Assembly: GCA_943350765.1 (NCBI GenBank)
Contig: CALRAJ010000002.1
Coordinates: 7,994-71,993, forward strand
From: Candidatus Tayloriibacteriota bacterium
GTDB taxonomy: Bacteria > Patescibacteriota > Minisyncoccia > Phycocordibacterales > PALSA-1337
DNA: 64,000 nucleotides
Direction of reading: 5' to 3'
This document shows positions 1 through 64,000 of this stretch, piece after piece. The number at the start of each line of letters is the position of its first letter. Within the stretch, counting starts at the first letter, position 1. The position numbers and the translations under genes are program-made. The notes under the pieces were generated by a model. It did not search any database. It was not told where the DNA came from and saw only the letters and a program-made list of their open reading frames with translations.

Positions 1-1
1 A

Positions 2-148
2 TTTGGTATTGGAGTATTGGTCAGTATGTTTACGGCTATTACCGTATCCAGAACATTTTTGCTTGCGGTAGCTACCAAGGGCAACGGTAAGATGATGAGA
101 TTCCTTTTAGGAAACGGTTTTGGACGAACAAAAGTCGCAAAAGCCTAA
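2..148 (+). CDS. secD: Protein-export membrane protein SecD, C-terminal fragment (5' partial)
   Basis: Frame ending TAA at 146-148 translates ...GIGVLVSMFTAITVSRTFLLAVATKG..., matching the conserved C-terminal TM segment of SecD; directly upstream of secF. Confidence 0.6.
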   Translation, partial: FGIGVLVSMFTAITVSRTFLLAVATKGNGKMMRFLLGNGFGRTKVAKA

Positions 149-179
149 TTTTATAAATTTATAATTTAATTCAAATCCA

Positions 180-1085
180 ATGTTTGTTGTTACTTATCGA
201 AAAATATTTTATGCTCTGTCGGTACTGTTGGTTCTAGGTTCGATCATGGCAGTCTCTATTTACGGATTAAACTTCGGAATAGATTTTAAGGGTGGTGCAT
301 TGCTCGAGGTAGAGTATCCTGCTGGACGACCAACGCAGACAGTACTTGAAAAGGCTCTTGCACCACTTGATCTACAGGCTACGATTAGACCGACAGGAGA
401 GATAGGTTATATTATTCGTATGAAAAGTCTGAGTGAGCCAGAGCGACTTGCTCTTGTCGAGACGATATCTTTTAACAGCACTCAGAAAATAGTTCAGAAA
501 CGATTTGATTCTGTTGGTCCCACTCTCGGTAATGAATCCGCCAAGAAATCATTCGCTTCGATTGCGGTAGTGATTATTGCCATCGTGCTTTTTATTGCCT
601 TTGCTTTTCGAAAAGTATCAGAGCCAGTGTCCTCGTGGAAGTACGGTATCGTGGCTATTGTAGCACTTATCCACGATGTGATAGTCCCGACTGGTGTGTT
701 TGCAATACTGGGGCATTTCAAGGGGTACGAGATCGATAGTCTTTTTGTGACGGCATTGCTCGTGGTACTTGGCTTTTCGGTACACGATACTATTGTAGTG
801 TTTGACCGAGTTCGAGAAAATCTAAAAATAAATAGAACCTACGGTAAAAAGCAGACATTTGCGGAGATCGTGGGAAGTAGTATCTCACAAACTTTTACCA
901 GATCTATAAACACTTCATTTACAGTACTGCTTTCACTTCTCGCGTTATACTTTTTTGGTGGTCCTGCGACACAGCACTTTACTCTCGCACTTATCATCGG
1001 TATCGTAGCGGGTACATACTCGTCTATCTTTCTTGGTTCGCCACTTCTCGTAACGATTGAAAAATGGCAGAGTAGGGGGAAGTAA
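180..1085 (+). CDS. secF: Protein-export membrane protein SecF
   Basis: 301-aa ORF with SecF-like N-terminus (MFVVTYRKIFYALSVLL..GLNFGIDFKGG) and multi-TM C-terminus; secD-secF synteny. Confidence 0.85.
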   Translation: MFVVTYRKIFYALSVLLVLGSIMAVSIYGLNFGIDFKGGALLEVEYPAGRPTQTVLEKALAPLDLQATIRPTGEIGYIIRMKSLSEPERLALVETISFNSTQKIVQKRFDSVGPTLGNESAKKSFASIAVVIIAIVLFIAFAFRKVSEPVSSWKYGIVAIVALIHDVIVPTGVFAILGHFKGYEIDSLFVTALLVVLGFSVHDTIVVFDRVRENLKINRTYGKKQTFAEIVGSSISQTFTRSINTSFTVLLSLLALYFFGGPATQHFTLALIIGIVAGTYSSIFLGSPLLVTIEKWQSRGK

Positions 1086-1125
1086 ATATCGTCCAAAACC
1101 AAGCTTTTGCCTGTTTTTACAAAAC

Positions 1126-1178
1126 GGCTCTAAAGAGCCATTTTAAACGGCTAAACACCTGTGTTTAGCCGTTTAAAA
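1126..1178. repeat. Two adjacent palindromic hairpins (GGCTCTAAAGAGCC; TTAAACGGCTAAACAC-CT-GTGTTTAGCCGTTTAA), AACGGCTAAAC palindrome family
   Basis: Perfect inverted repeats read directly from the sequence; core shared with palindromes at 50857-51020 and 53984-54017. Confidence 0.6.
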
Positions 1179-1254
1179 TGTGTCAGATATGTATAGTGAA
1201 AAACTCCCAATATATCGAAAGATTGGTTTTTGTTGTGCCATGTTCATTCAGTGC

Positions 1255-1914
1255 CTATTTTTCAAAAGAATACCCCACAATCTCAAAGTTATTTGGAGTA
1301 TTTACTGTATTCCAAAATAGGTAGTCAGGAGTTATTATTTTTACAGTGCTTACGGGAGGTATAATACCTTGTGTTTGTAGTTCGTTTAAGATAAGGTCGG
1401 CACACATCGCTTTTTTATGACCTATTTTAGGTAATCCAAAAATATATTCAGGATCATCTGCTATAGCTGATAAGTGCTTTACCATCTGACCTATCTTGTC
1501 GGTATTTTTCTTTGGTCTGAGTATTACCCAGTTTTTAACATCATCTTGCACCCAGATGCTGTTTGAAAGACTATCAACTCGTATATCGTCTTCAGGTTTA
1601 TTTTCTCTGCCATGTGCCTCCACGACTTGATTATTACCCAAATAGAGTGCTACATGGGTAAAGAAAACCCTAACCACTGTATTTGCTAGCCAAACATTTT
1701 TGGTAATATACCTACGAATCAAAATATCACCAGGTAGTAGCGGGCAGTCCTTTATTTTATCGCATTTCGATGGGGTGCTACTTAGTACTGCTGAAACATC
1801 ACCTTTTTTCAGTCTGAAGATATTTGTGTAGGTTTGGTGTATGTTGATAGCTACGAGGAGGCAGAAAAGTATTATCGGCAGGATTAGTATTGACAGTAAA
1901 ACTTTCTTTGTCAT
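1255..1914 (-). CDS. Permuted papain-fold (YiiX/NlpC-P60-like) peptidase/amidase, membrane-anchored
   Basis: 219 aa with N-terminal TM; motifs ILIRRY..THVALYLG..VVEAHG and C-terminal Cys (HKKAMCADLI) resemble permuted NlpC/P60 (DUF830/YiiX) proteins. Confidence 0.4.
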   Translation of the reverse strand: MTKKVLLSILILPIILFCLLVAINIHQTYTNIFRLKKGDVSAVLSSTPSKCDKIKDCPLLPGDILIRRYITKNVWLANTVVRVFFTHVALYLGNNQVVEAHGRENKPEDDIRVDSLSNSIWVQDDVKNWVILRPKKNTDKIGQMVKHLSAIADDPEYIFGLPKIGHKKAMCADLILNELQTQGIIPPVSTVKIITPDYLFWNTVNTPNNFEIVGYSFEK

Positions 1915-1926
1915 CTAGAGGACGGA

Positions 1927-2970
1927 TTATATTTCTCTGATCGTGGCTGTAGGTTTTAGATTGACCTGTACTGTTCCCGAGATTGGGTTTCCTGATTTGG
2001 CACTGATACAACTAATCGTATATGTTGTGTTTCGATCAATGGTCCAGCCAGAAACTGATGAGATTAAGTTTCGTATGATATTCCCACTGTACCATGTTGG
2101 ATTATAGCACTCTGAAACACCTGTAATTTCCCAAAGTAGCTTAAATTTTTGGTTTGGATTTACAGTTAGAATGGATTCTTCATTACCTGTATAGTCGGGA
2201 ACGGTAGAATTGGCGGGAGCGGTATTCTTAATACCCTTAAATTTCATTCTGGCTTCGTTTGTGATTGAACTATCGAATACTGTTACAGGCGGGCAGTTTA
2301 GGATTTGTGTTGCATTAGTCGTTAGGTTTTTTAGGGTTACTTGAGGTGCATGTTGCCCAGTCATATTTAGGGTTGTTGTAAATCTGTTTGTACTTCCCGC
2401 TGTTCTAGTTTGCCACGCGTACGTGTAATTAGAATTTGGAGCATCGACACCATTTTCCTTGACTATCCATGTGACGGAACCACCTTTATTTATGGGGGTA
2501 GATGTGGTTAGTTCACAAGTAAATGGTGTGGTTGTATTTGTTCCAGGGTTCACAGGACCGCCTCCACCGTTGTTTATAATAACGGGAGTGCCAGGGGGGA
2601 TCAATGGACCGTTATTGTTTATGATTGGATTTATAACAGTATTCGGATCTACTGTCGGTGTTGTTCCTCCATTATTTCCATTTCCTCCACCTCCGTTAGT
2701 ATTTCCGTTATCGCCACAATCGATTAAAAGTCTTACAACTGGGTCATTGGCGTATTGAAAAGGTTCTGGTATTACGCAGTAAATAAATTCAAATGTTTCA
2801 ATTGTCGCATCTATTACTGCCTCAGTTATGGTTGTTATTGCGTCAACCACTACATCAATAACAGAAGTAACAAAATCAGCAACTTCCTCGGCGTGGGCTT
2901 TTGGAGGTGTCGATATAAAAGTGGTTACGATTAGACATATAATTACTAATTTAGAAATAGCTTTTTTCAT
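1927..2970 (-). CDS. Secreted Gly/Asn/Thr-rich surface protein (signal peptide plus low-complexity linker plus beta-rich domains)
   Basis: N-terminal signal peptide MKKAISKLVIICLIVTTFISTPPKAHA; GDNGNTNGGGGNGNNGG and NNGGGGPVNPGTNTTTP stretches; no recognisable enzyme motifs. Confidence 0.5.
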   Translation of the reverse strand: MKKAISKLVIICLIVTTFISTPPKAHAEEVADFVTSVIDVVVDAITTITEAVIDATIETFEFIYCVIPEPFQYANDPVVRLLIDCGDNGNTNGGGGNGNNGGTTPTVDPNTVINPIINNNGPLIPPGTPVIINNGGGGPVNPGTNTTTPFTCELTTSTPINKGGSVTWIVKENGVDAPNSNYTYAWQTRTAGSTNRFTTTLNMTGQHAPQVTLKNLTTNATQILNCPPVTVFDSSITNEARMKFKGIKNTAPANSTVPDYTGNEESILTVNPNQKFKLLWEITGVSECYNPTWYSGNIIRNLISSVSGWTIDRNTTYTISCISAKSGNPISGTVQVNLKPTATIREI

Positions 2971-3064
2971 AAAGTTGATTGTGTTAAAAAATATAATAAA
3001 TGTTGTATATAGTATATCGCATTAGATTACTTGTGGGTAATGGATCTGGTTTTTATTTTACGCT

Positions 3065-3448
3065 TTGGTAAGCTCAGTACTTTCGGTACCTCCGCTACCA
3101 TTTGTGTGTACAACATGTTTAGGTTATACTTACTCTATGAATGAAGTTTTTTCAAAGAGAATAATTAGATCTATGATTGTAGCCGTGTTGTGTATTGTTG
3201 GTGGGTATGTGGGTATTTTGTTTTTGATAAATTCAAATGGTTTCCTTCCGATGATAATACTAGGGTCTTTGTTAGTTATCCTTGGTCTGGTAGGGATGGT
3301 CGCCGTGGTTGCTAAAGATGCATTGTATTTATATAAAAGAAATGTGTCTAATTACGATAATAACACAAGAAACTGGACGGCAGTATTAATTCTTATTTCA
3401 TTCACCCTCGTCTTTCTGCTTTTTAAATATGCTGGTATGTTTGATTAA
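3065..3448 (+). CDS. Small membrane protein (hypothetical; start may be internal at 3137)
   Basis: ORF with 3 predicted TM helices; no family assignment. Confidence 0.3.
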   Translation: MVSSVLSVPPLPFVCTTCLGYTYSMNEVFSKRIIRSMIVAVLCIVGGYVGILFLINSNGFLPMIILGSLLVILGLVGMVAVVAKDALYLYKRNVSNYDNNTRNWTAVLILISFTLVFLLFKYAGMFD

Positions 3449-3470
3449 ATGATGAGTCATGTTATGATGT

Positions 3471-4028
3471 TTGCAACACAAGCTTAATATACTTAATATG
3501 AAATTATTTCAGGGCAGATTGAATCGAAGAAGCTGTATCACTGGTTTAATTATTTTTTGGATACTTGAATTTGTAGCAACCGTTCCAACTTATATAATTT
3601 TATACTCACAACATTTTAGTGAATTTGGGGACTTGTCAAAAATTGAAGCAATAAAACTTTTAGCATCGCAGTTTAGTATATTTTCTACTACTGGAATAAT
3701 TTTTTATATACTAACAATTATTGTCTTATTTCTGTCACTCGGAGTGTATGTTAGGCGATTGCATGATTTGGGTAAATCAGGAACTCTGGCTATTTTGGTG
3801 ATACTAGATTTTCTTGTGACTAGGGGTTTTGCTGAGTGGACTTTATACAGTGGATTTAAAGCAGATATGTCTATTGTTTGGGTTTCTCAGATCCCTGGAT
3901 TATTTTCGGCTCTGGTTGGGATTTTTGTACTTTATGTAATAATACAGAAAGGGGAAGACATGCCTAATAAATACGGGGAGGTACCACCCGAAAAAAGCAG
4001 TTTAAGGAATATTCTTTTGGCAAAATAA
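3471..4028 (+). CDS. DUF805-family inner membrane protein
   Basis: FQGRLNRR near N-terminus and the conserved RRLHDLGKSG motif typical of DUF805 (YhaH-like) proteins; multiple TM helices. Confidence 0.55.
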   Translation: MQHKLNILNMKLFQGRLNRRSCITGLIIFWILEFVATVPTYIILYSQHFSEFGDLSKIEAIKLLASQFSIFSTTGIIFYILTIIVLFLSLGVYVRRLHDLGKSGTLAILVILDFLVTRGFAEWTLYSGFKADMSIVWVSQIPGLFSALVGIFVLYVIIQKGEDMPNKYGEVPPEKSSLRNILLAK

Positions 4029-4058
4029 TACCATCTACCACACAAGTACTTTTTTCCA

Positions 4059-4092
4059 ATCCCCGGAATTTTCTACTGAAAATTCCGGGGAT
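4059..4092. terminator. Stem-loop ATCCCCGGAATTTT-loop-AAAATTCCGGGGAT after the DUF805 gene
   Basis: 14-bp perfect inverted repeat; a T-run precedes rather than follows it, so terminator function is uncertain. Confidence 0.3.
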
Positions 4093-5839
4093 TACCGTTC
4101 AGTAATTTCATCAGAAAGTGGTTCTCAGGTTGTTTTGTCCACCAGAGGTGTAGTAATGAAGCCAAAAAAGAGACTTTGGAGCCCATTTCTCCCACCAGAG
4201 GCGTAGAAGTAACCCTCTAAAAGGGGGTTCGCAGGCGGGTAGCCGAGACTTCAGGAATTTTCTAGTAAGAAAATATCCGTACCCTTTTAGAGGGTTTACT
4301 TCGTAACCCTTGACTATTATAACCATTCATATATACTACTCCTACCCTAATCGAAACAGGGGTGTTCTTTGAAACTGTGCCAAAATAAGTTATGCATTAA
4401 GAACGTAGTTTAAACGAAGTCGTTTAATACGTGCAAGTCCCTGTAAAGTATTCAACAAGCATATTTTACGGGTGAGTCTAAAAAGTTTAGGAAAGTAGAA
4501 TCTTCGCAGTCGGCGCCCTTCTTTGTTGCAAGCTCCGTTCGCTTCCGCAATGTATTAGTATACATTTTGGTCGCGATACTCGCTCGCGCCTCGAAGTGCA
4601 TCCAACTACAAAGATTCTATGACACACATTTATAACAATAATTTCAAGAGCATAGACAAACTCTAATACAAAGCTTCGGCGGAGTAGTAATTATTTGAAA
4701 ATCAAAGTATAGAATATTTTTCTTTATTTTGTTCCGTTCATTTAATTTAGAGTTTGATTCTAGCTCAGGATGAACGCTGGCGGCGTGGGTAAGGCATGCA
4801 AGTCAAACGGCCCGCAAGGGCAGTGGCGAACGAGGTAGTACAAAGTAGGTAACGACCCTGGAAGTCAGGAATAACTAGTCGAAAGATTAGCTAATACTTG
4901 ATGGTCTCGCGAGAGTAAAGATTTATCGCTTCCAGATCGGCCTGCTCGATATCAGCTAGTTGGTAGGGTAATGGCCTACCAAGGCAATGACGTCTAGGGG
5001 AGCTGAGAGGCTGACCCCCACCGATGGTACTGAGATACGGACCATACACCTACGGGTGGCCGCAGTCGAGAATCTTCCGCAATGGACGCAAGTCTGACGG
5101 AGCGACGCCGCGTGATCGATGAAGTTCTTCGGAACGTAAAGATCTTTTATGAGGGAGAAAGTTTATTGATAGTACCTCAAGAATAAGGGGTTGCTAAACT
5201 CGTGCCAGCAGCAGCGGTAATACGAGTGCCCCAAGCGTTATCCGGAATTATTGGGCGTAAAGGGTGTGTAGGTGGTTTTGTTAGTCTCTTGTTAAACCTC
5301 CCGGCTCAACCGGGAAGATGCAAGGGAAACGGCATAACTAGAGGATGCGAGGGGTCTGTGGAACTCATGGTGTAGCGGTGAAATGCGTTGATATCATGGG
5401 GAACACCAAAAGCGAAGGCAGCAGACTGGAGCACTCCTGACACTGAAACACGAAAGCGTGGGTAGCGAATGGGATTAGATACCCCAGTAGTCCACGCCCT
5501 AAACGATCTTCTCTGGTTTTTCGGAGTATCGACCCTCTGAGAGACGAAGCTAACGCGTTAAGAGAAGCGCCTGGGTAGTACGACCGCAAGGTTAAAACTC
5601 AAAGAAATAGACGGGGACTTGCACAAGCGGTGGATCATGTGGTTTAATTCGACGATAAACGAAGAACCTTACCAAGATTTGAAACCTAGTTGAAGACAAG
5701 AGGAAACTTTTGTCGCCGCAAGGCAATTAGGCAGGTGATGCATGGCCGTCGTCAGTTCGTGGTTTGAATTGTTCCCTTAAGTGGGGTAACGAACGCAACC
5801 CTCGTTGCCTGTTATATATGTCAGGCGAGACTGCCCTCG

Positions 5840-5969
5840 ATTTTGTTCGGGAGAACAAAATCGAGTCGAAAGTAGAAAGTCAAAAGTACACAGTCGGATG
5901 CAAGTGCATCCACTCGGTACTCAGTACTTTCGACTTTTGACTCCGATTTCGATCGCTCGTGATCAAAAT
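5840..5969 (+). other. About 130-nt insertion in the loop of 16S helix 40 (IVS/expansion-segment type)
   Basis: Lies between GAGACTGCCCTCG and CGAGGGAGGAAGGCGAGGATGACG, where E. coli has about 7 nt. The insert is a nested hairpin (CTCGATTTTGTTC/GAACAAAATCGAG; GGATGCA-AGT-GCATCC) and its ends pair (CTCGATTTTG ... CAAAATCGAG). Confidence 0.6.
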
Positions 5970-6099
5970 CGAGGGAGGAAGGCGAGGATGACGCCAGGTC
6001 AGCATGTCCCTCTGATATCTTGGGCTACACACGTGATACAATGCCCGGTACAACAGGTTGCAATACCGCAAGGTGGAGCCAATCCTTATAAGCCGGGCC

Positions 6100-6136
<37 letters not shown>

Positions 6137-6198
6137 CCGGAATCGCTAGTAATCGCAGGTCAGCTATACTGCGGTGAATACGTTCTCAAGTCTTGTAC

Positions 6199-6615
6199 TC
6201 AAAATTAAAAGCGCCAGGCAGGTGCTGAATCTAGGTTGTTAAAATCAACCCTTTCCGAATACAATACAGGAGAGTAGTGAACGGGTAATCATTTGGTCGC
6301 GAGGCTAAGTGATGAAGGATCCTAGTAGCAAAAAGCAGCCCATTCAAAAAAGAGGGATACGACCCATATGGTGAGTTATGGGGAAGTATCGCAAATAACC
6401 TCGAATGGGATGCATGGAATAGAATCAGTACTGACCCTTGGGAGATCTCCTGATATGAAAAACAATCGAAGTATCAGTAGAAGTCAGCTGCGTCGTAGTA
6501 CCCATTTTTTATGATGGGGAAGGACAAAACCGATAGTGTTAAAACTATTGGACTCGCGTAGTGCGGGAAATCCGCTCGCTACGTGGGAACGCAAAATGTT
6601 GTTTCATTATTGCAA
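6199..6615 (+). other. About 415-nt ORF-less insertion in the 16S decoding-centre region (putative self-splicing intron)
   Basis: Interrupts the universally conserved CTTGTAC|ACACCGCCCGTCA block (E. coli about 1397-1400). No ORF over 60 aa; must be removed for a functional 16S. Boundaries are approximate. Confidence 0.5.
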
Positions 6616-6938
6616 TCCGCCCGTCAACTCAAGGGAGTTGGGAATACCCGAAATCTCTGCCTAGCAGGGCCTAAGGTAAGCTCAATGACAGGGAGTAAGT
6701 CGTAACAAGGCACGGGTAGCGGAAGCTGCTCGTGGATTATTTCAATTTGAACACGGTGTACAGTTTCTTCGGAATCTGTATTACCTTAAATGGTCTTTTG
6801 TCATTATTTTGGTGATAGGGTAATGGTTCTGCAACCTCAAATGCGAACCCTCAGCCATGAGAGAGGAATGGCGCAGGTCGGTATCCTCTATAGAGATACT
6901 GACCGGTGAACGGAACAAAATAAAGAATGATATTAAAG

Positions 6939-6967
6939 AAAAAACCGCCTGAAGGGGCGGTTTTTTC
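6939..6967. terminator. Rho-independent terminator downstream of 16S (AACCGCC-TGAAGG-GGCGGTT plus TTTTTT)
   Basis: GC stem with A-run before and T-run after (bidirectional form). Confidence 0.6.
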
Positions 6968-6997
6968 TTGGTTAAATCAATATGAATTATACTAGGT

Positions 6998-7143
6998 ACC
7001 CCAAATTACAAAATGCCTTTCTCGGCATATCTTTTAAAAGGCACGGATAAATTTCTGCTGAAATTTTCCTCAAGTCTCGACTACCCGTCTTGCGAAGTCC
7101 TTTTAAAAGATACACCTGCGACAGCATTTCGTAATTTGGGGTA
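6998..7143. mobile_element. MITE-like palindromic element, copy 1 (TIR CCCCAAATTACAAAATGC ... GCATTTCGTAATTTGGGG)
   Basis: About 145-bp element with 16-18-bp terminal inverted repeats and an internally self-complementary core (GGCATATCTTTTAAAAGG / CCTTTTAAAAGATACACC). Homologous copies at 9316, 32702, 38892 and 52181. Confidence 0.7.
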
Positions 7144-7326
7144 GACAGAGTAATGCGGTTGCGAATATTTTTTAAATTAAGATAACTTCCGCTATTGTTT
7201 TTCTGACATTTTTTTGCTATAGTCTTTTTGTTGTCTGGGTAGTGATAGGTTGTAGATTGCTGGCCCCGAGAAGATTACTCCTCGGGACGCTGCATTTTGC
7301 AGCCAAACCTGGGGTTTGGGCAAAAT

Positions 7327-7400
7327 GCGCGCATAGCTCAGTTGGTAGAGCACATCACTGATACTGATGGGGTCCTAGGTTCGAATCCTAGTGCGCGCAC
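7327..7400 (+). tRNA. tRNA-Ile (anticodon GAT)
   Basis: Manual cloverleaf: acceptor GCGCGCA/TGCGCGC, D-arm GCTC-AGTTGGTA-GAGC, anticodon stem CATCA/TGATG with loop CTGATAC (anticodon GAT), T-arm CTAGG-TTCGAAT-CCTAG, discriminator A. CCA is not fully encoded. Confidence 0.9.
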
Positions 7401-7500
7401 CTTAAAAGAACTAATTTGTGACTGTTTGGTACGGATTTTATAACTAAATTAAATCTCATACCTAGTATGGATCGTTCTCGCTAGTCGTCTAATCTAGATC

Positions 7501-7539
7501 GATGGCTCACTGGTTTTACTTTTAAACCAGTGAGCCATC
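7501..7539. repeat. Hairpin repeat, GATGGCTCACTG family (GATGGCTCACTGGTTT-TACTTTT-AAACCAGTGAGCCATC)
   Basis: Perfect 16-bp stem. Paralogous copies at 40398-40440 and 44061-44103 differ by a compensatory G/C swap (tgGttt/aaaCca versus tgCttt/aaaGca). Confidence 0.6.
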
Positions 7540-7594
7540 AACATAGATTGTGTAGGGAGGTTACTTTCAGAGGCTTTTGAAATAGGCTTCTACT

Positions 7595-7687
7595 GAGCCA
7601 TTTGAACGGCTCAACAGCCCTGTGCTTGTAACGAGTTTTACTAAACTCGTTATCTTCGTCACCTTGCTCCTTGAGCTGTTCAAATTA
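7595..7687. repeat. Composite palindromic element, GAGCCATTTGAACGGCTCAAC family, copy 1
   Basis: Left arm GAGCCATTTGAACGGCTCAAC, internal hairpin TAACGAGTTTT-ACT-AAACTCGTTA, conserved TCTTCGTCACCTTGCTCCTTGAGCTGTTCAAAT right arm. Same architecture at 14893-15000. Confidence 0.6.
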
Positions 7688-7816
7688 TATATAATCGATA
7701 TAGTTTATGTTTAGACCCTTACCAAAACCTCAATAATTAGTACATTTATTTGAGCTATGATATACTATGCAACCGAGCTTCTTTTGAGGCTCATTTTTAA
7801 TCAATTTTAATATACC

Positions 7817-9229
7817 ATGATCGCAAATACCAAAAAGACAAAGATTGTATGTACCATCGGCCCCGCTACTTCTAGTGTAGAAAGACTATCTGACCTTTTA
7901 AAAGCTGGAATGAATATCGTGCGTTTAAACTTTTCACATGGTGATTTTGCGGAGCATCAGGAGAAATTAGTGAATTTAAAAACTGCCATAAAACAGACGG
8001 GTATTCCTTGTGCCACACTTCAAGATTTAGCAGGTCCAAAGATCCGTATCGGTACTTTTAAGACCGAGTCTGTGATGCTAAAAGAAGGTGCATTTTTTAC
8101 TCTTACCACAGACAAGATTGAAGGCGACGAAACCCGAGTTTCTATAAACTACGCACCACTTCCAAAAGAGGTAAAGGTGGGTGGCTATATCATGCTCCAT
8201 GATGGCAAGAAAAGGCTCCAAATAGTTGAGATAAAAGGCAATGATGTGAAGTGTAAGATTATTATTGGTGGAGAAATAAAGGGTAAGCGAGGGGTAAATC
8301 TTCCTGGGGCATATCTCTCTATCTCATCTTTGACCGACAAGGATAAGACCGATATTGCTTTTGGCTTGAAAAATAAAGTTGATTTTTTCGCTTTTTCTTT
8401 TGTGCGTCGTGCTTCTGATGTAGAGGAGCTACGAGCTATTCTAAAGACAGCAAAATCTGATGCTAAAATCATTGCAAAAATCGAGGATCAGGAAGCGATT
8501 GAAAATATCGATAAGCTTATCGAGCTTGTGGACGGTGTAATGATAGGGCGTGGTGATTTGGCTATTGAAATAGGTGCTGAAAATATGCCGATTACTCAAA
8601 AAATGATTATTGATAAATGTAATCAGGCGGGCAAACCAGTGATCACTGCGACACAGATGTTTGAGTCAATGATAAAGAGTGCTACGCCTACTCGTGCAGA
8701 GGTGTCTGATGTAGCAAATGCTATTTTTGAAGGTACTGATGCTGTGATGCTTTCTGAGGAAACTACGCTCGGTGAGTATCCTGTGCAGGCGGTGACCATG
8801 ATGGCCTTGGTTGCAAAGACGACAGAGGCAGGTATTGCAAAGGAACATGAGGCAATGTGGGAAACATCAGGAATGGTAGAGTCGATCGGTGCCTCTGCTG
8901 TAAAAGTTGCTCATGATATAAGGGCGAAAGCTATCTTTGTTTTGACAAATAGCGGAAAGTCTGTATTTATGGTTTCAAAAAACAAGCCAAATCTACCGAT
9001 CATCGGTATGACTGCGAGTGTTCGTACCGCAAATCAACTTCTTTTGAGCTATGCCTGTACGCCGATTTTGGTCCCAAAGATGCTGACTATGGTAGAGGTT
9101 AGTAAACAGGTACGGGAGATTGTAAAGAAGTACAAGATTGCGGAAAAGGGAGATAGGGTGGTTGTCGTGGCGGGTATGCCTTTGGGTAAAGTGGCTGAGA
9201 CGAGTGCTATTTTGGTGGAGGTTATCTAG
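7817..9229 (+). CDS. pyk: Pyruvate kinase
   Basis: 470 aa; KIVCTIGPATSSVERLSDLLKAGMNIVRLNFSHG and downstream PK motifs. Confidence 0.9.
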   Translation: MIANTKKTKIVCTIGPATSSVERLSDLLKAGMNIVRLNFSHGDFAEHQEKLVNLKTAIKQTGIPCATLQDLAGPKIRIGTFKTESVMLKEGAFFTLTTDKIEGDETRVSINYAPLPKEVKVGGYIMLHDGKKRLQIVEIKGNDVKCKIIIGGEIKGKRGVNLPGAYLSISSLTDKDKTDIAFGLKNKVDFFAFSFVRRASDVEELRAILKTAKSDAKIIAKIEDQEAIENIDKLIELVDGVMIGRGDLAIEIGAENMPITQKMIIDKCNQAGKPVITATQMFESMIKSATPTRAEVSDVANAIFEGTDAVMLSEETTLGEYPVQAVTMMALVAKTTEAGIAKEHEAMWETSGMVESIGASAVKVAHDIRAKAIFVLTNSGKSVFMVSKNKPNLPIIGMTASVRTANQLLLSYACTPILVPKMLTMVEVSKQVREIVKKYKIAEKGDRVVVVAGMPLGKVAETSAILVEVI

Positions 9230-9251
9230 TTTGGAAAATTGAAAAAGAAAA

Positions 9252-9285
9252 CCCCGCGGCGTACTCGCCGCGGGGTTTTCTTTTG
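9252..9285. terminator. Rho-independent terminator after pyk (CCCCGCGGCG-TACT-CGCCGCGGGG plus TTTTCTTTT)
   Basis: 10-bp GC stem, TACT loop and T-run 23 nt after the pyk stop. Confidence 0.65.
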
Positions 9286-9315
9286 TTGTCTAAAATATGG
9301 TATTATTATCTTTAA

Positions 9316-9457
9316 TTCGAATTACAAAATACTTTTCTTGGCATACCTTTTAAAGAGCACGAGTATTTTCTTGCTAGAAAATCTCTCAGTCTCGGCTACC
9401 CGCCTTGCGAAGTCTCTTTAAAAGATACGCCTACGACAGTATTTTGTAATTCTGGGT
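9316..9457. mobile_element. MITE-like palindromic element, copy 2
   Basis: CGAATTACAAAATAC ... GTATTTTGTAATTCTGGG ends and the same internal core as copy 1; fills the pyk-murD spacer. The annotated 60-aa ORF 9239-9421 lies inside it. Confidence 0.7.
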
Positions 9458-9463
9458 ATTCAA

Positions 9464-10810
9464 ATGCACTACAAAGACTATTTTCAAGGTAAAAAAATCA
9501 CAGTAATGGGACTCGGTCTTCTCGGCCGAGGTATAAACGATGTAAAGTTTCTAGCGGAGTGCGGAGCTGATCTCATAGTTACAGATTTAAAAAATAAAAA
9601 AGATTTGGCAGAAAGTCTTGCTCAGCTTACGGACTATCCACAAATCACTTATGTTTTGGGAGAACATCGCATCGAGGATTTTCAGAATAGAGATTTGATT
9701 TTAAAAGCTGCTGGAGTACCGATAGATTCTGTCTTTATTGCTGAGGCTAGGAAAAACAAAATACCTATCGAAATGGACGAGTCACTTTTTTTTAAGCTTG
9801 CACCACCTACTGTTACGCTCATTGGGATTACAGGTACCCGTGGTAAAACTACCACCACAGCACTTATTTTTGAGATACTAAAGAATGCTCATGGAGAGGG
9901 TACTGTGCATCTGGCGGGCAATATACGAGGCTTGGCGACACTACCACTGCTAGCAGTCATACAGCCAAAAGATATTGTCGTTCTGGAGCTTTCATCATGG
10001 CAGTTGCAGGGTTTTGGAGACGCACAAATAAGTCCAAATATTGCTGTTTTTACAAACTTTATGCCTGATCATTTAAATTATTACAAAAATAGTATGCATG
10101 CGTATTTTGGTGATAAGGCAAATATATTTGCCTATCAGGGTTCACATAACTTTTTAATTATGGGGGAAGAGGTGGCTGGCCTGATAGAAGAAAAGTTTGG
10201 AAAAAGAGCTAGGGCAAAAAAGATTATCGCTGGAGCGGGAGATGTGCCTCCAAGCTGGAAGCTGGCTATAAAAGGTGTTCACAACAAAGAAAATATTGCA
10301 CTAGCGAAGGCTGTGGGAGATGTCCTAAGGATACCTATCAAAACAATACAACAGGCAGTAGAAAGTTTTATTGGAGTTGAAGGGAGAATGCAGTATCTTC
10401 GTACTGTGCGAGGAATAGATATATATAACGATACTACCGCCACCACTCCAGAAGCAACACTCGTGGCTTTGAAAGCACTTTCACAAAATAAAAATATCGT
10501 ACTTATTATGGGTGGGGCGGATAAGACACTTGATATGAGTCATTTACTTAAAAATATTTCGCAGTATTGTAGTGCTGTAGTGCTTTTGGCGGGGACGGGG
10601 ACACTGAAGATTCAAAAGGATATTATGCAATTGAAAAATATAAGTCATTGCCATGCAAGTACTTTGTCTGAAGCTCTTACGCAAGCGATGGATAGTGCGC
10701 GGACTGGGGACACGGTGCTTTTTAGTCCAGCTTTTGCTTCGTTTGGAATGTTTAAGAATGAGTTTGACCGAGGGGATCAGTTTTCAGAGCTAGTGAAAGG
10801 TTTGCAGTAG
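9464..10810 (+). CDS. murD: UDP-N-acetylmuramoylalanine--D-glutamate ligase
   Basis: 448 aa; GLGLLGRG, GITGTRGKTTTT (Mur ligase P-loop), C-terminal Mur ligase domain. Confidence 0.9.
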   Translation: MHYKDYFQGKKITVMGLGLLGRGINDVKFLAECGADLIVTDLKNKKDLAESLAQLTDYPQITYVLGEHRIEDFQNRDLILKAAGVPIDSVFIAEARKNKIPIEMDESLFFKLAPPTVTLIGITGTRGKTTTTALIFEILKNAHGEGTVHLAGNIRGLATLPLLAVIQPKDIVVLELSSWQLQGFGDAQISPNIAVFTNFMPDHLNYYKNSMHAYFGDKANIFAYQGSHNFLIMGEEVAGLIEEKFGKRARAKKIIAGAGDVPPSWKLAIKGVHNKENIALAKAVGDVLRIPIKTIQQAVESFIGVEGRMQYLRTVRGIDIYNDTTATTPEATLVALKALSQNKNIVLIMGGADKTLDMSHLLKNISQYCSAVVLLAGTGTLKIQKDIMQLKNISHCHASTLSEALTQAMDSARTGDTVLFSPAFASFGMFKNEFDRGDQFSELVKGLQ

Positions 10811-10947
10811 TTATGCACAGGGACAGAAAAGTGCTATAGACAAAGTACTGTAGTCTGGTATAATTGATGTCCGGAGAACAAACATGCTTATTTGTACGCT
10901 GAATGCGCAAGTCGTGTTTGAGATCTTCAAAGTTCAAAAACAGTTAA

Positions 10948-11463
10948 GTGGTGGAAGGAAAAAGGGTTATGGGACACAAAACACAAACGGAAGGAACAGT
11001 CTCGGATGCCAAGGAGTTCAACCGCACTCAAATGATGGCTCGGCTTTGGGGGGATTTGGTCAGGGCTGTCAGGGAGCTGAGGGTGATCGCTGTCGAAAAG
11101 TTGCAGAAGATCTGCCGAATGTTCCGTTTCAAAACCAGCCACAATCGTGCCATGAGGCTGGTCGCGAAGTATTATTCTGCCAACCAGCACCCTCTGGGCA
11201 TGGCGGAGGTACCCGCAGTGCTTCTCGAGGCATTTGCGGTGGTTGGCAAAGAAGAGTTCGTCAGGGCGAAGGAGCTCGGTGATGCGATTCGGACACACTC
11301 TGTATTGACCGAAGCACAAGTGGCACTTGGGGCGAGAATCTCTTGTCAGAAACAGCGCAGTGATTCTCTGCCTCGTGGTCGTGATTTTGCAGAAACACGA
11401 TATTTCCGGACATCAAGCATGCGTCCCCTTTATGGATTTCCTGTAATGCCTGCCATGGCGTAG
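10948..11463 (+). CDS. Orphan hypothetical protein in a GC-rich (about 53%) island
   Basis: 171-aa ORF with high GC3 codon pattern, unlike host genes. Overlapping ORFs on both strands (10884-11282 plus, 10927-11319 minus) reflect the high GC. No motif recognised. Confidence 0.3.
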   Translation: MVEGKRVMGHKTQTEGTVSDAKEFNRTQMMARLWGDLVRAVRELRVIAVEKLQKICRMFRFKTSHNRAMRLVAKYYSANQHPLGMAEVPAVLLEAFAVVGKEEFVRAKELGDAIRTHSVLTEAQVALGARISCQKQRSDSLPRGRDFAETRYFRTSSMRPLYGFPVMPAMA

Positions 11464-11547
11464 TTTGATAGCCATGGCCAGACCAAGCTTGTTTTATCTG
11501 CCATGCAGAGAAACAAGCCTTTTTAATTAAGAATTAGGTGGGGTAAA

Positions 11548-11569
11548 CCCGCGCCGTACTCGGCGCGGG
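11548..11569. terminator. GC hairpin CCCGCGCCG-TACT-CGGCGCGGG (terminator-like; T-run 8 nt downstream)
   Basis: Same TACT loop and near-identical stem as the pyk terminator at 9252, with a swapped GGC/GCC segment that preserves pairing. Confidence 0.35.
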
Positions 11570-11687
11570 CGAAAGAAGTTTTTTGTAGCTGTGGATAATC
11601 GTCCAAACTATTTCTGTGCTATGATTGTGTATAAGTGTTAATTAGTTTTTGTAAACATTTTTTATATATTGAAATCTCTTTAAAATC

Positions 11688-13727
11688 ATGAATGAAGACG
11701 AAAATAAAATTACTTACTTCGGACAAACGGACGCTCGTAATAAAAAAACTCCGTTTGGTATAAAACGAAAAGATCGTTCTAAACACACCTATGTTATTGG
11801 TAAAACAGGTATGGGTAAATCAACCCTGCTTGAAAATATGGCAGTGCAGGATATTCAAAATGGGGAGGGTCTAGCTTTTATTGATCCTCACGGCAAGACT
11901 GCTGAGCTTCTTCTGGAATATATTCCCGAACATCGCATAAAGGATGTTTTGTATTTTGCACCTTTCGATATGGAGTACCCAGTTTCGTTTAATGTTATGG
12001 AGGATGTGGGTGCAGACAAGAGGCATCTAGTGGTAAACGGTCTCATGAGTACTTTTGAAAAGATTTGGGTAGATGCTTGGTCTGCTCGCATGGCATATAT
12101 TTTAAATAATACACTACTAGCACTTCTTGAGTATCCTGGGGCTACACTTCTCGGTGTAAACAGGATGTTGGCAGATAAAGACTATCGAAAAAAGGTGGTA
12201 GATAATGTTACCGATCCATCAGTGAAGTCGTTTTGGATTGATGAGTTTGGAAAGTATACAGAGCGTTTTGCGGCTGAGGCAACTCCCGCTATTCAAAATA
12301 AGGTGGGGCAGTTTACCTCAAATCCGCTGGTGCGAAATCTGATCGGTCAGCCAAAGTCATCCTTTAATATTCGCCAGATGATGGACGAGAAAAAGATTTT
12401 GATTATCAACCTATCGAAAGGTAAGGTGGGAGAAGGGAATGCTAATCTTATTGGTAGTATGCTCATTACCAAAATCTATCTTGCAGCAATGTCTCGAGCA
12501 GATCTCACAGAGCGAGAACTAAAAAAATATCCCAATTTTTATCTATATGTAGATGAGTTTCAGTCCTTCGCCAATAAGTCCTTTGCCGATATTCTGTCCG
12601 AAGCACGAAAATATAAACTAAACCTAACTATCGCCCATCAGTACATTGAGCAAATGGAGGAGGAGGTGCGTGATGCAGTGTTTGGAAATGTTGGCACAAT
12701 GGTGGCTTTTAGAGTAGGTGCCTATGATGCAGAGGTGCTTGAAAAGGAATTCGCTCCACATTTTACATTGGAGGATATTGTAAATCTTGGCGTATATCAG
12801 ATATATTTAAAATTAATGATTGATGGAGTGGGATCACAGCCATTTTCAGCAACTACGATGGCACCTATTAGGTTACCAAGTATTTCTTATAAAAATGAAA
12901 TTATCGAAAGTTCCAGAAAGCTTTTTGCACAGCCGAGATCGGTAGTAGAGGAGGAGATAAAACAATGGCATGAGCAGGAGCGTGTGGGTCCGAGTAAGCC
13001 ATCAGGTGGAGGGCGTGTAGGAGTGGATAATTCAGCCAGTACCAGTCTATCTAAAGGCGGAGGGAGTGTCGGTCAGGTCGCTATCGTATCTAGTGGTGAT
13101 ATAACGCAACCCATTACTCCAATACCACCCTCAAAAACTGTCGTTCAAAAAGTAGAAATCAAAAAAATAGAAAAAATAATTATAAAGGAACCCCTAGTAG
13201 CCCTTAATTTAAAAGATGCGTTAAAAAATATAGTTTTAGGTGCATCCGCGAGCAAGTTTGTTGGGGTTGAAAAACCAAAACCACTTCATCAGATGGTCTC
13301 AACTTCAGCGCCAAATCCTACAGGATATACGGTTGTATCATCTTCTTTAAATGCACCTAGTCATGATCGTGAAATGGATCTTCGTCGTGCGGTTTCTTTG
13401 GATTATTTAAAAAAAGCTCCACAGCAACGCGAGCCTAAAAATCAACCAGGGGGAAAGCCTGTGAGTCAAAAGAATATTGATGATTTACGATCGGCACTTG
13501 CTTCGGTTATGGGTACAAGTTTTCCTTCAAAAAAGTCAGAGGAATCGACCGCTCCATTGGCGGAGCCTATAGTTAAACATCCTAAACCTATCACAGCAAA
13601 TCCTTCCCAAACCTATTCAAAGTCTTTGGAAAAGCCGGTACCAGAAAATAAAAATACAGCAAAGGTAGAGTTGCGTGAAGTACCTGAGGATGTACTACGA
13701 AAAGTACTCAAACTCGATGAAAAGTAG
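11688..13727 (+). CDS. TraG/VirD4/TrwB-like P-loop ATPase (type IV coupling-protein family) with about 260-aa disordered Ser/Gly/Pro/Lys-rich C-terminal tail
   Basis: Walker A VIGKTGMGKSTLL; FYLYVDEFQSFANKSF...ARKYKLNLTIAHQYIEQM resembles the T4CP Walker B/arginine-finger region; low-complexity C-terminus. Confidence 0.5.
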   Translation: MNEDENKITYFGQTDARNKKTPFGIKRKDRSKHTYVIGKTGMGKSTLLENMAVQDIQNGEGLAFIDPHGKTAELLLEYIPEHRIKDVLYFAPFDMEYPVSFNVMEDVGADKRHLVVNGLMSTFEKIWVDAWSARMAYILNNTLLALLEYPGATLLGVNRMLADKDYRKKVVDNVTDPSVKSFWIDEFGKYTERFAAEATPAIQNKVGQFTSNPLVRNLIGQPKSSFNIRQMMDEKKILIINLSKGKVGEGNANLIGSMLITKIYLAAMSRADLTERELKKYPNFYLYVDEFQSFANKSFADILSEARKYKLNLTIAHQYIEQMEEEVRDAVFGNVGTMVAFRVGAYDAEVLEKEFAPHFTLEDIVNLGVYQIYLKLMIDGVGSQPFSATTMAPIRLPSISYKNEIIESSRKLFAQPRSVVEEEIKQWHEQERVGPSKPSGGGRVGVDNSASTSLSKGGGSVGQVAIVSSGDITQPITPIPPSKTVVQKVEIKKIEKIIIKEPLVALNLKDALKNIVLGASASKFVGVEKPKPLHQMVSTSAPNPTGYTVVSSSLNAPSHDREMDLRRAVSLDYLKKAPQQREPKNQPGGKPVSQKNIDDLRSALASVMGTSFPSKKSEESTAPLAEPIVKHPKPITANPSQTYSKSLEKPVPENKNTAKVELREVPEDVLRKVLKLDEK

Positions 13728-13732
13728 TAGTA

Positions 13733-14881
13733 TTGATTTGTATGACTGAATCGGCAAAAAAAGTATTGATTTTTTCTATCGCCTATTACCCACATTTTAT
13801 TGGTGGTGCGGAAGTGGCGGTAAAGGAGATTACAGATAGATTAGTTGATGATTTTGAATTTCACATGATTACCTTGGGTGCAAAAGGGGATAAAAGTGAT
13901 GAAAGAATCAGCAATGTCTTTGTTCATCGTGTGGGGAGTGTTTCAACTATTTCAAAATATCTATTTCCATTTATAGGCTTTTTTAAAGCCGTTGATTTAC
14001 ACAAAAAACACCACTTTCAGATAACTTGGTCTATTATGGCAAATTATGCTGGTTTTGCTGGGCTATTTTTTAAATATTTGAAGCCAGAAGTAACATCCGT
14101 CTTAACCCTTCAGGAGGGTGATCCGATATTGTATATCAAAAAACGAGTTGGTGTCCTGTACCCTTTGTTTAAAAAGATATTTACCAAAGCAGATCGTATC
14201 CATGCTATTTCAAATTATCTTGCTGATTGGGCAAGAGATATGGGAGCTAAAGGTCGTGTTGATGTTGTGCCAAATGGAGTGGATATTTCACTTTTTTCAA
14301 AAGCAATTTCGGACGATGAGAAAAATTCACTTGCTCGTGAATTGGGAAAAAAGACCGAAGATATTTTCCTGATCACCACTTCTCGCTTGGTTATTAAAAA
14401 TGGAGTGGGGGATATTATAAAATCACTCCAGTATCTACCCACCAATGTAAAATTATTGATAGTAGGTAATGGAGTGCTAGAAGATACCTTAAAGGCTTCC
14501 GTAGATGCCCACAAGCTCTCAGGTAGGGTTTTGTTTGTTGGTTTTATACATCATGCCGATTTACCTAAATATCTGGCTATAAGCGATATATTCGTAAGAC
14601 CAAGCCTGTCTGAGGGGATGGGTAACTCATTTATTGAGGCAATGTCGGCAGGTATACCCGTAGTCGCTACTCCAGTAGGTGGAATAGTTGATTTTTTGGT
14701 TGATCGCGAAACAGGTCTTTTTTGTCAGGTTTCGGACCCAAAAAGTATTGCGGAATGCGTGAAATTACTTTTGTCTGATAAGATGCTATCTACTCGACTG
14801 GTCGAAAATGCTCAAAAAATGGTTTTAAATAATTATGATTGGTCTAGGATCGCTATTTTGATGCGTGAAGTGATCCGATAG
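13733..14881 (+). CDS. Glycosyltransferase family 4 (GT-B)
   Basis: C-terminal GT4 signature SLSEGMGNSFIEAMSAGIPVVATPVGG...VDRETG. Confidence 0.8.
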   Translation: MICMTESAKKVLIFSIAYYPHFIGGAEVAVKEITDRLVDDFEFHMITLGAKGDKSDERISNVFVHRVGSVSTISKYLFPFIGFFKAVDLHKKHHFQITWSIMANYAGFAGLFFKYLKPEVTSVLTLQEGDPILYIKKRVGVLYPLFKKIFTKADRIHAISNYLADWARDMGAKGRVDVVPNGVDISLFSKAISDDEKNSLARELGKKTEDIFLITTSRLVIKNGVGDIIKSLQYLPTNVKLLIVGNGVLEDTLKASVDAHKLSGRVLFVGFIHHADLPKYLAISDIFVRPSLSEGMGNSFIEAMSAGIPVVATPVGGIVDFLVDRETGLFCQVSDPKSIAECVKLLLSDKMLSTRLVENAQKMVLNNYDWSRIAILMREVIR

Positions 14882-14892
14882 TAGCCTTATTT

Positions 14893-15000
14893 ATAGCCAT
14901 TTGAACGGCTCAACATCTAGTTTGTACAGAGTCTTGCTAGACTCTGTATCTTCGTCGCCTTCGCTCCTTGAGCCGTTCAAATGGCTCTGCACAGAGCCAT
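14893..15000. repeat. Composite palindromic element, GAGCCATTTGAACGGCTCAAC family, copy 2
   Basis: AGCCATTTGAACGGCTCAAC ... TACAGAGTCT-TGC-TAGACTCTGTA ... TCTTCGTCGCCTTCGCTCCTTGAGCCGTTCAAATGGCT followed by GGCTCTG-CA-CAGAGCC. Confidence 0.6.
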
Positions 15001-15217
15001 TCTAAGTAACATAAGAGATTGGTAGTGTTTTCAACTTTTTGAGCTTTCTTTGTTATTATGCACACAGAATCTTATGCCACAAATCTTTCCAAATATCATG
15101 CTGCACAAGTTCAGATACATATGAGACTTTTAATTAAGTTTTGTATATGCGAATTTTTAACAAATTTAAAGGAACAAAAGGCTTTTCAGATGGTGAAAAA
15201 AATGATATAAAGTAGAT

Positions 15218-16225
15218 ATGAAGATTTTGCTAGTAACAGGTATTTATCCACCACAAATAGGTGGTCCAGCACAGTATGCCAAGAATCTTGCCGAGGCACT
15301 TCGTGTACAAGGACACGAAGTAGCGGTGCGTACTTATGAGCTGGAGCGGAAATTGCCGATGGGTGTACGACATTTACTTTTCTTTTTCCGAAGTTTGTGG
15401 GCTATGCCGGGGACGGATTTGGTGATTGCACTCGATACTTTTAGTGTGGCTTTTCCTGCGGTTTGTGCAGCAAGACTGTGTGGCAAAAAGATGATTATTC
15501 GGACTGGAGGAGATTTTCTTTGGGAGTTTTATGTTGAGCGAACGGGGGATTTGGTATTGTTACGAGATTTTTATAATACGAGGATTGGCAGATTAAACTT
15601 TAAAGAACGATTGATTTTTAAATCAACCGGTTGGACATTAAGAGGGGTGAACGCGATTATTTTTAGTACAGAGTGGCAGAGAGATATTTTTACACCAGCG
15701 TATGGGCTGGATATGAAAAAGAATTTTATAGTCGAGAATTATTGTGGTGAGAGAATGCCGTCATTTCCAGCGGTTATTAAAAACTTTGTGTCCGCCACTC
15801 GTCCACTCAAGTGGAAAAATCACGTTCGTCTTGCGGAAGCGTTTAAAAAGGTGCTTGGAAAGGGTATCTCAGTCGTACACGATATTAATCCAGTTCCACA
15901 TGATATGTTTATTGAGAAACTTCAGCACGCGTATGTTGTGATATTGGTTTCGCTTGGGGATATTAGTCCAAATATGATTCTGGATACAATTCGTTGCGGT
16001 AAGCCGTTTATTATGACTAAGGAGACGGGTTTTACCGAAAAACTAAAAGATATCGCTTTACTTGTTGATCCTGAAAATGTAGACGATATTGCAGAAAAGA
16101 TTGAGATGTTGTGTGATCCAAAAATATATGCAGAGTATCAGCATCGGGTACAAAACTTTAGCTTTAATCATGGTTGGGACGAGATTGCGAAAGAATTTTT
16201 GGTAGTTAATTCTCAAATAAAATGA
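15218..16225 (+). CDS. Glycosyltransferase (GT4-like)
   Basis: N-terminus MKILLVTGIYPPQIGGPAQYAKNLAEAL typical of GT4; GT-B C-terminal half. Confidence 0.65.
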   Translation: MKILLVTGIYPPQIGGPAQYAKNLAEALRVQGHEVAVRTYELERKLPMGVRHLLFFFRSLWAMPGTDLVIALDTFSVAFPAVCAARLCGKKMIIRTGGDFLWEFYVERTGDLVLLRDFYNTRIGRLNFKERLIFKSTGWTLRGVNAIIFSTEWQRDIFTPAYGLDMKKNFIVENYCGERMPSFPAVIKNFVSATRPLKWKNHVRLAEAFKKVLGKGISVVHDINPVPHDMFIEKLQHAYVVILVSLGDISPNMILDTIRCGKPFIMTKETGFTEKLKDIALLVDPENVDDIAEKIEMLCDPKIYAEYQHRVQNFSFNHGWDEIAKEFLVVNSQIK

Positions 16226-17241
16226 AAAATCTTTTGATGATATCGACTGATCGAAGGATATTTGAAAAGGATAGTGGGGTACGGGAGCGGATGATGGAGT
16301 ATGGTCGTGGTCTGGATGAATTGCATATAATTGTTTTTGCAAGAAAGAGCGCCGGATTTGTGGAGGAAAAAATAGGTGAAAATGTATTTGTATATCCGAC
16401 CCAGTCTACTACAAGGTTTAGATATATTTTTGATGCTATCAAAATCGGTCGCCTGATTTTATCTAAAGACTATCAACCAGAAACTAGTGATTGGTCTGTT
16501 TCCTGTCAGGATCCTTTTGAGACTGGACTTGTGGGTACTAGTTTAGCAAAGCAATTTTATCTGCCACTCGAACTTCAGATACATACTGATATCGGCAGTC
16601 TATATTTCACTTATTCTTTTTTAAATAAGGTGCGGATTATAATAGCTCGATATACGCTCCCAAAAGCGTCACATATTCGAGTGGTTTCCACACGAATACA
16701 AAAATATCTTGTGGATCAATTAAAAATCGATTCGAGTATTATCGAAATTCGCCCGATTCAGGTAAATGTAGAAAGTTTAAAAAATACTCCTGTAATCCTT
16801 GACCTTCACAAAAAATACCCTCAGTTTAAAAAGATTGTATTGATGGCTTCGCGCTTGGAAAAAGAAAAAAATATTGGCTTTGCTTTGCGGGCTTGGAAAA
16901 AAGTTTCGGATATTGTATCTGGGGTGGGTTTGGTGATCGTGGGTTCTGGGGGAGAAGAAAAAATCTTAAAAGAATCGGTGCAGAAACTCAATATTGAAAA
17001 AAGGGTGATATTTGAACCATGGACGAACGAAATTTCTTCATACTATAAGACTGCAGACATTTTTCTACTCAGCTCTCTTTTTGAGGGTTATGGCATGACA
17101 TTGGCTGAGGCAAATGCAGTGGGCTGTGCTATTGTGTCGAGTGATGTGGGGATTGCTCCCGAGCTTTCAAATACCACTGTGTGTCCGGTAAATGATGAAG
17201 AGTGTTTTGTCGAAGCTCTTGTTGCACAATTAACCAAATGA
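16222..17241 (+). CDS. Glycosyltransferase family 4
   Basis: SSLFEGYGMTLAEANAVGCAIVSSDVG motif; start overlaps the upstream stop. Confidence 0.8.
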   Translation: MKNLLMISTDRRIFEKDSGVRERMMEYGRGLDELHIIVFARKSAGFVEEKIGENVFVYPTQSTTRFRYIFDAIKIGRLILSKDYQPETSDWSVSCQDPFETGLVGTSLAKQFYLPLELQIHTDIGSLYFTYSFLNKVRIIIARYTLPKASHIRVVSTRIQKYLVDQLKIDSSIIEIRPIQVNVESLKNTPVILDLHKKYPQFKKIVLMASRLEKEKNIGFALRAWKKVSDIVSGVGLVIVGSGGEEKILKESVQKLNIEKRVIFEPWTNEISSYYKTADIFLLSSLFEGYGMTLAEANAVGCAIVSSDVGIAPELSNTTVCPVNDEECFVEALVAQLTK

Positions 17242-18278
17242 AGAATATATTGATTATTACACAAAAGGTTGACATGAACGACAGTAGCTTTGGTTTTTTC
17301 CATGATTGGCTCAGAGAGTTTTCAAAACTTGCTCAGGTGACAGTACTTGCGCTTGAGGTAGGGCAGTATGATTTACATGGAGTTAAGGTTTTTTCTTTGG
17401 GTAAGGACAAAGGAGTGTCTAAGTTTTTTTGGTTATTAAATCTATATAGATATTTATGGATACACAGAAAACAATATGATTTTGTTTTTGCCCACATGAG
17501 TCCACTGTTTGTGATATTTCCATTTCTACTGATGTTTTGTTTAAAAAAGAATATATATTTATGGTATGTCCATCGTAAAGTCGATCTAAAATTACGCATT
17601 TCCGAAAAACTAGTCTCGAAAATTTTTACTGCAACTAGAGAAAGTTTTGGTATTAAAAGTGATAAGGTCGTGTACATGGGACAGGCGGTCGATGTCGATA
17701 AATTTTATTCAGAAAACCTGGAGCATTTAAATGATAAAAAAGAGTTTCGGGTTATAACTGTGGGGAGGATTACTTCGATTAAAAATCTTGATACTTTGAT
17801 CGAAGCGGTAGCACTAGTTTCAAATGAAATACCGATTATTGTGGATATCGTGGGTGCTCCAGTGACCAAAGGAGATTTTGAATATGAGAAAAGATTGAAA
17901 AAGATGATTATCGAGGGTGGTCTTTCGAGTAAGATAAAGTTTATTGGTTCGGTAGCAAATAAAGATTTACCGAAACTTTTTACGACTGCTAATGCAAGTG
18001 TAAACCTCTGTCCGACAGGGGGTTTGGATAAGGCGGTACTCGAGTCAATGGCATCAGGAATACCTGTTTTAGTGTCAAATACTGCGTTTAAGGCTCATTT
18101 GGGGCAGTATGCAGAGGAATTTACCTTTCCAGAAAGAAATCCGAGGGCTTTGGCCGAGCGGTTGAAAAAGCTCTATGTTCAAAAGGATCTGGTCGAAGCT
18201 GGTCGGTATTTGCAAAAACTGGTACGGGAAAAGTCCTCGATTACGAATCTTATTAAAAGTATTGTTGAAAATCTATGA
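17238..18278 (+). CDS. Glycosyltransferase family 4 (start refined to the ATGA overlap at 17238)
   Basis: LDKAVLESMASGIPVLVSN GT4 motif; MKNILIITQK N-terminus; ATGA start/stop overlap with the previous gene. Confidence 0.75.
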   Translation: MKNILIITQKVDMNDSSFGFFHDWLREFSKLAQVTVLALEVGQYDLHGVKVFSLGKDKGVSKFFWLLNLYRYLWIHRKQYDFVFAHMSPLFVIFPFLLMFCLKKNIYLWYVHRKVDLKLRISEKLVSKIFTATRESFGIKSDKVVYMGQAVDVDKFYSENLEHLNDKKEFRVITVGRITSIKNLDTLIEAVALVSNEIPIIVDIVGAPVTKGDFEYEKRLKKMIIEGGLSSKIKFIGSVANKDLPKLFTTANASVNLCPTGGLDKAVLESMASGIPVLVSNTAFKAHLGQYAEEFTFPERNPRALAERLKKLYVQKDLVEAGRYLQKLVREKSSITNLIKSIVENL

Positions 18279-19339
18279 AAACAGTTTGTTTTTTTGGTAT
18301 TTATGATCCAAACTATGCCCGCAACCGGGTCCTTATTTCTGGTTTTAAATCAAATGGGTATCAAATTGTCGGGTGTCGAGTTGACCCGAGACTTTTTCCT
18401 GGGATAAAAAAGTACATACAACTTTTTAAAGAGTATCAAAAGATAAAGTTAAAAAATTTTGATCAGGTGATTGTTGGGTTTCCAGGACACACTGTTGTGT
18501 GGCTCGCGTATCTTTTTTTTGGTCGTCGGGTTATCTTTGACGCTTTTTTATCTTTGTATGATTCAAATGTGTTTGACCGGAAAATATATGCTACTCGTAG
18601 TATTGGCGCATACAAAGATTGGTTTTTGGACTGGTATAGTTGCACCCTTGCCTCAAGAGTGTTATTGGATACCCACCAGCATGTGAAGTATTTTAGTGAG
18701 CAATTTTGTATTCCAGCAGAAAAATGTTTAGTCATACCGGTCGGTTCAGATGAATCTATTTTCTATCCGCGAAGTAGTACAAACAAGACCGATGTCTACA
18801 CCATCCACTTTCACGGTAGCTTTGTTCCATTACAAGGTATACGGTATATAGTCGAGGCGGCTGAAATACTTAAATATGAAAAAATACTATTTAATATAAT
18901 TGGAAGTGGTCAGGAATTTGATTTAATAAAAAATCAAGTGCGTAATAAAAAACTTGAAAAAACAATTTGTTTTTTAGGACGAAAGGATTTAGACAAATTA
19001 CCTGAATATATGGCGAATTCGGATGTTTGCCTAGGTATTTTTGGGGATACAGAAAAAACAAAACGAGTAATCCCTAACAAACTTTATGAGGCAATTGCGA
19101 TGAAACGGCCAGTTATATCGGCGGATACACCTGCACTACGCGAAATTTTTATTGAAGACGAGACAATATTTTTCTGCAATATTTCAGATGGAGTTAGTTT
19201 GGCAAGTAAAATAACCTGGCTTATGAAAAATAAGGAAAATGGTGAGCAGGTTGCACAAAATGCATATCAACTTTTTAAGGATAAATTGTCACCACATATT
19301 ATTGTCGCTAACTTAATATCAGCTTTACTACAAAGGTGA
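18275..19339 (+). CDS. Glycosyltransferase (GT4-like)
   Basis: MKTVCFFGIYDPNYARNRV..., C-terminal KLYEAIAMKRPVISADTPALREIF. Confidence 0.65.
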   Translation: MKTVCFFGIYDPNYARNRVLISGFKSNGYQIVGCRVDPRLFPGIKKYIQLFKEYQKIKLKNFDQVIVGFPGHTVVWLAYLFFGRRVIFDAFLSLYDSNVFDRKIYATRSIGAYKDWFLDWYSCTLASRVLLDTHQHVKYFSEQFCIPAEKCLVIPVGSDESIFYPRSSTNKTDVYTIHFHGSFVPLQGIRYIVEAAEILKYEKILFNIIGSGQEFDLIKNQVRNKKLEKTICFLGRKDLDKLPEYMANSDVCLGIFGDTEKTKRVIPNKLYEAIAMKRPVISADTPALREIFIEDETIFFCNISDGVSLASKITWLMKNKENGEQVAQNAYQLFKDKLSPHIIVANLISALLQR

Positions 19340-19376
19340 TAGACGATAGACTGTCTAGGTATCTAACATTAAAAAT

Positions 19377-20066
19377 ATGTTTTACTTTGCTGGTACGCGA
19401 AAACCAAACTTTTCTGATGTAAAAAAAATCGACTACAACGACTACTGGACTCACCGTGGTTTTGTTATTAATAAAAAATTAAAAGAACGAGAAGAGATTA
19501 TTTTTGATTATATTCCTAAAGGATCTAGGGTGCTTGATGTCGGTTGCGGTAACTCTCTTTTACCCATAAAACTTAAAAAAAAAGGTGTGGTGGTGGAGGT
19601 GGCGGATATTTCTGAAATTGTCTTAAGGGGATATGGTGCCCATGGAATACCAAGTGTGCGAGTTGATCTTGAAAAGCCCGCGGATATAAGATTGAATACG
19701 AAATATGACTACATTGTTTTGAGCGAAGTTCTTGAACATCTTACCAATCCCGAGGAAGTGGTGGCTGTACTCAAAAAAAGTGCGAAAAATCTCATTATAA
19801 CTATCCCAAATAGTGCTTTTTATAGATTTAGATTACATTTGTTTTTTGTCGGCAGATTCTTTACTCAGTGGGTATATCATCCTTCGGAACATGTGCGGTA
19901 CTGGTCACATGTTGATTTTTTAGATTGGCTCTTTTCTCGAGGACTTGCAGTAATCAAATCTGAGGCATCAAACGGTCTCAAACTTTTTGGTCTACCGTTG
20001 TTTCGTATTTGGCCAAATTTATTTGGGCACCAGATTTGTTATTTTGTAAAAACTAATGAACTATAA
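19377..20066 (+). CDS. Class I SAM-dependent methyltransferase
   Basis: Motif I VLDVGCGNSLL; post-I acidic motif; VLEHL. Confidence 0.75.
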   Translation: MFYFAGTRKPNFSDVKKIDYNDYWTHRGFVINKKLKEREEIIFDYIPKGSRVLDVGCGNSLLPIKLKKKGVVVEVADISEIVLRGYGAHGIPSVRVDLEKPADIRLNTKYDYIVLSEVLEHLTNPEEVVAVLKKSAKNLIITIPNSAFYRFRLHLFFVGRFFTQWVYHPSEHVRYWSHVDFLDWLFSRGLAVIKSEASNGLKLFGLPLFRIWPNLFGHQICYFVKTNEL

Positions 20067-21075
20067 AATTGCGATCATTAGCCCAACTGAAGCAAGTGAT
20101 GTCTTGGCAGACACTATCTTTGACGGATTACTGACACTGCGAAAGACTTTTCCTGAACTTTCATTTTATATACCAAAAGAGCATAACTATATAACCCCAC
20201 TTCATCTGAGCGACCATGAATTATCCACAGAAGACTTTGTTCGATATGCTGAGTCGGCCGACCTAATATTTTTAATGTTCAGTAAGCGCTTTACCAACTT
20301 TGCGCTTGCTGAAAAGATTAATCGTTGGAATAAAACTATCTACATTGACGGTTCTGAGCTCGGTAAAAATCGTCGGTACGATAGCACTATTCAAAAGATG
20401 GTTCTCGATGGAACATTTGACGGGAACGGTAGAATCAATACAGAAATGGTTGAGAAATGCATACTTTATTTTAGGCGAGAAAAACCATATATAAAAAGTA
20501 TTATTCCTCTACCTTTCGGTATCGAATCCCGTTATCAACAGGAGTATTCTAAGGATATTAAAAAGGATATTGATTTTTTCTGTGTATTCGGTCAGGATGA
20601 GTATCCACAGATGAGAAAACATGCACGAGATTTAGTAAAGGACTTTTGTGCTAAGAATAATTTCACCTGCCATACCGAAGTAACCGAAGGATTTAATTTT
20701 GATGCTGGAAAAAAGTCGGGTCGAAATGAATTTTACAGACTCCTTGCTCGTTCAAAGGTCGGTATATCGATAGGTGGTGGTGGATACGATACAAGTCGCT
20801 TCTGGGAAATTCTTGGAAATAACTGTGTTTTGCTTACAGAGAATATTGATATTTATACTCCAGACAGTAATGCTTTGCGGTATGATAGAATACATCAGTT
20901 TACAAATATATACGATTTAGACTACCAATTAAAAAAGTTGGGAGCATTTTTGAAAGATGAGTATAGTCAAGATAATATGGGAGGTGAGTATGATGTGATT
21001 GTAAAAAAGCACTCATCTGTTTCTCGGGTGATGATGATTTTAGAGGAAGCTAGAGTAAAAAAGTTAATTATCTAA
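20056..21075 (+). CDS. Hypothetical protein (possible glycosyltransferase-like)
   Basis: 339-aa ORF in the GT cluster; no clear motif. Confidence 0.45.
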   Translation: MNYKIAIISPTEASDVLADTIFDGLLTLRKTFPELSFYIPKEHNYITPLHLSDHELSTEDFVRYAESADLIFLMFSKRFTNFALAEKINRWNKTIYIDGSELGKNRRYDSTIQKMVLDGTFDGNGRINTEMVEKCILYFRREKPYIKSIIPLPFGIESRYQQEYSKDIKKDIDFFCVFGQDEYPQMRKHARDLVKDFCAKNNFTCHTEVTEGFNFDAGKKSGRNEFYRLLARSKVGISIGGGGYDTSRFWEILGNNCVLLTENIDIYTPDSNALRYDRIHQFTNIYDLDYQLKKLGAFLKDEYSQDNMGGEYDVIVKKHSSVSRVMMILEEARVKKLII

Positions 21076-21085
21076 TTATAATTGG

Positions 21086-21841
21086 ATGTCTTTTGAAGAA
21101 AAAAATAATCTTTGCTCAATCATAGTTTCTTCTTGTGATGCCTACTCAGATGCTTGGCATCCATTTTTTACATTGTTTTTTAGGTACTGGGTAGATTGCC
21201 CATTTCAAGTGTATCTTATTTCTGGGAAAAAAGGATATGAAGATGTTCGAGTTAAGAATGTGTTACTCGAGGACAAGGGTTGGGCGAACAATATGTTTGA
21301 AATGTTCAAAGAGATAAAATCACCATATATTTTGTATTTACAAGAGGATTATTTTTTACAAAGTAAGGTTGTTACTGAAAATGTTTCAGAGCTTGTAGAA
21401 AAAATGGAAAGGTGGGGAGCTGGTTATTTAAGACTTATGTCGTCACCAAGGCCAGATGTTGTCTTTGATGCTAATCCAATTCTAGGGATTATTAATCCAC
21501 ATTCTCCTTACAGGGTTTCTTTGCAAGCGTCAATTTGGAAAGTAGAAACCCTTAAAAAGTTACTCTGTCCTGGTGAAAGTGGCTGGAGTATGGAGAAATA
21601 TGGTTCAGAAAGATCTAGCGTTCTACCAGAGCTATTTCTCTCCACCTTCAGGCCAATTTTGGACTATTACACCCCTACAGCGATAAAAAAAGGCAAATGG
21701 ATGCCAGGGGCATTGTGGCTTTGTAAAAAAGAAGGTATTGTGGTAGATATGTCGATGCGTCCAGTATATACATGGCGTAAGGTCGTATGGGGAAGAATTC
21801 GGAATCATCTTTCTACCATTTTTCACTCTTGCATGTCATGA
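21086..21841 (+). CDS. Hypothetical protein (possible nucleotide-sugar transferase-like)
   Basis: 251-aa ORF; IIVSSCDAYSDAW N-terminus; no confident family. Confidence 0.45.
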   Translation: MSFEEKNNLCSIIVSSCDAYSDAWHPFFTLFFRYWVDCPFQVYLISGKKGYEDVRVKNVLLEDKGWANNMFEMFKEIKSPYILYLQEDYFLQSKVVTENVSELVEKMERWGAGYLRLMSSPRPDVVFDANPILGIINPHSPYRVSLQASIWKVETLKKLLCPGESGWSMEKYGSERSSVLPELFLSTFRPILDYYTPTAIKKGKWMPGALWLCKKEGIVVDMSMRPVYTWRKVVWGRIRNHLSTIFHSCMS

Positions 21842-22953
21842 TAAAACTTTGTTATATAGCAAATATTCGTATACCTACAGAACGGGCACATGGAATACAG
21901 ATAGCGAAAACCTGTGAAGCACTTGGTCACGAGGGTATGGATGTAACCCTAGTGGTTCCTCGTAGGATGAATACAATACGTACAAATGTCTACGATTATT
22001 ATGGTGTAAGGAAAAATTTTAAAACTGTTTTTCTTCCGACTATTGACTTGATCAATTTTGGGAAAATTGGTTTCTCGATCCAATCGGTGCTTTTTGCGGT
22101 TGCTAGTTTTATATACTTGCTGAGAAATGATTTTCAGGTATTTTATTCACGAAATCGGCTACCTCTTTTATTTAGTCTGTGTGTAAGTGGTAAAAAGATT
22201 TGGGAGGTCCATGATGCCAAGAGTGGAGTGCGTACGGATTTTCTTTTGAAAAGGATTTCTGGAATAGTTGCTATTTCTCGTGGTTTGAAAGTTTTTTATG
22301 AAGAGAAAAAAGTTTTAAAAGAAAAAATAATCGTTGCACCAGATGGTGTTTCTATCGACCGTTTTTTTATAACCGAGAGTCAGTTAGAGGTTAGAAAAAA
22401 GCTAGGCTTACCATTGGATAAGAAATTAGTTCTTTATACAGGCCAATTATATGGATGGAAAGGTGTGCAGACGCTTGCCGACGCTGCTGTTTTGCTTGGG
22501 CAGGAGGTAAACACTATTTTTGTCGGTGGCAGTAGTAAACATCAGTCAGATTTTAGGCAGAGAAATTATGACTCAAGGATAATTCTTTTTCCGCAACAGA
22601 CTTATGATAAGATCCCTTATTTTTTAAAAGCTGCTGATGTTTTGGTGCTTCCAAACACTGCAAAAGAATCTATTTCAAATTTGTATACTTCTCCTATGAA
22701 ACTTTTCGAATATATGGCAAGTGGGGTGTCAATTGTCGCATCTAGAATTCCTTCTATATGTGAAGTTTTGAATGATACTAATGCTACACTGGTCGAAGCA
22801 GATAATCCCAAAGCTTTTGCGGATGGCCTACAAAAGGTTTTTCATAATCCTGTCGAGGCGAAAAGAGTGGCAGGTCAAGCGAAAAAGGACAGTCTTCAGT
22901 ATGACTGGTCTGTCCGGGCAAGGACAATAATTAATTTTTGTAATAGTCAATAA
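21838..22953 (+). CDS. Glycosyltransferase family 4 (start refined to the ATGA overlap at 21838)
   Basis: VLVLPNTAKESISNLYTSPMKLFEYMASGVSIVASRIP GT4 motif. Confidence 0.8.
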   Translation: MIKLCYIANIRIPTERAHGIQIAKTCEALGHEGMDVTLVVPRRMNTIRTNVYDYYGVRKNFKTVFLPTIDLINFGKIGFSIQSVLFAVASFIYLLRNDFQVFYSRNRLPLLFSLCVSGKKIWEVHDAKSGVRTDFLLKRISGIVAISRGLKVFYEEKKVLKEKIIVAPDGVSIDRFFITESQLEVRKKLGLPLDKKLVLYTGQLYGWKGVQTLADAAVLLGQEVNTIFVGGSSKHQSDFRQRNYDSRIILFPQQTYDKIPYFLKAADVLVLPNTAKESISNLYTSPMKLFEYMASGVSIVASRIPSICEVLNDTNATLVEADNPKAFADGLQKVFHNPVEAKRVAGQAKKDSLQYDWSVRARTIINFCNSQ

Positions 22954-22956
22954 TAT

Positions 22957-24069
22957 ATGAAAATTCTTTTTATTACAGAGTCGCTTGACCAGAAGAATGG
23001 GTGGGGAAGATATTCTCTTGGTTTAATTAAGCATCTCGGGGAAATGAATATTGAGTTGTATGTGCTTTGTCATAAAGTTTTTAGCACAGAGCCTTTCAGG
23101 CAAATTTCCGGATTACCAACTGCGTTGAATTTCCGGACTAACTATATGTTTTTTCTTTTTCATGTCGTAAAGATTCTGTTTTATAGTAGGTTGGAAAAGC
23201 CGGATATGATTCATTGTGTAGTGGAAACATATGCTCCTATAGCTTGGCTACTTTCAAAATACTGGGGAATTCCGTATGTGCTTACTATTCATGGTTCTTT
23301 TGCTATTAAAACACTAATTAATCCTTGGTACTCTTTGATACAAAAAAGGTGTTATCGGCAGGCGCAGACTATTGTTGCGGTTAGTAATTATACAAAAAAG
23401 AGATTACTTGAAAAAGTTTGGCTGGAGAATGTTGTGGTTATTCCAAATGGTGTGGAGCAATCCTTTTTTTCAATACAACAGACAAATACAGGAGAACCTA
23501 TGGTGTTGGGTGTAGGAGCCTTAAAACATCGTAAAGGTTTCCATGTTGTGTTGCGAGCTCTTGCTGAAGTAAAACGCTTTATTCCCGACATTAAATATTA
23601 CATGGTGGGCAGTACCCAAGATTCAAAGTATAGACTTTATTTGCGTGGAATTATCCATGAATTAGGTCTTGAGGAAACAGTTGTTGAATGTGGAAGTATT
23701 GATGAGGTGGAGCTCAAAAAACTCTATAGTATCTCGAGGTTGTTTGTGCTGACCCCAATCAGCGATGAGTATGATTTTGAAGGCTTTGGCCTTGTCTATC
23801 TTGAGGCAAATGCTACAGGTCTGCCCGTTATCGGTACTTATAATAGTGGAGCAGAAGATGCAATAAGTGATGGCAAAAGTGGTTTTTTGGTGCCACCAGA
23901 GAGCGTGTCGGCCTTGGCGGAAAAGATTTTGCTAGTACTTCAAGATTCTTCAGTATATAATAAGCTATCTCAAGGGGGGCAAGTCTGGGCAAAAAGTATG
24001 TTGTGGACTGAAATAATAAAAAGATATCAAAAAGTTTATGATCTTAAAAGACATTCTATATACAATTAA
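22957..24069 (+). CDS. Glycosyltransferase family 4
   Basis: FEGFGLVYLEANATGLPVIGTYNSGAEDAISDGKSGFLV GT4 motif. Confidence 0.8.
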   Translation: MKILFITESLDQKNGWGRYSLGLIKHLGEMNIELYVLCHKVFSTEPFRQISGLPTALNFRTNYMFFLFHVVKILFYSRLEKPDMIHCVVETYAPIAWLLSKYWGIPYVLTIHGSFAIKTLINPWYSLIQKRCYRQAQTIVAVSNYTKKRLLEKVWLENVVVIPNGVEQSFFSIQQTNTGEPMVLGVGALKHRKGFHVVLRALAEVKRFIPDIKYYMVGSTQDSKYRLYLRGIIHELGLEETVVECGSIDEVELKKLYSISRLFVLTPISDEYDFEGFGLVYLEANATGLPVIGTYNSGAEDAISDGKSGFLVPPESVSALAEKILLVLQDSSVYNKLSQGGQVWAKSMLWTEIIKRYQKVYDLKRHSIYN

Positions 24070-24772
24070 AGAGGATTTTAAAAAACTAAGAATTTATCCA
24101 GATGTATCTCTTGAGAATGGGTATGTAGTTGATTACGAAAAATATTGGAAAAAACGAGGTAGAAATAATCAATCGGTACTGACGCAGTGGCAGAAAGATC
24201 GTGCTGACCGTATCTCAAAGATGGTTTCAAAAGATGATGTGATCATTGATGTCGGATGCGGAGACGCTTCGCTTTTAAAATATTTAATTGATAAAACTGG
24301 AGTCCGTGGGGTTGGGGTCGATATGAGTGAGCCGATTCTCGAAAATGCAAAAAATATAGATGTAGAGACAATCGTCCTTGATATCTCAAAGATAGATACC
24401 CTGGGTCAGTTACCTGAAGCTGACTATATAATGGGACTGGAAATTTTGGAGCACATGCCGAATCCCGAAGAGTTTATAATGGCTGTTCGTAAGAAGGTTA
24501 GAAAAGGTATGATTTTTTCTTTCCCTAATACTGGGTATTATGCACATCGCTTGAGGTTACTTTTTGGCTCGTTCCCATTACAATGGATTTTGCACCCAAG
24601 TGAGCATTTACGCTACTGGACTGTACGAGATGCGCGTTTTTGGGTTGATTCACTTGGCTTTAAAATGGATAAAATTATTTTGTATCAAGGTGTAACCGTG
24701 CTAAATAATATATTTCCTTCGCTTTTTGGGAAGGGAATCATTATTAAAATTTCCGAAAAAAATGAAGGATAA
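24038..24772 (+). CDS. Class I SAM-dependent methyltransferase
   Basis: Motif I IIDVGCGDASLL; paralogous to 19377-20066 (shared EILEHMPNPEEF, HPSEHLRYW). Confidence 0.75.
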   Translation: MILKDILYTIKEDFKKLRIYPDVSLENGYVVDYEKYWKKRGRNNQSVLTQWQKDRADRISKMVSKDDVIIDVGCGDASLLKYLIDKTGVRGVGVDMSEPILENAKNIDVETIVLDISKIDTLGQLPEADYIMGLEILEHMPNPEEFIMAVRKKVRKGMIFSFPNTGYYAHRLRLLFGSFPLQWILHPSEHLRYWTVRDARFWVDSLGFKMDKIILYQGVTVLNNIFPSLFGKGIIIKISEKNEG

Positions 24773-26144
24773 GACCCTTCTGATAACAGTATTTCATAGT
24801 TTTATTTCAAAAAACTTTCTTAACACAGAGGCATTCTCTTTGTTGAAATCCTCGCCAGGACTCAAGATAATATTAATGGTCCCTAAAAATAAAGAAAGCT
24901 TTTTTACAGAACAGTATTCTGGTGTGAATGTCGTGGTGGCTGGATTTGATTTTGGTAGTATTCTCAGTAGAAAAAAAGTACAAATTTTATCTGCACTGAG
25001 CCATCTTCTTTTGGATTCCCATTATCTTTGGTATAAAAAGGTGGAACGGCGTGACAAAAGTACCCACTTACTAAGATCCATTAAGTATTATTTTGAACTA
25101 GCATTTACATATGTTTTTTCCGGTAAAAAGTATGCACATTCTGTGCTAAGATTTCTATTTAAAAAGATGCTTGTGGTCCCAGAAATTGAAGCTTTGTTCG
25201 ATCGATATGTACCAGATATTGTATTTTCTACAGATGTGTTTGATGAAATGGATGTCTTGGTAAATAGGGAGGCCAGAGCTCGAAGTATAAGGATTATTGG
25301 TATGGTCAGATCATGGGACAATTGCTACAGTAAGGGTGTTTTGCGAGTCATCCCCGACACTCTTTTGGTTAATAATGTAGAAATTAAAAAAGAAGCAATC
25401 TCTCTCCACGATGTTTGTGAAGATCAAATCAGTATTGTTGGTTTACCGCAATATGACCAGTTTGTGAATGGTGTTCGGACAGAGCGTAAAGACTTCTTTC
25501 GTGAAATAGGCGCAGATCAAAATAAAAAATTAATTCTTTTTTCTCCTGCTGGTTCAGTACTCTCAGATATTGATTGGCAGTTATGTACTATATTGAAGCG
25601 ATTGGTTGACACACATAAAATAAATGAACCGGTGACATTTCTAATTCGGAATCACCCACATCATCCGGCCGACTTGTCACTATTTAAGTCAGATTCAAAT
25701 TTTATAATAGAAAGACCCGGTACCTCGTTCGGCCTTAATGGTAAGGAGGTCGAGTTGTCTAGAAAAGACTCTCAACATCTCGGAGACTCTCTTTATTATA
25801 GTGATATTGTTATGTATGTCGCGACGACTTTGGGTAATGATTCATTACTTTTTGATAAGCCACAGATTATCATTAATTTTGACGGTTGGGAGAACAAAGA
25901 ATATGCAAGAAGCACTAAGAGATACCATAACGAAGACCATATGAAAAAGATGATAGCGTGCGGGGGTGTTTCGGTGGTTACAAATGAACAGGAGTTGACG
26001 ATAGCTCTAAACGCTTATTTGAAGGACCCTGGATATTTAAAGGAGGGGCGCTTGCGGACACTTGCTCAGCAGGTTTGTTATACGGACGGCAAGTCATGTG
26101 AAAGAATCACTCGTTGTCTCAATGAAGAACTGAAAAAAGTATAG
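24762..26144 (+). CDS. Hypothetical polysaccharide-biosynthesis protein (GT-B-like?)
   Basis: About 460-aa ORF in the glycan locus; no confident motif. Confidence 0.45.
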   Translation: MKDKTLLITVFHSFISKNFLNTEAFSLLKSSPGLKIILMVPKNKESFFTEQYSGVNVVVAGFDFGSILSRKKVQILSALSHLLLDSHYLWYKKVERRDKSTHLLRSIKYYFELAFTYVFSGKKYAHSVLRFLFKKMLVVPEIEALFDRYVPDIVFSTDVFDEMDVLVNREARARSIRIIGMVRSWDNCYSKGVLRVIPDTLLVNNVEIKKEAISLHDVCEDQISIVGLPQYDQFVNGVRTERKDFFREIGADQNKKLILFSPAGSVLSDIDWQLCTILKRLVDTHKINEPVTFLIRNHPHHPADLSLFKSDSNFIIERPGTSFGLNGKEVELSRKDSQHLGDSLYYSDIVMYVATTLGNDSLLFDKPQIIINFDGWENKEYARSTKRYHNEDHMKKMIACGGVSVVTNEQELTIALNAYLKDPGYLKEGRLRTLAQQVCYTDGKSCERITRCLNEELKKV

Positions 26145-26178
26145 TCAAAACTATTTGATATGGTAATATACATGGAAT

Positions 26179-27390
26179 ATGGATCAAAATAATGTTGTTG
26201 GTATTCAGATAAAGGACATACTCAAATCCACTCGTCTTGGTTTATTTCCATTACCGACAGATGTTTCTATTGAAGAATGCTGGACATGTTTCTGTTGTAC
26301 TAAAAAACTGGAAGTTTTTGCTGTATTAATTGGGGTAAAAGTACATTCTCAAATTCGTGTCGGAGTCTGTGGTTACTGTGGGTATATGGGGTATATTGAT
26401 CGGCCAGCCAAGGCATGGCTTACTTCCTTTTATTCTATTGATTGGGATAAAGAGTTTATGCGTTCGGCTACACAGATGAAAAGTGATGTTGTTTTGCAGA
26501 AGGGTGGTGTTAAAGGTAGTAGACAGCGTGCTTTTGAGCTCCATCGTCAGGTTCCGGTTGATAAAAAGAAGCCTTATTTTGAAATTGGAAGTGGTTACGG
26601 CCAAGTTATGAAGAACTTTGAAATTGCAGGTTTCGAAAAGCTCTATGGCATAGAGAATTCTAAACATCGAACTGAATTGGTAAAAAAAGTGTTTGGTTTC
26701 GAAATCCATCACGGTGATTTTGGGAGTAGAGAGGTCACAGAAAAGATCAATAAAAATGCTCCATACGGGCTTATTTTTTCACACCATGTGCTTGAGCATG
26801 TATACGATCCAAATGAGGTGGTGCGTGCTATGGCAGGGATGCAGGATGAAGGGGACTATGCTATTTTTGCAGTACCCAACGTTGCTGGTGAACATATGAA
26901 TTATGTCACTTTGTACTGGCCACATTTACATGGGTTTACAAAAGAGTCGCTCGAAATACTTTTTAATCGTCATGGTTATGAGGTCGTTGTCGACGGGTCC
27001 CCAGATATACTTAATATTATTTTTGTCCTAAAAAAAACAAAGAATCCAAAAGCAATTTTTAAAAAGAGAGATGATTATGTTGCTGAGGCAAAAAAACGAA
27101 TTCGTGTTGCCATGAGTGCAGGTGTCTTGTCGAAAGGTCTATCTGAGCTTCTTTGGGACCAAAAAATCACAGAGAGAGATAATTCATCAGTGCAAAAAAT
27201 AAGCGGGGGATTTTTCGGGGGAATTATTATTTGGCATGCGAAACAAATAATTTCTTGGATAAAGTCCAGAATTTTTAAAAGGCTTAGTGTGCAGTATTCA
27301 TTGCTTGTTTCGCCTGTTTTTGAGAAGATTAGTAAATATGATGCTTTCGAGATACAATTTAAAAAGAATATTACTTTCTTAATAAAATAG
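26179..27390 (+). CDS. SAM-dependent methyltransferase with N-terminal Cys-rich (zinc-ribbon-like) region
   Basis: CWTCFCC..CGYCGYM cysteine cluster; motif I FEIGSGYGQV; HHVLEHVYDP. Confidence 0.6.
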   Translation: MDQNNVVGIQIKDILKSTRLGLFPLPTDVSIEECWTCFCCTKKLEVFAVLIGVKVHSQIRVGVCGYCGYMGYIDRPAKAWLTSFYSIDWDKEFMRSATQMKSDVVLQKGGVKGSRQRAFELHRQVPVDKKKPYFEIGSGYGQVMKNFEIAGFEKLYGIENSKHRTELVKKVFGFEIHHGDFGSREVTEKINKNAPYGLIFSHHVLEHVYDPNEVVRAMAGMQDEGDYAIFAVPNVAGEHMNYVTLYWPHLHGFTKESLEILFNRHGYEVVVDGSPDILNIIFVLKKTKNPKAIFKKRDDYVAEAKKRIRVAMSAGVLSKGLSELLWDQKITERDNSSVQKISGGFFGGIIIWHAKQIISWIKSRIFKRLSVQYSLLVSPVFEKISKYDAFEIQFKKNITFLIK

Positions 27391-27392
27391 AT

Positions 27393-28145
27393 ATGATTCA
27401 GTATTATAATGTTGAGGCTTTTGCTCAGTTAAAAAAAGAACGGAAAACAGCCGGCAGGGGATTTAAGTACGGTTTTGTTACGGGTGTGTTTAAGGAAGAT
27501 GTATATAAGGAACTCATTCGCACTTTCCCTGATGTTAAGAAGTTTGAATTAGTAGATAAAGAATCCGGTGGAGGACATAAACGATTTTATGTTGGACCAA
27601 ATTATTATAGCGGAAAACATTGGGGGTCTACTAGACATCTCAATGGACTTCCTGAAATATGGAAAGAGGTTATAAAAGAATCTGGTTCAAAAGAACTACT
27701 TGATTTAGTAGCTGACGCTACAGGTGTTGATTGTAACTCACTTTGTAATTTTGGATTTACATACGGCAACGAGGGGTGTGTTCAGGGGCCACATATTGAT
27801 GGTGCTGCTCGACCAAATGACCCATCTCCTGTACACGCCACCATCGCCTGCCTGCTTTACTTTAATGAAAAAACAGGTGGTGTCGCGGGGACGGAAGTCT
27901 ATGATATTGATCGAAAAACAGTTTTGTTTGCGGTGCCTGATTTGCGAAACAGTTTCTTCTATTTTGAACAACATCCTGATTCTTGGCATGGTTTTCCGAC
28001 TGTACCAAAGGGGGCAGACCGTCGCCTGGTGAGTCTTTCATTTAGTCAGGAGAAAGATATAATCAAGATAGATGACTCATTCCTTAATGTAGTTTACCTT
28101 AAGAGTTTTGTTAAAGGGTTAATTAAAAAGATATTTAGTCGCTAG
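27393..28145 (+). CDS. 2OG-Fe(II) oxygenase-like protein
   Basis: HxD (GPHIDGAA), distal His (HPDSWHGF) and RxS (RRLVSLSF) triad arrangement. Confidence 0.45.
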   Translation: MIQYYNVEAFAQLKKERKTAGRGFKYGFVTGVFKEDVYKELIRTFPDVKKFELVDKESGGGHKRFYVGPNYYSGKHWGSTRHLNGLPEIWKEVIKESGSKELLDLVADATGVDCNSLCNFGFTYGNEGCVQGPHIDGAARPNDPSPVHATIACLLYFNEKTGGVAGTEVYDIDRKTVLFAVPDLRNSFFYFEQHPDSWHGFPTVPKGADRRLVSLSFSQEKDIIKIDDSFLNVVYLKSFVKGLIKKIFSR

Positions 28146-28196
28146 CGTTACGGTTGGTAAACATTATTGCAGGTACACTTTGTTTATCAGGTCGAT

Positions 28197-28925
28197 CTAT
28201 TTGTCTAACAAAAGTTTTTTGAATCTTATTTCTGACACTTCCCATTCGTCTGGGGTGTTAATATCCATTTCGTATTTTGCTGGTTCAGCCGTCACACAGA
28301 GCTCTACTTTATCGCCATAGAGATTTGGTCGCTCTGGGTCGTAGAGATTTTTTGGCTTCAAGACATATGCGATGTCATTTCGAGCGTAACATTTCTGAGG
28401 AAAATCTTGTCGACGGGTGAGTATTTTTTTAAGGGGCACATTTCCCCAGAGGGTAATTTTGCTATCCGGATTTCTGGTCAATGTCCAGTACGGAGTATGG
28501 TTTGCAGGTGTTTCGTTTACTGTTATCACAGAGTCAGCCAATGTTTTTTTAAAAATCTCGATTGCTTCTGTTAGATGATCTGCCTTTCGAGCTGGACTTG
28601 TTGGAAGGACCATAATAAGACCATCCGCCTCATAACCCTCGTTTTCTTTGAGCCATTCATATGTATGTTTTAGGACGGGTTCTATACCTATGGTGTCAAT
28701 TGAAAATTCTGGTGGTCTTAAAAAAGGTACTTCGGCACCATGTTCTTTTGCAATATCTGATATTTCTTTACTGTCCGTCGAGACGATGACCCTATCTATT
28801 AGAGGACAATTCTTTGCAGTTTCTATTGTCCATGCGATCAGGGGCTTACCACAAAAATCTCGGATATTTTTAAAAGGGATAGATTTTGAGCCACCTCTTG
28901 CTGGTATAATTGCTATAATTTTCAT
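28197..28925 (-). CDS. CMP-nonulosonic acid synthetase (acylneuraminate cytidylyltransferase family)
   Basis: MKIIAIIPARGGSKSIPFKNI...GKPLIAWTIE N-terminus diagnostic of the CMP-NeuAc/CMP-KDO synthetase fold. Confidence 0.8.
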   Translation of the reverse strand: MKIIAIIPARGGSKSIPFKNIRDFCGKPLIAWTIETAKNCPLIDRVIVSTDSKEISDIAKEHGAEVPFLRPPEFSIDTIGIEPVLKHTYEWLKENEGYEADGLIMVLPTSPARKADHLTEAIEIFKKTLADSVITVNETPANHTPYWTLTRNPDSKITLWGNVPLKKILTRRQDFPQKCYARNDIAYVLKPKNLYDPERPNLYGDKVELCVTAEPAKYEMDINTPDEWEVSEIRFKKLLLDK

Positions 28926-28957
28926 AACATATAGTATACTATATCAGTCTTTAATAT

Positions 28958-29905
28958 ATGCAAATTTTAAATTGGAAAATCGACCCAGTTTTGAAGAAAG
29001 AAATTGATGAGCATTATCGAACCGATTTTGCCTTGTCGATTAAAAATGAACCCGTAATCAATATAGTAAAAAAGATTACATTTGATAGTGTAGCTCCAAA
29101 TATTACCATTGAAGATGTGAAAATCTTTATGGATTATATAAATGAAACATTTCTAGATAGGGGAATCAAAGGTGTTGGACTTGAGGTTGGGGGAGGTTGC
29201 GGATTTTTTAGTGCATTACTTGCAACATATGCATCGGTTGAAAAAGTTTATTCTATTGAGATTTGTGAAAATATTGTTCGTGAGCTGATGCCTAAAGTTA
29301 TAGAAGAAGTTGCCGGGGAACACAAGGTGTATGAAAAAGTAATTGGCTGTGTCGGTGATTTTGATCGACTTGAGTTACCGAATGCATCGGTTGATTTTGT
29401 ATTTGATTTCTACTCACTACATCATTCATCAGATATAAAAAAGACTTTTACGGAGATTTGTCGAGTGCTCAAACATGGAGGCTTTATCTTTTGTTTTGAC
29501 AAAACCCGCGCAAATTCATTGACAGACGAAGGTCTAGAAAAGCTTCTCGACACAGAGTACTCCTCGGAAACAAAAATATCGATGGGTTTACCCCCGAACA
29601 TATTCCATACCCGTCGCATGAATGGTGAAAAAGAATACCGGCTCAAGGATTGGCAAAATTCGTTTTTAACAGCTGGGTTTAAAACTTTTAAGCATTATCA
29701 TATTGCTCGTCTTTCGGACACAAAATCTTTTACGAATCTAATTAAAAAAACATTATCGCTTCTTCCGGTTTCTATTCAGACTTTTTTTACGAAAATTCTG
29801 TCTCGTGATGGCAACAAAAATAATCTCGAGCAGTCCCATAAGATATATACCAAACTCGTCAACAATTTCCCTAAAGAGATTTCATTGATGGTGGTGCGGA
29901 AATAG
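28958..29905 (+). CDS. Class I SAM-dependent methyltransferase
   Basis: Motif I GLEVGGGCGFFS; VLKHGGFIF. Confidence 0.7.
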   Translation: MQILNWKIDPVLKKEIDEHYRTDFALSIKNEPVINIVKKITFDSVAPNITIEDVKIFMDYINETFLDRGIKGVGLEVGGGCGFFSALLATYASVEKVYSIEICENIVRELMPKVIEEVAGEHKVYEKVIGCVGDFDRLELPNASVDFVFDFYSLHHSSDIKKTFTEICRVLKHGGFIFCFDKTRANSLTDEGLEKLLDTEYSSETKISMGLPPNIFHTRRMNGEKEYRLKDWQNSFLTAGFKTFKHYHIARLSDTKSFTNLIKKTLSLLPVSIQTFFTKILSRDGNKNNLEQSHKIYTKLVNNFPKEISLMVVRK

Positions 29906-29956
29906 GTAGGTAGGAAAATAAAAAGAGGCTACCGAAGTAGCCCCGTGTGTTTGTGT

Positions 29957-31780
29957 CTATCCTGTCATGTCGAGGATTCTCTCGGTCTTGTCAGAATCGA
30001 TGTATCCACGAGCCTCGAGGAACTGCTCCTCGGAAAGCTCGCCGTAGTTGAGTGGCTTGCCGTCAGTGCCGTGAAGCACCTTGGTGGCGTCGTCGAGCTC
30101 AAGCACGTATTTTCGCAGATACTCATCCACGACTGGTTCCAGCTTGCAACCAGCTTTTTGTGCAAAGCTGATTCCGAAGTGCTCACCCAGTAGCTCTTGG
30201 ACTTTTGGGTGTCGGCACATCTGAGTGCCCGGGTAGGCCGTAGCAGTAAACATCCTCTTGTTGACGGATGCTACCGCGAGGTCGTAGTCTGGTGTGCCAG
30301 GAGTTTTGCCTCGAGTCATCTCGCCGATCTGCCACATGATAAATGCGACGGAGGTTTTGATTTCGCGAAGGCCTTCTTCTGGCCACCCCATGATCCATGT
30401 GCAGTTGGCATGAATGCCGGTTTCCTTGCACATTTTGATGCCGTTCATCATGGTGACGGGGAAGCGGTGATCGCCGACTTGCGTCAGCTGGTTTTCCCTA
30501 CTTCCTCTCGGTCGCAGGATAAACCCACCTTTTCCCATGCTTTCAAGCACTCGAGCGCTGGCACTTTCGGCACCGAAGCCGATGTAAATGCATCCGGCCT
30601 TGGCCATATAGCGCGCTCGGTCGTCCGCTTCGTCGAGGCGTGTGTGTGTGCCCCAACGAATACCCAAACCCTCGAATGTCTCAGGTAGGGCTTTCATGCG
30701 TGGAATGTTGACCCCGAAGTTGTCGTCGGGGAAGCCGAGGAAGTCAATCCCGTAGGTCCTGATCAGCCATTCGGCTTCGGCGCGGAGATTTGCAGGACTG
30801 CGCATACCGTAGTTGCGCTCACCCTGTCCTCCCCGGAAACAAAACTCGCAGGCGTAGGGACAGCCTCGGCTGGATACTGTCGTAAGGCTTCGTTTCATCG
30901 TAAACGATGTTGCGGAGCTATTGTTGGCAGCAGTGCCCCAGACAGGCGTTTTGATATACCACTCGAGCAGAGGATTTCCATGCACATCTTCGTGCAGGAG
31001 GTCCCATGCGGCAAATGGTAGCACATCCAGGTTTACAGGCCGGTCGCCCGCATACATGAGTCGGTGTTGTCCGCCGATTTCGCCCAAGTAGTAGGGGCTA
31101 TTTGACAGGAGGGAAAGATTCTTTCTCCCCCCGCGCTCTTTCAGGTGGTTGATCTCCTTTGCCATGAGCAAAATAACATCATCTCCTTCGGAGTGGGCAA
31201 CAGCATCGAGCTCAGGGATCCAACCAAAGAGTCCTTCTCGGATCTCAGTCGCGAGACCTCCGCCAGACACGAGAAACGCACCGGGCTGGAGCTTGCGACA
31301 AATCCTGGCAAAGTTTTCTTGCCAGCGGAGCGTAGTGATCATGCCTGAGAAGGCAATAATATCCTGATCGCCGTGTTTGGCGAGGTGAGCCTCGAGGAGC
31401 TGTTCGGCTTCCTGGAGCTTGAGGTGTCTACCGTTTGGCAAGCCACGTGCCATCGCATCTGCGTCCTGAAGCCGGTAGGCATTCAAGTCGAGGATGGTAG
31501 GCTCAGCTCCGTATTGACGAAGCCGTGCTGCCATAAGCCCCGGTCCTTGCGGAGGGGTGTTTGGCTTGGCACTTTCGCGCAGGGGCATGTTCACAAACAG
31601 CACCTTGACGCCTGTGAGTTCGCCAAATGTGAGTCTGGCAACCTGTGCGCTGGGGTGATCCAGCCCGACCAGCCGGCTCAGCTTGAGCTCGGGTGGTTTT
31701 GTGACTAGGAGGTTTGTCATGTCTACATTACCTTTCTTGGGTTGGTTTTGAGTGTGAAAAGTGGACGACAAATTGTTCAA
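29957..31780 (-). CDS. B12-binding-domain radical SAM enzyme (class B)
   Basis: CxxxCxxC (SSRGCPYACEFCF) preceded by a Rossmann-like cobalamin-binding-type N-domain (VLFVNMPL...GPGLMAARLRQYGAEPTILDLNA). GC-rich, unlike flanking genes. Confidence 0.75.
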   Translation of the reverse strand: MNNLSSTFHTQNQPKKGNVDMTNLLVTKPPELKLSRLVGLDHPSAQVARLTFGELTGVKVLFVNMPLRESAKPNTPPQGPGLMAARLRQYGAEPTILDLNAYRLQDADAMARGLPNGRHLKLQEAEQLLEAHLAKHGDQDIIAFSGMITTLRWQENFARICRKLQPGAFLVSGGGLATEIREGLFGWIPELDAVAHSEGDDVILLMAKEINHLKERGGRKNLSLLSNSPYYLGEIGGQHRLMYAGDRPVNLDVLPFAAWDLLHEDVHGNPLLEWYIKTPVWGTAANNSSATSFTMKRSLTTVSSRGCPYACEFCFRGGQGERNYGMRSPANLRAEAEWLIRTYGIDFLGFPDDNFGVNIPRMKALPETFEGLGIRWGTHTRLDEADDRARYMAKAGCIYIGFGAESASARVLESMGKGGFILRPRGSRENQLTQVGDHRFPVTMMNGIKMCKETGIHANCTWIMGWPEEGLREIKTSVAFIMWQIGEMTRGKTPGTPDYDLAVASVNKRMFTATAYPGTQMCRHPKVQELLGEHFGISFAQKAGCKLEPVVDEYLRKYVLELDDATKVLHGTDGKPLNYGELSEEQFLEARGYIDSDKTERILDMTG

Positions 31781-31843
31781 AGAGCGTTCGTCCGTATAAA
31801 ATAGTACTCAATTTTCTATATAAAGTCAAGTCATTGTTGTCGG

Positions 31844-32701
31844 ATGGTCTCTATGCTATTCTCAGTAATATATATGAATAATTTATTTTCACTCAAAGGC
31901 AAAAAAGTCGTACTGACCGGAGCGGCAGGCTTTTTCGGGACATACTTTGCCGAGGCACTTCTCTCGGCAGAAGCAGATAAAGTTTTCTGTGTTGATGTGA
32001 GTGAGCCAGGACTCGCTGATCTAAAAAAGCGCCTTGGCGCAAGTTCTTCAAAACAAGTCGAGTATGTTGTACTAGATCAAGGCGATCAAAAAATGGTTGC
32101 AAAAGTATTTGGCAAGCTGGCTGAGCATGGTGTGGATGTCCTCATCAACAATTCTTTTGTCTTTGGCGCACCGACTGGCTTTGCTCCAGCTCGAGGCCGT
32201 ATCGAAGACGCTACCTTTGAACAATTACAAAAATCTTTTGAATCTGGAATTTATTGGTCTATACAGGCTACACAGATTTTTGCCGAGGCAAGTAAAAAAA
32301 GCGACAAGCCATTGTCTGTGATCAACCTCGGCTCAATGTATTCGGTAGTGGTACCAAGTCCGACACTCTACGAAGGTTTTGATTATTACAACCCGCCCGG
32401 CTACAGCATGGCAAAGACCGGTCTGGTCGCGTTTACAAAATATACTGCCGCGTGGATGGGGCCACTCGTGCGTGCGAACATTCTCTGCCCAGGTGCTATT
32501 CCAAATGATGAAAAGAAATCGGCGAACTCTGAACAAAATAAAAACGATGCGTTTCGACAGAGAATGATTGATCGCACGGCACTCAAGCGTCTCGGACACC
32601 CAAATGATCTCGTAGGGACGGTGGTTTTCCTAGCTTCAGATGCTTCCAGCTATATTACGGGTCAAATGATCGTGGTGGATGGGGGATGGACTATTGTGTA
32701 A
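31844..32701 (+). CDS. Short-chain dehydrogenase/reductase (SDR); true start possibly 31874
   Basis: TGAAGFFG glycine motif; catalytic YxxxK (YSMAK). Confidence 0.8.
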   Translation: MVSMLFSVIYMNNLFSLKGKKVVLTGAAGFFGTYFAEALLSAEADKVFCVDVSEPGLADLKKRLGASSSKQVEYVVLDQGDQKMVAKVFGKLAEHGVDVLINNSFVFGAPTGFAPARGRIEDATFEQLQKSFESGIYWSIQATQIFAEASKKSDKPLSVINLGSMYSVVVPSPTLYEGFDYYNPPGYSMAKTGLVAFTKYTAAWMGPLVRANILCPGAIPNDEKKSANSEQNKNDAFRQRMIDRTALKRLGHPNDLVGTVVFLASDASSYITGQMIVVDGGWTIV

Positions 32702-32878
32702 ATAGCCCAAATTAGGAAACTCTTTCTCGGCGTATCTTTCTAGGAGTACGAATAAATTTCTGGTGAAATTTATCTCAGGTCTCGACTCCCGTCCTGCGCC
32801 GTCTACAGGAACACATCATCTACCGATGTGAAAGCCCCCTATAAAGATGTGTCTTCGACGAATTTCCTAATTTGGGCT
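32702..32878. mobile_element. MITE-like element, copy 3 (variant; TIR TAGCCCAAATTAGGAAA ... TTTCCTAATTTGGGCTA)
   Basis: Same TIR core and internal CTTTCTCGGCGTATC / CCGATGTGAAAG segments as the remnant at 52132. AT-rich insert inside the GC-rich island. Confidence 0.6.
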
Positions 32879-33029
32879 ATTTGCCTTGGTTGTTTACTGT
32901 GGATTATTGTGTATATGACATGTGGTCATTCTAATACCTTGAGTGCATCCAAGCTATTGAACCATTACCCGGTGGTATTGACTTTATTTGCAAATGGGTG
33001 TATAATAGGTTTTGGTCTGTTGGCGGTAG

Positions 33030-33647
33030 GTGCGGTCAAACAAGCTCTCTTATATGAAAAAACAATACTCGGAAACGCTCCTAGCGAAAGCTCGGAAGAT
33101 CAAGGCGGTTGTTCTCGACTGCGACGGCACTCTGACTGACAATACGGAGGTGACCGGTCTCGACGCGCCGTCTGCACACGGTTTGCTGAAGAGGCGTAGT
33201 CACTACGACGGTCAGGGCGTGTCCCTAATTCGAGCTGTGGGAATCCCTGTTGCGATAATTACGGGTGAAAAAGGTCCCGGCGCTCAGATGATTACCAAGC
33301 TCGTTGAAAGGTGGAACGGTCTGCCCTCTGTTAAAAATCGTGCATGGATACAAGTCGCTCTCTTCACCGGATATGCCGGCGAGGAAAAAGTTCTTAAGCT
33401 CCGCCAGTGGCTGAAGACAAACCAACTCACTTCTGAAGACTGCGCCGTGATGGGGGATGACCTCGTCGATGTGCCGATGCTTCGCGCAGTCGGATTTCGT
33501 GCCTGCCCGATTACCGCAGAAGAGGTAGTGCGGGAGATGGCCGACTTCATCAGCGACCGTCCTGCCGGCTACGGTGCAGTGCGTGATCTGGCAAACCTCA
33601 TCCTCACAGCTCGTGGTATTGATCCCACGACCCTGCCGACCAAGTAG
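33030..33647 (+). CDS. HAD-IIIA KdsC-like sugar-acid phosphate phosphatase
   Basis: VVLDCDGTLTD (DxDGT), ITG, MGDDLVDVPMLRAVGFRACPITAEE, AGYGAVRDLANLILTARG; classic KdsC/KDN-9-P phosphatase pattern. Confidence 0.75.
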   Translation: MRSNKLSYMKKQYSETLLAKARKIKAVVLDCDGTLTDNTEVTGLDAPSAHGLLKRRSHYDGQGVSLIRAVGIPVAIITGEKGPGAQMITKLVERWNGLPSVKNRAWIQVALFTGYAGEEKVLKLRQWLKTNQLTSEDCAVMGDDLVDVPMLRAVGFRACPITAEEVVREMADFISDRPAGYGAVRDLANLILTARGIDPTTLPTK

Positions 33648-33789
33648 GCTCGCTGGCGGTCCCAATAGTTTCCTCGCGTACCCTGAGTTTCTCGGGGTAT
33701 TTTTATTTTAAAATAAATCGCTGACCAAATCTGTACAAGTCCTGTATAGTATGATAGTGTGATTCTCGGTAGCTTTTTCCCAAACAATT

Positions 33790-34743
33790 ATGAGCAACAA
33801 AACAGTTCAGATCGGACCTTACGAGGTCGGCGGTAACAATCCGTGTCTGGTGGTGGCCGAGATCGGCATCAACCACAACGGATCATTGGAGTTCGTGAGT
33901 CGTTTGATCGACATGGCGGTGCTGGCGGGGTGTGGTGCTGTTAAATTTCAGACCCGCTCTGTGGATGTCGTCTATACGGCAGAGGAGCTGGCAAAGGCCA
34001 GGGCTGTACCGACAGATGTGGTTCAGCACGCTCTCATGCGGAGTGTTTTGCCTACTGAGGCAATCAGTCGCCTCGGAAAAGACATCACCAACACAACCAA
34101 CGGCGACCTCAAGCGTGCCCTTGAATTTAGCGCGGAGGACTACAGGTTGATCGACGACTACTGCAGGACCAAGGGTGTTATCTGGTTCTCTTCCCCTTGG
34201 GACGAGGCCTCGGTGGACTTGATCGAGCAGTTTAATCCTCCGTGCTTCAAGGTGGCTTCTGCGTCGCTTACCGACCGGGGACTCCTTGAGCGCATTGCGT
34301 CTTATGGGCGTCCGGTGATTCTCGGCACAGGCATGTCGAGCATGGATCAGGTCCGCAAGGCTATTGCTGTGCTTAACGGTGTGCCGGTGATCTTGAGTCA
34401 TACGGTCTCGACTTATCCGGCCAAGCGGTCTGATCTCAACCTGCGTGCCATCCATACCTTGCAAAAGGAGTTTGGTGTACCGGTCGCCTACAGTGGTCAC
34501 GAGAATGGCACGACCATGTCGGTGTGTGCGGTAGCGCTCGGTGCGTGCATGGTTGAGCGACACATCACCCTCGATCGGACCATGTTCGGCAGTGATCAGT
34601 CAGCCAGTCTCGAGGCGGTCGGTCTCACGACCATGATCCGCAATATCCGCGATCTCGAAGGTGCCCTAGGCACCGGCGAAAAGCAGATTCTCGATGCCGA
34701 AAAGCCGATTGCTGCCAAGCTCCGTCGCAAGGACACGCTCTAG
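33790..34743 (+). CDS. NeuB-family nonulosonic acid synthase (no C-terminal SAF domain)
   Basis: VVAEIGINHNGSLE...GCGAVKFQT, ILGTGMSSMDQV, HTVSTYP, SGHENG, MVERHITLD; matches the NeuB/PseI/LegI TIM-barrel motifs. Confidence 0.8.
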   Translation: MSNKTVQIGPYEVGGNNPCLVVAEIGINHNGSLEFVSRLIDMAVLAGCGAVKFQTRSVDVVYTAEELAKARAVPTDVVQHALMRSVLPTEAISRLGKDITNTTNGDLKRALEFSAEDYRLIDDYCRTKGVIWFSSPWDEASVDLIEQFNPPCFKVASASLTDRGLLERIASYGRPVILGTGMSSMDQVRKAIAVLNGVPVILSHTVSTYPAKRSDLNLRAIHTLQKEFGVPVAYSGHENGTTMSVCAVALGACMVERHITLDRTMFGSDQSASLEAVGLTTMIRNIRDLEGALGTGEKQILDAEKPIAAKLRRKDTL

Positions 34744-34766
34744 GCCTAGGCTTGTGGTTGGTACAA

Positions 34767-34797
34767 GTGGACACTAATACTGTCCACTTTTTTATTT
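34767..34797. terminator. Bidirectional terminator GTGGACA-CTAATAC-TGTCCAC plus TTTTTTATTTT between convergent genes
   Basis: 7-bp stem with T-run; sits between the NeuB-like gene (plus strand) and the flippase (minus strand). Confidence 0.55.
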
Positions 34798-36143
34798 TAT
34801 ACAGTAGCTTTACTCGCAGTGTTTTCGTCAGGTAATTCCTTTAAATTTTTCAGGAGGAAAAACATCACGAGGGCAGTGAGGTATTTTGTTACAACTAAGG
34901 AAACAATGATACCCAATACTCCATAGAAATATACCGAAATAAGCATGAATACTGTGCTAAAAATACTGACACCAAGACTAAGTATATACTTTTCTTTCAG
35001 GGCTTTTTTTGCGGTAAAGGCAGTATCAGATAAATTACCTAACAGTAGCATAAAGACGGAGTATATTTGGGAATAAAATACCGAATCCATATATTGAGGG
35101 AAGAATATTTTGTATATATAGGGTGCTAGAATAATGTAGGCAAGCACGATTGGACCAAGTACGAGAAGGGAAAGGAGGAATTTTTTTGGCACACTCTCCT
35201 TAAGTTCTTCTAAACTTCTTCCTGCAAGCTTGGGCATAGCAAGTGGTGCCAACATACCAACAAAACTGCGTACCTGTTTTGGTATTGCTGTAGAAAAAGT
35301 GTATATGGCAAGCTCAGCAGCACCTAGGTAGTGGTAGACAAGGACCTTGTCTACTTGAGCAGAAATATTTAGCCAAATATTTATAAAACTTATATGTTTT
35401 CCAAAATTGAAAGCTGTATAGTCGACGGGTGCATCAGTCGTCACCCCACGAGCTATTTTAAAGTAAAAAAAAGATTTAGTCAGAAGATCGGCTCCAAAAA
35501 ATACAGCAACTAAAGCAATTACATTGTCGGTAAAGAGGATTGCAATAAAAAATGCGACAGCTGCCGTAATACTTTCGACAGAATTATACAAAGAGCTTTT
35601 TTTAAAGTCTTTTTTACCACTCAAGTATGGACCGTATAATCCAACCGTTTTTAATAGCGGTGAAATACAAGCGATGATAATAAGCGATATTCCGAGCGTG
35701 TAGTTATTGTTAAATAAATAGTATCCAGCACCGATGAGTGATCCTACTACCATAAAAACACTCCACTTTAAACTCACGGAAATCGCTTTTTTAAATGTGC
35801 CGTCATACCCCCTTGCTACTGCCCGAGTTAGCGCTGTGCCGAGACCTGTCAATGTGAAGGTGGTTATAATACCTGAAATAGAAATAATGTATTTGTAATC
35901 CCCGTATACTTCTTTTGGTAGAAAGTGTGCACAGGCTATTGCGAGTAGGAATGATCCTGCGGAGGCAACTCCCTGACTGAAAAAGAGCCAAAAACTCCCT
36001 TTGGTGAGGTAAACCATGTCCGTCTTTGTAAAACGCTCGCTTTTGCGGAGAAGGGAATATACTCGACTGCGGAGGTTTTTTGGGGTGGGGTCTAGATCTG
36101 GCTGTGTCGGTATTATTGGCATTTCTTTTGTATCTATATCCAT
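34797..36143 (-). CDS. Polysaccharide flippase (Wzx-like, MOP superfamily)
   Basis: 448 aa, about 12-14 TM helices; typical Wzx topology and position in the glycan locus. Confidence 0.7.
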   Translation of the reverse strand: MDIDTKEMPIIPTQPDLDPTPKNLRSRVYSLLRKSERFTKTDMVYLTKGSFWLFFSQGVASAGSFLLAIACAHFLPKEVYGDYKYIISISGIITTFTLTGLGTALTRAVARGYDGTFKKAISVSLKWSVFMVVGSLIGAGYYLFNNNYTLGISLIIIACISPLLKTVGLYGPYLSGKKDFKKSSLYNSVESITAAVAFFIAILFTDNVIALVAVFFGADLLTKSFFYFKIARGVTTDAPVDYTAFNFGKHISFINIWLNISAQVDKVLVYHYLGAAELAIYTFSTAIPKQVRSFVGMLAPLAMPKLAGRSLEELKESVPKKFLLSLLVLGPIVLAYIILAPYIYKIFFPQYMDSVFYSQIYSVFMLLLGNLSDTAFTAKKALKEKYILSLGVSIFSTVFMLISVYFYGVLGIIVSLVVTKYLTALVMFFLLKNLKELPDENTASKATV

Positions 36144-36162
36144 ATATGTTATATTTTAGCAT

Positions 36163-38628
36163 ATGCAAACAAATAATATACTACGATATGTGGTTTTGGG
36201 TGGGATTTTTTTAGTGCCATTTGTTTTCCTAATCGTCTCAGAAAGCTTGTTTTTTCCATTTATTACAGGTAAAGGTTTCGTATTTCGCGTTATCGTTGAG
36301 ATTGTTTTTGGTACATGGCTAATTTTAGCATTACGAGATAGGTCGTATATGCCGAGCTTTTCGAAACTTACTATAGCACTAATTTCATTTACAGGTATTG
36401 TACTCATTGCTGATTTAGCTGGTATGAATCCAGTAAAAAGTCTCTGGAGCAATTACGAGCGGATGGAAGGCTTTGTAGTCATGGCACATCTACTAGGCTA
36501 CTATTTAGTCGCAAGCTCAGTTTTAACGACAGAAAAGCTTTGGGATAAGTTTATGCACACAGCTTTTGGTGTAGGGCTATTTATCTCTTTTTATGCTTTT
36601 CTACAAAAAATCGGAGAAATAAAAATCAATCAAGGCGACACCCGTCTCGACGCCACTCTCGGTAACTCGATTTATCTCGCGGTCACCATGCTGTTCCTGA
36701 TCTTCTTTGGTGTTTTGTGGTTTATACGAAATCGTACTAATATCTCAAATATTTTGTATAGCTGGATACTCGGTCTAGGACTTTTTATCGCCTATCCATT
36801 TTATGCTTATTACCAAAAGTTTTCTGAGATTCAAGACTATTACGGTAAAAATGTTATTCCACAAGAGGTAAAAGATCGAGTATTTTTTTGGGCTGGGCAA
36901 ACTCAAGCGGGTGTTACGACGGGATTGTGGCAACCGATACTTTTTTGGTTGGCAATAGTTTTGTTTATTGTGGCAGTGTACACATACGCAAAGAGTTCTA
37001 AACTAAGTTCGTCTCTACATAAATGGACGGCACATATTTTGTACGGATTGCTGATCGTGATCAATGTGGTGGTTTTATTTAATACAGGTACACGAGGTAC
37101 GATCATTGCACTTATGGGTGGCGCTTTTCTGACCGCGATTATTATTGCTTTATTTGAAAAGCATCGACCTTTGGTACGCAAATCTGCGATAGGGGTCATG
37201 GTAATCATCCCGCTTTTAGTGGGTGCGTTTTATATGGTTCGGACAAGTCATTTTGTTACGAGTCACCAAATGATCGCTCGGTATGCCTTGATATTTACAT
37301 ACGAAAACAAAACACAAGCACGAGGCTATGTCTGGCCTATGGCGATAGATGGATTTAAGGAAAAACCAATTCTTGGCTGGGGTCAGGAAAACTTTAGTTA
37401 TGTTTTTAATAAAAACTATGACCCGAGAATGTATGCTCATGAACAGTGGTTTGACCGGGCTCACAATGTGTTTTTGGACTGGCTCATCGCAGGGGGTATA
37501 CTAGCTTTTCTAGGATATGTTTCTTTGTATGGAATAGTGCTTTACTTTTTATGGAGAAAAAGGGAAGTACATTTTTCCGTAGTCGACAAGGCAATACTCA
37601 CGGGTCTTTTGGGAGCGTACGCAGTACATAATGTGTTTGTGTTTGATAATCTAGTCAGCTACATCCTCTTTTTTAGTTTTCTGGCATACATTCACACCCT
37701 TTCTCATCCGCCAAAAAATGAAACTCTTGTAAATTTTGAACTTGAGAAAGGTATTGTGGAGAGTATTATTGCACCAATCGTTATTATTGCGACAATTTTT
37801 GCAATATACATCATCAACTGGAATGCATATTTTGCTGGACAGACTTTGATAGATGCCTTACAACAGAGAAGTGGAAGCCCAACAAAAACACTAGAGCTTT
37901 TCAATCAGGTCTTTGAGTACGATTCGTTTGGTAGTAACGAGGCGAGAGAACAGCTCTCCATGGCTACTGGACAAATGCTCGGGAAAAATGTCGATCCTGC
38001 TATTCAGCAAAAATTCCTAACACTTGTGCGTAAACAGATAGACGAACAGCTCAAAGAAGCACCTTTTGATGCGAGGGCATATGTTTTTGCGGGTGCTTTT
38101 TTTAGTCAGATTGGACTGGCTGGCGAATCAGAAAAATACTTAGAAGATGCCTATAAGCTGTCTCCAAACAAGCAAAGTATCATTATCCAGCTCGGTGAAA
38201 ATAAAATGAACCTAGGGAAAATAGATGAGGCTGTTACTTTGTTTAAAAAGGCATATGAGCTGGAAACAACACAAGAACAAGCTAGAAATATTTATATTTC
38301 TGTACTCGTCTATGCCAAGCAAGAAAAAGAAGCCGAAAGGATTTTGATGGAATCATACGGCACTACTGTAATACCAGATGAGCGTTTGTTGCAAGCTTAT
38401 ATAAATACAAATAATTTTAAAAAGGCGTTACCGATAGTAGAGTTATTAATTGAAAAAGAACCGAGAAATGTAAAACATCATTTTGCTCTGGGTATTATTT
38501 TATATAAACTCGGACAAACAACAAAGGCAATCGCAGAGCTTGATCTAATAGTTAAAATGGAGCCAAGTACAAAAGGACAGATTGATGAGTATATAAAGTT
38601 GATGAAGGCAGGTAAGTCGATACAATAA
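36163..38628 (+). CDS. O-antigen ligase/polymerase-like (Wzy_C) membrane protein with C-terminal TPR repeats
   Basis: 821 aa; multi-TM N-half with Wzy_C-like segment; C-terminal 250 aa with TPR-like repeats. Confidence 0.7.
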   Translation: MQTNNILRYVVLGGIFLVPFVFLIVSESLFFPFITGKGFVFRVIVEIVFGTWLILALRDRSYMPSFSKLTIALISFTGIVLIADLAGMNPVKSLWSNYERMEGFVVMAHLLGYYLVASSVLTTEKLWDKFMHTAFGVGLFISFYAFLQKIGEIKINQGDTRLDATLGNSIYLAVTMLFLIFFGVLWFIRNRTNISNILYSWILGLGLFIAYPFYAYYQKFSEIQDYYGKNVIPQEVKDRVFFWAGQTQAGVTTGLWQPILFWLAIVLFIVAVYTYAKSSKLSSSLHKWTAHILYGLLIVINVVVLFNTGTRGTIIALMGGAFLTAIIIALFEKHRPLVRKSAIGVMVIIPLLVGAFYMVRTSHFVTSHQMIARYALIFTYENKTQARGYVWPMAIDGFKEKPILGWGQENFSYVFNKNYDPRMYAHEQWFDRAHNVFLDWLIAGGILAFLGYVSLYGIVLYFLWRKREVHFSVVDKAILTGLLGAYAVHNVFVFDNLVSYILFFSFLAYIHTLSHPPKNETLVNFELEKGIVESIIAPIVIIATIFAIYIINWNAYFAGQTLIDALQQRSGSPTKTLELFNQVFEYDSFGSNEAREQLSMATGQMLGKNVDPAIQQKFLTLVRKQIDEQLKEAPFDARAYVFAGAFFSQIGLAGESEKYLEDAYKLSPNKQSIIIQLGENKMNLGKIDEAVTLFKKAYELETTQEQARNIYISVLVYAKQEKEAERILMESYGTTVIPDERLLQAYINTNNFKKALPIVELLIEKEPRNVKHHFALGIILYKLGQTTKAIAELDLIVKMEPSTKGQIDEYIKLMKAGKSIQ

Positions 38629-38645
38629 ATTTTAGGACAGGTAGT

Positions 38646-38687
38646 GTAATTCCCCCGATTTTTGTACTCAAAAATCGGGGGAATTAC
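38646..38687. terminator. Perfect 18-bp hairpin GTAATTCCCCCGATTTTT-GTACTC-AAAAATCGGGGGAATTAC
   Basis: Immediately after the ligase gene; no clean T-run. Confidence 0.4.
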
Positions 38688-38693
38688 ATGCTA

Positions 38694-38721
38694 TTGACTT
38701 TTGCTATAGATTTGCTATACT
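38694..38721 (+). promoter_or_regulatory. Near-consensus sigma70 promoter TTGACT-N16-TATACT
   Basis: TTGACT (38694-38699), 16-nt spacer, TATACT (38716-38721); followed by hairpins and a GC hairpin CCCCGCC-TC-GGCGGGG (38777-38792). Confidence 0.4.
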
Positions 38722-38891
38722 TTACCATGTGAGTACTAACAAAGGTGTTAGTGCCAAACGAATGACTGCGTAAGTCCCCGCCTCGGCGGGGGTTTGCGTT
38801 TATGGCTAAACCAAATTTACTAATTTGGTCGCCCGAACATTTTTTACTAAAAATGTTTTAGGGGAAGTCTTCTGTCTCCAGTGTCTCGAAT

Positions 38892-39103
38892 CCCAAATCT
38901 CTTTCTCGGCACGACCTTTTTCATGCACGAGTATTTCTATGGTAAGAAATCTCTCAAATCTCGCGTGCCATGCCGTAGCCTTTGGCGAAGGCAGGGCTGC
39001 CCATGCACATGAAACTTGCTAGTTTCAGTATCTTCCTCGCCTCCGCTCGTCGACTTCCGAACCCTCTTAAAAAGACATACCTTCGACGAATTTTGCAATT
39101 TTA
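38892..39103. mobile_element. MITE-like element, diverged/expanded copy 5
   Basis: Shares CACGAGTATTTCT-TGGTAAGAAATCTCTCAA and the 3' end CTTAAAAAGACATACCTTCGACGAATTTTGCAATTTT with the other copies; carries an about 70-nt internal insertion. Confidence 0.45.
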
Positions 39104-39295
39104 AATACAAATTCCATTCGGTTGGTGGGGAGAACTTAAATTTTTATTTAACTGGGGTATATTAGTTTGCTGTAGAAAGATTTATTATGGTATACTGATT
39201 GTAATATATTGTTCCAAGTTGTGGTCGACGACTGTACTCACAATAGTCATTTATTTGGAGCTCACACCCGTCGACCAGAATTTGGCGTAATATCT

Positions 39296-40363
39296 ATGAA
39301 AGATTTAGTAATACAAGAAAACATTGTGCTTCGAGATTATACGACTTTTAAAATCGGGGGAAACGCCCGATATTTTTGTGTAATAAAAAACACAGAAGAT
39401 CTAAAATCGGCACGCGTTTTTGCCGAACAAAAACGCGTGCCGATTTTTATCCTCGGTGGCGGTTCAAACATTTTGATATCAGATGACGGTTTTGATGGTC
39501 TAGTCATCAAAAACGAAATCAAGGGTATACAGTATGAAAAACAGCCAGACGGTAAAACCCTAACGACAGTCGGTGCAGGAGAAGTCTGGGACTTTTTTGT
39601 CTCGGATACCATTGCTCACGACCTAGGTGGACTCGAAAACCTCTCTGGTATCCCTGGCACAGTCGGTGCCTCCCCAGTGCAAAATATCGGTGCTTATGGA
39701 GCAGAAGTCAAAGATACTATTGTTTCGGTTACAGCCATCGATCATATCACTGGCGAGGAGAAAATTTTCTCACATGACGAATGTCAGTTTAGTTATCGTC
39801 ATAGTTTCTTTAAAACTTACGCAGGTAAAAAATGGGTCATCACTTATGTGCAGTTTTTACTCGATTCTCTCAAGCCTATTTCAATAGAGTATAAAGACCT
39901 CGTTACTTATTTTGTACCCAAGAACTACACTACAATTTCAAGGCAGAATGTGCGTGATGCTGTGCTCGCTATCCGTCATGCAAAGTTACCTGAATTAAAA
40001 AGCCTAGGCACCGCTGGATCATTTTTTAAAAATGTTACCATCTCAAAACAGCAGTATGAAAATCTAAAAATAAAGTGGCCAAATCTACCAGGCTTCCCAG
40101 TATTGACTTCCGACTCCCGACTTTTGACTACCAAAATCCCTCTCGCTTGGATTCTGGACAATATCTGTGGCTTCAAAGGTATGCGAGTCGGGGAAGTAGG
40201 TGTTTATAAAAATCAGGCACTGGTTTTAATCAATTACGGTCAGGGTACCGCAGTAGATATTGCTAATCTAGCAAAATCTATGCAGGAAAAAGTGTATGAA
40301 ATGACAGGTATTACTATCGAGCCAGAGGTGGAGTATATTTTTCCGGAAAAGTTGTTAAAATAG
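39296..40363 (+). CDS. murB: UDP-N-acetylenolpyruvoylglucosamine reductase
   Basis: FAD-binding FKIGGNARYF..., GGGSNIL; MurB C-terminal domain. Start refined from 39209 to the conserved MKDLVIQENI. Confidence 0.85.
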   Translation: MKDLVIQENIVLRDYTTFKIGGNARYFCVIKNTEDLKSARVFAEQKRVPIFILGGGSNILISDDGFDGLVIKNEIKGIQYEKQPDGKTLTTVGAGEVWDFFVSDTIAHDLGGLENLSGIPGTVGASPVQNIGAYGAEVKDTIVSVTAIDHITGEEKIFSHDECQFSYRHSFFKTYAGKKWVITYVQFLLDSLKPISIEYKDLVTYFVPKNYTTISRQNVRDAVLAIRHAKLPELKSLGTAGSFFKNVTISKQQYENLKIKWPNLPGFPVLTSDSRLLTTKIPLAWILDNICGFKGMRVGEVGVYKNQALVLINYGQGTAVDIANLAKSMQEKVYEMTGITIEPEVEYIFPEKLLK

Positions 40364-40377
40364 CCCAAAATATCTTC

Positions 40378-40442
40378 AACGGCTCACTGGTCTGTAGTCG
40401 ATGGCTCACTGCTTTTTAATACAAAGCAGTGAGCCATCGACC
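40378..40442. repeat. GATGGCTCACTG-family repeat, left boundary of the R-M island (half-site plus 18-bp hairpin)
   Basis: CAACGGCTCACTGGTCTGTAGTCGATGGCTCACTGCTTT-TTAATAC-AAAGCAGTGAGCCATCGACC; near-identical to 44018-44105. Confidence 0.65.
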
Positions 40443-40570
40443 TAAAATATAGCTATAATAAAGGGTTCAATTAGTATTGGTAGGTATATAGGTAAGCGAT
40501 GTACAAGACTATATATTTCTACAAGCAAAAATGATAGAATGGATATATGTGAATGATTTAAAAAAACACT

Positions 40571-41842
40571 ATGAGTAAAGATATAATTACACTATTAAAT
40601 AAAACAAAGATTGATCACTCATGGTCTTTTTCTGATAAGACAAGAAAGGACACGGCGTATATTACGCATGGTTATCATCGCTACCCAGCAAAGTTTATTC
40701 CTCAAATAGTCTCTCGTTTGGCAGAAAAATACACCCGAGAAGGAGATTTTATCGTTGATCCATTTGGTGGGTGTGGAACGACACTCGTTGAATCAAAAGT
40801 TATGGGGCGACCATCAATTGCTGTTGATATTAACCCTGTTGCAGTTTTGATAACAAAAGCAAAAATCACCCCAATTAACCCCGATAAAATTGAGAAAGAA
40901 TTTGCAACACTTCAGAAGAGATTAGAAACTTATAACGAAGATACAAAAGTCAAAGCACATGAACATGAACGGATAGATTATTGGTTCAAACCCGAAAATA
41001 AAAGGAAGCTCGCCTTTATCTTTACCGAAATTTCAAAAATTAAAGATCAGGATGTTCAAGACTTTTTCTTTTGTGGATTTTCAAATATTCTCAAAAATTG
41101 TTCAATATGGTTACAAAAAAGCAATAAGCCGACGAGAGATTTTGAAAAGAAACCGTCAGATCCAATTAAAACTTTTTTTAAGCAAATAAAAATGATGTTG
41201 CGTGGCAACACACGACTATTTGAATTATTATCAGAGAAAGGTTATTTGAAAATTCCAAGCAAGGTAGTTTGTACGGACGCAAGGACAATTCCAGCAAAAG
41301 ACAATAGTATTAGCTTGATCGTTACCTCTCCGCCATATGTTACCTCATACGAATATGCCGATTTACACCAACTTACTGCATTATGGCTAGAATATACAAA
41401 GGATTTGAGTGATTTCAGAAAGCGTTTTATTGGCACTTCATATCACAGTAAGAAAGATTTGATACTCAATAGTTCAATCGCAGAAAGTATCCGAAAAGAA
41501 TTGCTGGAAATAGACAAAAAGACTGCCGAAGAAGTCTCAACATACTTCAGCGAAATGAATCAGGTTTTTGTTGAGATGGAAAGGATACTCAAGAAAGGAG
41601 GAAAAACGTGTATTGTTGTCGGGAACACGAGCCTGAAAGGTGTTAAAATACTAAACGCCGAGGTTTTTGTTGAACAATTACAAAATTTAGGACTGAAAGT
41701 CACGGATGTTATCAAAAGGGAAATACCTTCAAAAAATTTACCCTCAGTGAGAGATAAAAAAACAGGCAAGTTTGCAGCGATAACGGATAAAAATAAAGTT
41801 TCCGCATATCCAACAGAATATATATTAGTAATGCAAAAATAA
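40571..41842 (+). CDS. DNA methyltransferase (N4-cytosine/N6-adenine family, SPPY type)
   Basis: HRYPAKFIPQIV...GDFIVDPFGGCGTT (SAM-binding motifs X-I), catalytic SPPY (LIVTSPPYVTSYEYAD). Confidence 0.8.
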   Translation: MSKDIITLLNKTKIDHSWSFSDKTRKDTAYITHGYHRYPAKFIPQIVSRLAEKYTREGDFIVDPFGGCGTTLVESKVMGRPSIAVDINPVAVLITKAKITPINPDKIEKEFATLQKRLETYNEDTKVKAHEHERIDYWFKPENKRKLAFIFTEISKIKDQDVQDFFFCGFSNILKNCSIWLQKSNKPTRDFEKKPSDPIKTFFKQIKMMLRGNTRLFELLSEKGYLKIPSKVVCTDARTIPAKDNSISLIVTSPPYVTSYEYADLHQLTALWLEYTKDLSDFRKRFIGTSYHSKKDLILNSSIAESIRKELLEIDKKTAEEVSTYFSEMNQVFVEMERILKKGGKTCIVVGNTSLKGVKILNAEVFVEQLQNLGLKVTDVIKREIPSKNLPSVRDKKTGKFAAITDKNKVSAYPTEYILVMQK

Positions 41843-41846
41843 AAAT

Positions 41847-42530
41847 ATGACCAAACAAGATATTGTTAATTTATATGAGAGGTATAAGAAATTACATGGA
41901 AATAATGCCTTCAAACATATTTCTGCAATTTTAATTGAGGCAAAAGGACTTCACAACAAAGATTTTTTGAAAAATCCAACCCCAAAAGGTGATCATGAGC
42001 AATCATGGAAGGGTTTCAAAGGTAGTGCTTTAGAGACATTAATTGATCATGTCTTAAAAGAAGAAGTAAATAGTTTGGGGTTAAATATTGTATCAGGAAA
42101 AAAGTTTGAAAAAACTAAGCCAGAGAATTTATCGATAGAATTGCAGACTGTTAAGAGAAATCTTTCTATTGATTTTGGTGAATTTGGTTTTCATATACCA
42201 GATGTTGATCTAGTAATATATAATCCAAAAACCTTCAAGGTCGTTGCTGTTTTATCAAGCAAGTCGACTTTGCGAGAAAGAATAGCCCAATCAGGTTATT
42301 GGAATATAAAAATTAAGAACTACGATTTAACAAAACATATTAAGGTGTTTTTTGTAAGCCCAGATGAAGACGGTAATTTTTCTCTCGGAAGAAATCTTGG
42401 AAAGAGTAGAGCGATTGTGGAAACAGATCTTGATGGAGCATATGTTATGACAGAGCAATCCGTTAGAGAAAGTGAGAAAGTCAAAACATTTGATAAATTT
42501 ATTGATGATCTTAAAAAACTTTTGAAATAA
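41847..42530 (+). CDS. Hypothetical protein, candidate restriction endonuclease by context
   Basis: 227 aa between two DNA MTases; possible PD..D/ExK-like residues (IPDVDLVIY...SSK) but not convincing. Confidence 0.3.
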   Translation: MTKQDIVNLYERYKKLHGNNAFKHISAILIEAKGLHNKDFLKNPTPKGDHEQSWKGFKGSALETLIDHVLKEEVNSLGLNIVSGKKFEKTKPENLSIELQTVKRNLSIDFGEFGFHIPDVDLVIYNPKTFKVVAVLSSKSTLRERIAQSGYWNIKIKNYDLTKHIKVFFVSPDEDGNFSLGRNLGKSRAIVETDLDGAYVMTEQSVRESEKVKTFDKFIDDLKKLLK

Positions 42531-42534
42531 AACT

Positions 42535-42933
42535 ATGGAACAATTACTTTTACAACTTGGGTTAGGAATTGCTTCAAACACGATGTATGATTTTTTGAAG
42601 GATTTTTTCACTAAAAATTATAAACCTGATAGATTACAATTACAAAATAAGCTAGCTTCTTTTCTTGATGTTCAAAACGCCAACATAATAGCCGATAAAA
42701 TTATTACTTTTTTGGCTCAGAATGGAGATATAAGAATTAATGGAACGAGTATTTACGCTAATGATTCAATTTCTATGTCTTCCACAAAAAACACAAAATT
42801 TACTTTTGGAAATAATAGTTCCAGTACAACGAAAAATACAAAAATAGAAGTTGGTAATGGTGCTTTCATTCAAGGACAAGGCTGTGCAGGAATAAAACAA
42901 AATGACGATGGCAGTATTAATCTTTTTACTTAA
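42535..42933 (+). CDS. Hypothetical small protein with Asn/Ser/Thr-rich C-terminus
   Basis: 132-aa ORF tightly packed (4-bp spacers) inside the R-M island. Confidence 0.35.
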   Translation: MEQLLLQLGLGIASNTMYDFLKDFFTKNYKPDRLQLQNKLASFLDVQNANIIADKIITFLAQNGDIRINGTSIYANDSISMSSTKNTKFTFGNNSSSTTKNTKIEVGNGAFIQGQGCAGIKQNDDGSINLFT

Positions 42934-42936
42934 ATT

Positions 42937-43605
42937 ATGGAAATTGAATCAACAACACTTTGGGATTTTCCAAGACAGAATTATGGAGATACCCCACACG
43001 GAAACAATAAATATAATGGCGTTACCCCTGCGGCAGTAATTTGGAATTTGCTACAACGATACACCAAAGAGGGCGACTTGGTCGTGGATCCGATGTGCGG
43101 AAGTGGAACGACTATCGATGTTGCCAATGAATTGAAGCGTAAGGTTATTGGGTATGATCTTAATGTAACAAGACCAGAAATAATCAAAAATGATTCTCGT
43201 AAAATTCCGCTTGCTGACAATTCCGTTGATTTTATTTTCATTGATTCGCCGTATTCGGACAATATAAACTATTCCGATAATAAGGAGTGTATAGGAAAAA
43301 TATCTTGCGAGAAAACGGAATTTTATGATGAGCTAGAAAAAACCGCTAGTGAAATCGCAAGGATTTTGAAGCCCGGCAAAGCGATTGGTTGGGTAATCGC
43401 TGATCAATGGGTAAAGAAGAAATTTACGCCTGTTGGTTTTTTAATGTGGCAGAGATTAGAAAAATATTTTGAAACAGTCGATATGATTTGCCTCACTCGT
43501 CATAATCAAACATCAAATACGGGAATTTGGCACGAACGAGCAAGACAGTATAACTTTTATCTCAGAGGATTCAAGTATCTATTCATAATGAGAAAAGTTA
43601 AGTAA
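42937..43605 (+). CDS. DNA methyltransferase (short N4/N6 family, second MTase of the island)
   Basis: PAAVIWNLLQRYTKEGDLVVDPMCGSGTT (motifs X-I) and FIFIDSPYSD (motif IV variant); paralogous N-terminus to the MTase at 40571. Confidence 0.7.
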   Translation: MEIESTTLWDFPRQNYGDTPHGNNKYNGVTPAAVIWNLLQRYTKEGDLVVDPMCGSGTTIDVANELKRKVIGYDLNVTRPEIIKNDSRKIPLADNSVDFIFIDSPYSDNINYSDNKECIGKISCEKTEFYDELEKTASEIARILKPGKAIGWVIADQWVKKKFTPVGFLMWQRLEKYFETVDMICLTRHNQTSNTGIWHERARQYNFYLRGFKYLFIMRKVK

Positions 43606-43668
43606 AATAGAAATAGGCATAAAACTATTTAGATGTACCACGCACGCATCGTCTAGTACTAAAAAATC

Positions 43669-43677
43669 TGGTATAAT
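43669..43677 (+). promoter_or_regulatory. Extended -10 element TGGTATAAT, 9 nt upstream of ATG 43687
   Basis: TGnTATAAT; no Shine-Dalgarno; predicts a leaderless or near-leaderless mRNA. Confidence 0.4.
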
Positions 43678-43686
43678 GTCTATACT

Positions 43687-43992
43687 ATGAACTCAACAAA
43701 ATTAATTTTAGTACTGGTGTTGCTAGGGGTACTGATTTGGCTGTATCGAAACAGGTCTAATGTCTGGCGACCAAATAGGGAACGGGTGTGGGCAAAATCG
43801 GAGCATAAGCATCAAGTGATGGAGCTGTTTTTATTGCCAGGTATGCGAGTGAAAAATGACGATGTACAGAGGCTGACTGGTGTTTCTGACGCGACTGCCA
43901 CAAGGTATCTAGATGAACTCGAAAAAGAAGGACTAATACGGCAGGTCGGGGTAGTAGGTGGGTATGTGTATTATGAGAAAATAGGGAAATAG
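43687..43992 (+). CDS. Membrane-anchored winged-helix DNA-binding protein
   Basis: N-terminal TM (LILVLVLLGVLIWLY) plus C-terminal wHTH-like RLTGVSDATATRYLDELEKEGLIRQVG. Confidence 0.45.
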   Translation: MNSTKLILVLVLLGVLIWLYRNRSNVWRPNRERVWAKSEHKHQVMELFLLPGMRVKNDDVQRLTGVSDATATRYLDELEKEGLIRQVGVVGGYVYYEKIGK

Positions 43993-44017
43993 CCCGAAGC
44001 AGAGCCATTTTATGAAA

Positions 44018-44105
44018 CGATGGCTCACTGGTCTGTAGTCGATGGCCCAGTGGTGTTTGGTCGATGGCTCACTGCTTTATAATACAAAGCAGTGAGCCAT
44101 CGACC
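44018..44105. repeat. GATGGCTCACTG-family repeat, right boundary of the R-M island (two half-sites plus 18-bp hairpin)
   Basis: CGATGGCTCACTGGTCTGTAGTCGATGGC...TCGATGGCTCACTGCTTT-ATAATAC-AAAGCAGTGAGCCATCGACC. Confidence 0.65.
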
Positions 44106-44272
44106 TCGTCTGGACTAAATTAAGAAGCTTTTTAGGTATCGGACAACTGATTAATTTTTAAAACAAAGTTTAGTCTCGTTCTATCCCCACGGCAAGCCGT
44201 CGGGGTATTCTCCACAATTAAAATAAAAATCCCCACGAGTGTGAGGAGTCAGGCTGTCGGATTGAGGAGGAA

Positions 44273-44578
44273 ATGGCGAAGTTTGACTGCCCGCTTGCCG
44301 ATGATTTGCTTGAGCCACTGTGCATTAGTGTCGGCACACTGCATGATGAGGAGGGCGTTCTGTTTGGTCAGACCGATCTGTTTGCTGGCTCGGTAAGTAG
44401 TATTCGTAGAAACAGTTCTCCGTACCCTGAATCCAACATTTGCGTTGGCGACAGCAGTGATTGGGCAATGGCAGGTGCATCCGTTTACTCTCCGACCAAG
44501 ACGTATAGAGGTACGGTTCGGGATGATGTGCCAATTACTCGTAAAAAGCTCTTTGTAAGCTTGTTTGAATTCGCGTAG
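44273..44578 (+). CDS. Ambiguous small ORF (101 aa) in a GC-rich 0.45-kb island; an alternative 111-aa ORF lies on the minus strand (44249-44584)
   Basis: Plus ORF preceded by GAGGAGG 5 nt before ATG, atypical for this genome. Minus ORF is followed by a terminator (CCTCAC-ACTC-GTGGGG plus T-run, about 44222-44246). The coding strand cannot be decided by eye. Confidence 0.25.
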   Translation: MAKFDCPLADDLLEPLCISVGTLHDEEGVLFGQTDLFAGSVSSIRRNSSPYPESNICVGDSSDWAMAGASVYSPTKTYRGTVRDDVPITRKKLFVSLFEFA

Positions 44579-44713
44579 TGTCATAAGTAATCCGTGCTGA
44601 GTTTTGTCGAAGAGCGTCCTACGGAGGTGTAGGACTCATTTAATCTAATACTACCAGAAATATGTACTATGTCAAGCCAGCCTAACCAGATTATATGCTA
44701 TAATAACCCCACT

Positions 44714-47215
44714 ATGTCATTTTTCACAAAAATATTTGGCGATTCACATACAAAAGCCCTAAAGGTGTATTCTCCATTCGTGTCAAAAATCAACGCTTTT
44801 GAGCCGAGTATCAAGGCACTTTCTGATGACGCCCTAAAGGCAAAAACCACTTACTTTAAAGCCGAGCTGGCTAGTGGGAAAACACTCGAGGATATTCTCC
44901 CAGAGGCATTTGCTGTGGTTCGTGAAGCATCTTTTCGTACTCTAGGACAGCGTCATTTTGATGTTCAGCTTTTAGGTGGAATGGTGCTTCATCATGGCAA
45001 GATTGCTGAGATGAGAACAGGAGAAGGTAAAACTCTCGTCGCCACCCTTCCTGCTTATCTCAATGCACTCACGGGCAAGGGTGTGCAGGTGGTTACAGTC
45101 AATGACTATCTATCACGCCGTGATGCGGTGTGGATGGGGCAGGTATATTCTTTTCTCGGACTTTCGGTAGGTGTGATAAATCATGAAGCCTCTTTTCTCT
45201 ACGATCCAAATCACAAAGAACTCGATAGTGAGCGAGATGAAGTCGGAGCATTTAAAGTTATCCACGAGTTCCTCCGCCCAGTTTCTCGTCGAGATGCCTA
45301 TTTGGCGGATATTACCTATGGTACAAACAATGAATACGGTTTTGACTTTTTACGAGACAATATTGAGTACCAAGTAGGCAATCTTCGCCAGAGAGAATAT
45401 AACTTTGCTATTGTGGACGAAATCGACTCAATCCTCATTGATGAGGCTCGTACCCCGCTGATTATTTCTGCACCGACCGCGGAGTCTGGAGATCTGTATG
45501 TTACTTTTGCCCAGATTGCGAACAAGCTCAAGCAGGAGCAAGACTATACTATTGATGAAAAGTTAAAAGCTATTACGCTCACCGATGCGGGTATCACTTC
45601 TGCTGAAAAGATTCTCGGTGTCGAAAATATCTATACCGAAAAGGGGATTAAATATGTGCATCATCTCGAGACGGCTGTCCGAGCCAAGGCACTTTTTCAT
45701 CTCGATAAAGAGTATGTAGTAAGAGACGGGGAGATAATGATTGTCGATGAGTTTACCGGCCGAATGCAACCGGGTAGAAGATGGTCAGAGGGCTTGCATC
45801 AGGCGATCGAGGCAAAGGAGGGAGTGAAGATTCAAAAAGAGTCACGGACTTTTGCGTCTATTACATTTCAAAATTATTTCCGTCTTTACAAAAAGCTCGC
45901 GGGTATGACTGGTACCGCACTCACCTCGAGCGAGGAGTTTTACAAGGTTTACGGACTAGATACTGTCGTGATTCCGACCAACAAGCAGATTCAGCGTCTC
46001 GATCACAATGACCTCATTTTCCAGACCGAGTCGGGCAAATTTAAAGCGGTAGCGAGGAAAATAAAAGAACTCAACAAAGCAGGTCAGCCAGTACTTGTAG
46101 GTACTGTGTCTATCGAGAAAAACGAAGTACTTTCGGAGTATCTAAAACGCGAAGGTGTGCCACACGAGCTTTTGAATGCTAAAAATCACGAGCGAGAGGG
46201 AGAAATTATCGCGCAAGCTGGTAAAAAAGGTGCGGTAACTATTGCTACCAACATGGCAGGACGAGGGGTGGATATCAAGCTCGGAGGCAATCCGACCACA
46301 CCCGAAGCACAGGCGGAAGTACTCTCACTCGGTGGACTTTTTGTGCTGGGTACAGAGCGACATGAGGCACGGCGTATTGATAATCAGCTCCGCGGACGAT
46401 CTGGTAGACAAGGTGATCCTGGTGCGACACAGTTTTTCGTATCTCTCGAGGACTCACTGATGCGAATATTTGCGTCCGATACTATTAAAACCGTGATGGG
46501 TAAGCTCGGTGTGGCCGAGGACGAGGCGGTAGAAAACAGAATGATTACTCGCTCGCTCGAAACAGCTCAGACTAAGATCGAAGGTTTTAATTTTGACTCT
46601 CGAAAACATGTGCTTGAGTATGACGATGTTCTAAATCTTCAGCGAAAGACGGTGTACGAAAGAAGACGAAAGATTCTCGTCGGTACCGTAGCCGATGTTA
46701 AAGAAAAGCTTGCTGAGGTGGTGGGTGATGATGCTGGGTTACTCAAGGTGATTGTCGAAAAAGTCGCGTCTATAGGTGAGGAAATTTATTTTAATACCAT
46801 ACGACAGCTTTTGCTCCAGACCATAGATATGTTTTGGGTGGAGCATCTCGAGCTTATGGATTATGTCCGCTCGAGTGTAAATCTCCGTGCTTATGGTCAG
46901 CGTGATCCTCTGGTGGAATACAAAAAAGAAGGTTTGCGACTGTTTAAAGAAATGCAGACGGCGATCGATGAACAGATTTGCAAACTTTTACCAAATGTCG
47001 GCGGTGTCGCACTTTCCCATGAGGAGGTAAAACTCCAAGAAGTGCATGAGCAGGCACAGGTGATCGGTAGTGGTGATGGAGATGCAAACAAAGCTCATTC
47101 TGGAGGTTCTCTGGTCCCTGAGGCACCCAAAAATTCCGACGGAGAGAAAATAGGTAGAAACGACCTCTGTCACTGCGGGTCTGGAAAGAAGTTTAAAAAG
47201 TGTCATGGGAAGTAA
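44714..47215 (+). CDS. secA: Preprotein translocase ATPase SecA (start refined from 44669)
   Basis: MRTGEGKTLVATLPAYLNALTGKGVQVVTVNDYL (Walker A/NBD1), DEAD-like motifs, C-terminal zinc finger CHCGSGKKFKKCHG. Confidence 0.9.
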   Translation: MSFFTKIFGDSHTKALKVYSPFVSKINAFEPSIKALSDDALKAKTTYFKAELASGKTLEDILPEAFAVVREASFRTLGQRHFDVQLLGGMVLHHGKIAEMRTGEGKTLVATLPAYLNALTGKGVQVVTVNDYLSRRDAVWMGQVYSFLGLSVGVINHEASFLYDPNHKELDSERDEVGAFKVIHEFLRPVSRRDAYLADITYGTNNEYGFDFLRDNIEYQVGNLRQREYNFAIVDEIDSILIDEARTPLIISAPTAESGDLYVTFAQIANKLKQEQDYTIDEKLKAITLTDAGITSAEKILGVENIYTEKGIKYVHHLETAVRAKALFHLDKEYVVRDGEIMIVDEFTGRMQPGRRWSEGLHQAIEAKEGVKIQKESRTFASITFQNYFRLYKKLAGMTGTALTSSEEFYKVYGLDTVVIPTNKQIQRLDHNDLIFQTESGKFKAVARKIKELNKAGQPVLVGTVSIEKNEVLSEYLKREGVPHELLNAKNHEREGEIIAQAGKKGAVTIATNMAGRGVDIKLGGNPTTPEAQAEVLSLGGLFVLGTERHEARRIDNQLRGRSGRQGDPGATQFFVSLEDSLMRIFASDTIKTVMGKLGVAEDEAVENRMITRSLETAQTKIEGFNFDSRKHVLEYDDVLNLQRKTVYERRRKILVGTVADVKEKLAEVVGDDAGLLKVIVEKVASIGEEIYFNTIRQLLLQTIDMFWVEHLELMDYVRSSVNLRAYGQRDPLVEYKKEGLRLFKEMQTAIDEQICKLLPNVGGVALSHEEVKLQEVHEQAQVIGSGDGDANKAHSGGSLVPEAPKNSDGEKIGRNDLCHCGSGKKFKKCHGK

Positions 47216-47292
47216 GTAAATGAAAACACTTTGGTGGTTAAAATGCTAGATTTCCAGATTTTAAATCAAGCTAAAAATGTCTAAAAGTATTT

Positions 47293-47814
47293 ATGCAACA
47301 CAAAGACATAAAAAAACTCATCAAGATACTGAAAACAATCGACATTGTCAGAAAAGAGTCGGTAACACTAAAGTATGCTGGTGATTCTGCTATCTATATA
47401 GATATTAAAAAAGCTTATGGATACCCTGAGGCACTTGTTTTAATGTGTAAATTAATGATGGAAAAAATCGATGGGAAAATAGACTGCATTGCTTCGGGAG
47501 GCTACGGAGGCTTACCTTTGGCGGGGGCGATGGCAGTAAAATTTAAGCTAAAACTCGCTTTGATAAGAGAGAAACCAAAAAGTCATGGTAGAAATGTGTG
47601 GATTGATGGTTATGTACCAAAAGCAGATGAGAAAGTTTGGGTAGTGGACGATGTGTTCACCACGGGAAACAGTCTCAAACAAATAATTAAAACTTTAAAA
47701 TCAACAAAAGCCGAGGTGGTCGGATGCAGTGTGGTGGTAAGGAGGGGTATTGGTAAAATCGCTCTGCCATGCAAACACCTGATGACCATTGAGGATCTAG
47801 TCATAAATATATGA
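47293..47814 (+). CDS. Type I phosphoribosyltransferase (orotate PRTase-like)
   Basis: PRPP-binding motif VWVVDDVFTTGNSL; size 173 aa. Confidence 0.6.
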   Translation: MQHKDIKKLIKILKTIDIVRKESVTLKYAGDSAIYIDIKKAYGYPEALVLMCKLMMEKIDGKIDCIASGGYGGLPLAGAMAVKFKLKLALIREKPKSHGRNVWIDGYVPKADEKVWVVDDVFTTGNSLKQIIKTLKSTKAEVVGCSVVVRRGIGKIALPCKHLMTIEDLVINI

Positions 47815-48305
47815 AGAATAAAGTTTTATATCACGGTTCAAAAGTTCCAAACATTAAGGTTTTAGAGCCACAAGCTCATGTGGTATGTAAAGGCAGAAAA
47901 GTTGTATTTGCGACGGATAATAGAAATTATGCGTTAGCTATGATACATGCGACTGGAAATGAGTTGGCAGTTTCATATGCCGTTAATTCAAAAACAGATA
48001 AAATAAAAATTTACATTGATGAATTGCAGATTGGAAAATTGAAGCTCCTAGAAAATGTTGGTTATCTCTACGAGGTTGAAAAAGAACACTTTGAACCAAG
48101 TCCTGAAAAACTCAAGGGCGAATTTGTGAGTTATGATACCGTTACTATTTTGTCAGAAATAAAAATAGATAATATTGCAAAAGAATTAACGACTGCAGAA
48201 GATGTTTATTTTGTACAGTATGATAATGTTTTGAAATCAATGCAAGAGAGGGGGAAGATTCTTAAGAACCCGGAGATCAAACACGGTGTAGATCGCTTCG
48301 AATAA
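47811..48305 (+). CDS. Hypothetical protein
   Basis: 164-aa ORF; ATGA overlap with the upstream gene; no motif. Confidence 0.4.
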   Translation: MKNKVLYHGSKVPNIKVLEPQAHVVCKGRKVVFATDNRNYALAMIHATGNELAVSYAVNSKTDKIKIYIDELQIGKLKLLENVGYLYEVEKEHFEPSPEKLKGEFVSYDTVTILSEIKIDNIAKELTTAEDVYFVQYDNVLKSMQERGKILKNPEIKHGVDRFE

Positions 48306-48408
48306 TTTTGTGCGTTTCACCTTCAAAACTAAATCCAATAGTTGGACCTGCCGTTTGAAGTTTTTAGAATAGATTCTGAAACCATGTTATACTGAGACGA
48401 TACAAAAT

Positions 48409-49266
48409 ATGAAAAATAAATTCACAACACTTTTTTTGGTCGGTGTTTTTGGGCTTTTGGTATTGGTTGGTGCTTTTTATTATAAATCAAGTCAAGATGT
48501 GAGTCCGATCAAAGATACAGCTTTGGTAATTAGTACAAGTAGTAATCTAAAGACGGTCAATCCTAGTCAGGAAGATGTGTCGGTCACTAATCTAAAAAAG
48601 ACGAGTGCTGAGATTGCAAGTGAGATTAGAGAGAAAAATTTCGAATTATTACAATCACCGCGTCAGATTACTTTTGCCGAGGCTTTGGATAAGGCAAATT
48701 ATGTGTCAAATCTGACTAAAATTCGTCCCGCTTTCCTTCTTGCGATTTTTCAAGAGGAATTGGCATTAGAGAAATTTGATATGTGTTATCTTACAAATCT
48801 CAAGACCGGTGATGGGGTTAGAGTTACAGATAATATGTTCAAACCAAAAACCATGCACCCGACACGAGATTTACCTCCTTTTATAAAAATTATGAAAGAA
48901 CTTGGGAAAGATCCTCTAAACACGCTGATCACCTGCCCCATGAGCTTTGGTTGGGGTGGGGCAATGGGACCAGCGGATTTTATCCCCTCAACATGGATGA
49001 TGTATAAAAAGCGGGTAGAGAGTGTTACTAAAAAACCAGCGGATCCCTGGAATATTGAGGATGCTTTTTTGGCAGCCGGTTTGTTTTTGGCAGATGCCGG
49101 AGCAAAGTCAAAAAACAGTTCTGGAGAACGGAAGGCCGCAACGATATATTTTTCAGGTTCAGCCAATTCCCCACATACTTTTTATGCCGATGGTGCTCTC
49201 AAGATTGCCGAACAAATCCAAAAGGATATAGATGTTGTAGAGGCACTTCTACCTGACATGAAGTAA
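48409..49266 (+). CDS. Lytic murein transglycosylase (MltB/Slt35-like), membrane-anchored
   Basis: N-terminal TM; GWGGAMGPADFIPSTW matches the GAMGxxQFMPSTW block of family 3 lytic transglycosylases. Confidence 0.55.
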   Translation: MKNKFTTLFLVGVFGLLVLVGAFYYKSSQDVSPIKDTALVISTSSNLKTVNPSQEDVSVTNLKKTSAEIASEIREKNFELLQSPRQITFAEALDKANYVSNLTKIRPAFLLAIFQEELALEKFDMCYLTNLKTGDGVRVTDNMFKPKTMHPTRDLPPFIKIMKELGKDPLNTLITCPMSFGWGGAMGPADFIPSTWMMYKKRVESVTKKPADPWNIEDAFLAAGLFLADAGAKSKNSSGERKAATIYFSGSANSPHTFYADGALKIAEQIQKDIDVVEALLPDMK

Positions 49267-49303
49267 AGTGGTATGATTAGATGACCATTAAATTAATAAA
49301 ATT

Positions 49304-50197
49304 ATGTGGTCATTTTATAAAAAAATAAAAGTTGTCACGCACGATAGTCATTTTCACGCTGATGATGTGTGCGCGATCGCATCACTCTCCATGCTCTATG
49401 GTAACAAAATAAAAGTTATTCGTAGCCGTGATCCAAAAATAATCGAGCAGGGAGACATCGTACTTGATGTCGGCGGTAAATACGACGGTGTACGATTTTT
49501 TGATCATCACCAGATTGGTGGTGCGGGCAAACGAGACAATAACATACCCTACGCGGCATTCGGCCTCATCTGGAAGCGTTTTGGAAAAGAGATTTGTAAA
49601 AGTGAGACGGTGGCCAAGCGTTTTGATGAAGTGTTTGTCCAGCCGATCGATGCCAATGATAACGGAGTCTCTATTTCCGAGACCAAATTTTCTGGTGTGT
49701 ACCCGTTTAAATTTGACGCCTTTGTATTCGCTTCAAACCCCACATGGAAAGAGTCTGATGCGTGTCGAGATGAGAAGTTTTTCCAAACCGTAGAGCTTTT
49801 TAAAAAGATCATTGCAAGAGAAATTGTTTTCCTACAACACGAGGAAGAAGCTAGGGAAAAGGTGCTAGCCGAGTACGCACAAGCCGAAGATAAAAGGATT
49901 GTAATCCTCTCGAAACATTATCCTGTTCAGGATGTACTTACCGCAATACCCGAAACACTATTTTATGTTTACCCACGAGATAGTGGTATCTGGGGTGTGC
50001 GGGCGGTACGCGATGTGGGAATGGATTACAAAAACCGCAAAGACTTACCAGCCAGCTGGGCAGGGAAGCGCGATGCTGAGCTAGCACAGATAACGGGTGT
50101 TCCCGATGCCATCTTTTGTCACAATGCTCGTTTTATGATAGTCGCTGGATCAAAAGAGGGGGCGGTTATGCTTGCACAGAAAGCCATAGATCTGTAA
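49304..50197 (+). CDS. MYG1/UPF0160 metal-dependent hydrolase
   Basis: VVTHDSHFHADDVCAIASL (HxxxFHADD) and FDHHQ motifs. Confidence 0.7.
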   Translation: MWSFYKKIKVVTHDSHFHADDVCAIASLSMLYGNKIKVIRSRDPKIIEQGDIVLDVGGKYDGVRFFDHHQIGGAGKRDNNIPYAAFGLIWKRFGKEICKSETVAKRFDEVFVQPIDANDNGVSISETKFSGVYPFKFDAFVFASNPTWKESDACRDEKFFQTVELFKKIIAREIVFLQHEEEAREKVLAEYAQAEDKRIVILSKHYPVQDVLTAIPETLFYVYPRDSGIWGVRAVRDVGMDYKNRKDLPASWAGKRDAELAQITGVPDAIFCHNARFMIVAGSKEGAVMLAQKAIDL

Positions 50198-50206
50198 ATA
50201 GAAAAA

Positions 50207-50767
50207 ATGAAAACAAAAATAATTTTACATGGTGGATATGCATCTCATAAGAATGAACAGAACGATCAGTTTTTTAAGGAAATACTTTCTACAACAAAGA
50301 AAGTGGTAAATATTCTGCTTGTTTATTTTGCAAAAGAGTCAGAAAGGGTTGAGGTCAATCGTGAGGAGGATATTTTTATGTTTAATAAAAATAATGAGAA
50401 TAAAACCCTTAATTTCGAAGTAGCTACTGAACATTTTTTTGTAGATCAGGTAAAAAGAGCAGATATTGTATATCTTCATGGAGGAACAACTTTAAAAATA
50501 TTAAATACACTTAAAGATTTTCCAAATTTAAAAAGCATGTTTGAGGGCAAAGTTATTGCAGGTGAGTCTGCTGGATCATATGTTTTGTCGAGCTTATTCT
50601 ATTCAGTGAAAGCGGGTGGCATTTTCGAAGGATTGGGATTTGTACCAGTAAAGATGATTTGTCATTTTTCTAATGAAAAGAAGGATAAATTTGAAGGATT
50701 AAAAGATAGAAATGAGTTGGAAAGTTTATTTTTATCGGACTACGAATATAAAGTCTTTCACATCTGA
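50207..50767 (+). CDS. Peptidase S51-like (dipeptidase E / class I glutamine-amidotransferase-like)
   Basis: ILHGGYAS, YLHGGTTLKIL, GESAGS nucleophile-elbow-like. Confidence 0.5.
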   Translation: MKTKIILHGGYASHKNEQNDQFFKEILSTTKKVVNILLVYFAKESERVEVNREEDIFMFNKNNENKTLNFEVATEHFFVDQVKRADIVYLHGGTTLKILNTLKDFPNLKSMFEGKVIAGESAGSYVLSSLFYSVKAGGIFEGLGFVPVKMICHFSNEKKDKFEGLKDRNELESLFLSDYEYKVFHI

Positions 50768-50856
50768 ATGTAAAAAAATGGCTTGATCTATAGTTAGTAA
50801 GATTTGTCGGTTGTTCAAGACCTTACCCTAAAGCTAGGTTATATAATCACAAAAAT

Positions 50857-51020
50857 TCAAAGGCTAAACGCTAGCGTTTAGCCTTTGAATTTTTGACCCA
50901 ATAGCCGATTTTGAGCCTAATTTTGCCAAACCGTGGCTAAAAATCATTCATACTTCCTTTTTGAACATCTAGCTCTGTATAGCCACGCTAAACGGCTAAA
51001 CTCATGAGTTTAGCCGTTTA
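50857..51020. repeat. Two perfect 34-bp palindromes of the AACGGCTAAAC family
   Basis: TTCAAAGGCTAAACGCTAGCGTTTAGCCTTTGAA (50857-50890) and CTAAACGGCTAAACTCATGAGTTTAGCCGTTTAG (50987-51020), both with palindromic 4-bp centres. Confidence 0.65.
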
Positions 51021-51132
51021 GTGGGTGCGGGATGGGGTTTGGTAGGGTAAAATCCCCCTCGACATACTCTCCGCGGGGGTCATTCCTTTCTCCAGGACTA
51101 CCCATTTTTCGCTAGTTTTTTAGCCTAAAATC

Positions 51133-51141
51133 TGCTATAAT
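51133..51141 (+). promoter_or_regulatory. Extended -10 TGCTATAAT, 9 nt upstream of the obg ATG
   Basis: Same TGnTATAAT-N9-ATG architecture as at 43669 and 44696. Confidence 0.4.
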
Positions 51142-51150
51142 GCTCTCACT

Positions 51151-52125
51151 ATGTCTTTTATCGATGAGGCACAATTTCATATCAAGGCTGGCAACGGTGG
51201 ACACGGTGTAGTCCGTTGGCGTCACGAAAAGGGCAAGGAATTTTCTGGTCCATCCGGTGGCGATGGTGGCAAAGGTGCTGATGTGTATATGCGAGCAGTA
51301 CGAGATGTGGGTATTCTCGGGCGGTATAGACATGTAAAAGAGTTTGTGGGTGAGCATGGTGTAGATGGTATGCGAAATAGTATGCATGGTAGTGATGGTA
51401 AAGATTTGATAATTGACTTGCCGATCGGTGCTATTGTAACAAATGTCCTAACTGGTAAAAAGTTTAGCTTACTTACCGAAGATGAGACGGTGTATATTTT
51501 AAAAGGTGGTCGAGGGGGAATGGGCAATGAGCAGTTTAAAAGCTCGGTGAATATTCGTCCTGAGGAGTCCACAAAAGGTAAGCCCGGTGAAGAAGGTGAT
51601 TTTGCTATCGAGCTAGAGCTAGTGGTAGACGCTGGACTGATCGGTATACCAAATGCTGGCAAGTCCAGTCTTTTGAATGAGCTCACAAATGCATCATCAA
51701 AAGTGGGTAGCTATCAGTTTACGACACTTGAGCCACATCTAGGCGCACTTTCTGGTGGATTTGTGCTTGCGGACATCCCAGGACTCATTGAAGGTGCGTC
51801 AGAGGGGAAAGGTCTCGGACATGCTTTTCTCCGACATATCAAACGCACTAAAATGATTTTGCATTGTCTCTCGCTCGAGAACACAGCTCTGGTGGAGACA
51901 TACAAAATCATTAGAAAAGAATTGATGGACTACGACCCAGCACTCGCAGAGAAAAAGGAAGTGGTAATCCTGACCAAGACAGATTTGGTGACAGAAAAGG
52001 CTATAGCGACTGCCATAGGAAAAATCAAAAAATACAATAAAGATATTTTTACTGTTACAGTATACGATGATGCTTCGATAAAAAAGCTAAATGATGGTTT
52101 GGTGAAAATGTTACGGGTGATGTAG
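51151..52125 (+). CDS. obg: GTPase Obg/CgtA
   Basis: Obg fold N-terminus (FIDEAQFHIKAGNGGHG..GGDGGKGADV) and G-domain motifs GIPNAGKSSLL, DIPGLIEGA, TKTD. Confidence 0.9.
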   Translation: MSFIDEAQFHIKAGNGGHGVVRWRHEKGKEFSGPSGGDGGKGADVYMRAVRDVGILGRYRHVKEFVGEHGVDGMRNSMHGSDGKDLIIDLPIGAIVTNVLTGKKFSLLTEDETVYILKGGRGGMGNEQFKSSVNIRPEESTKGKPGEEGDFAIELELVVDAGLIGIPNAGKSSLLNELTNASSKVGSYQFTTLEPHLGALSGGFVLADIPGLIEGASEGKGLGHAFLRHIKRTKMILHCLSLENTALVETYKIIRKELMDYDPALAEKKEVVILTKTDLVTEKAIATAIGKIKKYNKDIFTVTVYDDASIKKLNDGLVKMLRVM

Positions 52126-52131
52126 GTCTTT

Positions 52132-52324
52132 GGAATTAGAAAATTCTTTCTCGGTCTGCCGATGTGAAAGTCCTTTAAAACCCCAAATTACGAAATACCT
52201 TTCTTGGCATATCTTTTAAAAGGCACGAGTATTTCTTTGGTAAGAAATCTCTCAAGTCTCAGCTACCCGCTTCCGAAGTCCTTTTAAAAGATACGCCTGC
52301 GACGGTATTCTGTAATTTGGGGTT
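52132..52324. mobile_element. MITE-like element: internally deleted remnant (52132-52182) abutting full copy 4 (52181-52324)
   Basis: Remnant GGAATTAGAAAATTCTTTCTCGG...CCGATGTGAAAGTCCTTTAAAA equals the ends of the copy-3 variant joined by a deletion. The full copy starts CCCCAAATTACGAAATACC and ends GTATTCTGTAATTTGGGG. Confidence 0.65.
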
Positions 52325-52376
52325 TTAAAACACATATTCTCAACAGATTTTCTCATTTCAGTCAGTATATGCTAAA

Positions 52377-53834
52377 ATGAAAAAAAGTATGGATACATAT
52401 AAAGCCACAATCGGACTAGAAATACATGCGGAATTGAAAACCAAGACCAAGGTTTTTTGTGCGTGCGTAAACTCTGCTGATGAAGTGCGACCAAATGTAA
52501 ATATCTGCCCAGTTTGTATGGGTCATCCTGGGACACTTCCTGTGCTAAATAGGGAGGCTGTAAAGCATGTACTCAAAGTCGGCTATTCTATCGGGGCGAC
52601 CATTGCCGATTTTACAGAGTTTGACCGCAAAAATTATTTTTATCCGGACATTCCAAAAGGCTATCAGATCAGTCAGTACAAGTACCCGCTCGTTTCAGGT
52701 GGTGTGCTAGCTGGGGTGAAAATTACCCGTGTGCATCTCGAGGAGGATACTGCTCGTTCTACCCACGACACTGGAGACTATAGTCTAGTGGATTTCAACC
52801 GTGCGGGTGTGCCACTTATGGAGCTAGTTACAGAGCCTGTGATACATAGTGCTGAGGAGGCGGTGCGTTTTGCTCGTGAGCTACAGCTACTTTTACGCTA
52901 TCTCGGGGTTGGAGATGCTAATATGGAAAAAGGGGAGATGCGTGTCGAGGCAAATATATCGGTGAGTCCCGAGTCGAAAGGAGAAAGTCAAAAGTTAGGT
53001 ACCAAAACAGAAGTCAAAAACCTCAACTCCTTCAAGGTGGTAGAAAAAGCGATTGCCTGTGAGATAAAAAGACAGATTGCCTTGCTCGAAAGTGGTGAAA
53101 AAGTGATACAGGAAACTCGTGGCTGGGATGAGGCTGGGCAAAAAACATACTCTCAGAGAATCAAAGAGGATTCGCATGACTACCGATATTTTCCAGAGCC
53201 AGATTTGCCAAAACTCAAGCTCAGTGAGATTGTAGAATTTAAAAAAGAAGTGCTTGAAAAAGAGCTGGGTGAGCTTCCGTGGCAAAAGCGCGAAAGACTT
53301 CAGAAAGATTTTGCTCTCAAGCCTCTAGACGCCGAGATTTTTGTGCAGTCAAAAGAGCTGGCGGACTATTTCGAGCAGGTGATCAAGCGGTTTCAGCCAA
53401 ACACTAAATTGGTAAAACTATCTGCCAACTATATTCTTTCAGATTATCTCGGCTTGCTTAAAAACGACACTACTGGAGCGACTATTTCAAAAATCTCTCC
53501 AGAAAGTTTCTCAAAACTTATACAAATGGTGGGGGACAATAAACTTTCGTCTCGAGGGGCAAAAGACACCATGCTCGCACTTTTTACTGATGGCGGTGAG
53601 CCAGAGGAGGTTGCAACAGCTCGAGGTCTAATACAAAAAAGTGATGAGGGTGAGCTGATGAAAGTGGTTTCGGTAATAATCGAGGCTAACCCAAATGTAG
53701 TGGCGGATTATCGAAGTGGAAAGGAGTCGGCATTACAGTTTCTGATCGGACAGGGGATGAAGGCTACTCGTGGCGGAGCAAACCCTGATGTTCTAAAGAA
53801 GTCTTTTTTGGCTGGATTGACACAGGTGAAGTAG
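52377..53834 (+). CDS. gatB: Asp-tRNA(Asn)/Glu-tRNA(Gln) amidotransferase subunit B
   Basis: TIGLEIHAELKTKTKVFC and downstream GatB/GatE and YqeY-like C-domain. Confidence 0.9.
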   Translation: MKKSMDTYKATIGLEIHAELKTKTKVFCACVNSADEVRPNVNICPVCMGHPGTLPVLNREAVKHVLKVGYSIGATIADFTEFDRKNYFYPDIPKGYQISQYKYPLVSGGVLAGVKITRVHLEEDTARSTHDTGDYSLVDFNRAGVPLMELVTEPVIHSAEEAVRFARELQLLLRYLGVGDANMEKGEMRVEANISVSPESKGESQKLGTKTEVKNLNSFKVVEKAIACEIKRQIALLESGEKVIQETRGWDEAGQKTYSQRIKEDSHDYRYFPEPDLPKLKLSEIVEFKKEVLEKELGELPWQKRERLQKDFALKPLDAEIFVQSKELADYFEQVIKRFQPNTKLVKLSANYILSDYLGLLKNDTTGATISKISPESFSKLIQMVGDNKLSSRGAKDTMLALFTDGGEPEEVATARGLIQKSDEGELMKVVSVIIEANPNVVADYRSGKESALQFLIGQGMKATRGGANPDVLKKSFLAGLTQVK

Positions 53835-53983
53835 TTTTTGGTGGGGAAATGCAAGTCAAGACAGCAGACTTAAGACAGTAGATCAAAAAAATCGAAAAAA
53901 TAATCCCTCTAAAATCGCTACTACAATTTTAGATGGATTGAGCATTTTGAGCAAAATAGCCTCAGGTAGAGCCGTGATTTAGC

Positions 53984-54017
53984 TCAAAGGCTCAACGGTG
54001 TACCGTTGAGCCTTTGA
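53984..54017. repeat. Palindrome TCAAAGGCTCAACGG-TGTA-CCGTTGAGCCTTTGA (AACGGCTCAAC family)
   Basis: 15-16-bp perfect stem with GTAC centre. Confidence 0.55.
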
Positions 54018-54038
54018 CCATGTTTTCCTAAGACCATA

Positions 54039-54070
54039 CATCGATTATACGCATGTGCGTATAATCGATG
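54039..54070. promoter_or_regulatory. Perfect palindrome CATCGATTATACGCA-TG-TGCGTATAATCGATG about 80 nt upstream of gap
   Basis: 15-bp arms; extendable to about 20 bp (CCATACATCGATTATACGCA / TGCGTATAATCGATGTATGG). Candidate operator or terminator. Confidence 0.4.
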
Positions 54071-54149
54071 TATGGCTATGGTCGCGATAGGGTACTTTTT
54101 ATTTTTCTGGTATACTGAATATTACTTACTCATAGATTTAAAAGATAAA

Positions 54150-55199
54150 ATGAAAAAAATAAAAGTTGGGATAAATGGTTTTGGTCGGATTGGGCGGGCG
54201 TTTTTGAAGGTGGCACGAGAGCGAGCCGATGAACTTGAGGTAGTGGCGATCAATGATTTAGGTGATATTAAAAGTTTTGCTTATTTGCTCAAGTATGACA
54301 CAGTGTATGGTGTGAGTGATTTTGAGGTATCTGTGAAGGCAGATAATACTGCACTGATTGTGGGTGGTAAGGAGATTGTGTTTGTGAGTGAACGCGATGC
54401 GACCAAGCTTCCGTGGGGCAAGCTAGGGGTGGATGTGGTGGTAGAGTCGACGGGGCTTTTTACTAGTTTTGAAAAAGCACATGTCCATATTACGGCTGGG
54501 GCAAAGAGGGTGGTGATTTCGGCTCCTGCAAAGGATGAGGTTGGTGTTGCTGGTGCGCCGGCTGTAGCAGGTGAGACCGTCCTCATGGCAATGAATGAAG
54601 AGAAGCTCGCGACCTGCCAGATCACTTCAAATGCATCATGTACGACAAATGCTGGCTCGCCCCTCCTCGCCATTCTCGATGAGGCACTGGGTATTGAAAA
54701 AGCTTTGCTCAACACTGTGCATGGATACACCGCTAGCCAGTCTCTAGTCGACGGTCCAAACAAAAAAGATTTCAGGGATGGGAGAGCGGCGGCACAAAAT
54801 ATCGTGCCGTCTTCTACGGGCGCAGCGATTGCCGTGACCAAAATCATGACACATCTCAAGGGACTTTTTGATGGTGTGGCAATGCGTGTGCCAGTGGTGA
54901 CGGGGTCTATTGTAGATGTGACATTTGTGTCAAAGAAAAATACTACTACTGAGGAAGTTAATGCGATTTTGAAAAAGGCATCAGGAGACGCGCGTTGGAA
55001 AGGTATTTTTACGGTTACTGAGGAGCCTCTCGTCTCATCTGACATCATCGGCAACCCTCACGCCTCTATAGCCGACCTAGCTTTTACTCGTGTCGTAGGG
55101 GGTAATCTAGTAAAAGTCATGGCGTGGTATGATAATGAGATGGGGTATACGCATACCCTCGTCGAGCATGTGATTAAAGCGGGGAGGTTAATTAAATAA
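54150..55199 (+). CDS. gap: Glyceraldehyde-3-phosphate dehydrogenase (start refined from 54072)
   Basis: KVGINGFGRIGR NAD-binding, active-site SNASCTTN. Confidence 0.9.
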   Translation: MKKIKVGINGFGRIGRAFLKVARERADELEVVAINDLGDIKSFAYLLKYDTVYGVSDFEVSVKADNTALIVGGKEIVFVSERDATKLPWGKLGVDVVVESTGLFTSFEKAHVHITAGAKRVVISAPAKDEVGVAGAPAVAGETVLMAMNEEKLATCQITSNASCTTNAGSPLLAILDEALGIEKALLNTVHGYTASQSLVDGPNKKDFRDGRAAAQNIVPSSTGAAIAVTKIMTHLKGLFDGVAMRVPVVTGSIVDVTFVSKKNTTTEEVNAILKKASGDARWKGIFTVTEEPLVSSDIIGNPHASIADLAFTRVVGGNLVKVMAWYDNEMGYTHTLVEHVIKAGRLIK

Positions 55200-55206
55200 T
55201 TCAAAA

Positions 55207-55545
55207 ATGAAAAATATATCACTTTATAAATTTCTTTTGCCACTTAGTGTTATAATGCTTGCAGTAGGAGCTATCATTTTCTTTTTAGGGTATTTACCCG
55301 GTTCAGACTTGGGTTATGCTACAGGGGTGATTTGTGGAGGTCTCCTGTTTTTTGGACTTATATTTTTTGTCATAAGTCTTATTGATTCAGCAATTAGTCG
55401 TAAACGTGCTATTGCCGAGGGACAGGGAACTTCTCCTGTTCAAGGGTCACATTCAGTACTTAAATATACTGGCATCGCAATCATCTCTATTATTGTGGTT
55501 TTTTGTGCAATCATTTTCTATATAATGAGTACTATGTGGGGCTAA
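55207..55545 (+). CDS. Small membrane protein (hypothetical)
   Basis: 112 aa, 3 TM helices. Confidence 0.35.
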   Translation: MKNISLYKFLLPLSVIMLAVGAIIFFLGYLPGSDLGYATGVICGGLLFFGLIFFVISLIDSAISRKRAIAEGQGTSPVQGSHSVLKYTGIAIISIIVVFCAIIFYIMSTMWG

Positions 55546-55567
55546 GACAATATTGTTTGCTTTATAA

Positions 55568-55711
55568 TTCGCAAGAAATGATAATGGGATAATGGCAATA
55601 ATAATAATTATGAGAATAATGGGGTCAAGAATAATGGGGTCAGCCACCATTAAATAAAAATGAAAAATGAGGGCTTCGCAAGAACGGTTCTTGCGAAGAG
55701 TTCTTGCGAAG
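55568..55711. repeat. Repeat cluster upstream of rpiB: ATAATGG(G) x4 / AATAATGGGGTCA x2 and TTCGCAAG hairpin plus tandem GTTCTTGCGAAG x2
   Basis: Direct repeats read from the sequence; hairpin CTTCGCAAGAAC-GGTT-CTTGCGAAG. Confidence 0.4.
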
Positions 55712-55731
55712 ATAGTCTCTAATAAACTAAT

Positions 55732-56181
55732 ATGAAAATCTACTTTGCCACCGATCACGCAGGGTTTGAACTCAAAAATGTACTCGTCGAGTATGTGAAG
55801 AGTCTTGGTTTTGAAGTGGAAGATTTCGGAGCAAAAAGTTTTGACAAGGAGGATGATTATCCAAATTTTATTAAACTAGCAGGGCAAGCGGTTTCGGCTG
55901 ATCCGGTAAATTCAAAAGCGATTGTACTGGGTGGCTCAGGGCAGGGTGAAGCTATAGTCTCAAACCGTTTTCACGGTGTACGAGCAGTGGTGTATTATGG
56001 TGGCAATTTAGAAACTATAAAACTTTCTCGAGAGCATAACGATGCCAACATTCTCTCTCTCGGTGCACGATTTTTGAATGTGGATGAAGCCAGGGAAGCT
56101 GTAAAACTTTGGTTGGACACGCCTTTTACTAGCGATGAGCGCCACTTGCGAAGAATTCAAAAAATTGAACAAATAAATTGA
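55732..56181 (+). CDS. rpiB: Ribose-5-phosphate isomerase B
   Basis: MKIYFATDHAGFELKN...; RpiB/LacAB fold motifs. Confidence 0.85.
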   Translation: MKIYFATDHAGFELKNVLVEYVKSLGFEVEDFGAKSFDKEDDYPNFIKLAGQAVSADPVNSKAIVLGGSGQGEAIVSNRFHGVRAVVYYGGNLETIKLSREHNDANILSLGARFLNVDEAREAVKLWLDTPFTSDERHLRRIQKIEQIN

Positions 56182-56190
56182 GTTAAAATT

Positions 56191-56615
56191 CTCCCTTTGC
56201 AAAGGGAGTACCCGTAGGGGGAGGGATTTGTATGAAATTAGTCTACGGTCAAAATTTAAAACCTCTTGCTCAAAACCTCAGGAAGTCAGGTAATCTTTCG
56301 GAGGTTTTGCTCTGGAATGAGATAAAATCGAAAAAACTGGGTGTTCAATTTTTAAGACAGAAACCTATAGATAAATACATCGTTGATTTTTATTGTAATG
56401 AACTCAGTCTTGCTATAGAGATAGATGGTGTGAGTCACGATGTTAAGGTTGATGCCGACACCAGAAGGCAAAATGTGTTAGAATCTAAGGGTGTACGATT
56501 TATTAGGTTCAGTGATTCAGATGTTAAGTGTAATCTAGAAAGTGTAGTAAGGGAAATCAAGGAATTTATCGAGAGTAAAAATCCCTCCCTTTCAGGTGCT
56601 CCCTTTAAAAAGGGA
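56191..56615. mobile_element. DUF559 endonuclease cassette bounded by about 39-bp imperfect terminal inverted repeats
   Basis: Left CTCCCTTTGCAAAGGGAGTACCCGTAGGGGGAGGGATTT; right AAATCCCTCCCTTTCAGGTGCTCCCTTTAAAAAGGGAG. Each end is a hairpin plus an 11-bp GGGAGGGATTT / AAATCCCTCCC inverted repeat. Confidence 0.5.
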
Positions 56616-56621
56616 GAATAA
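56232..56621 (+). CDS. DUF559 (Vsr/MutH-like fold) endonuclease-domain protein
   Basis: YIVDFYCNELSLAIEIDGVSHD, the diagnostic DUF559 block; the C-terminus reads through the right TIR. Confidence 0.7.
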   Translation: MKLVYGQNLKPLAQNLRKSGNLSEVLLWNEIKSKKLGVQFLRQKPIDKYIVDFYCNELSLAIEIDGVSHDVKVDADTRRQNVLESKGVRFIRFSDSDVKCNLESVVREIKEFIESKNPSLSGAPFKKGE

Positions 56622-56640
56622 TAACTAATAACTATCAACC

Positions 56641-57315
56641 ATGTCCATCTCAATCATTCCCGCAATCCTTCCAAACAGTTTCAAAGAACTTGAGGAAAAA
56701 ATGACTCAAGTAAATGGACTTGTACCTATGGTACAGGTAGATATTTGTGATGGAAAATACACCCCAAAGGCTACTTGGCCATATCGAAAGCCCGATAACT
56801 CTTTTGATGCTATGATGCGTGAGGAAAGAGGCATGCCGTTTTGGGAAGAACTTGATTTTGAAGTTGACCTCATGGCTCGTGATCCAGAAGTGCTTGTGTT
56901 GCAATGGGTAACAGCAGGTGCTAAAAGGATTATTATCCATGCAGATTCGACAGAAAAGCTTGGTGAAGTCATAGCGATGTGTAAAGATTTGGTAGAAGTA
57001 GGGGTGGCTGTCGGATTTAATACACCACTTGAAAAGATTTTGCCGTATGTAGCAGATATTTCGGTAATCCAGTGTATGGGAATAGGTAGGATTGGTTTTC
57101 AGGGCGAAGTATTTGATGATAGAGTTTTTGATAAAATACATGAAATCCGCACAACACTACCCGAGATGGAGATAAGTGTAGATGGCGGTGTAAATCTTGA
57201 AAATATAGATCAGCTCATTGACGCAGGAGTGTCTCGTCTCGTCGTCGGCTCAGCTATTTTTGGTGAAATCGATATCCACAAAGCCATTAGTGATTTTCAA
57301 GAACGGGCAGTATAA
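56641..57315 (+). CDS. rpe: Ribulose-phosphate 3-epimerase
   Basis: SIIPAILPNSF...VQVDICDGKYTP, HADSTE, GFNTPLE; Rpe TIM-barrel motifs. Confidence 0.85.
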   Translation: MSISIIPAILPNSFKELEEKMTQVNGLVPMVQVDICDGKYTPKATWPYRKPDNSFDAMMREERGMPFWEELDFEVDLMARDPEVLVLQWVTAGAKRIIIHADSTEKLGEVIAMCKDLVEVGVAVGFNTPLEKILPYVADISVIQCMGIGRIGFQGEVFDDRVFDKIHEIRTTLPEMEISVDGGVNLENIDQLIDAGVSRLVVGSAIFGEIDIHKAISDFQERAV

Positions 57316-57322
57316 TATAGAC

Positions 57323-57601
57323 ATGCAAAAAAAGTCTCAAGGTTTAAAAAGTAAGGGTGTGATGACGCTCGATAAACTTGCTGGTATGATGGCAAATGGT
57401 TTTTCAAATTTGGAGGAGAGGCTCGGTGGAAGAATAGATTCTCTTGAAAATAGAATAGACACTCTGGAGGACGGCATTTTGCAAAAGTTTTCTGGTCTTG
57501 AAAATCGCATTGATAATCTCGCTGAGGGTAAGGCTAGTCGAGATGAAGTGCATGTATTGAATACCCGAGTTATTCGTGTCGAGAAAAAACTAAGCATTTA
57601 A
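57323..57601 (+). CDS. Small coiled-coil protein with LENRIDxLxEG repeats (start refined from 57218)
   Basis: Repeats LENRIDTLEDG / LENRIDNLAEG; TATAAT 6 nt before ATG. Confidence 0.4.
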   Translation: MQKKSQGLKSKGVMTLDKLAGMMANGFSNLEERLGGRIDSLENRIDTLEDGILQKFSGLENRIDNLAEGKASRDEVHVLNTRVIRVEKKLSI

Positions 57602-57602
57602 A

Positions 57603-58469
57603 ATGTCTTTAGAATATTCAAAAGTAAAAGAGCTAGAGCTGAAGGCGAATGACATTCGTCAGTCGATCATTCAAATGTTGCTAGAGGCTGGCTCAGGACA
57701 CACAGCTGGACCACTTGATATGGCTGATATTTTTACTTATTTATACTTTCACGCCTTAAAACATAATCCTAAAAATCCTACATGGAAAGATCGTGATAGG
57801 CTTGTACTATCAAACGGTCATATTTGCCCAGTTTTGTATTCCACGATGGCACATGCGGGATATTTTCCAGTGGCAGAATTAAAGACTTTGCGTAAATTTG
57901 GCTCTAGACTACAGGGGCACCCCCATCGAGAGTGGCTTCCGTCACTTGAGACTAGCTCTGGTCCTCTCGGCTCAGGTCTATCTCAAATAGTGGGTATGGC
58001 ATTGGCAGACCGTATAGATAATGGACGCACTTCGGGCAAACAGTTTTATTGTCTCACAGGAGACGGCGAGCTCGATTGTGGACAGATCTGGGAAGCGGCA
58101 ATGCTTGCGGGTAAAGAAAAGATTCAGAATCTAACTGTGATTATTGACCGCAATAATATCCAAATCGATGGTTTTACTGAAGATATAATGCCGTTAAATC
58201 CTCTAGATGATAAGTGGCGAGCTTTTGGCTGGCATGTTCAGGAGATAGACGGTCATAATTTTGACATGATAGATGATGCTGTCGGGCAAGCACATGCGGT
58301 GTTTGATAGGCCGTCAGTGATTATTGCAAACACGATTGCAAGTAAGGGTGTACCAGAGTTTGAAAGACGCTTTGAATGGCATGGTAAACCACCAAATAAA
58401 GAGGAGGCAGATCTGGCTTTGAGGGAACTGAGAACATGGAGAGGGAAGATTAAGGGAGAGCATGAGTAA
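57603..58469 (+). CDS. tkt: Transketolase, N-terminal (TPP-binding) subunit
   Basis: GSGHTAGPLDMADIFTYLYF..., GDGELDCGQIWEA, split-TK N-subunit. Confidence 0.85.
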   Translation: MSLEYSKVKELELKANDIRQSIIQMLLEAGSGHTAGPLDMADIFTYLYFHALKHNPKNPTWKDRDRLVLSNGHICPVLYSTMAHAGYFPVAELKTLRKFGSRLQGHPHREWLPSLETSSGPLGSGLSQIVGMALADRIDNGRTSGKQFYCLTGDGELDCGQIWEAAMLAGKEKIQNLTVIIDRNNIQIDGFTEDIMPLNPLDDKWRAFGWHVQEIDGHNFDMIDDAVGQAHAVFDRPSVIIANTIASKGVPEFERRFEWHGKPPNKEEADLALRELRTWRGKIKGEHE

Positions 58470-58525
58470 AGTAGAAAACATCAGTAATCAGATATTAGAC
58501 GGTAGACACCGAACAATAAATTAAA

Positions 58526-59458
58526 ATGGAAGATACAAATAAAAAAAACAATTGGTTGATAAATCATAAGAAATATTTTTTTATCCTTATCGTCTTGATT
58601 ATTGTAGTTTTCTTAACTTTAAAGTATTCTACACCCCACTTTGCATTATCCCCAAATGAAACATCAGTAAAAACATATTTATTTCCTGTTGATTCTAGTG
58701 TGAAAGATCTTTTTATATCCATTCAAGCTAGTGGCAAGACTAGTGAAAAAGTAGCCGGTTATAAAACCGATCCATCTTATGAGCTTCTCGCAAAGCATAC
58801 GGGTGGAGAAATAATGGCGTGGACTCCAGAAGAATATCTAAAAATACCTTCAGAGCTTATTGGTATTGTAGCGAATTCAAATAGCGGGGATGCTCAAAGT
58901 ATTTTATTGGCAGATCATGAAGGTGGTGGGCAAAAATTAGAGGCACATATCCTTCAACCAAGTGGTAGAGATGTTTCCTTAGAGAATAATAATCCAGATA
59001 TACAATTTTTTAATTACAGTGGTGGTATTATTGCGAAAATCAGTAGGCCACAGCTAGGGAATTGGAAAATTGAAGTTCCAGAAAAATCAACTATTTCTAT
59101 TCGAGTGTCGGCACAGTCAGACATTTCTGTTTTAGGCTTTAGTGTTATGGAACTGAGACCAAGTCGTGAAAGCGGGACGGGCTATTTTTCTACAGATAGA
59201 GAGCCAAAGAAAGGCAGTAAGGAACAGCTAGGTATTACTTTGTATGGTAATAATTCAAAAGATCGACCTGAATTCGTATTGGTGTCAGTTGACGCAGGGG
59301 ATTTGGTGAAAGTAAACTTAGAAAATAATTATCAGAATACCGAAGTGATTGATTTGATGGGTCAAGTTGCAATTCCAAAAGCACCTTTTCGGGTTATGGT
59401 GAGGGGGCAAAATAAAGATGGGGGTTTTTATCAGAGAATGATTTCACGGATTTATTAG
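58526..59458 (+). CDS. Hypothetical membrane-anchored extracellular protein
   Basis: N-terminal TM; 280-aa extracytoplasmic region; no motif. Confidence 0.4.
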   Translation: MEDTNKKNNWLINHKKYFFILIVLIIVVFLTLKYSTPHFALSPNETSVKTYLFPVDSSVKDLFISIQASGKTSEKVAGYKTDPSYELLAKHTGGEIMAWTPEEYLKIPSELIGIVANSNSGDAQSILLADHEGGGQKLEAHILQPSGRDVSLENNNPDIQFFNYSGGIIAKISRPQLGNWKIEVPEKSTISIRVSAQSDISVLGFSVMELRPSRESGTGYFSTDREPKKGSKEQLGITLYGNNSKDRPEFVLVSVDAGDLVKVNLENNYQNTEVIDLMGQVAIPKAPFRVMVRGQNKDGGFYQRMISRIY

Positions 59459-59477
59459 GCATAAATAAGTAAATAAT

Positions 59478-59831
59478 ATGGAAATTATAAACAAAAAAAG
59501 ATATTGGTTGAGAGGGGGAGTTAGCCTATCGGTCACAATTGGGATTATTTATTCGCTTGCAGTTTTATATCAAAATTACTATATTCCAACTACTGATAAT
59601 TATGCATTGACTATTATACTTGTAATAGCCATACCATTATTGGCAACTATGTATTTATTTACAGGAATTTTTAATATTAGCAATAATGATACCTTATTTA
59701 TAGATTCATTTTTAAAAAATCACAAGTTCGCCGGTTTTATAATGGAACTTTTAATTGTAATTTTGTTTTATTTCATGGTAGGAGCACTTGTTGGATGGTT
59801 ATATGGCTTATATAAAAACAGAAAAAACTAA
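59478..59831 (+). CDS. Small membrane protein (hypothetical)
   Basis: 117 aa, 3 TM. Confidence 0.35.
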   Translation: MEIINKKRYWLRGGVSLSVTIGIIYSLAVLYQNYYIPTTDNYALTIILVIAIPLLATMYLFTGIFNISNNDTLFIDSFLKNHKFAGFIMELLIVILFYFMVGALVGWLYGLYKNRKN

Positions 59832-59837
59832 TTTTTT

Positions 59838-60857
59838 ATGCTCAACCCATCACAAAAACTTAATCCGAAACTCTGGGACAAAGATGTCGAACAAGCTCCG
59901 ATTCGAAAGGGTTTTGGCGAGGGTCTGCTCGCTGCGGCCGAGTCGGATGAGCGAGTAGTGGGACTTTGTGCAGACCTTACCGAATCGACCCAGATGCACT
60001 TGTTTAAGAAAAAGTTCCCAGATAGATTTATTGAAATGGGTGTGGCGGAGCAAAATCTCGCTTCGGTGGCGAGTGGTATGGCGGCGATGGGTAAAATCCC
60101 TTTCATTACCTCTTATGCTATGTTTTCTCCCGGACGAAATTGGGAGCAGATTCGCACCACTATTTGTTACAATGACATGCCTGTAAAAATAGCTGGCTCA
60201 CATGCAGGGATATCTGTGGGTCCCGACGGTGGTACTCATCAAGCTGTCGAGGATATAGCCCTCATGCGAGTCATACCTCGTATGGTCGTGATATCACCCT
60301 GCGACGCTATTGAGGCAAAAAAGGCTACTGAGCTTTCTGTTAAAATTCATAACCCAGTCTATATTCGTCTTGCCAAGCAAAACACACCCATTATAACTAC
60401 CCTAGAAACTCCATTTGAAATAGGCAAAGCTCAGGTATTTTTTGTTTCAATAGACTACGATGCTGTATCTATAAAAAAGGGAAGGGTGGGGATAGTGGCT
60501 ACTGGGGCATTAGTCTATAAAGCCTTGCAAGCTGCGAGAAAGCTTGATGCGGAGGGTATTTTAGTAAAAGTTCTCAATTTGGCAACTATAAAACCACTAG
60601 ACACAGAGGCTATAGAAACACTCGCTAAAGAGACAGGGGGAATAGTAACAGTTGAGGAACATCAGGTTGCTGGAGGCATGGGAAGTGCTGTGGCAGAGCA
60701 TCTGGCACAGACTGTACCTGTGCCTATCGAGTTTATCGGGGTGCAGGATCAGTTTGGTCAGTCTGGCACACCAGAGGAGCTACTTTCTCACTATGGAATG
60801 GGAGAGACGGATATTATTGAGGCGGTAAAAAGACTTCTAGAAAGAAAGCCGTTTTAA
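59838..60857 (+). CDS. tkt: Transketolase, C-terminal (pyrimidine-binding plus C-domain) subunit
   Basis: GVAEQNLASVASGMAAMG, GPDGGTHQAVEDIALMRVIP; split-TK C-subunit. Confidence 0.85.
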   Translation: MLNPSQKLNPKLWDKDVEQAPIRKGFGEGLLAAAESDERVVGLCADLTESTQMHLFKKKFPDRFIEMGVAEQNLASVASGMAAMGKIPFITSYAMFSPGRNWEQIRTTICYNDMPVKIAGSHAGISVGPDGGTHQAVEDIALMRVIPRMVVISPCDAIEAKKATELSVKIHNPVYIRLAKQNTPIITTLETPFEIGKAQVFFVSIDYDAVSIKKGRVGIVATGALVYKALQAARKLDAEGILVKVLNLATIKPLDTEAIETLAKETGGIVTVEEHQVAGGMGSAVAEHLAQTVPVPIEFIGVQDQFGQSGTPEELLSHYGMGETDIIEAVKRLLERKPF

Positions 60858-60956
60858 GTTTTGGGTATGAGTTTTACACATTGGACTGCGGATTGACTTT
60901 TTGAAAGTAGTGTATAATGAAAGTATGTATTATTTAATGGTAATTGATTTTTAATT

Positions 60957-63353
60957 ATGGAAAATATAAAGTCCAAAGAGAGGGTGTCGTCCTTAGTTTC
61001 AAGACTCGATAAAGTAGCTTTTGCTATTCTTGTTGCACTGGTCTTTTTATTGCCAGTTTTTTTTATACCATCACTTTCTGTCCCTTTTCAACTTATGAAG
61101 ATGATTATGCTAGTCGTGGGAGTATTGGTAACTTTTTTGTTATGGCTAGTCGCGAGAATTAAAGAGGGGGTCATTTCTTTTCCAAGAACTTTTGTGTTAC
61201 TTTTTGCAGTATTAATACCGATTTCATTTTTTGTCTCAGCTTTGACGATAGATCAAAAAGTGAGTTTGCCAACGGCTTTTCTTGGGCAAGGTGGAGAGCT
61301 TGGAACTGTCGGAGCAATGATTATTTTATCATTATCGATGTTTTTGGTTATAATGATTGTTCGTTCTAAATCCAGAATAAAAAGTATCTTTGTAGCTTTG
61401 TTCTCAGCTATCGCTGTAGTTTCTATTTTCGAAATTATAAGATTTATTCCCGGTACAAACTATCTTTCTTTCGGTATATTTACTGACAAAGCATTAAATC
61501 TAATAGGTAAGTGGAACGAGCTAGGCATTTTCTTTGGAATATCATTGATTTTATTGATGCTTACTTTGGAAACACTTGCTATGAAAAAAACTAGTAAGAT
61601 TTTGATCTGGATTGCATACACTATATCACTCGCTTTGTTTCTCGTTGTTAATTTTGGTTTATCTCTTTATGTAATTGGTCTGGTTTCACTATTTTTATTC
61701 GTATATCTTTATGTGTTCAATAAACAAGTGTTGGTAAAGGTAGCCGATAGTGATGTAGAATCCTTGCCTAAAAATACATCAGATATAAAAACCCGATTTC
61801 CTATTAGTCCGATCATCACATTTGTTATTGTTTTAGTTTTTATTATTGATGGGTTTATTGCTGGTGCACCAGTTCATTCGAAACTTTTTCAAAAGTTTCA
61901 GGTAAATCAGGTAGAAGTATCTTTGCCATGGAGTGCGACAATAGATGTAACACAAAGCTCACTAAAAGCGGATCCAGTTTTCGGTATTGGCCCAAATAGA
62001 TTTATAAATCGTTACCTTGTTTCTAAGCCTTTAAGTATAAATAATTCTGATTTCTGGGGTGTGGATTTCAATTACGCAACAGGTCTTTTGCCTAGCTTCG
62101 TTGTTACTTCTGGCTTAATTGGTACAGTCGCGTGGCTTCTTTTTCTGGTATCATTTTTCTATCTCGGATTTAAATATCTTTTACTAGGAGCGAGTACCAA
62201 TAGATATCTTACAGTATCCTCTTTTTTGATTTCAGGTTATCTCTGGCTAATCAGTATTTTCTATGTTCCAAACATCGTATTGTTTGCATTTGCGTTTATG
62301 TTTTCGGGGTTATTTATTGCCACTCTAGTTCAGGAAAAAACAATTAAAACCTCCTCTATTGGATTTCTCAAGAATCCAAAAGTCGGGTTTGTTTCAGTCC
62401 TCGTTCTGGTTTTAATTATAATTATCACTCTTGTTGGATTGTATAAATATAGTCAAAGATTTATTTCTGGATATTATTTTCAAAAAAGCCTTGTCGATTT
62501 AAATGTAAATAGCGATATTATTTCCGCTGAAATGAATATGCTCAAGGCAGTGGATCATTCAAGGCTCGATTTATATTACCGATCACTTGCAGAGCTTAAC
62601 CTATTTAAAATCGATAGACTTTTTGCAACAACAAGTACCAATAAGGAGTTGAACACTCAGTTATTAAGTCAATTTTCTATTGATGCATTTAATAATGCAA
62701 AAGAGGCAAAGTTGGTAGATCCTCTAAACTATCAAAACGATGCATCTCTGGCTCGTATATATGAGTTTTTTGTACCGCTAGGGGACACAGCAGCTTATCA
62801 GGCCGCAACGAGTGTTTACCTGGAGGCAGTAAAGCTCAACCCAGGAAATCCTGCTTTATTTCTTACGCTTGCAAGACTAGAGATTACAAACAAGAAGTTG
62901 GATGAAGCAAAAAAGTATATTGCAAAAGCACTTGAAATCAAAGCTAATTACGGCGAAGCACTCTTTTTGCGATCACAAATAGAAGCAACGAATGGCGATA
63001 TAAAGTCAGCGATAGCTACGATGATATCTGTGGCATCACTTTATCCATCTGATCCAAATGTATTCTTTGAGCTTGGTAAGCTTCAATACGCAAACAAGGA
63101 TTATGTCTCAGCAATGCCTTCTTTCGAAAGAGCAGTGATTTTAAATCAATACTATTCAAATGCTAGATATTTCCTTGGTCTTACTTATTCAAATTTAGAT
63201 AAAGATGATTACGCCATAACCCAGTTTGAAATTATTAAAAAGATTGACCCAAACAGTAAGGGTGAGGTGGATCCAATCATTACGAATATAAAAGCTGGGC
63301 GCGCACCACTAAGTAAGCCAGTCGTGAAGACTGAAACGACAAAGAAAAAGTAG
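60957..63353 (+). CDS. O-antigen ligase-like multi-TM protein with C-terminal TPR repeats (second copy of this architecture)
   Basis: 798 aa; N-terminal 500-aa polytopic domain; C-terminal TPR-like repeats (NPGNPALFLTLARLE..., YGEALFLRSQIE...). Confidence 0.65.
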   Translation: MENIKSKERVSSLVSRLDKVAFAILVALVFLLPVFFIPSLSVPFQLMKMIMLVVGVLVTFLLWLVARIKEGVISFPRTFVLLFAVLIPISFFVSALTIDQKVSLPTAFLGQGGELGTVGAMIILSLSMFLVIMIVRSKSRIKSIFVALFSAIAVVSIFEIIRFIPGTNYLSFGIFTDKALNLIGKWNELGIFFGISLILLMLTLETLAMKKTSKILIWIAYTISLALFLVVNFGLSLYVIGLVSLFLFVYLYVFNKQVLVKVADSDVESLPKNTSDIKTRFPISPIITFVIVLVFIIDGFIAGAPVHSKLFQKFQVNQVEVSLPWSATIDVTQSSLKADPVFGIGPNRFINRYLVSKPLSINNSDFWGVDFNYATGLLPSFVVTSGLIGTVAWLLFLVSFFYLGFKYLLLGASTNRYLTVSSFLISGYLWLISIFYVPNIVLFAFAFMFSGLFIATLVQEKTIKTSSIGFLKNPKVGFVSVLVLVLIIIITLVGLYKYSQRFISGYYFQKSLVDLNVNSDIISAEMNMLKAVDHSRLDLYYRSLAELNLFKIDRLFATTSTNKELNTQLLSQFSIDAFNNAKEAKLVDPLNYQNDASLARIYEFFVPLGDTAAYQAATSVYLEAVKLNPGNPALFLTLARLEITNKKLDEAKKYIAKALEIKANYGEALFLRSQIEATNGDIKSAIATMISVASLYPSDPNVFFELGKLQYANKDYVSAMPSFERAVILNQYYSNARYFLGLTYSNLDKDDYAITQFEIIKKIDPNSKGEVDPIITNIKAGRAPLSKPVVKTETTKKK

Positions 63354-63368
63354 TTACTGTGAAAAATA

Positions 63369-64000
63369 ATGGTCAAAAAGATTCTAAATATTTTAAGTAA
63401 AGAGATACGCGGACTCCATGAGGCCGCGTATCTCTTGGGTATGTTTGCAATACTTGCCCAGCTTCTCTCACTTGTACGAGATCGACTGTTTGCATACTAC
63501 TTTGGTGCTGGTCCAACGCTAGATTTGTATTACGCGTCATTTAGAATTCCAGACATGATTTTTGTGACTGTTGCATCAATGGTGTCAATTTCAGTTCTTG
63601 TTCCATTTTTTATTGAGCGAGTGGAGAAGGATTTTGAGGAAGGAAAAGCTTTTATCAGTAATTTATTTTCTGTTTTTTGTATTGGTATTGTGTGTGTGAG
63701 CATACTGACTTTTTTTCTTGTACCATACATTATTCCTATTGTTCTACCAGGATTTAAAGATAGTGTGCAGTTACCCGAGCTTATTACTTTGACTAGAATA
63801 CTTTTACTGTCACCAATCCTGTTGGGCATTTCAAATTTTCTAGCAAGTATTACTCAAATGTATAATCGTTTCTTTATTTATGCCATAAGTCCTCTACTTT
63901 ATAATTTTGGTATAGTCTGTGGAACCATTTTTCTTTACCCATATTTCGGTATTTATGGACTAGTCTATGGGGTGCTTTTTGGAGCGGTGCTACACTTGCT
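63369..64000 (+). CDS. murJ: Lipid II flippase MurJ (MviN), 3' partial
   Basis: MVKKILNILSKEIRGLHEAAYLLGMFAILAQLLSLVRDRLFAYYFG...LYYASFRIPD, canonical MurJ N-terminus. Runs off the window end, so it is absent from the ORF track. Confidence 0.75.
   Translation, partial: MVKKILNILSKEIRGLHEAAYLLGMFAILAQLLSLVRDRLFAYYFGAGPTLDLYYASFRIPDMIFVTVASMVSISVLVPFFIERVEKDFEEGKAFISNLFSVFCIGIVCVSILTFFLVPYIIPIVLPGFKDSVQLPELITLTRILLLSPILLGISNFLASITQMYNRFFIYAISPLLYNFGIVCGTIFLYPYFGIYGLVYGVLFGAVLHL

Follow-up and report, generated by a model that had tools for sequence, protein, structure and literature searches.

A lineage-specific superfamily of nested palindromic repeats, probably of a REP/REPIN/MITE-like kind, in the intergenic DNA of a CPR bacterium

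With their tiny, gene-dense genomes, CPR/Patescibacteria are usually regarded as poor in repeats. Bacterial MITEs, such as Correia/CREE of Neisseria, RUP of pneumococcus, and Nezha of cyanobacteria, carry ~20-nt terminal inverted repeats with or without a short internal segment, and the BOX elements of Streptococcus pneumoniae are modular (boxA-boxB-boxC). REPINs are described mainly from Proteobacteria (bioRxiv 10.1101/2022.05.22.493013; PMC3116915); the host considered here is a CPR bacterium of the ~1-Mb class.

Here, we describe a superfamily of palindromic repeats from a CPR bacterium that is genuine, specific to the lineage, and nested; the kind of element is probably a familiar one (REP/REPIN/MITE-like), in a host that is unusual. 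The window, i.e., the whole stretch of 64,000 nt that was analysed, was extended to 81.9 kb with contigs of the same strain. Several ENA assemblies and an NCBI MAG contain that strain at 99.99 to 100% identity, as does a Logan assembly that was built from a separate run. These 81.9 kb of one genome hold 16 members, 13 GGCTMAAC palindromes and 3 hairpins of a type termed B, or one per ~5 kb. An earlier sequence-only reading of this DNA had called the elements that it listed intergenic, and all members are: 16 of 16 lie outside genes, in the 11.6% of the DNA without gene cover. Perfect hairpins of at least 13 bp numbered 14 in the window versus 0 in each of 20 dinucleotide shuffles. The motif GGCTMAM was 12 times denser in intergenic DNA than within genes, and GGCTMAAC was absent from the protein-coding DNA of the window, which led us to reject a DNA-uptake sequence (DUS/USS). 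The genes neighbouring the elements are housekeeping genes (pyk, murD, obg, gatB, lepA, and similar).

Assemblers are known to have difficulty with palindromes and repeats, and contigs of independent assemblies do end at or adjoining these repeats (window positions 7470, 7594, and ~44088). Such ends are the pattern expected of genome-wide multi-copy repeats and, since the same sequence was obtained in all the assemblies listed above, including the independent Logan assembly, an artefact of assembly is excluded for all practical purposes. The repeats explain the break points of this lineage's metagenome assemblies and offer markers for strain tracking.

The members found in the window, with the modules associated with them, are as follows.

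1126-1180, no strand assigned: S-box (GGCTCTAAAGAGCC) and L2 palindrome at 1139-1180 (CATTTTAAACGGCTAAAC-ACCTGT-GTTTAGCCGTTTAAAATG, 20-bp arms), between convergent genes
7499-7545, no strand assigned: B-type hairpin (GATGGCTCACTGG...CCAGTGAGCCATC), 50 nt upstream of composite element 1
7595-7685, plus strand: composite element 1, left arm 7595-7615 (GAGCCATTTGAACGGCTCAAC), right arm 7671-7685
7624-7671, plus strand: module X of composite element 1, hairpin 7629-7652 (TAACGAGTTT-TACT-AAACTCGTTA), tail 7653-7670
14895-14986, plus strand: composite element 2, outer 19-bp stem 14895-14913 / 14968-14986
14921-14967, plus strand: module X of composite element 2, hairpin 14925-14948 (TACAGAGTCT-TGCT-AGACTCTGTA), C/U-rich tail 14949-14967 (TCTTCGTCGCCTTCGCTCC)
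14983-14998, no strand assigned: S-box mini-palindrome GGCTCTGCACAGAGCC, abutting composite element 2
38969-39050, plus strand: third copy of module X inside an 82-nt insertion, hairpin ~39009-39028, tail 39029-39049
40376-40445, plus strand: B element with half-site CAACGGCTCACTGG, 7-nt spacer, and 45-nt hairpin, just after murB
44017-44107, plus strand: B element with two direct half-sites at a 22-nt period and a 47-nt hairpin
50850-50895, no strand assigned: L4 palindrome, perfect 46-mer CAAAAATTCAAAGGCTAAACGCT/AGCGTTTAGCCTTTGAATTTTTG
50972-51023, no strand assigned: S-box-like sequence and L2 palindrome at 50986-51023 (18 pairs, 1 mismatch)
53958-54019, no strand assigned: S-box-like sequence (AGCCTCAGGTAGAGCC) and L3 palindrome at 53982-54019 (17 pairs, 1 mismatch)

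The recurrent unit of the superfamily, unit U, is a 21-nt sequence (GAGCCATTTGAACGGCTCAAC or variants) that is itself a GAGCC/GGCTC mini-hairpin and was found again at 1135, 7595, 14894, and 44002 and in the extension; the 21-mer GTTGAGCCGTTCAAATGGCT(C) occurs at five loci. A palindrome is made of two inverted units around a centre of 5 to 8 nt, giving 28 to 47 nt with 13 to 23 paired bases and 0 to 1 mismatch, and of the 11 simple palindromes, 3 show perfect symmetry across the centre, the others having 1 to 2 mismatches that are central only. The sequence-only reading had listed four short palindromes as 34-bp perfect ones with palindromic 4-bp centres. All four are present, at lengths of 38 to 46 nt instead of a uniform 34 bp, and two are palindromic through the very centre (GCTAGC and TCATGA), whereas the other two have a central mismatch. 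The segments 1127-1175 and 50972-51020 are 82% identical. In the lower stem, several subfamilies can be told apart (GAAC-, AAAC-, CAAA-, TTCAAA-, and CATC-), any difference always being present on both arms. The S-box (GGCTCT-N4-AGAGCC) is found on either side of various members, and additional direct half-units lie 7 to 14 nt upstream of palindromes. The B hairpins (GATGGCTCACTG; 7499-7545, 40376-40445, and 44017-44107) are a third hairpin family of the same superfamily and have the lead GAGCCATTT...ACG(AT)GGCTCA in common with the palindromes. Arms that vary among subfamilies while staying complementary, centres of 5 to 8 nt, and stems of up to 23 bp argue for a hairpin rather than for a fixed double-stranded operator, and the binding sites of a dimeric protein that had been proposed are therefore not favoured.

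Both composite elements were confirmed where the sequence-only reading had put them. In both, an outer stem of 15 to 19 bp (GCCATTTGAACGGCTCAAC / TTGAGCCGTTCAAATGGC) encloses a 10-bp hairpin and a conserved, C/U-rich tail of 19 nt (TCTTCGTCRCCTT(C)GCTCC), and they are mutually 80% identical over ~110 nt; the pattern AACGGCTMAAC-N35-65-TTKAGCYGTTY matched twice, versus 0.00 expected. As DNA, composite element 2 folds with z = -7.1 against shuffles. Their internal hairpins had been described as unrelated, which was wrong: the two are homologous, with a common T(A/G)CT loop, and their differences are compensatory changes. Composite element 2 starts 14 nt past the stop codon of a glycosyltransferase gene (13733-14881), and composite element 1 is located in a 415-nt spacer between tRNA-Ile and pyk that measures only 47 to 96 nt in relatives. 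The arms of composite element 2 are identical to those of an "empty" L1 palindrome, a perfect one of 46 nt, GGCCATTTGAACGGCTCAAC-AGGCCT-GTTGAGCCGTTCAAATGGCC, located 7.8 kb upstream of the window, which has the exact composite arms and no insert. Composite element 1 keeps a centre remnant (AGCCCTGT) at 7616-7623. As an insert-free palindrome with the same arms exists, we consider the composite to be a 46-nt palindrome with a module X of ~48 nt inserted at its centre.

In module X, a hairpin of 10 bp that is capped by the loop T(A/G)CT precedes a conserved tail (TCTTCNTCRCCTYCGCTC); the window and its extension contain three copies only. The third is carried by the 82-nt insertion at 38969-39050, which sits in the apical region of a repeat of family A, a covarying repeat of 150 nt that is unrelated to the palindromes; two relatives (L076 and L078) have orthologous family-A copies without the insertion. 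When the three copies of module X are compared, both partners differ in 5 of 10 stem pairs and pairing is kept in 93% of cells, with constant loop (T-A/G-C-T) and tail. Such covariation, together with a very stable fold (z = -7.2 for composite element 2 and -8.9 for composite element 1 as RNA, against shuffles) and a tail kept in 3/3 copies, all on the transcribed strand, could suggest that the composite is a small structured RNA gene or a cis-regulator whose long outer stem presents the conserved C/U-rich tail in single-stranded form. We regard this as highly improbable, given that only two to three copies exist, that relatives lack them, that the outer stem is the palindrome of the repeat itself and exists without the insert, and that neither a promoter nor a terminator is evident. 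Searches of Rfam, at the gathering threshold and with permissive E-values, returned no family match and only sub-threshold noise of the miRNA type. Mimicry of an anti-Shine-Dalgarno sequence by the tail was rejected, as it makes no sense in an organism whose 16S 3' end (GGATTATTTCA) is without CCUCC. A small open reading frame on the minus strand of the composite was also rejected, its start codon not being conserved and a 1-nt indel breaking its frame.

The homologues of the pyruvate kinase and of GatB are named Parcubacteria, Paceibacteria, or Patescibacteria. With an insertion in the 16S gene and no 23S gene downstream of tRNA-Ile in addition, the organism is identified as a CPR bacterium. 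Gene order is kept in relatives at ~80% DNA identity (16S - tRNA-Ile - pyk; wzy - murB - secA - MYG1 - obg - gatB - gap), and the elements are absent from the tRNA-Ile-pyk, MYG1-obg, and gatB-gap spacers of these relatives, which at that identity are too diverged for base-by-base mapping of empty palindrome sites. Hairpins are far fewer overall in the relatives, which have a few classical terminator hairpins only. L078 has a single family member, right after murB, at the spot that is occupied by a B hairpin in the window and by a decayed B hairpin in L076, and the half-site AACGGCTCACTG precedes the hairpin in all three lineages. These hairpins, along with the lack of nearly all copies in relatives, argue for a family that is older than this species and expanded in it. 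A lack of further copies in relatives had been named in advance as evidence against the family: this argument holds only in part, as the family is mostly missing from close relatives but is present in one of them and in two other uncultured genomes.

The latter two came from a scan of GTDB genomes. With the composite pattern, the scan gave 53 stretches, of which ~48 were isolated matches in a number close to chance expectation, and the AACGGCTCAA core is shared with only two other uncultured genomes, Parcubacteria CG10_38_31 and the MAG "MEGAHIT-group-3.28". Both have arrays of direct and inverted cores adjoining housekeeping genes. In CG10_38_31, the arrays lie behind ssb, serS, and topA and consist of direct core copies at a 21-nt period with a palindrome after them; in MEGAHIT-group-3.28, the same arms flank a GC-rich insert of 37 nt. 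Four matches to the left arm plus tail in JGI metagenomes were rejected as chance, all being one coding sequence from an organism of 55% GC. Seven matches to AAAGGCTCAAC...GTTGAGCCTTTTTT in viral scans were likewise set aside, since all are ordinary hairpin plus T-tract terminators of unrelated phages.

That phage matches to this arrangement are terminators is in line with the elements being functional transcript elements (terminators, mRNA 3'-end stabilisers, or RNase III sites) that are kept or replaced in situ, with the GGCTMAAC apex read by a lineage-specific RNA-binding or termination factor. Placement speaks for it too: 12 of the 16 members lie between co-directional genes, usually 11 to 190 nt past a stop codon, those of CG10_38_31 follow genes as well, and the stems covary. 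Moreover, a hairpin kept at the same place 3' of murB, behind the same half-site, in three lineages while its sequence turns over looks like conserved function or in-situ evolution and not like random insertion. Against this, a T-tract follows the stem in 1 of 16 members only, although classical terminators with a GC-rich stem and a T-tract exist in the same genome (e.g., 9243-9284). Only 53984-54017 passes a terminator scan, the 3' flanks of the other 15 having 1 to 6 T in 12 nt, and a canonical Rho-independent terminator was thus rejected. Several intergenic regions hold two to three hairpins, a divergent promoter region holds two, the elements are missing from the same gene junctions in relatives, and the centres tend to palindromy, which is not required of an RNA loop. 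We therefore judge a transcript function of this kind to be unlikely.

A perfect palindrome with 20-bp arms was also observed inside the murB coding sequence. It is perfect as well in a relative, with a different sequence and with compensating changes that are partly non-synonymous, and it is imperfect in a third lineage. An in-frame palindromic insertion, as in the RPEs of Rickettsia, was rejected because length does not change. A palindrome kept perfect through compensatory changes points to a force that perfects palindromes independently of transposition in this genus. Selection for a hairpin and template-switch correction are both candidates for this force, and perfect arms and covariation may be due to it even if the RNA has no function. 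The dispersed family could be viewed as a product of mutation: in a CPR genome poor in repair, intrastrand template switching or the correction of quasipalindromes would perfect pre-existing sequence, and the family resemblance would partly be convergence on terminator-like words. The simple palindromes that are perfect through the centre or mismatched only there would fit, as would the long spacer-less palindromes of unrelated sequence in the other core-carrying uncultured genomes and the right arm of 53982-54019, which overlaps a TTTGACC motif found in relatives. Such a process explains the perfecting of copies, but not their dispersal, and it leaves unexplained both the near-identical multi-module copies of 40 to 110 nt at unrelated loci and the clean 82-nt insertion. 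As the origin of the family, we find it distinctly unlikely. The conserved position of the murB 3' hairpin and the palindrome within murB nonetheless keep both the functional and the mutational explanations alive.

Between two of the B elements lies a 3.6-kb restriction-modification island (two methylases, a BsaWI-like endonuclease, and a wHTH protein) that is missing from relatives. Its left (40376-40445) and right (44017-44107) borders are the B elements themselves, direct repeats that are 88% identical. An island bracketed in this way, module X at the centre of two palindromes, direct half-sites at a 21- to 22-nt period, and a geometry, AACGGCTCAAC-N6-GTTGAGCCGTT, that resembles lox, FRT, or dif core sites would suit recombination sites, i.e., two inverted binding sites of 11 to 13 bp around a 6- to 8-bp core, with accessory direct half-sites and a host-encoded site-specific recombinase, acting as landing pads that capture DNA. 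This is very unlikely in our opinion, since 16 active sites in 82 kb would scramble the chromosome, whereas gene order is conserved with relatives; in addition, the 82 kb are devoid of a recombinase and the arms vary among subfamilies. The same restriction-modification cassette, moreover, occurs in another Patescibacterium without such flanks. This also led us to reject the palindromes as part of the cassette and implies that the hairpin was already part of the target site and became duplicated when the island inserted.

The island borders, a single case, hint at hairpins as insertion hot spots. Inserts at an apex or a centre are also known from module X, in two palindromes and at the family-A apex, and from another insert at the same family-A apex (32700-32882). 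A bolder hypothesis would be that the palindromes are more than selfish passengers and act as hairpin "landing pads" in CPR genomes, with the extruded apex as the preferred DNA entry point for small modules and whole gene cassettes, the AACGGCTCAA hairpin of distant Parcubacteria then marking a lineage-wide system of hairpin-targeted insertion or recombination; we hold this to be quite improbable. If the elements are insertion hot spots or are recognized by a conserved factor, they would be a sign of a new DNA-handling enzyme in a phylum that is not yet open to genetics.

Altogether, the elements are on balance probably REP/REPIN- or MITE-type repeats, palindromic, dispersed, and non-autonomous, whose expansion took place in one lineage of Parcubacteria (CPR). 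What the sequence shows is that the copies are scattered over the DNA, occur between genes only, are specific to the lineage, and are nested. The reading as mobile repeats is based on the near-identical multi-module copies at unrelated loci, their strict intergenic location, the lineage-specific expansion, and the nesting, as well as on the "empty" palindrome and the clean 82-nt insertion that is missing from the orthologues of two relatives. Among the options offered by the sequence-only reading, that of REP-like elements is thus the favoured one, on the grounds of near-identical dispersed copies that are intergenic, absent from the orthologous spacers of relatives, and built of inverted 21-nt mini-hairpin units. 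Under this model, copying would proceed through a single-stranded hairpin intermediate, by an enzyme probably encoded elsewhere in the genome, either RAYT/IS200-like or another transposase, for which the exposed apex of existing hairpins could be a preferred landing site. The effect on the host would be incidental: the stability or processing of mRNAs could be influenced by the long stems where these lie in 3' or 5' untranslated regions. The absence of an IS200/IS605-type transposase from the window, noted in the sequence-only reading, extends to the whole 82 kb, in which a Pfam search revealed no transposase, Y1/HUH protein, RAYT, recombinase, or parent IS; nor does a RAYT gene adjoin the elements of CG10_38_31. 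A comparison of copy boundaries and of insertion versus empty sites gave no consistent target-site duplication, the boundaries being blurred by flanking half-sites.

The finding is descriptive as it stands. Nested palindromic elements at such a density show that CPR genomes can host expanding selfish repeats. Family A, the restriction-modification island, and the murB palindrome may merit more attention.

Several other described systems bear some likeness to these elements. GCTCAAC ... GTTGAGC fits the R-box consensus of integron attC sites (RYYYAAC / GTTRRRY), and the composite is similar in size (~90 nt) as well as in hairpin form. An attC site was rejected because the boxes lie at the stem apex, by the loop, and not at the base, and because there is no L box, unpaired central spacer, or extrahelical base; the context is also wrong, with housekeeping neighbours instead of a cassette array and no IntI found. 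TIGR arrays, associated with Tas proteins, occur in parasitic bacteria and phages and consist of 8- to 12-nt repeats with 9-nt spacers, usually in 5 to 15 units (PMC12045711). The 12-nt repeats of CG10_38_31, 9 nt apart, resemble them superficially. Such an array was rejected, as there are only two to three units of a single repeat type, the "spacers" (gcagaatct / gcagaagct, TCTGTAG) recur between loci instead of varying, and the UG...CCA box motifs and a nearby Tas gene with a Nop domain are absent.

Likenesses are also found with MITEs. Terminal inverted repeats of the MITE type are present as complementary arms of 13 to 23 nt (~19 nt in the L1 subfamily and the composites). As here, MITEs have an "empty" form made of the inverted repeats only beside longer forms, are intergenic and co-transcribed with their neighbours, and form long hairpins. 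The differences are that the 82 kb revealed neither a consistent target-site duplication nor a parent IS whose ends match and that the simple members described here (28 to 47 nt) are shorter than typical MITEs. As in BOX elements, a few short modules (S-box, unit U, and module X) combine in varying order and number and fold stably, but there is no sequence relation, and BOX modules are direct and not palindromic doublets.

In comparison with the REP/REPIN-RAYT system, the 82 kb searched here contain no RAYT gene, there is no conserved 5' tetranucleotide of the GTAG type, the conserved flank being GAGCCATTT or the S-box instead, and the arms are perfect or nearly so and often palindromic through the centre. 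As in that system, the basic unit is short and imperfectly palindromic, here the 21-nt unit U with its GAGCC/GGCTC stem, and inverted pairs of units, or doublets, form a larger hairpin, next to singlets and tandem arrays. Finally, like REP/REPIN elements and the BIMEs of E. coli, these repeats have lineage-specific sequence variants, are extragenic in all 16 cases in the 82 kb, with assembly breaks that are suggestive of further copies, and show no consistent target-site duplication.

A second repeat, which we term family A, is ~150 nt long and consists of long outer stems, one inner hairpin, and four conserved single-stranded motifs (CTTTCTCGGCATATCTTTT, GCACGAGTA, CTCAAGTCTCRGCTACCCG, and AAAAGATACGCCTGCGAC). 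Seven copies occur in the 82 kb formed by the window and its extension with same-strain contigs, each lying on the gene strand.

Copies of family A
6986-7154 of the window, gene strand
9314-9463 of the window, gene strand
32700-32882 of the window, gene strand
38895-39101 of the window, gene strand
52174-52329 of the window, gene strand
16145-16280 of contig L073, gene strand
about 2985-3110 of contig L070, gene strand

In relatives, family A is found at orthologous sites, yet it is also polymorphic, and compared with contig L062 the copy at 9314-9463 is a clean insertion. In the RNAalifold alignment of 8 copies, compensatory changes were present in 21 of the 36 pairs, and no Rfam family matched the repeat. 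Moreover, the apex of family A is a hot spot for additional insertions, as seen in the copies at 32700 and 38895. Family A may function as a structured RNA, or it may be a MITE of larger size.

Beside family A, we observed a shorter motif, (T)AGAGCCAYnTTT, frequently in the form GGCTCT-N4-AGAGCC, occurring once per intergenic region at orthologous positions in relatives devoid of the big palindromes (the 28- to 47-nt intergenic repeats). The palindrome family may have grown from this motif as its ancestral seed; alternatively, the motif may be a genus-wide regulatory site.

Occurrences of (T)AGAGCCAYnTTT
Window: 1126-1139 and 53958-53973
Contig L076 (a relative with ~80% DNA identity): 8725-8760 and 11665-11700
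Contig L078 (a relative with ~80% DNA identity): 11580-11610
Contig L065: 2757-2790

Hairpins with unrelated stems, mostly terminator-like, were found to carry the same tetraloop, TACT (or TGCT/AGTA on the opposite strand), which may reflect a lineage-specific loop preference.

Hairpins with the common tetraloop
Window: 4058-4093, 9243-9284, about 11547-11568, 38645-38688, and 7629-7652 (the last within a composite element)
Extension: -7702 to -7673 and 72004-72043

Perfect palindromes were also encountered outside these families. One with 20-bp arms lies within the murB coding sequence (39403-39447; murB, 39296-40363), where it spans the codons K S A R V F A E Q K R V P I F. At the same murB codons, L078 (2793-2831) carries a different yet equally perfect palindrome with 18-bp arms (E A R V F A R Q K H A P L), and that of a third relative is only imperfect; the compensatory changes include amino-acid replacements. 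Another perfect palindrome, of unrelated sequence and with 20-bp arms (CCATACATCGATTATACGCATGTGCGTATAATCGATGTATGG, 54034-54075), ends at the gap start codon (54072). In addition, a gene for a DUF559 (Vsr-like) endonuclease (56232-56621) lies between 49-nt inverted repeats (56181-56229 and 56578-56626) that are 76% complementary, the second overlapping the 3' end of the gene.

Close to its 3' end, the 16S rRNA gene (4742-6773) contains an interruption of ~300 nt (6253-6552), including a group-II D1-D4-like Rfam match (6447-6525, 39.6 bits). In the relative L057, the insert at this site is longer and carries a LAGLIDADG ORF. The whole unit is enclosed by a 28-nt processing-stem inverted repeat (4713-4740/6907-6934). 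Only tRNA-Ile follows, with neither tRNA-Ala nor 23S, and the rRNA genes are therefore unlinked. At the 16S 3' end, the sequence beyond the conserved helix is ...GCTGCTCGTGGATTATTTCA (about 6735-6773; L065, 1-60); the CCUCC anti-Shine-Dalgarno sequence is absent from this end, and no GGAGG was found upstream of the few gene starts read.

Finally, a restriction-modification island (40446-44016) lies between murB and secA, bordered on both sides by the B hairpin element, a related hairpin family, whose two copies here are in direct orientation (40376-40445 and 44017-44107). In L076 and L078, secA directly follows murB without the island. The island comprises two methylase genes (the first for an N6/N4 methylase), separated by the gene for a BsaWI-like endonuclease and a 132-aa ORF, and a gene for a wHTH protein. 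Homologues of the endonuclease, 70 to 80% identical, bear the names of Deltaproteobacteria, Elusimicrobia, Patescibacteria, and archaea.

Follow-up and report, generated by a model that had tools for sequence, protein, structure and literature searches.

The interval from 28197 to 34743 is best read as the part of a cell-surface glycan cluster that provides the sugar precursor. The cluster covers approximately 13.7–38.6 kb of the window, i.e. of the whole 64-kb stretch analysed here, which comes from a low-GC genome of Patescibacteria-like appearance and a small, uncultured bacterium (Table 1). As judged from its genes, the cluster most likely starts from a phosphorylated precursor, as animals do, to make a sugar resembling sialic acid. 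The ulosonic acid is probably a tailored, Kdn-like one rather than plain Kdn or Neu5Ac, and the cluster includes a conserved radical-SAM enzyme that is absent from the characterised pathways of this kind that were found. A preliminary description had recognised a triad of NeuB-family synthase, KdsC-type HAD phosphatase and cytidylyltransferase. All three are present, the synthase at the coordinates given, but a methyltransferase, the radical-SAM enzyme and an SDR oxidoreductase, all conserved together with the triad in relatives, had been overlooked.

Table 1. Features of the glycan cluster (positions in the window)
Feature	Position	Strand	Length (aa)	Family match and remarks
Upstream glycan-assembly block	13733–24772	+		~7 GT4 glycosyltransferases, 2 MetW-like methyltransferases, 2 ORFs without family match
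TagF-like (Glyphos_transf) enzyme	24726–26144	+		PF04464, 36.8 bits
Methyltransferase, conserved tailoring gene	26179–27390	+		Methyltransf_23, 46.9 bits
2OG-Fe(II)-oxygenase-like protein (weak), conserved tailoring gene	27393–28145	+		2OG-FeII_Oxy_3, 22.1 bits, below cut-off
CMP-nonulosonate-type cytidylyltransferase (NeuA/PseF-like)	28197–28925	−	242	CTP_transf_3, PF02348, E = 9e-24
SAM-dependent methyltransferase	28958–29905	+		Methyltransf_11, 55.2 bits; adjoins the module in Patescibacteria-like relatives
Radical-SAM enzyme, B12-binding-class-like	29957–31780 (called start: 29957–31720)	−		PF04055, 58.7 bits
Classical SDR oxidoreductase	31844–32701 (called start 31874)	+		adh_short_C2, 103.6 bits
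C0-type HAD phosphatase, KdsC / KDN-9-P phosphatase family	33030–33647	+	205	
SAF-less NeuB-family synthase (“NeuBs”)	33790–34743	+	317	Pfam NeuB, PF03102, 235.6 bits
Wzx-type flippase (Polysacc_synt)	34797–36143	−		PF01943, 54.6 bits
Wzy_C (O-antigen ligase/polymerase-type) membrane protein, C-terminal TPR repeats	36163–38628	+		PF04932, 73.4 bits; several TPR families

The synthase and its partner enzymes

An AlphaFold2 model of the synthase (pLDDT 92.7) has the NeuB-type TIM barrel, and the positions aligned with E24, K52, Q54, K154, H237, H258 and D269 of N. meningitidis NeuB, which we take to be its metal and PEP ligands, are conserved. The match to TIGR03569 (243 bits, cut-off 399.65) stops at position 275 of 329, having started at position 1, and the protein therefore has no C-terminal SAF domain; its C-terminus is a short KLRR tail, which is invariant. 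It also falls below the cut-off for PseI (195 bits against 340; TIGR03586). The best reference is mammalian NANS (39% identity, 199 bits), ahead of a NeuC-linked NeuB (161 bits), N. meningitidis NeuB (127 bits), the Prymnesium Kdn-9-P synthetase (123 bits) and BT1714 (112 bits). The last two are each about 30% identical to the window protein, so its clade is separate from theirs. In a neighbour-joining tree this large SAF-less clade groups with NANS and the Kdn-9-P synthases at 67% bootstrap. The KDN or mammalian type proposed in the preliminary description is thus borne out in the resemblance to NANS but not in membership of the Bacteroides/Prymnesium Kdn-9-P lineage, and the phylogenetic placement that it called for falls with the 9-phosphate synthases at only that bootstrap value.

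The synthase has the motifs KFQ-x-R, T-N-G-D-L-K-x-x-LEF and G-S-D. Its clade as a whole shows the patterns KFQK[RS], G-x-T-x-G-x-x-[KR]-x-x-LE[FL] and G-[ST]-D, and so do NANS, BT1714 and the Prymnesium enzyme, the full set of three characterised 9-phosphate synthases that was available. Both the NeuC-linked NeuB and that of N. meningitidis deviate at these sites. No solved structure shows phosphate binding by a 9-phosphate synthase, and the motifs, which answer the earlier call for a check of phosphate-binding residues, are therefore correlates rather than proven ligands.

The HAD protein, a putative ulosonate-phosphate phosphatase, carries DCDGT and GDDLVD motifs and probably starts at 33054, giving 197 aa. 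Its family scores, all below the cut-offs, are 79 bits for KdsC, 70.6 for KDN-9-P phosphatase (NF058599, cut-off 180) and 67.6 for TIGR01670. At the positions of BT1713, the Bacteroides KDN-9-P phosphatase, it has Glu56 and Arg67; Glu56 recurs in 40 of the 42 synthase-linked HADs and Lys or Arg at 67 in 38, whereas position 56 is occupied by Arg in four KdsC proteins of solved structure. Mutants of BT1713 at these positions are present in the PDB (E56A, 4HGQ; E56A/K67A, 4HGR), and the window protein has an insertion of approximately 20 residues beside the specificity loop at positions 64 to 67. The cytidylyltransferase, by its matches, is NeuA-like rather than KdsB-like: among solved structures CMP-Neu5Ac synthetases rank first (118.5 and 101 bits, against at most 35 for KdsB), and its identity to the Prymnesium CMP-Kdn synthetase is 31.5%. 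With its PseF score also below the cut-off (150 bits against 205.7), all three pathway proteins lie under the NCBIfam cut-offs for NeuB, PseI, KdsC, KDN-9-P phosphatase and PseF.

The same logic could serve another chain length, and of the alternatives this one, although unlikely, survives best. A NeuB-type enzyme replacing KdsA would convert arabinose-5-phosphate to a Kdo-like C8 acid, or D-glycero-D-manno-heptose-7-phosphate, by way of a GmhA-like isomerase, would give a C10 acid, followed by dephosphorylation and CMP activation. The slightly higher HAD score against KdsC, repeated in the PDB ranking, fits this reading, but the residues at 56 and 67 are those of KDN-9-P phosphatase; CTP_transf_3 includes KdsB, but the PDB scores favour CMP-Neu5Ac synthetases; and a Capsule_synth (KpsC/KpsS-type) gene adjoins the Giovannonibacteria copy. 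Against it, the characterised enzymes that the synthase matches best yield nine-carbon acids. The isomerase that is fused or adjacent to the synthase in relatives comes near true GmhA (192 bits against TIGR00441, cut-off 209), yet such proteins stay under both GmhA cut-offs and none is encoded in the window.

Conserved linkage and the probable phosphorylated route

A scan seeded with the synthase gave 75 loci, or 70 after removal of duplicates, from Saccharibacteria, Acidobacteriota, Melainabacteria, Chloroflexota, Myxococcota and others. Of the 70, 40 have a gene for a KdsC-type HAD within 7 kb of the synthase, and in 34 it is the gene directly downstream. Two proteins, P0030 and P0076, are fusions of the SAF-less synthase type with a GmhA-like SIS domain, and the synthase repeatedly has stand-alone GmhA-like genes (198 bits, cut-off 276) and genes for UlaE-like ketose-phosphate epimerases as neighbours. 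The order MTase-rSAM-SDR-HAD-(CTP)-synthase-Wzx-ligase is retained down to 58% synthase identity.

A family profile scan of ORFs of at least 150 aa across the 64 kb found no NeuC (Epimerase_2), PseB/PseC, LegB/LegC or KdsA, and none is annotated in the public record of this contig either, in agreement with the absence of NeuC and PseB/PseC noted earlier. The window also holds no isomerase or kinase able to supply the sugar phosphate, and the cluster no ManNAc-6-P-forming enzyme. Its conserved Patescibacteria-like part is devoid of aminotransferases and acetyltransferases, and the lack of amino-sugar genes fits a deaminated, Kdn-like acid. The route claimed in the preliminary description, from PEP and a sugar phosphate through dephosphorylation to the CMP-sugar, is supported by the linkage, the HAD residues, the synthase motifs, the NANS match and the isomerase fusions, and the phosphorylated substrate itself stays a prediction.

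A classical, non-phosphorylated route, somewhat less probable than a change of chain length, would have NeuC, Pse or Leg enzymes encoded outside the window supply free ManNAc or a 6-deoxy-2,4-diacetamido hexose, the HAD being unrelated or housekeeping. The gene survey spans 64 kb of the genome, and the solved structures nearest to the synthase are classical NeuB, PseI and SpsE. Many marine radical-SAM loci, moreover, have the synthase and cytidylyltransferase with no HAD nearby, and adjoin 4,6-dehydratase-like, DegT aminotransferase and Maf-like genes of the kinds usual in Leg/Pse pathways; SAF-less synthases of this type may therefore not all use phosphosugars. Against this stand the HAD gene directly downstream of the synthase across phyla, the scores under the NeuB and PseI cut-offs and the missing aminotransferase and acetyltransferase genes. 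NeuC occurs in three kinds of loci only, always with a separate NeuB paralogue (in the one case shown, from Giovannonibacteria, with a SAF domain). A further point against this route is that the window synthase has no SAF domain. In N. meningitidis NeuB that domain contributes Arg314, which touches the N-acetyl group, and R314A and R314K mutants are included in the PDB.

Candidate tailoring enzymes and the proposed pathway

The radical-SAM enzyme has the motif C-P-Y-A-C-E-F-C and a B12-binding match below cut-off (PF02310, 21 bits). It reaches no NCBIfam cut-off (at most 62 bits) and resembles solved structures only weakly (TokK 30 bits, AprD4 19 bits). We propose a tailoring role for it, in which it would act as a C-methyltransferase or as a diol dehydratase, and regard the SDR as a candidate redox partner in sugar or ulosonate tailoring. 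The SDR scores best against PRK09186 (121.6 bits, cut-off 255) and reaches 80–106 bits against KduD, gluconate-5-dehydrogenase and PtmA-type families. Among 79 loci seeded with the window radical-SAM protein alone, 55 hold a NeuB-family gene, 42 a cytidylyltransferase and 41 an SDR of the same kind (20 of the 70 synthase-seeded loci have one). Nearly all of these NeuB-family proteins are of the SAF-less type, have 275–333 aa, contain KFQKR and G[ST]DQ and end in KLR[RK], and rSAM-synthase-CTP is a frequent single-operon order. A tailored Kdn-like acid is therefore the probable product, and the presence of the conserved radical-SAM enzyme and SDR in the same module makes plain KDN or Neu5Ac unlikely.

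That this pair acts on another glycan component or an unrelated metabolite, leaving the module to make plain Kdn, is the least probable alternative: many synthase-HAD loci lack the radical-SAM enzyme (in the synthase-seeded scan 8 of 75 have it, duplicates counted), its window gene is divergent from the SDR-HAD-synthase genes and its family matches are weak, but the reciprocal scan, the shared operons and a conservation at least equal to that of the synthase (93/73/67% against 84/58/62% identity in close relatives; for the radical-SAM enzyme 93/73/67/46% in L003/L010/L004/L060) speak for a common pathway.

Neighbouring genes are conserved as well. The methyltransferase next to the cytidylyltransferase has orthologues of 87/68/70/46/44% identity in L003/L004/L010/L060/L011, and the oxygenase-like protein is 86% identical in L003 and 80% in L004. 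The flippase gene directly follows the synthase in L003, L004 and L010; the Wzy_C gene is kept beside the synthase in close relatives and in the Giovannonibacteria locus, and a ligase-like gene is found in 15 of the 75 synthase-seeded loci, duplicates included. The TagF-like gene recurs beside cytidylyltransferase and synthase genes in several phyla (e.g. L035, L040, L079 and L088) and in 8 radical-SAM-seeded loci; its product is possibly a transferase or polymerase using a cytidine-linked donor.

Taken as a whole, the following pathway appears rather likely to us. The NANS-like synthase would join PEP to an aldose phosphate, most likely manno-configured and non-aminated (Man-6-P or a tailored relative), to give a Kdn-like ulosonate with a terminal phosphate; NeuB homologues that make Kdn-9-P from Man-6-P provide an experimental precedent (PMC6200933). 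The HAD would then strip the phosphate and the NeuA-like enzyme form the CMP-sugar. The radical-SAM enzyme and SDR, which travel with this synthase type, may tailor the precursor or the acid by C-methylation or by deoxygenation of the AprD4/AprD3 kind. Finally, the methyltransferases, TagF-like enzyme, GT4 transferases, Wzx and Wzy_C/TPR protein would modify, assemble and export the glycan.

Comparison with known systems

The vertebrate NANS/NANP/CMAS pathway has the same sequence of synthase, phosphatase and CMP activation. NANS and the window synthase share KFQK, the G-x-T-x-G-x-x-K-x-x-LEF loop, GYSGHE and G-S-D-x-x-ASLE, but NANS carries a C-terminal AFP/SAF domain where the window synthase has its KLRR tail. 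NANP, although a HAD, is not of the KdsC-type C0 kind seen in the window, and the vertebrate pathway has neither the radical-SAM enzyme nor the SDR. In B. thetaiotaomicron the triad is likewise adjacent, in the order cytidylyltransferase-like gene, synthase, HAD, and BT1713 is of the same C0 type with the Glu56 marker. BT1714, however, has a SAF domain; the Prymnesium synthetase (312 aa), like the window synthase, has none. To these KDN systems the window adds the radical-SAM enzyme, the SDR and several methyltransferases.

The classical NeuC-NeuB-NeuA, Pse and Leg systems share the TIM barrel, the aligned ligand residues and a NeuA/PseF-like cytidylyltransferase, but the window lacks NeuC as well as a dehydratase and an aminotransferase, and its synthase is without a SAF domain and below the TIGR03569 and TIGR03586 cut-offs; where NeuC-NeuB genes coexist with the SAF-less synthase they form a separate pair. 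For the tailoring enzymes, similarity to AprD4 (19–25 bits), TokK (30 bits) and P-methyltransferases (51–54 bits) is weak, confined to the radical-SAM core and below every family cut-off. Fom3, like GenK a class B radical-SAM C-methyltransferase, acts on a cytidylylated substrate, and the window-type gene often adjoins a cytidylyltransferase gene. [quoted passage not shown]

Gene set and setting

The proteins on which the preliminary description built a phosphorylated (KDN or mammalian-type) route in place of NeuC-NeuB, namely a NeuB-family synthase, a KdsC-type HAD phosphatase and a cytidylyltransferase, were all confirmed by ORF listing and profile search. The interval assigned to the route, 28197-34743, holds these three genes, and with them a methyltransferase, a radical-SAM protein and an SDR that went unmentioned. 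The claim that NeuC and PseB/PseC are lacking was borne out for the 64-kb window, where PseH/G, LegB/C/H/G and KdsA were likewise not found, and neither was an isomerase or kinase supplying a sugar phosphate. The interval sits inside a glycan cluster, with about seven GT4 transferases, methyltransferases and a TagF-like enzyme upstream, and a Wzx flippase followed by a Wzy_C/TPR protein downstream of the synthase. Scanned permissively against Rfam, the 28.0-36.3 kb segment yielded neither a riboswitch nor any other RNA element.

Features of the window, with positions and supporting matches
Feature	Positions	Strand	Evidence or remark
16S rRNA gene, complete	4742-6255		
Group II intron domains D1-D4, short match	6447-6525		39.6 bits
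tRNA-Ile(GAT)	7327-7401		
Pyruvate kinase gene	from 7817		next after tRNA-Ile(GAT)
679-aa protein	11688-13727		weak matches to T4SS-DNA_transf and TrwB_AAD_bind (type IV secretion coupling); just upstream of glycan cluster
CTP_transf_3 cytidylyltransferase (NeuA-like)	28197-28925	-	PF02348, 84.9 bits (cut-off 22.6)
Methyltransferase	28958-29905	+	profile match
Radical-SAM protein	29957-31780	-	607 aa; PF04055, 58.7 bits; CPYACEFC (CxxxCxxC) present
Classical SDR	31844-32701	+	profile match
KdsC/YrbI-type C0 HAD phosphatase	33030-33647	+	DCDGT and GDDLVD motifs
NeuB-family synthase	33790-34743	+	317 aa; PF03102, 235.6 bits (ORF listing and profile search)
Restriction-modification cassette, about 3.5 kb	40571-43992		between murB and secA

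Otherwise the window carries housekeeping genes (16S rRNA, pyruvate kinase, MurD, MurB, SecA, GatB, GAPDH, Rpe, transketolase). A search of the whole 64 kb detected no 23S rRNA, and the rRNA genes therefore appear unlinked. Two methyltransferases (the first an N6_N4 enzyme), a BsaWI-type endonuclease, an HTH protein and a small ORF make up the restriction-modification cassette; since secA directly follows murB in an 85%-identical relative (L003), it looks like a strain-specific insertion. Two ORFs of the glycosyltransferase block (339 and 251 aa, at 20056-21841) had no Pfam or NCBIfam match at E 1e-4 and 1e-5.

Base composition varies from gene to gene. The radical-SAM, HAD and synthase genes (within 29957-34743) have a GC content of 55-56% and GC3 of 59-67%, all neighbouring genes including the cytidylyltransferase (22957-29905 and 34797-40363) have 36-41% and 30-37%, and the SDR is intermediate at 45.6%. 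The pattern recurs gene by gene in the close relatives L003, L004 and L010, in which the cluster has diverged as a whole to about 60% identity; L004 has a low-GC cytidylyltransferase gene placed between its HAD and synthase genes, both high in GC. Recent transfer of the GC-rich genes only was rejected, because divergence runs in parallel across the entire cluster and the low-GC neighbours show the same degree of conservation.

The SAF-less synthase and its phosphatase partner

The synthase scores 243.1 bits against the NeuB/LegI model TIGR03569 and 194.8 bits against the PseI model TIGR03586, below the curated NCBIfam cut-offs of 399.65 and 340.25. Because the match to TIGR03569 spans only model positions 1-275 of 329, the protein is taken to be without a SAF domain; PF08666 (SAF) gave no match in it, and its C-terminal end is KLRRKDTL. 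This AFP-like C-terminal domain is present in the animal sialic acid synthase NANS and in BT1714, the Kdn-9-P synthase of Bacteroides thetaiotaomicron (346 aa, NeuB and SAF domains), and absent from the Prymnesium enzyme, and is thus not family-wide. Residues E24, K52, Q54, K154, H237, H258 and D269 align with the positions that we take to be the metal and PEP ligands of N. meningitidis NeuB. The fold was confirmed by an AlphaFold2 model (pLDDT 92.7), for which the top Foldseek structures belong to the NeuB family (NeuB, SpsE, PseI); these methods do not tell phosphosugar from free-sugar use, and we know of no 9-P synthase structures for comparison.

In BLASTP the synthase gave 199 bits and 39% identity with mammalian NANS, 161 bits and 33% with a NeuC-linked bacterial NeuB, 127 bits and 28% with N. 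meningitidis NeuB, 123 bits and 30% with the Prymnesium Kdn-9-P synthetase, and 112 bits and 30% with BT1714. The NANS reference came from the protein database by a search seeded with human NANS, and BT1714 from a contig that has a copy of BT1713, the KDN-9-P phosphatase, at 99% identity; the sequences of the Prymnesium parvum Kdn-9-P synthetase, CMP-Kdn synthetase and BT1713 (identical to PDB 3E81) were taken from the supplement of PMC6200933.

As to residues that may distinguish 9-P synthases, the enzyme carries three signatures, which were derived here from a small reference set (three characterised 9-P synthases) with no curated definition behind them. In our alignment, NANS, BT1714, the Prymnesium enzyme and the SAF-less clade share KFQK[RS] after strand 2 (also given as KFQK[RS]/KMTKR) and the loop G-x-T-x-G-x-x-[K/R]-x-x-LE[F/L], together with G-[S/T]-D, where two classical NeuB enzymes have G-P-D. 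The window synthase reads KFQTR, TTNGDLKRALEF and GSD at these sites; at all three, N. meningitidis NeuB departs from the 9-P synthases, as does the NeuC-linked NeuB. We propose that the loop with its basic residue, perhaps together with the C-terminal tail, would bind the phosphate of the substrate.

The homology search returned at least 7,990 homologues at E <= 1e-20 among the best 8,000 scored, the best being NeuB-only proteins of 286-350 aa, and a scan of one genome per species gave at least 596 relatives. Named homologues come from Paceibacterota, Giovannonibacteria, Pacebacteria, the Patescibacteria group and Saccharibacteria, which makes a Patescibacteria (CPR) host probable; clade members also occur in Peregrinibacteria, Acidobacteriota, Melainabacteria, Chloroflexota, Verrucomicrobiota, Myxococcota and Planctomycetota, with Saccharibacteria again among them, and Acidocella aquatica is a cultured carrier. 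The consensus of the signatures in the clade is KFQKR, TTNGDLK-x-ALEF and GSDQ, and R56, N104, G105, D106, L107, K108 and the C-terminal K310-L311-R312-R313 are invariant. The phosphorylated route had been tied to the phylogenetic placement of the synthase, which is clear in part: the protein falls outside the cut-offs of both TIGR models and in a clade with 100% bootstrap in a neighbour-joining tree of sequences cleaned of fragments, but the union of this clade with NANS and the Kdn-9-P synthases, apart from classical NeuB/SpsE, was recovered in only 135 of 200 replicates (67%). What emerges is an uncharacterised clade of very large size, with members in many bacterial phyla. It is tightly linked to a KDN-9-P-phosphatase-like HAD, and animal NANS resembles it more than classical bacterial NeuB does.

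The four catalytic motifs of the HAD (DCDGT, ITGE, a conserved Lys and GDDLVD) align with those of BT1713. It scores 79 bits against the KdsC model NF007019 (cut-off 208) and 70.6 bits against the KDN-9-P phosphatase model NF058599 (cut-off 180), below the cut-off in both cases, and in whole-sequence searches is nearer KdsC than BT1713. It has an N-terminal extension and, like its subfamily, an insertion of about 20 residues beside the specificity loop. Glu56 and Lys67 of BT1713 presumably set the specificity for KDN-9-P, an assumption with which the mutants in PDB 4HGQ (E56A) and 4HGR (E56A/K67A) agree. At position 56 the window HAD has Glu, within a TGEK identical to that of BT1713, and at 67 Arg, a conservative change; among synthase-linked HADs, Glu56 is found in 40 of 42 and Lys or Arg at 67 in 38 of 42, and position 56 is Arg in all four solved KdsC proteins. 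The residues mutated in BT1713 thus point toward a KDN-9-P phosphatase, opposite to the whole-sequence ranking.

Gene neighbourhoods were compared in 70 non-redundant synthase-seeded loci, in which ORFs were called and labelled with the window's proteins; the counts are approximate, as genes were called by a simple longest-ORF routine. In 40 loci a KdsC-type HAD lies within 7 kb of the synthase, and in 34 it follows immediately downstream. Near the synthase, 22 of the 70 have a CTP_transf_3 gene, 20 an SDR of the window kind, nine a GmhA-like SIS isomerase and eight a UlaE-like TIM barrel of the ketose-phosphate epimerase type. Natural fusions join the SAF-less synthase to a GmhA-like SIS domain (P0030 and P0076, locus L009:6076-7695; 523 and 539 aa), and a paralogue is a NeuB-SAF-xylose-isomerase-like TIM barrel fusion of 629 aa (L035:16240-18129). 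NeuC occurs in only three kinds of loci, always adjoining another NeuB paralogue, which in the Giovannonibacteria locus has a SAF domain; these loci hold the SAF-less copy at a separate position. Such a pattern would be expected of a SAF-less synthase that accepts a sugar phosphate and yields a product still carrying the phosphate. Together with the shared motifs, the adjacent HAD and the GmhA-like fusions lend indirect support to a synthase that would take a terminally phosphorylated aldose (ManNAc-6-P or Man-6-P) and release an ulosonate 9-phosphate. The GmhA-like partners also fit a heptose-7-P substrate, which may lead to a ten-carbon acid instead.

Other arrangements were seen. Three Chloroflexota loci (L035, L040, L079) each have two NeuB-family synthases and, alongside, two cytidylyltransferases. 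In 13 loci (L025, L077, L043 and other Acidobacteriota loci) the synthase-HAD pair is directly followed by a 606-aa thiamine-diphosphate enzyme; genes for a nucleotidyltransferase, a 456-aa DegT-family protein and an NAD-dependent epimerase/dehydratase often come before it. Such loci may represent a separate branched-chain deoxysugar pathway or another use of the pair. PtmF of Campylobacter legionaminic acid synthesis was considered as a SIS isomerase paired with the SDR PtmA and dropped, the literature giving PtmF as a 326-aa oxidoreductase.

A conserved radical-SAM partner

The order methyltransferase-radical SAM-SDR-HAD-(cytidylyltransferase)-synthase-Wzx-ligase is kept in relatives at about 85%, 62% and 58% synthase identity. 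Conservation of the radical-SAM protein equals or exceeds that of the synthase, with 93, 73 and 67% identity in L003, L010 and L004 compared with about 84, 58 and 62%. As an independent test of the link, a metagenome scan was seeded with the radical-SAM alignment and gave 314 relatives. Among 79 loci so obtained, 55 have a NeuB-family gene, 42 a cytidylyltransferase, 41 an SDR, 29 a HAD and 24 a UlaE-like TIM barrel, and a radical SAM-synthase-cytidylyltransferase operon is frequent. Since nearly all of these synthases are of the SAF-less type (275-333 aa, with KFQKR, G[ST]DQ and a KLR[RK] tail), the radical-SAM enzyme appears to be a dedicated partner of the SAF-less synthase.

The B12-binding domain PF02310 matches the radical-SAM protein weakly (21 bits, under the cut-off of 32.1), the best NCBIfam matches are B12-radical-SAM families at no more than 62 bits, far under their cut-offs, and similarity to B12-dependent methyltransferases, BchE, HpnJ and AprD4 is weak throughout. 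C-methylation by class B radical-SAM enzymes is one precedent that would fit. The other would fit the radical-SAM protein and SDR together: in AprD4/AprD3, deoxygenation is carried out by a radical-SAM dehydratase with a reductase partner (PMC5461906). We found no paper in the searchable literature joining radical SAM with nonulosonic acids, and the conserved partner suggests an ulosonic acid chemistry not seen before. The module also offers a concrete enzyme set for in vitro reconstitution.

Marine radical-SAM modules often stand without a nearby HAD, their neighbours being dehydratase, DegT, class-III aminotransferase and Maf-like genes, and phosphosugar use need not extend to all of the wider clade. 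In 13 loci of the marine versions (within L125-L171, from marine and other metagenome contigs) a second CTP_transf_3 gene directly follows the radical-SAM gene, and some of these loci hold a second radical-SAM paralogue. Also encoded in the marine versions are aminotransferases of class III and of the DegT family, a cupin, a Maf-like (MptE-like) protein and a protein with a glyoxalase fold.

Product and relation to known pathways

The cytidylyltransferase has the N-terminal motif P-A-R-x-x-S-K-x-x-x-x-K-N, which reads IPARGGSKSIPFKN. It scores 150 bits against the PseF model TIGR03584 (cut-off 205.7), 118 and 101 bits against CMP-Neu5Ac synthetase structures, at most 35 bits against KdsB structures and at most 56 bits against KdsB models (cut-offs 155-281); this preference for NeuA-like over KdsB-like enzymes argues against a Kdo-type pathway. 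A KDO-8-P phosphatase beside a kdsA gene, named at the outset as the competing identity of the HAD, finds no kdsA in the window and is at odds with Glu56, yet agrees with the whole-sequence match, and the same KdsC-like similarity leaves an eight-carbon product a small chance.

We consider it rather probable that the phosphorylated-route interpretation is right in its core. The product is most likely an ulosonic acid, tailored and non-aminated, that this Patescibacteria-like bacterium carries on its surface. More tentatively, and short of what we would call probable, the radical-SAM, SDR, SAF-less synthase and cytidylyltransferase module may make an undescribed class of phosphosugar-derived, non-aminated ulosonic acids, C-methylated (possibly ten-carbon) or additionally deoxygenated by the radical-SAM enzyme, that decorate Patescibacteria and many uncultured marine and groundwater bacteria, with the SAF-less clade as the nearest sister group in bacteria to animal sialic acid synthase. 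In the literature searched, experiments demonstrate a phosphorylated route to sialic-acid-like sugars in animals, one Bacteroides species and one alga, and we found no paper on nonulosonic acids in Patescibacteria. If our reading is true, the phosphosugar route would be common in bacteria rather than the exception, Patescibacteria would carry an acidic surface sugar, and the clade would bear on the origin of the animal enzyme.

The gene set differs from the Kdo pathway (KdsD-KdsA-KdsC-KdsB) in that the window holds no KdsA (DAHP_synth_1) and the cytidylyltransferase is not of the KdsB type. Linkage, motifs and HAD residues support the core of the route as first proposed, which is nevertheless no copy of the Bacteroides or vertebrate pathway: here a distinct SAF-less synthase clade and a divergent KDN-9-P-phosphatase-like HAD are joined by a conserved radical-SAM protein and SDR.

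Follow-up and report, generated by a model that had tools for sequence, protein, structure and literature searches.

Two kinds of described enzyme serve here as a comparison. TsrM and TokK carry out cobalamin-dependent methylation, and AprD4 is a cobalamin-independent radical 1,2-diol dehydratase that works with a ketoreductase, AprD3. A further point of comparison is Fom3, whose substrate is cytidylyl-hydroxyethylphosphonate. A literature search found no paper tying radical SAM enzymes to nonulosonic acids. Family profile searches likewise gave no characterized precedent for a B12-radical SAM enzyme accompanying nonulosonic-acid genes, in line with what an initial annotation of the present locus had stated.

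The window, i.e., the whole stretch of 64,000 nucleotides that was analyzed, contains a surface-glycan locus; the organism is Taylorbacteria-like and belongs to Patescibacteria. The relevant features of the window are as follows.

13733..28145, plus strand: left part of the glycan locus, with GT4 glycosyltransferases and SAM methyltransferases
24726-26144, in the left part: TagF-like Glyphos_transf protein
27393-28145, in the left part: weakly 2OG-oxygenase-like protein
28197..28925, minus strand: CTP_transf_3 cytidylyltransferase of the CMP-ulosonate synthetase type (PF02348, 84.9 bits)
28958..29905, plus strand: class I SAM methyltransferase, convergent with the radical SAM gene (PF08241, 55 bits)
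29925..29944: hairpin in the convergent methyltransferase/radical SAM spacer, a probable bidirectional terminator, at the left edge of the GC shift
29957..31720, minus strand: 587-aa radical SAM enzyme comprising a B12-type Rossmann domain at the N terminus, a CxxxCxxC core and a C-terminal domain
31721..31843: AT-rich promoter region separating the divergent radical SAM and SDR genes (GC 0.366)
31844..32701, plus strand: classical SDR oxidoreductase of intermediate composition (PF13561, 103.6 bits)
32700..32882: MITE-like palindromic repeat, inserted straight after the SDR stop codon
32978..33006, plus strand: sigma-70-like promoter, TTGACT-17 nt-TATAAT (11/12 consensus matches), 5' of the phosphatase and NeuB genes
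33030..33647, plus strand: KdsC/YrbI-type HAD-IIIA phosphatase, profile matches below cutoff (GC3 0.59)
33678..33700, plus strand: terminator-like hairpin 3' of the phosphatase gene, a 10-pair stem followed by TTTTATTTTA
33790..34743, plus strand: PEP-condensing ulosonate synthase of the NeuB family, short (317 aa) and lacking a SAF domain (PF03102, 235.6 bits)
34765..34789, plus strand: terminator hairpin in the convergent NeuB/Wzx spacer, a 9-12 bp stem followed by TTTTTTATTTTA, at the right edge of the GC shift
34797-36143, minus strand: Wzx-type flippase (PF01943), in the host-composition right flank
36163-38628, plus strand: Wzy_C/TPR polymerase or ligase (PF04932 and TPR), in the host-composition right flank

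We think it reasonably probable that the genes here form the core of a conserved module, maintained by vertical descent, that makes a modified CMP-activated ulosonic (sialic-acid-like) sugar within a Wzx/Wzy-type surface-glycan locus.

The block at 29.9-34.8 kb had been singled out as GC-rich, and both sliding-window GC and per-gene GC3 bear this out (GC ~0.55 vs ~0.37 outside). GC is 0.53-0.58 at 30000-31749 and 33000-34749, with both flanks at 0.33-0.41 and a dip to 0.42-0.47 across 31750-33249, where the SDR gene and the inverted repeat lie. The genes for the radical SAM enzyme (GC 0.557, GC3 0.624), the KdsC-like phosphatase (0.550, 0.592) and NeuB (0.564, 0.673) are strong outliers; the remaining 44 ORFs of the window have a mean GC of 0.392 (sd 0.043) and GC3 of 0.341 (sd 0.058), and the cytidylyltransferase has host composition (GC3 0.33). 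The SDR gene (0.456, 0.420) and the host-like spacers between the block genes (GC 0.37-0.45) are nearer the host, so the block is a mosaic rather than a uniform segment. The SDR, previously counted as a compositional part of the block, sits in a 1.1-kb segment (31831-32931) that has no counterpart in the nearest genome, L003. It is present in the relative L088 (93% amino-acid identity); its database gene model starts at 31874 (275 aa), and its nearest solved relatives are sugar-acid dehydrogenases. The adjacent repeat has 45-nt arms (32700-32744 and 32838-32882; terminal 19 nt perfect) and a hairpin fold with z = -6.5. The original identification of this repeat as a MITE is upheld by its further copies (window ~6995-7150, L003 3880-4005, L088 14987-15134) and by the empty insertion site in L088. 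The SDR gene and the MITE are separate, later-varying pieces.

Hairpins do occur at both edges of the block, as first described. The left one forms, on the minus strand, a stem of 8 pairs (29944-29925) followed by TTTTTATTTT directly past the radical SAM stop codon, and on the plus strand (29927-29942) it lies 3' of the methyltransferase gene. We regard the edge hairpins as terminators because they are placed between convergent genes; statistics give no support, as 8 terminator-like sites were found in the region vs 8.5 expected from shuffled sequence. The block junctions are found again in independent assemblies (L001, L002, L003 and L088), which rules out an assembly chimera. Antisense ORFs in the block have the lengths expected from codon shuffling and are, as already noted, artefacts.

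High GC3 is a long-standing, family-specific trait of the radical SAM and NeuB genes across Patescibacteria, shared by the phosphatase gene in this lineage. Across 42 Patescibacteria loci, the offset from local GC3 is +0.133 for radical SAM genes (93% positive, p = 9e-12), +0.107 for NeuB genes (p = 2e-6) and ~0 for twelve other families. Radical SAM GC3 follows host GC3 with a slope of 0.96 and an intercept of 0.15, and the offset is absent outside Patescibacteria. In the window lineage the excess is extreme: the window, L003 and L088 occupy the top of the distribution (+0.26 to +0.34 vs a mean of +0.13), and the phosphatase gene is GC-rich, unlike the HAD family average. It goes together with reduced synonymous divergence. 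dS of the radical SAM and NeuB genes is 3-4-fold below that of their neighbors and hardly differs among the three genome pairs (0.37-0.52), whereas flank dS varies by pair; the phosphatase and SDR genes, which lie between these two, have high dS. Since the three genomes top the GC3-excess range and the phosphatase is GC-rich too, their common ancestor may at some earlier time have had its alleles replaced by those of a Patescibacterium with higher GC. Exchange of the radical SAM and NeuB genes between the three lineages, later than their split, could also account for the low dS.

Frequent homologous recombination with GC-biased gene conversion, rather than selection on synonymous sites, is a possible but doubtful source of both effects, the two genes being viewed as highly conserved anchors of a variable glycan locus. 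The near-equal dS values and the restriction of the offset to Patescibacteria are consistent with it. So are the differences in gene order around the radical SAM gene among loci, and a second KdsC fragment in L003 that is closer to the window allele (86% nt) than is the intact L003 copy, which shows cassette shuffling. However, the CMP-transferase, SDR and SecA are as conserved at the protein level and exhibit neither effect, and equal pS could instead mean that synonymous constraint makes these genes saturate at a lower level.

Profile searches confirmed the four gene identities proposed initially (radical SAM enzyme, SDR, KdsC-like phosphatase and NeuB). The phosphatase (database model start 33054, 197 aa) has the motifs DCDGT and GDDLVD in its translation and best solved matches among YrbI/KdsC phosphatases; its scores are all under cutoff (NF007019, 79 bits; NF058599, a Kdn-9-P phosphatase model, 70.6; TIGR01670, 67.6). 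Its upstream promoter is conserved in L088 and L003. NeuB scored 243 bits against TIGR03569, below the 399.65 cutoff, gave no match to PF08666 (SAF) in the profile search, and has the 290-aa NeuB 6ncs as its best solved match. The best NCBIfam model for the cytidylyltransferase is PseF (TIGR03584; 149.9 bits, below the 205.7 cutoff).

The radical SAM gene model starts at 31720 in the database, and the open frame reaches a TTG at 31780. The spacer upstream carries promoter-like hexamers on the minus strand (31829-31801) and aligns to L003 up to 31830 as part of a radical SAM block of 90% identity. The protein matches PF04055 (58.7 bits, above cutoff), and the motif GCPYACEFC is invariant throughout the family. 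Its assignment to the cobalamin type holds insofar as a B12-type Rossmann domain is present; the score against the B12-binding profile PF02310, which 17 of 19 family members hit, is 21 bits, under the 32.1 gathering cutoff. With only 56 representative clusters at E<=1e-30 and a best NCBIfam score of 62 bits vs a 750-bit cutoff, the family is compact, unnamed and uncharacterized.

An AlphaFold2 (AF2) model (pLDDT 84.6) matched the folds of TokK, TsrM, AprD4, OxsB, CysS and MgmA, and such searches do not separate methylating from AprD4-type dehydrating enzymes. The enzyme could be viewed as an AprD4-like dehydratase, with the SDR as ketoreductase in the role of AprD3 and, e.g., deoxy-Kdn as product. 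We consider this unlikely. In sequence, its N-terminal part can be aligned with the cobalamin domain of TokK and not with that of AprD4, PF02310 is matched widely in the family, and methyltransferase and BchE-type NCBIfam models (50-62 bits) outscore AprD4 (25 bits). The SDR is not conserved beside the radical SAM gene outside Patescibacteria, being missing there in Roseibium and Polyangiaceae, and also in L003, which weakens a dehydratase-plus-reductase reading. The usual inability of Patescibacteria to make cobalamin in turn weakens the methylation reading.

Gene context supports the proposed modified nonulosonic acid. Neighbors were counted in 52 radical SAM loci with full flanks. CTP_transf_3, the acylneuraminate/Kdo cytidylyltransferase family, is the commonest neighbor across phyla: it lies within 5 kb in 39 of the 52 (22/28 in Patescibacteria, 17/24 in others), often directly downstream on the same strand (median gap 97 nt). 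Over the same distance, 29 loci have NeuB and 24 have HAD. CTP_transf_3 or NeuB occurs in at least 44, a count to which tblastn adds L034, L040 and L042. Radical SAM genes adjoining CTP_transf_3, usually with NeuB and HAD, were found in Patescibacteria, cultured Roseibium, Polyangiaceae and others, and this recurrence in several phyla sustains the suggested functional tie to nonulosonic-acid genes. The Roseibium chromosome has the order NeuB (316 aa)-HAD-MT-TylF MT-radical SAM-CTP_transf_3. One locus (L089) has a NeuB-SIS fusion, HAD, SDR and CTP_transf_3 but no radical SAM gene; therefore, the radical SAM enzyme is probably an add-on tailoring step. NeuB-SIS fusions (P0150, P0196) and SIS genes (13 loci) point to a putative sugar-phosphate substrate. 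Orthologs of the methyltransferase at 28958..29905 adjoin the radical SAM gene in 16 loci (median gap 53 nt), and the four SAM methyltransferases reported near the block were found at 19377, 24038, 26179 and 28958.

The tightest conserved unit is the radical SAM-CTP_transf_3 pair, which in Polyangiaceae stands isolated; there and in several other non-CPR loci no NeuB was found within 5 kb. The pair might then act on a different substrate, such as a CMP-linked phosphonate or polyol, with NeuB and HAD merely sharing the glycan locus, and the recurrent TagF-like Glyphos_transf genes and weak NCBIfam matches to P-methyltransferases would fit. This is nevertheless improbable given the cytidylyltransferase family involved and its PseF match, the co-occurrence of NeuB and KdsC-type HAD in Patescibacteria and Roseibium alike, and the absence of PEP mutase or phosphonate genes among the 22 most recurrent neighbor families.

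Least probable is the recent single-piece acquisition of an island with a new four-gene function from a GC-rich donor, as the initial annotation in part proposed; as a recent event it is by now largely refuted. The strong GC deviation with sharp edges at intergenic hairpins, the extreme GC3 excess of the window lineage and its GC-rich phosphatase would suit it, as would the low radical SAM and NeuB dS, which more recent shared ancestry would produce. But the block is a mosaic with high-dS genes inside, an excess of GC3 is seen throughout the 42 loci and scales with the host, no integrase, mobility gene, flanking tRNA or direct or flanking repeat was found, and the evidence that follows also speaks against it. 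The order SecA-MurB-Wzy-Wzx-NeuB…radical SAM-CMP-transferase…GT4 is syntenic across Patescibacteria (Paceibacteria-type), with the block genes in orthologous positions, and the Wzx/Wzy flank (34797..38628) is syntenic in L003, L004, L006, L083, L084 and L088. L003 and L088 carry the same GC-rich genes at flank dS of 0.9 to saturated. In L083 and L084, GC-rich NeuB, HAD and radical SAM genes are interspersed with genes of host-like composition (SDR, AP_endonuc_2, SIS and CMP-transferase). As for a donor, the radical SAM of the window is nested inside a Patescibacteria clade, and the nearest homologs of the block genes, NeuB included, are from low-GC Patescibacteria hosts.

Returning to the vertically maintained module, we assigned gene functions from family membership and infer which sugar is made, how the steps follow one another and what chemistry the radical SAM enzyme performs. 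NeuC, PseB/C and Leg genes were not found in the glycan locus of the window. The short, SAF-less NeuB would condense PEP with an aldose phosphate, most likely mannose-6-P or a similar sugar, in a phosphatase-dependent route of the Kdn-9-P/Neu5Ac-9-P type, and the KdsC-like phosphatase would then take off the terminal phosphate. The radical SAM enzyme may tailor an unactivated carbon of the sugar acid, free or CMP-bound, preferably by cobalamin-dependent C-methylation and otherwise by AprD4-like 1,2-diol dehydration, after which the neighboring SDR would act as ketoreductase to yield a deoxy sugar. The CTP_transf_3 enzyme would make the CMP-sugar. Finally, class I methyltransferases may O-methylate the product, and TagF-like and GT4 transferases, Wzx and Wzy would build this sugar into a surface polymer.

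The GC-rich block encodes four proteins whose identities, as proposed in the initial annotation, were confirmed with Pfam and NCBIfam models. The genes of the block and their neighbors are as follows.

28197-28925, minus strand: cytidylyltransferase (CTP_transf_3)
28958-29905, plus strand: methyltransferase
29957-31720, minus strand: radical SAM enzyme; GC 0.557, GC3 0.62
31844-32701, plus strand: SDR; GC 0.456, GC3 0.42
33030-33647, plus strand: KdsC-like HAD phosphatase; GC 0.550, GC3 0.59
33790-34743, plus strand: NeuB-family synthase; GC 0.564, GC3 0.67
34797-36143, minus strand: Wzx
36163-38628, plus strand: Wzy
Other 44 ORFs of the window (mean ± sd): GC 0.392 ± 0.043, GC3 0.341 ± 0.058

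The SDR is of the classical type (PF13561, 103.6 bits), and its closest solved relatives are sugar-acid dehydrogenases. The phosphatase carries the motifs DCDGT and GDDLVD (DxDxT, GDxxxD); its best NCBIfam matches are KdsC and Kdn-9-P phosphatase models, all below cutoff (79 versus 208, 70.6 versus 180, and 67.6 versus 106.95 bits), and its best solved matches are YrbI/KdsC structures. The synthase exceeds the PF03102 cutoff (235.6 versus 22.1 bits) and matches solved NeuB, SpsE and PseI structures at 1e-42 to 1e-31, the best being a 290-aa NeuB, while staying below the equivalog cutoffs of TIGR03569 (243.1 versus 399.65 bits) and TIGR03586 (PseI, 194.8 versus 340.25 bits). No SAF domain (PF08666) was matched in this 317-aa protein, and its closest relatives, all approximately 316 aa, also lack it. 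The cytidylyltransferase scores above cutoff for PF02348 (84.9 versus 22.6 bits) and below it for PseF (149.9 versus 205.7 bits). The flanks of host composition include this gene, four class I SAM methyltransferases, a TagF-like Glyphos_transf protein, six GT4 glycosyltransferases, Wzx and Wzy_C-TPR.

The radical SAM protein scores well above the gathering score of PF04055 (58.7 versus 29.5 bits). In an alignment of 19 sequences, the three Cys residues of its CxxxCxxC motif (GCPYACEFC; C287, C291 and C294) are invariant, as are many residues of the N-terminal domain. The B12-binding model PF02310 scores below its gathering score in the window protein (21.0 versus 32.1 bits) and is matched at E<=0.01 by 17 of the 19 family members (best E 1.4e-6). 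A profile search of solved structures returned TokK (E = 1e-10) over both the cobalamin domain (residues 64-127) and the radical SAM core, followed by AprD4 (core only) and then CysS. The confident AlphaFold (AF2) model (pLDDT 84.6, pTM 0.87) has a partial TIM-barrel fold, and a Rossmann-type, cobalamin-binding-like N-terminal domain is fused to the radical SAM core, which is the class B layout. The best 17 Foldseek matches all combine a B12-type domain with a radical SAM core (TokK, TsrM, AprD4, OxsB, CysS and MgmA); because of these matches and the recurrence of PF02310 in the family, we regard the class B architecture, as modeled, as established. The fold does not settle cobalamin use, since AprD4 shares the B12-type fold and binds no cobalamin (PMC12931638). 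The initial annotation had given the enzyme a cobalamin domain; the B12-type fold stands, and use of the cofactor is better described as putative.

The family is compact, with 56 representative clusters (50% identity) at E<=1e-30 versus 2,300 at 1e-10 and 15,112 at 1e-3. The best NCBIfam model scores 62 bits, under its cutoff of 750, and neither NCBIfam nor the literature yielded a family-specific model or a characterized member. Among the papers searched, none connected nonulosonic or ulosonic acids to radical SAM enzymes, and a 2026 review of B12-radical SAM enzymes lists no such enzyme.

Gene neighborhoods were analyzed in 80 genomic loci with relatives of the radical SAM protein, by grouping every ORF within ±7 kb into families in an unbiased way. 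These loci occur in many lineages of Patescibacteria (Taylor-, Zambryski-, Vogel-, Azam- and Yanofskybacteria, among others) and, outside this group, in cultured Roseibium (50-52% identity), Polyangiaceae, Acidobacteriota, Planctomycetota, Nitrospirae and Opitutia; a distant, Desulfobulbia-type group is 33-37% identical. In two MAGs labeled "uncultured Gammaproteobacteria" (L051 and L066), the protein nests in the Patescibacteria clade and the locus synteny is of the Patescibacteria type, so these contigs are probably mis-binned.

Families neighboring the radical SAM gene (loci out of 80)
CTP_transf_3: 49 (plus 6 in a second cluster); median gap 97 nt; 28 in Patescibacteria, 21 in other phyla
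NeuB: 40
KdsC-type HAD: 34
SDR: 28
Wzx: 27
AP_endonuc_2: 22
Glyphos_transf: 22
Methyltransferases, SIS, DegT: fewer than the preceding families

Flanks of 5 kb or more on both sides were available for 52 loci; in at least 44 of these, CTP_transf_3 or NeuB lies within 5 kb of the radical SAM gene, and tblastn added three more. The pair of radical SAM enzyme and cytidylyltransferase is the tightest unit; in Polyangiaceae, it occurs isolated amid unrelated genes. On a Roseibium chromosome, the order is FNR-like oxidoreductase, NeuB (316 aa), HAD, methyltransferase, TylF-type methyltransferase, radical SAM enzyme and CTP_transf_3. Next to the module there are an ATP-grasp protein and a TPR protein, the latter recalling FlmG in flagellin glycosylation of Alphaproteobacteria (PMC7591256). 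One Patescibacteria contig (L089) carries a NeuB-SIS fusion (6076-7695), HAD, SDR and CTP_transf_3 and no radical SAM gene; thus, the radical SAM enzyme appears to be an add-on tailoring step on a base pathway. Such NeuB-SIS fusions (523-539 aa) recur among close NeuB homologs (P0150, P0196 and the L089 protein) and, as a Rosetta-stone hint, support an isomerase-made aldose-phosphate as the NeuB substrate. In the Sungiibacteriota chromosome CP066690, an RVT_1 reverse transcriptase and a bAvd gene (L086, 12152-13555) lie directly downstream of the radical SAM homolog, a pair typical of diversity-generating retroelements. Across genomes, the homologs thus cluster with sugar-pathway genes and are not unrelated, and this context supports the biosynthetic reading of the initial annotation in a stronger and more general form.

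The type of pathway formed by NeuB, phosphatase and CMP-synthetase is well known; the embedded radical SAM enzyme is what is new. No NeuC, PseB/C or Leg-type genes were found in the window locus, which favors a phosphatase-dependent sugar-phosphate route of the Kdn-9-P type. The phosphatase-dependent Kdn/Neu5Ac pathway of Bacteroides thetaiotaomicron and animals (Kdn-9-P/Neu5Ac-9-P synthase, Kdn-9-P phosphatase and CMP-Kdn/Neu5Ac synthetase) likewise consists of a PEP-condensing NeuB-family synthase, a KdsC-type HAD phosphatase and a CTP_transf_3 protein; the NCBIfam Kdn-9-P phosphatase model is the second-best match of our phosphatase, and the nucleotide-aminosugar genes are missing from the window locus. 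Unlike that pathway, the module has equivalog scores that are all below cutoff and a NeuB without SAF, and it adds the radical SAM enzyme, the SDR and several methyltransferases. Pseudaminic and legionaminic acid clusters (PseF/PseI, Ptm) are a further comparison: for the cytidylyltransferase and NeuB, the best NCBIfam models include PseF and PseI, and the SDR weakly matches PtmA, but PseB/C/H/G and LegB/C/H/G are absent from the module, all scores fall under the equivalog cutoffs, and the module has a phosphatase, which the Pse and Leg routes do not need.

For the radical SAM enzyme itself, the relevant comparisons are class B (cobalamin-dependent) methyltransferases whose substrates are sugars or CMP-linked compounds (GenK, GenD1, MoeK5 and Fom3) and the structural relatives TokK, TsrM and CysS. 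The window protein shares with them the Rossmann B12-type domain and the CxxxCxxC TIM-barrel core, but it is only 13-19% identical and its PF02310 match is below the gathering score; its cobalamin binding and methyl transfer are putative. Fom3 acts on a CMP-linked substrate and is tightly coupled to the cytidylyltransferase Fom1, which the coupling of radical SAM enzyme and cytidylyltransferase in the module resembles. The second comparison is AprD4/AprD3, a radical SAM 1,2-diol dehydratase and an NADPH-dependent reductase in C3' deoxygenation of apramycin. The window enzyme is 19% identical to AprD4 with N-terminal domains that cannot be aligned at the sequence level, its SDR partner is not conserved outside Patescibacteria, and its pathway context is an ulosonic acid rather than an aminoglycoside.

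Family memberships, architecture and the conserved neighborhood were observed directly, and from them we infer the enzymatic steps. NeuB would condense PEP with an aldose phosphate, and the phosphatase would strip the terminal phosphate. The radical SAM enzyme would then take a hydrogen off the ulosonate, or off its CMP ester, at a carbon that is not activated, and either a methyl group would be transferred from methylcobalamin, or a vicinal hydroxyl would be lost in an AprD4-like reaction, with the SDR reducing the resulting ketone. The cytidylyltransferase would activate the sugar, the methyltransferases would decorate it, and the TagF-like and GT4 enzymes, Wzx and Wzy would build the polymer. 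We lean slightly toward methylation over dehydration, because the N-terminal domain aligns with the cobalamin domain of TokK and matches PF02310.

The composition of the block has a different history from the one first assumed. Sliding-window GC, which rises from 0.33-0.41 to 0.53-0.58 at approximately 29.9-34.8 kb, and per-gene GC3 bear out the reported block, and composition is not uniform along the locus. The block is a mosaic: GC dips to 0.42-0.47 at 31.75-33.25 kb, the spacers are host-like (GC 0.37-0.45), and three genes (radical SAM, phosphatase and NeuB) deviate from the host (GC3 0.59-0.67 versus 0.34±0.06). Both edges carry a hairpin and T-run just past the stop codons of convergent gene pairs (29925-29944 and 34765-34789), and a third is located 3' of the phosphatase gene (33678-33700). 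Terminator-like sites were no more numerous in the scan than in shuffled sequence, so the case for terminators rests on placement, not number; promoters and terminators of the module were assigned by consensus only. An assembly chimera is ruled out by identical sequence and junctions in independent public assemblies and in two related genomes. Elsewhere in the window, a 171-aa ORF (10948-11463; GC 0.53, GC3 0.56) without Pfam match is a second compositional outlier.

A horizontally acquired island, as initially proposed, was mostly not borne out. The GC-rich genes sit in ancestral slots: Zambryskibacteria and other Patescibacteria share the order SecA-MurB-Wzy-Wzx-NeuB-(AP_endonuc_2/SDRs/HAD)-radical SAM-(SIS)-CTP_transf_3-methyltransferase-Glyphos_transf-…-GT4, the order in a close relative (L088) is identical to that of the window, and no presence/absence polymorphism was seen among L088, the nearest genome (the Taylorbacteria MAG L003) and syntenic Patescibacteria loci. 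L003 and L088 have the same GC-rich radical SAM, HAD and NeuB genes, even though synonymous divergence (dS) of flanking genes is 0.9-2.3 or saturated; the GC-rich state is therefore older than the split of the three genomes. In two further loci (L083 and L084), NeuB, HAD and radical SAM genes are GC-rich (GC3 0.46-0.58), and the interleaved SDRs, AP_endonuc_2, SIS and CMP-transferase are host-like (GC3 0.31-0.41). Across 42 Patescibacteria loci, mean GC3 excess over the local background is +0.133 for the radical SAM gene (93% positive, p = 9e-12) and +0.107 for NeuB (p = 2e-6), and about 0 for twelve other families; in other phyla, the radical SAM gene has +0.03. Host GC3 predicts radical SAM GC3 within Patescibacteria with a slope of 0.96 and an intercept of 0.15.

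The search for a donor gave the same picture. The nearest homologs of the radical SAM protein (66-76% identical) and of NeuB (84-85%, then <=62%) are from Patescibacteria with low-GC hosts, and in a neighbor-joining tree the window and L003 radical SAM proteins nest deep within the Patescibacteria clade. A GC-rich foreign donor was rejected, as the only close, named relatives were Patescibacteria (both proteins against 5.8 billion proteins, and the radical SAM protein against 185,579 genomes). No integrase or mobility genes, tRNA or flanking direct repeats bounding the block were found. GC3 excess is highest in the window, L003 and L088 (+0.26 to +0.34), where the HAD gene, too, is rich in GC; in their common ancestor, alleles may therefore have been replaced at an earlier time by those of a Patescibacterium with higher GC. 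For the block as a whole, we conclude that it is mostly not an island and that its composition is an old signature specific to gene families.

The signature extends to synonymous divergence, which was compared with the Glyphos_transf row left out, as its reading frame was wrong. In all three pairs among the window, L003 and L088, dS of the radical SAM and NeuB genes is 0.37-0.52, 3-4-fold lower than in neighbors, some of them equally conserved, which range from 0.9 to saturated: SecA (92% aa identity, dS 1.42), CMP-transferase (90%, 1.49), SDR (93%, 1.35) and HAD (0.94-2.0). A single contiguous transfer does not fit this pattern, in which only two genes, not adjacent to each other, combine high GC3 with low dS. 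Two candidate explanations are repeated gene-specific homologous exchange together with GC-biased conversion, and selection on synonymous sites, under which the equal pS of the pairs would mean saturation at a lower level. Exchange gains from L003, which has a second, fragmentary KdsC (11854-12322) downstream of its radical SAM gene; this fragment is 86% identical in nucleotides to the window KdsC, and the intact L003 copy is further away, at only ~73%. The fragment suggests cassette rearrangement or exchange. Protein conservation by itself does not account for the GC3, as the equally conserved CMP-transferase, SDR and SecA have no excess and normal dS. Dual coding by antisense ORFs is an unlikely cause of the high GC3 and low dS and was rejected, since the open runs match codon-shuffled expectation and vary among relatives.

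Other parts of the locus vary between the relatives. L003 lacks the segment 31831-32931, with the SDR and an inverted repeat, and has a single short spacer between KdsC and the radical SAM gene; L088 has the SDR (93% aa identity) and lacks the repeat in its SDR-HAD spacer. The repeat (32700-32882) folds as a long hairpin (z = -6.5), and its assignment as a MITE holds: it is 183 nt long, with perfect 19-nt termini, dispersed copies and an empty site in L088. No clean target duplication was present at the junction (compared with L088, ~243 nt are additional, and the element makes up 183 nt of them), and no cognate transposase was seen in the window.

Copies of the MITE
Window ~6995-7150: full, between the 16S rRNA gene and tRNA-Ile
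L003 3880-4005: full, Wzy-MurB spacer
L088 14987-15134: full, Wzy-MurB spacer
Window 38894-38955: remnant, Wzy-MurB spacer, at the site of the full copies in both relatives

No cobalamin riboswitch or other known RNA was found near the genes; Rfam matches, all elsewhere, were the 16S rRNA gene (4742-6255), a group II intron D1-D4 fragment (6447-6525, 39.6 bits) and tRNA-Ile (7327-7401). The tRNA is not directly followed by 23S rRNA in the window, and a protein ORF starts at 7817. A low-GC segment of ~3.8 kb between MurB and SecA (40387-44220) contains two N6_N4_Mtase genes and a RE_BsaWI-type endonuclease. This restriction-modification segment has no counterpart in L088 and is thus a real insertion, unlike the GC-rich genes.

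Taken together, the initial observation and its biosynthetic idea stand, with recent transfer set aside and cobalamin reduced to a B12-type fold. We tentatively propose, at somewhat less than an even chance, that this compact B12-type radical SAM family is a dedicated tailoring enzyme of Kdn-type ulosonic acids. It would carry out C-methylation or radical deoxygenation at an unactivated carbon, with either the free sugar or its CMP-linked form as substrate. The resulting nonulosonic acids, chemically undescribed, would be displayed on many Patescibacteria surfaces; in marine Roseibium and other phyla, they would occur on glycans that may be flagellar. In the same proposal, the persistent GC3 excess and reduced dS of its gene and NeuB in Patescibacteria would come from synonymous selection, or from GC-biased conversion at genes that anchor recombination in glycan loci.

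The findings bear on glycobiology and on the enzymology of radical SAM proteins, and they raise a secondary puzzle for molecular evolution. A sharp GC "island" bounded by terminator-like hairpins need not mark a recent transfer and can instead be an old gene-family signature. The pairing of high GC3 with low dS in just two of the genes makes a case for population-genetic study. In recognition between hosts and microbes, and between phages and microbes, nonulosonic acids are key determinants at the cell surface. The variety known so far lies in stereochemistry and in N- and O-substituents, and a radical SAM step would extend it to the carbon skeleton. The occurrence of the module in cultured Roseibium makes this prediction experimentally tractable. 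Within Patescibacteria the module is common, and in this group surface chemistry probably governs episymbiotic attachment.
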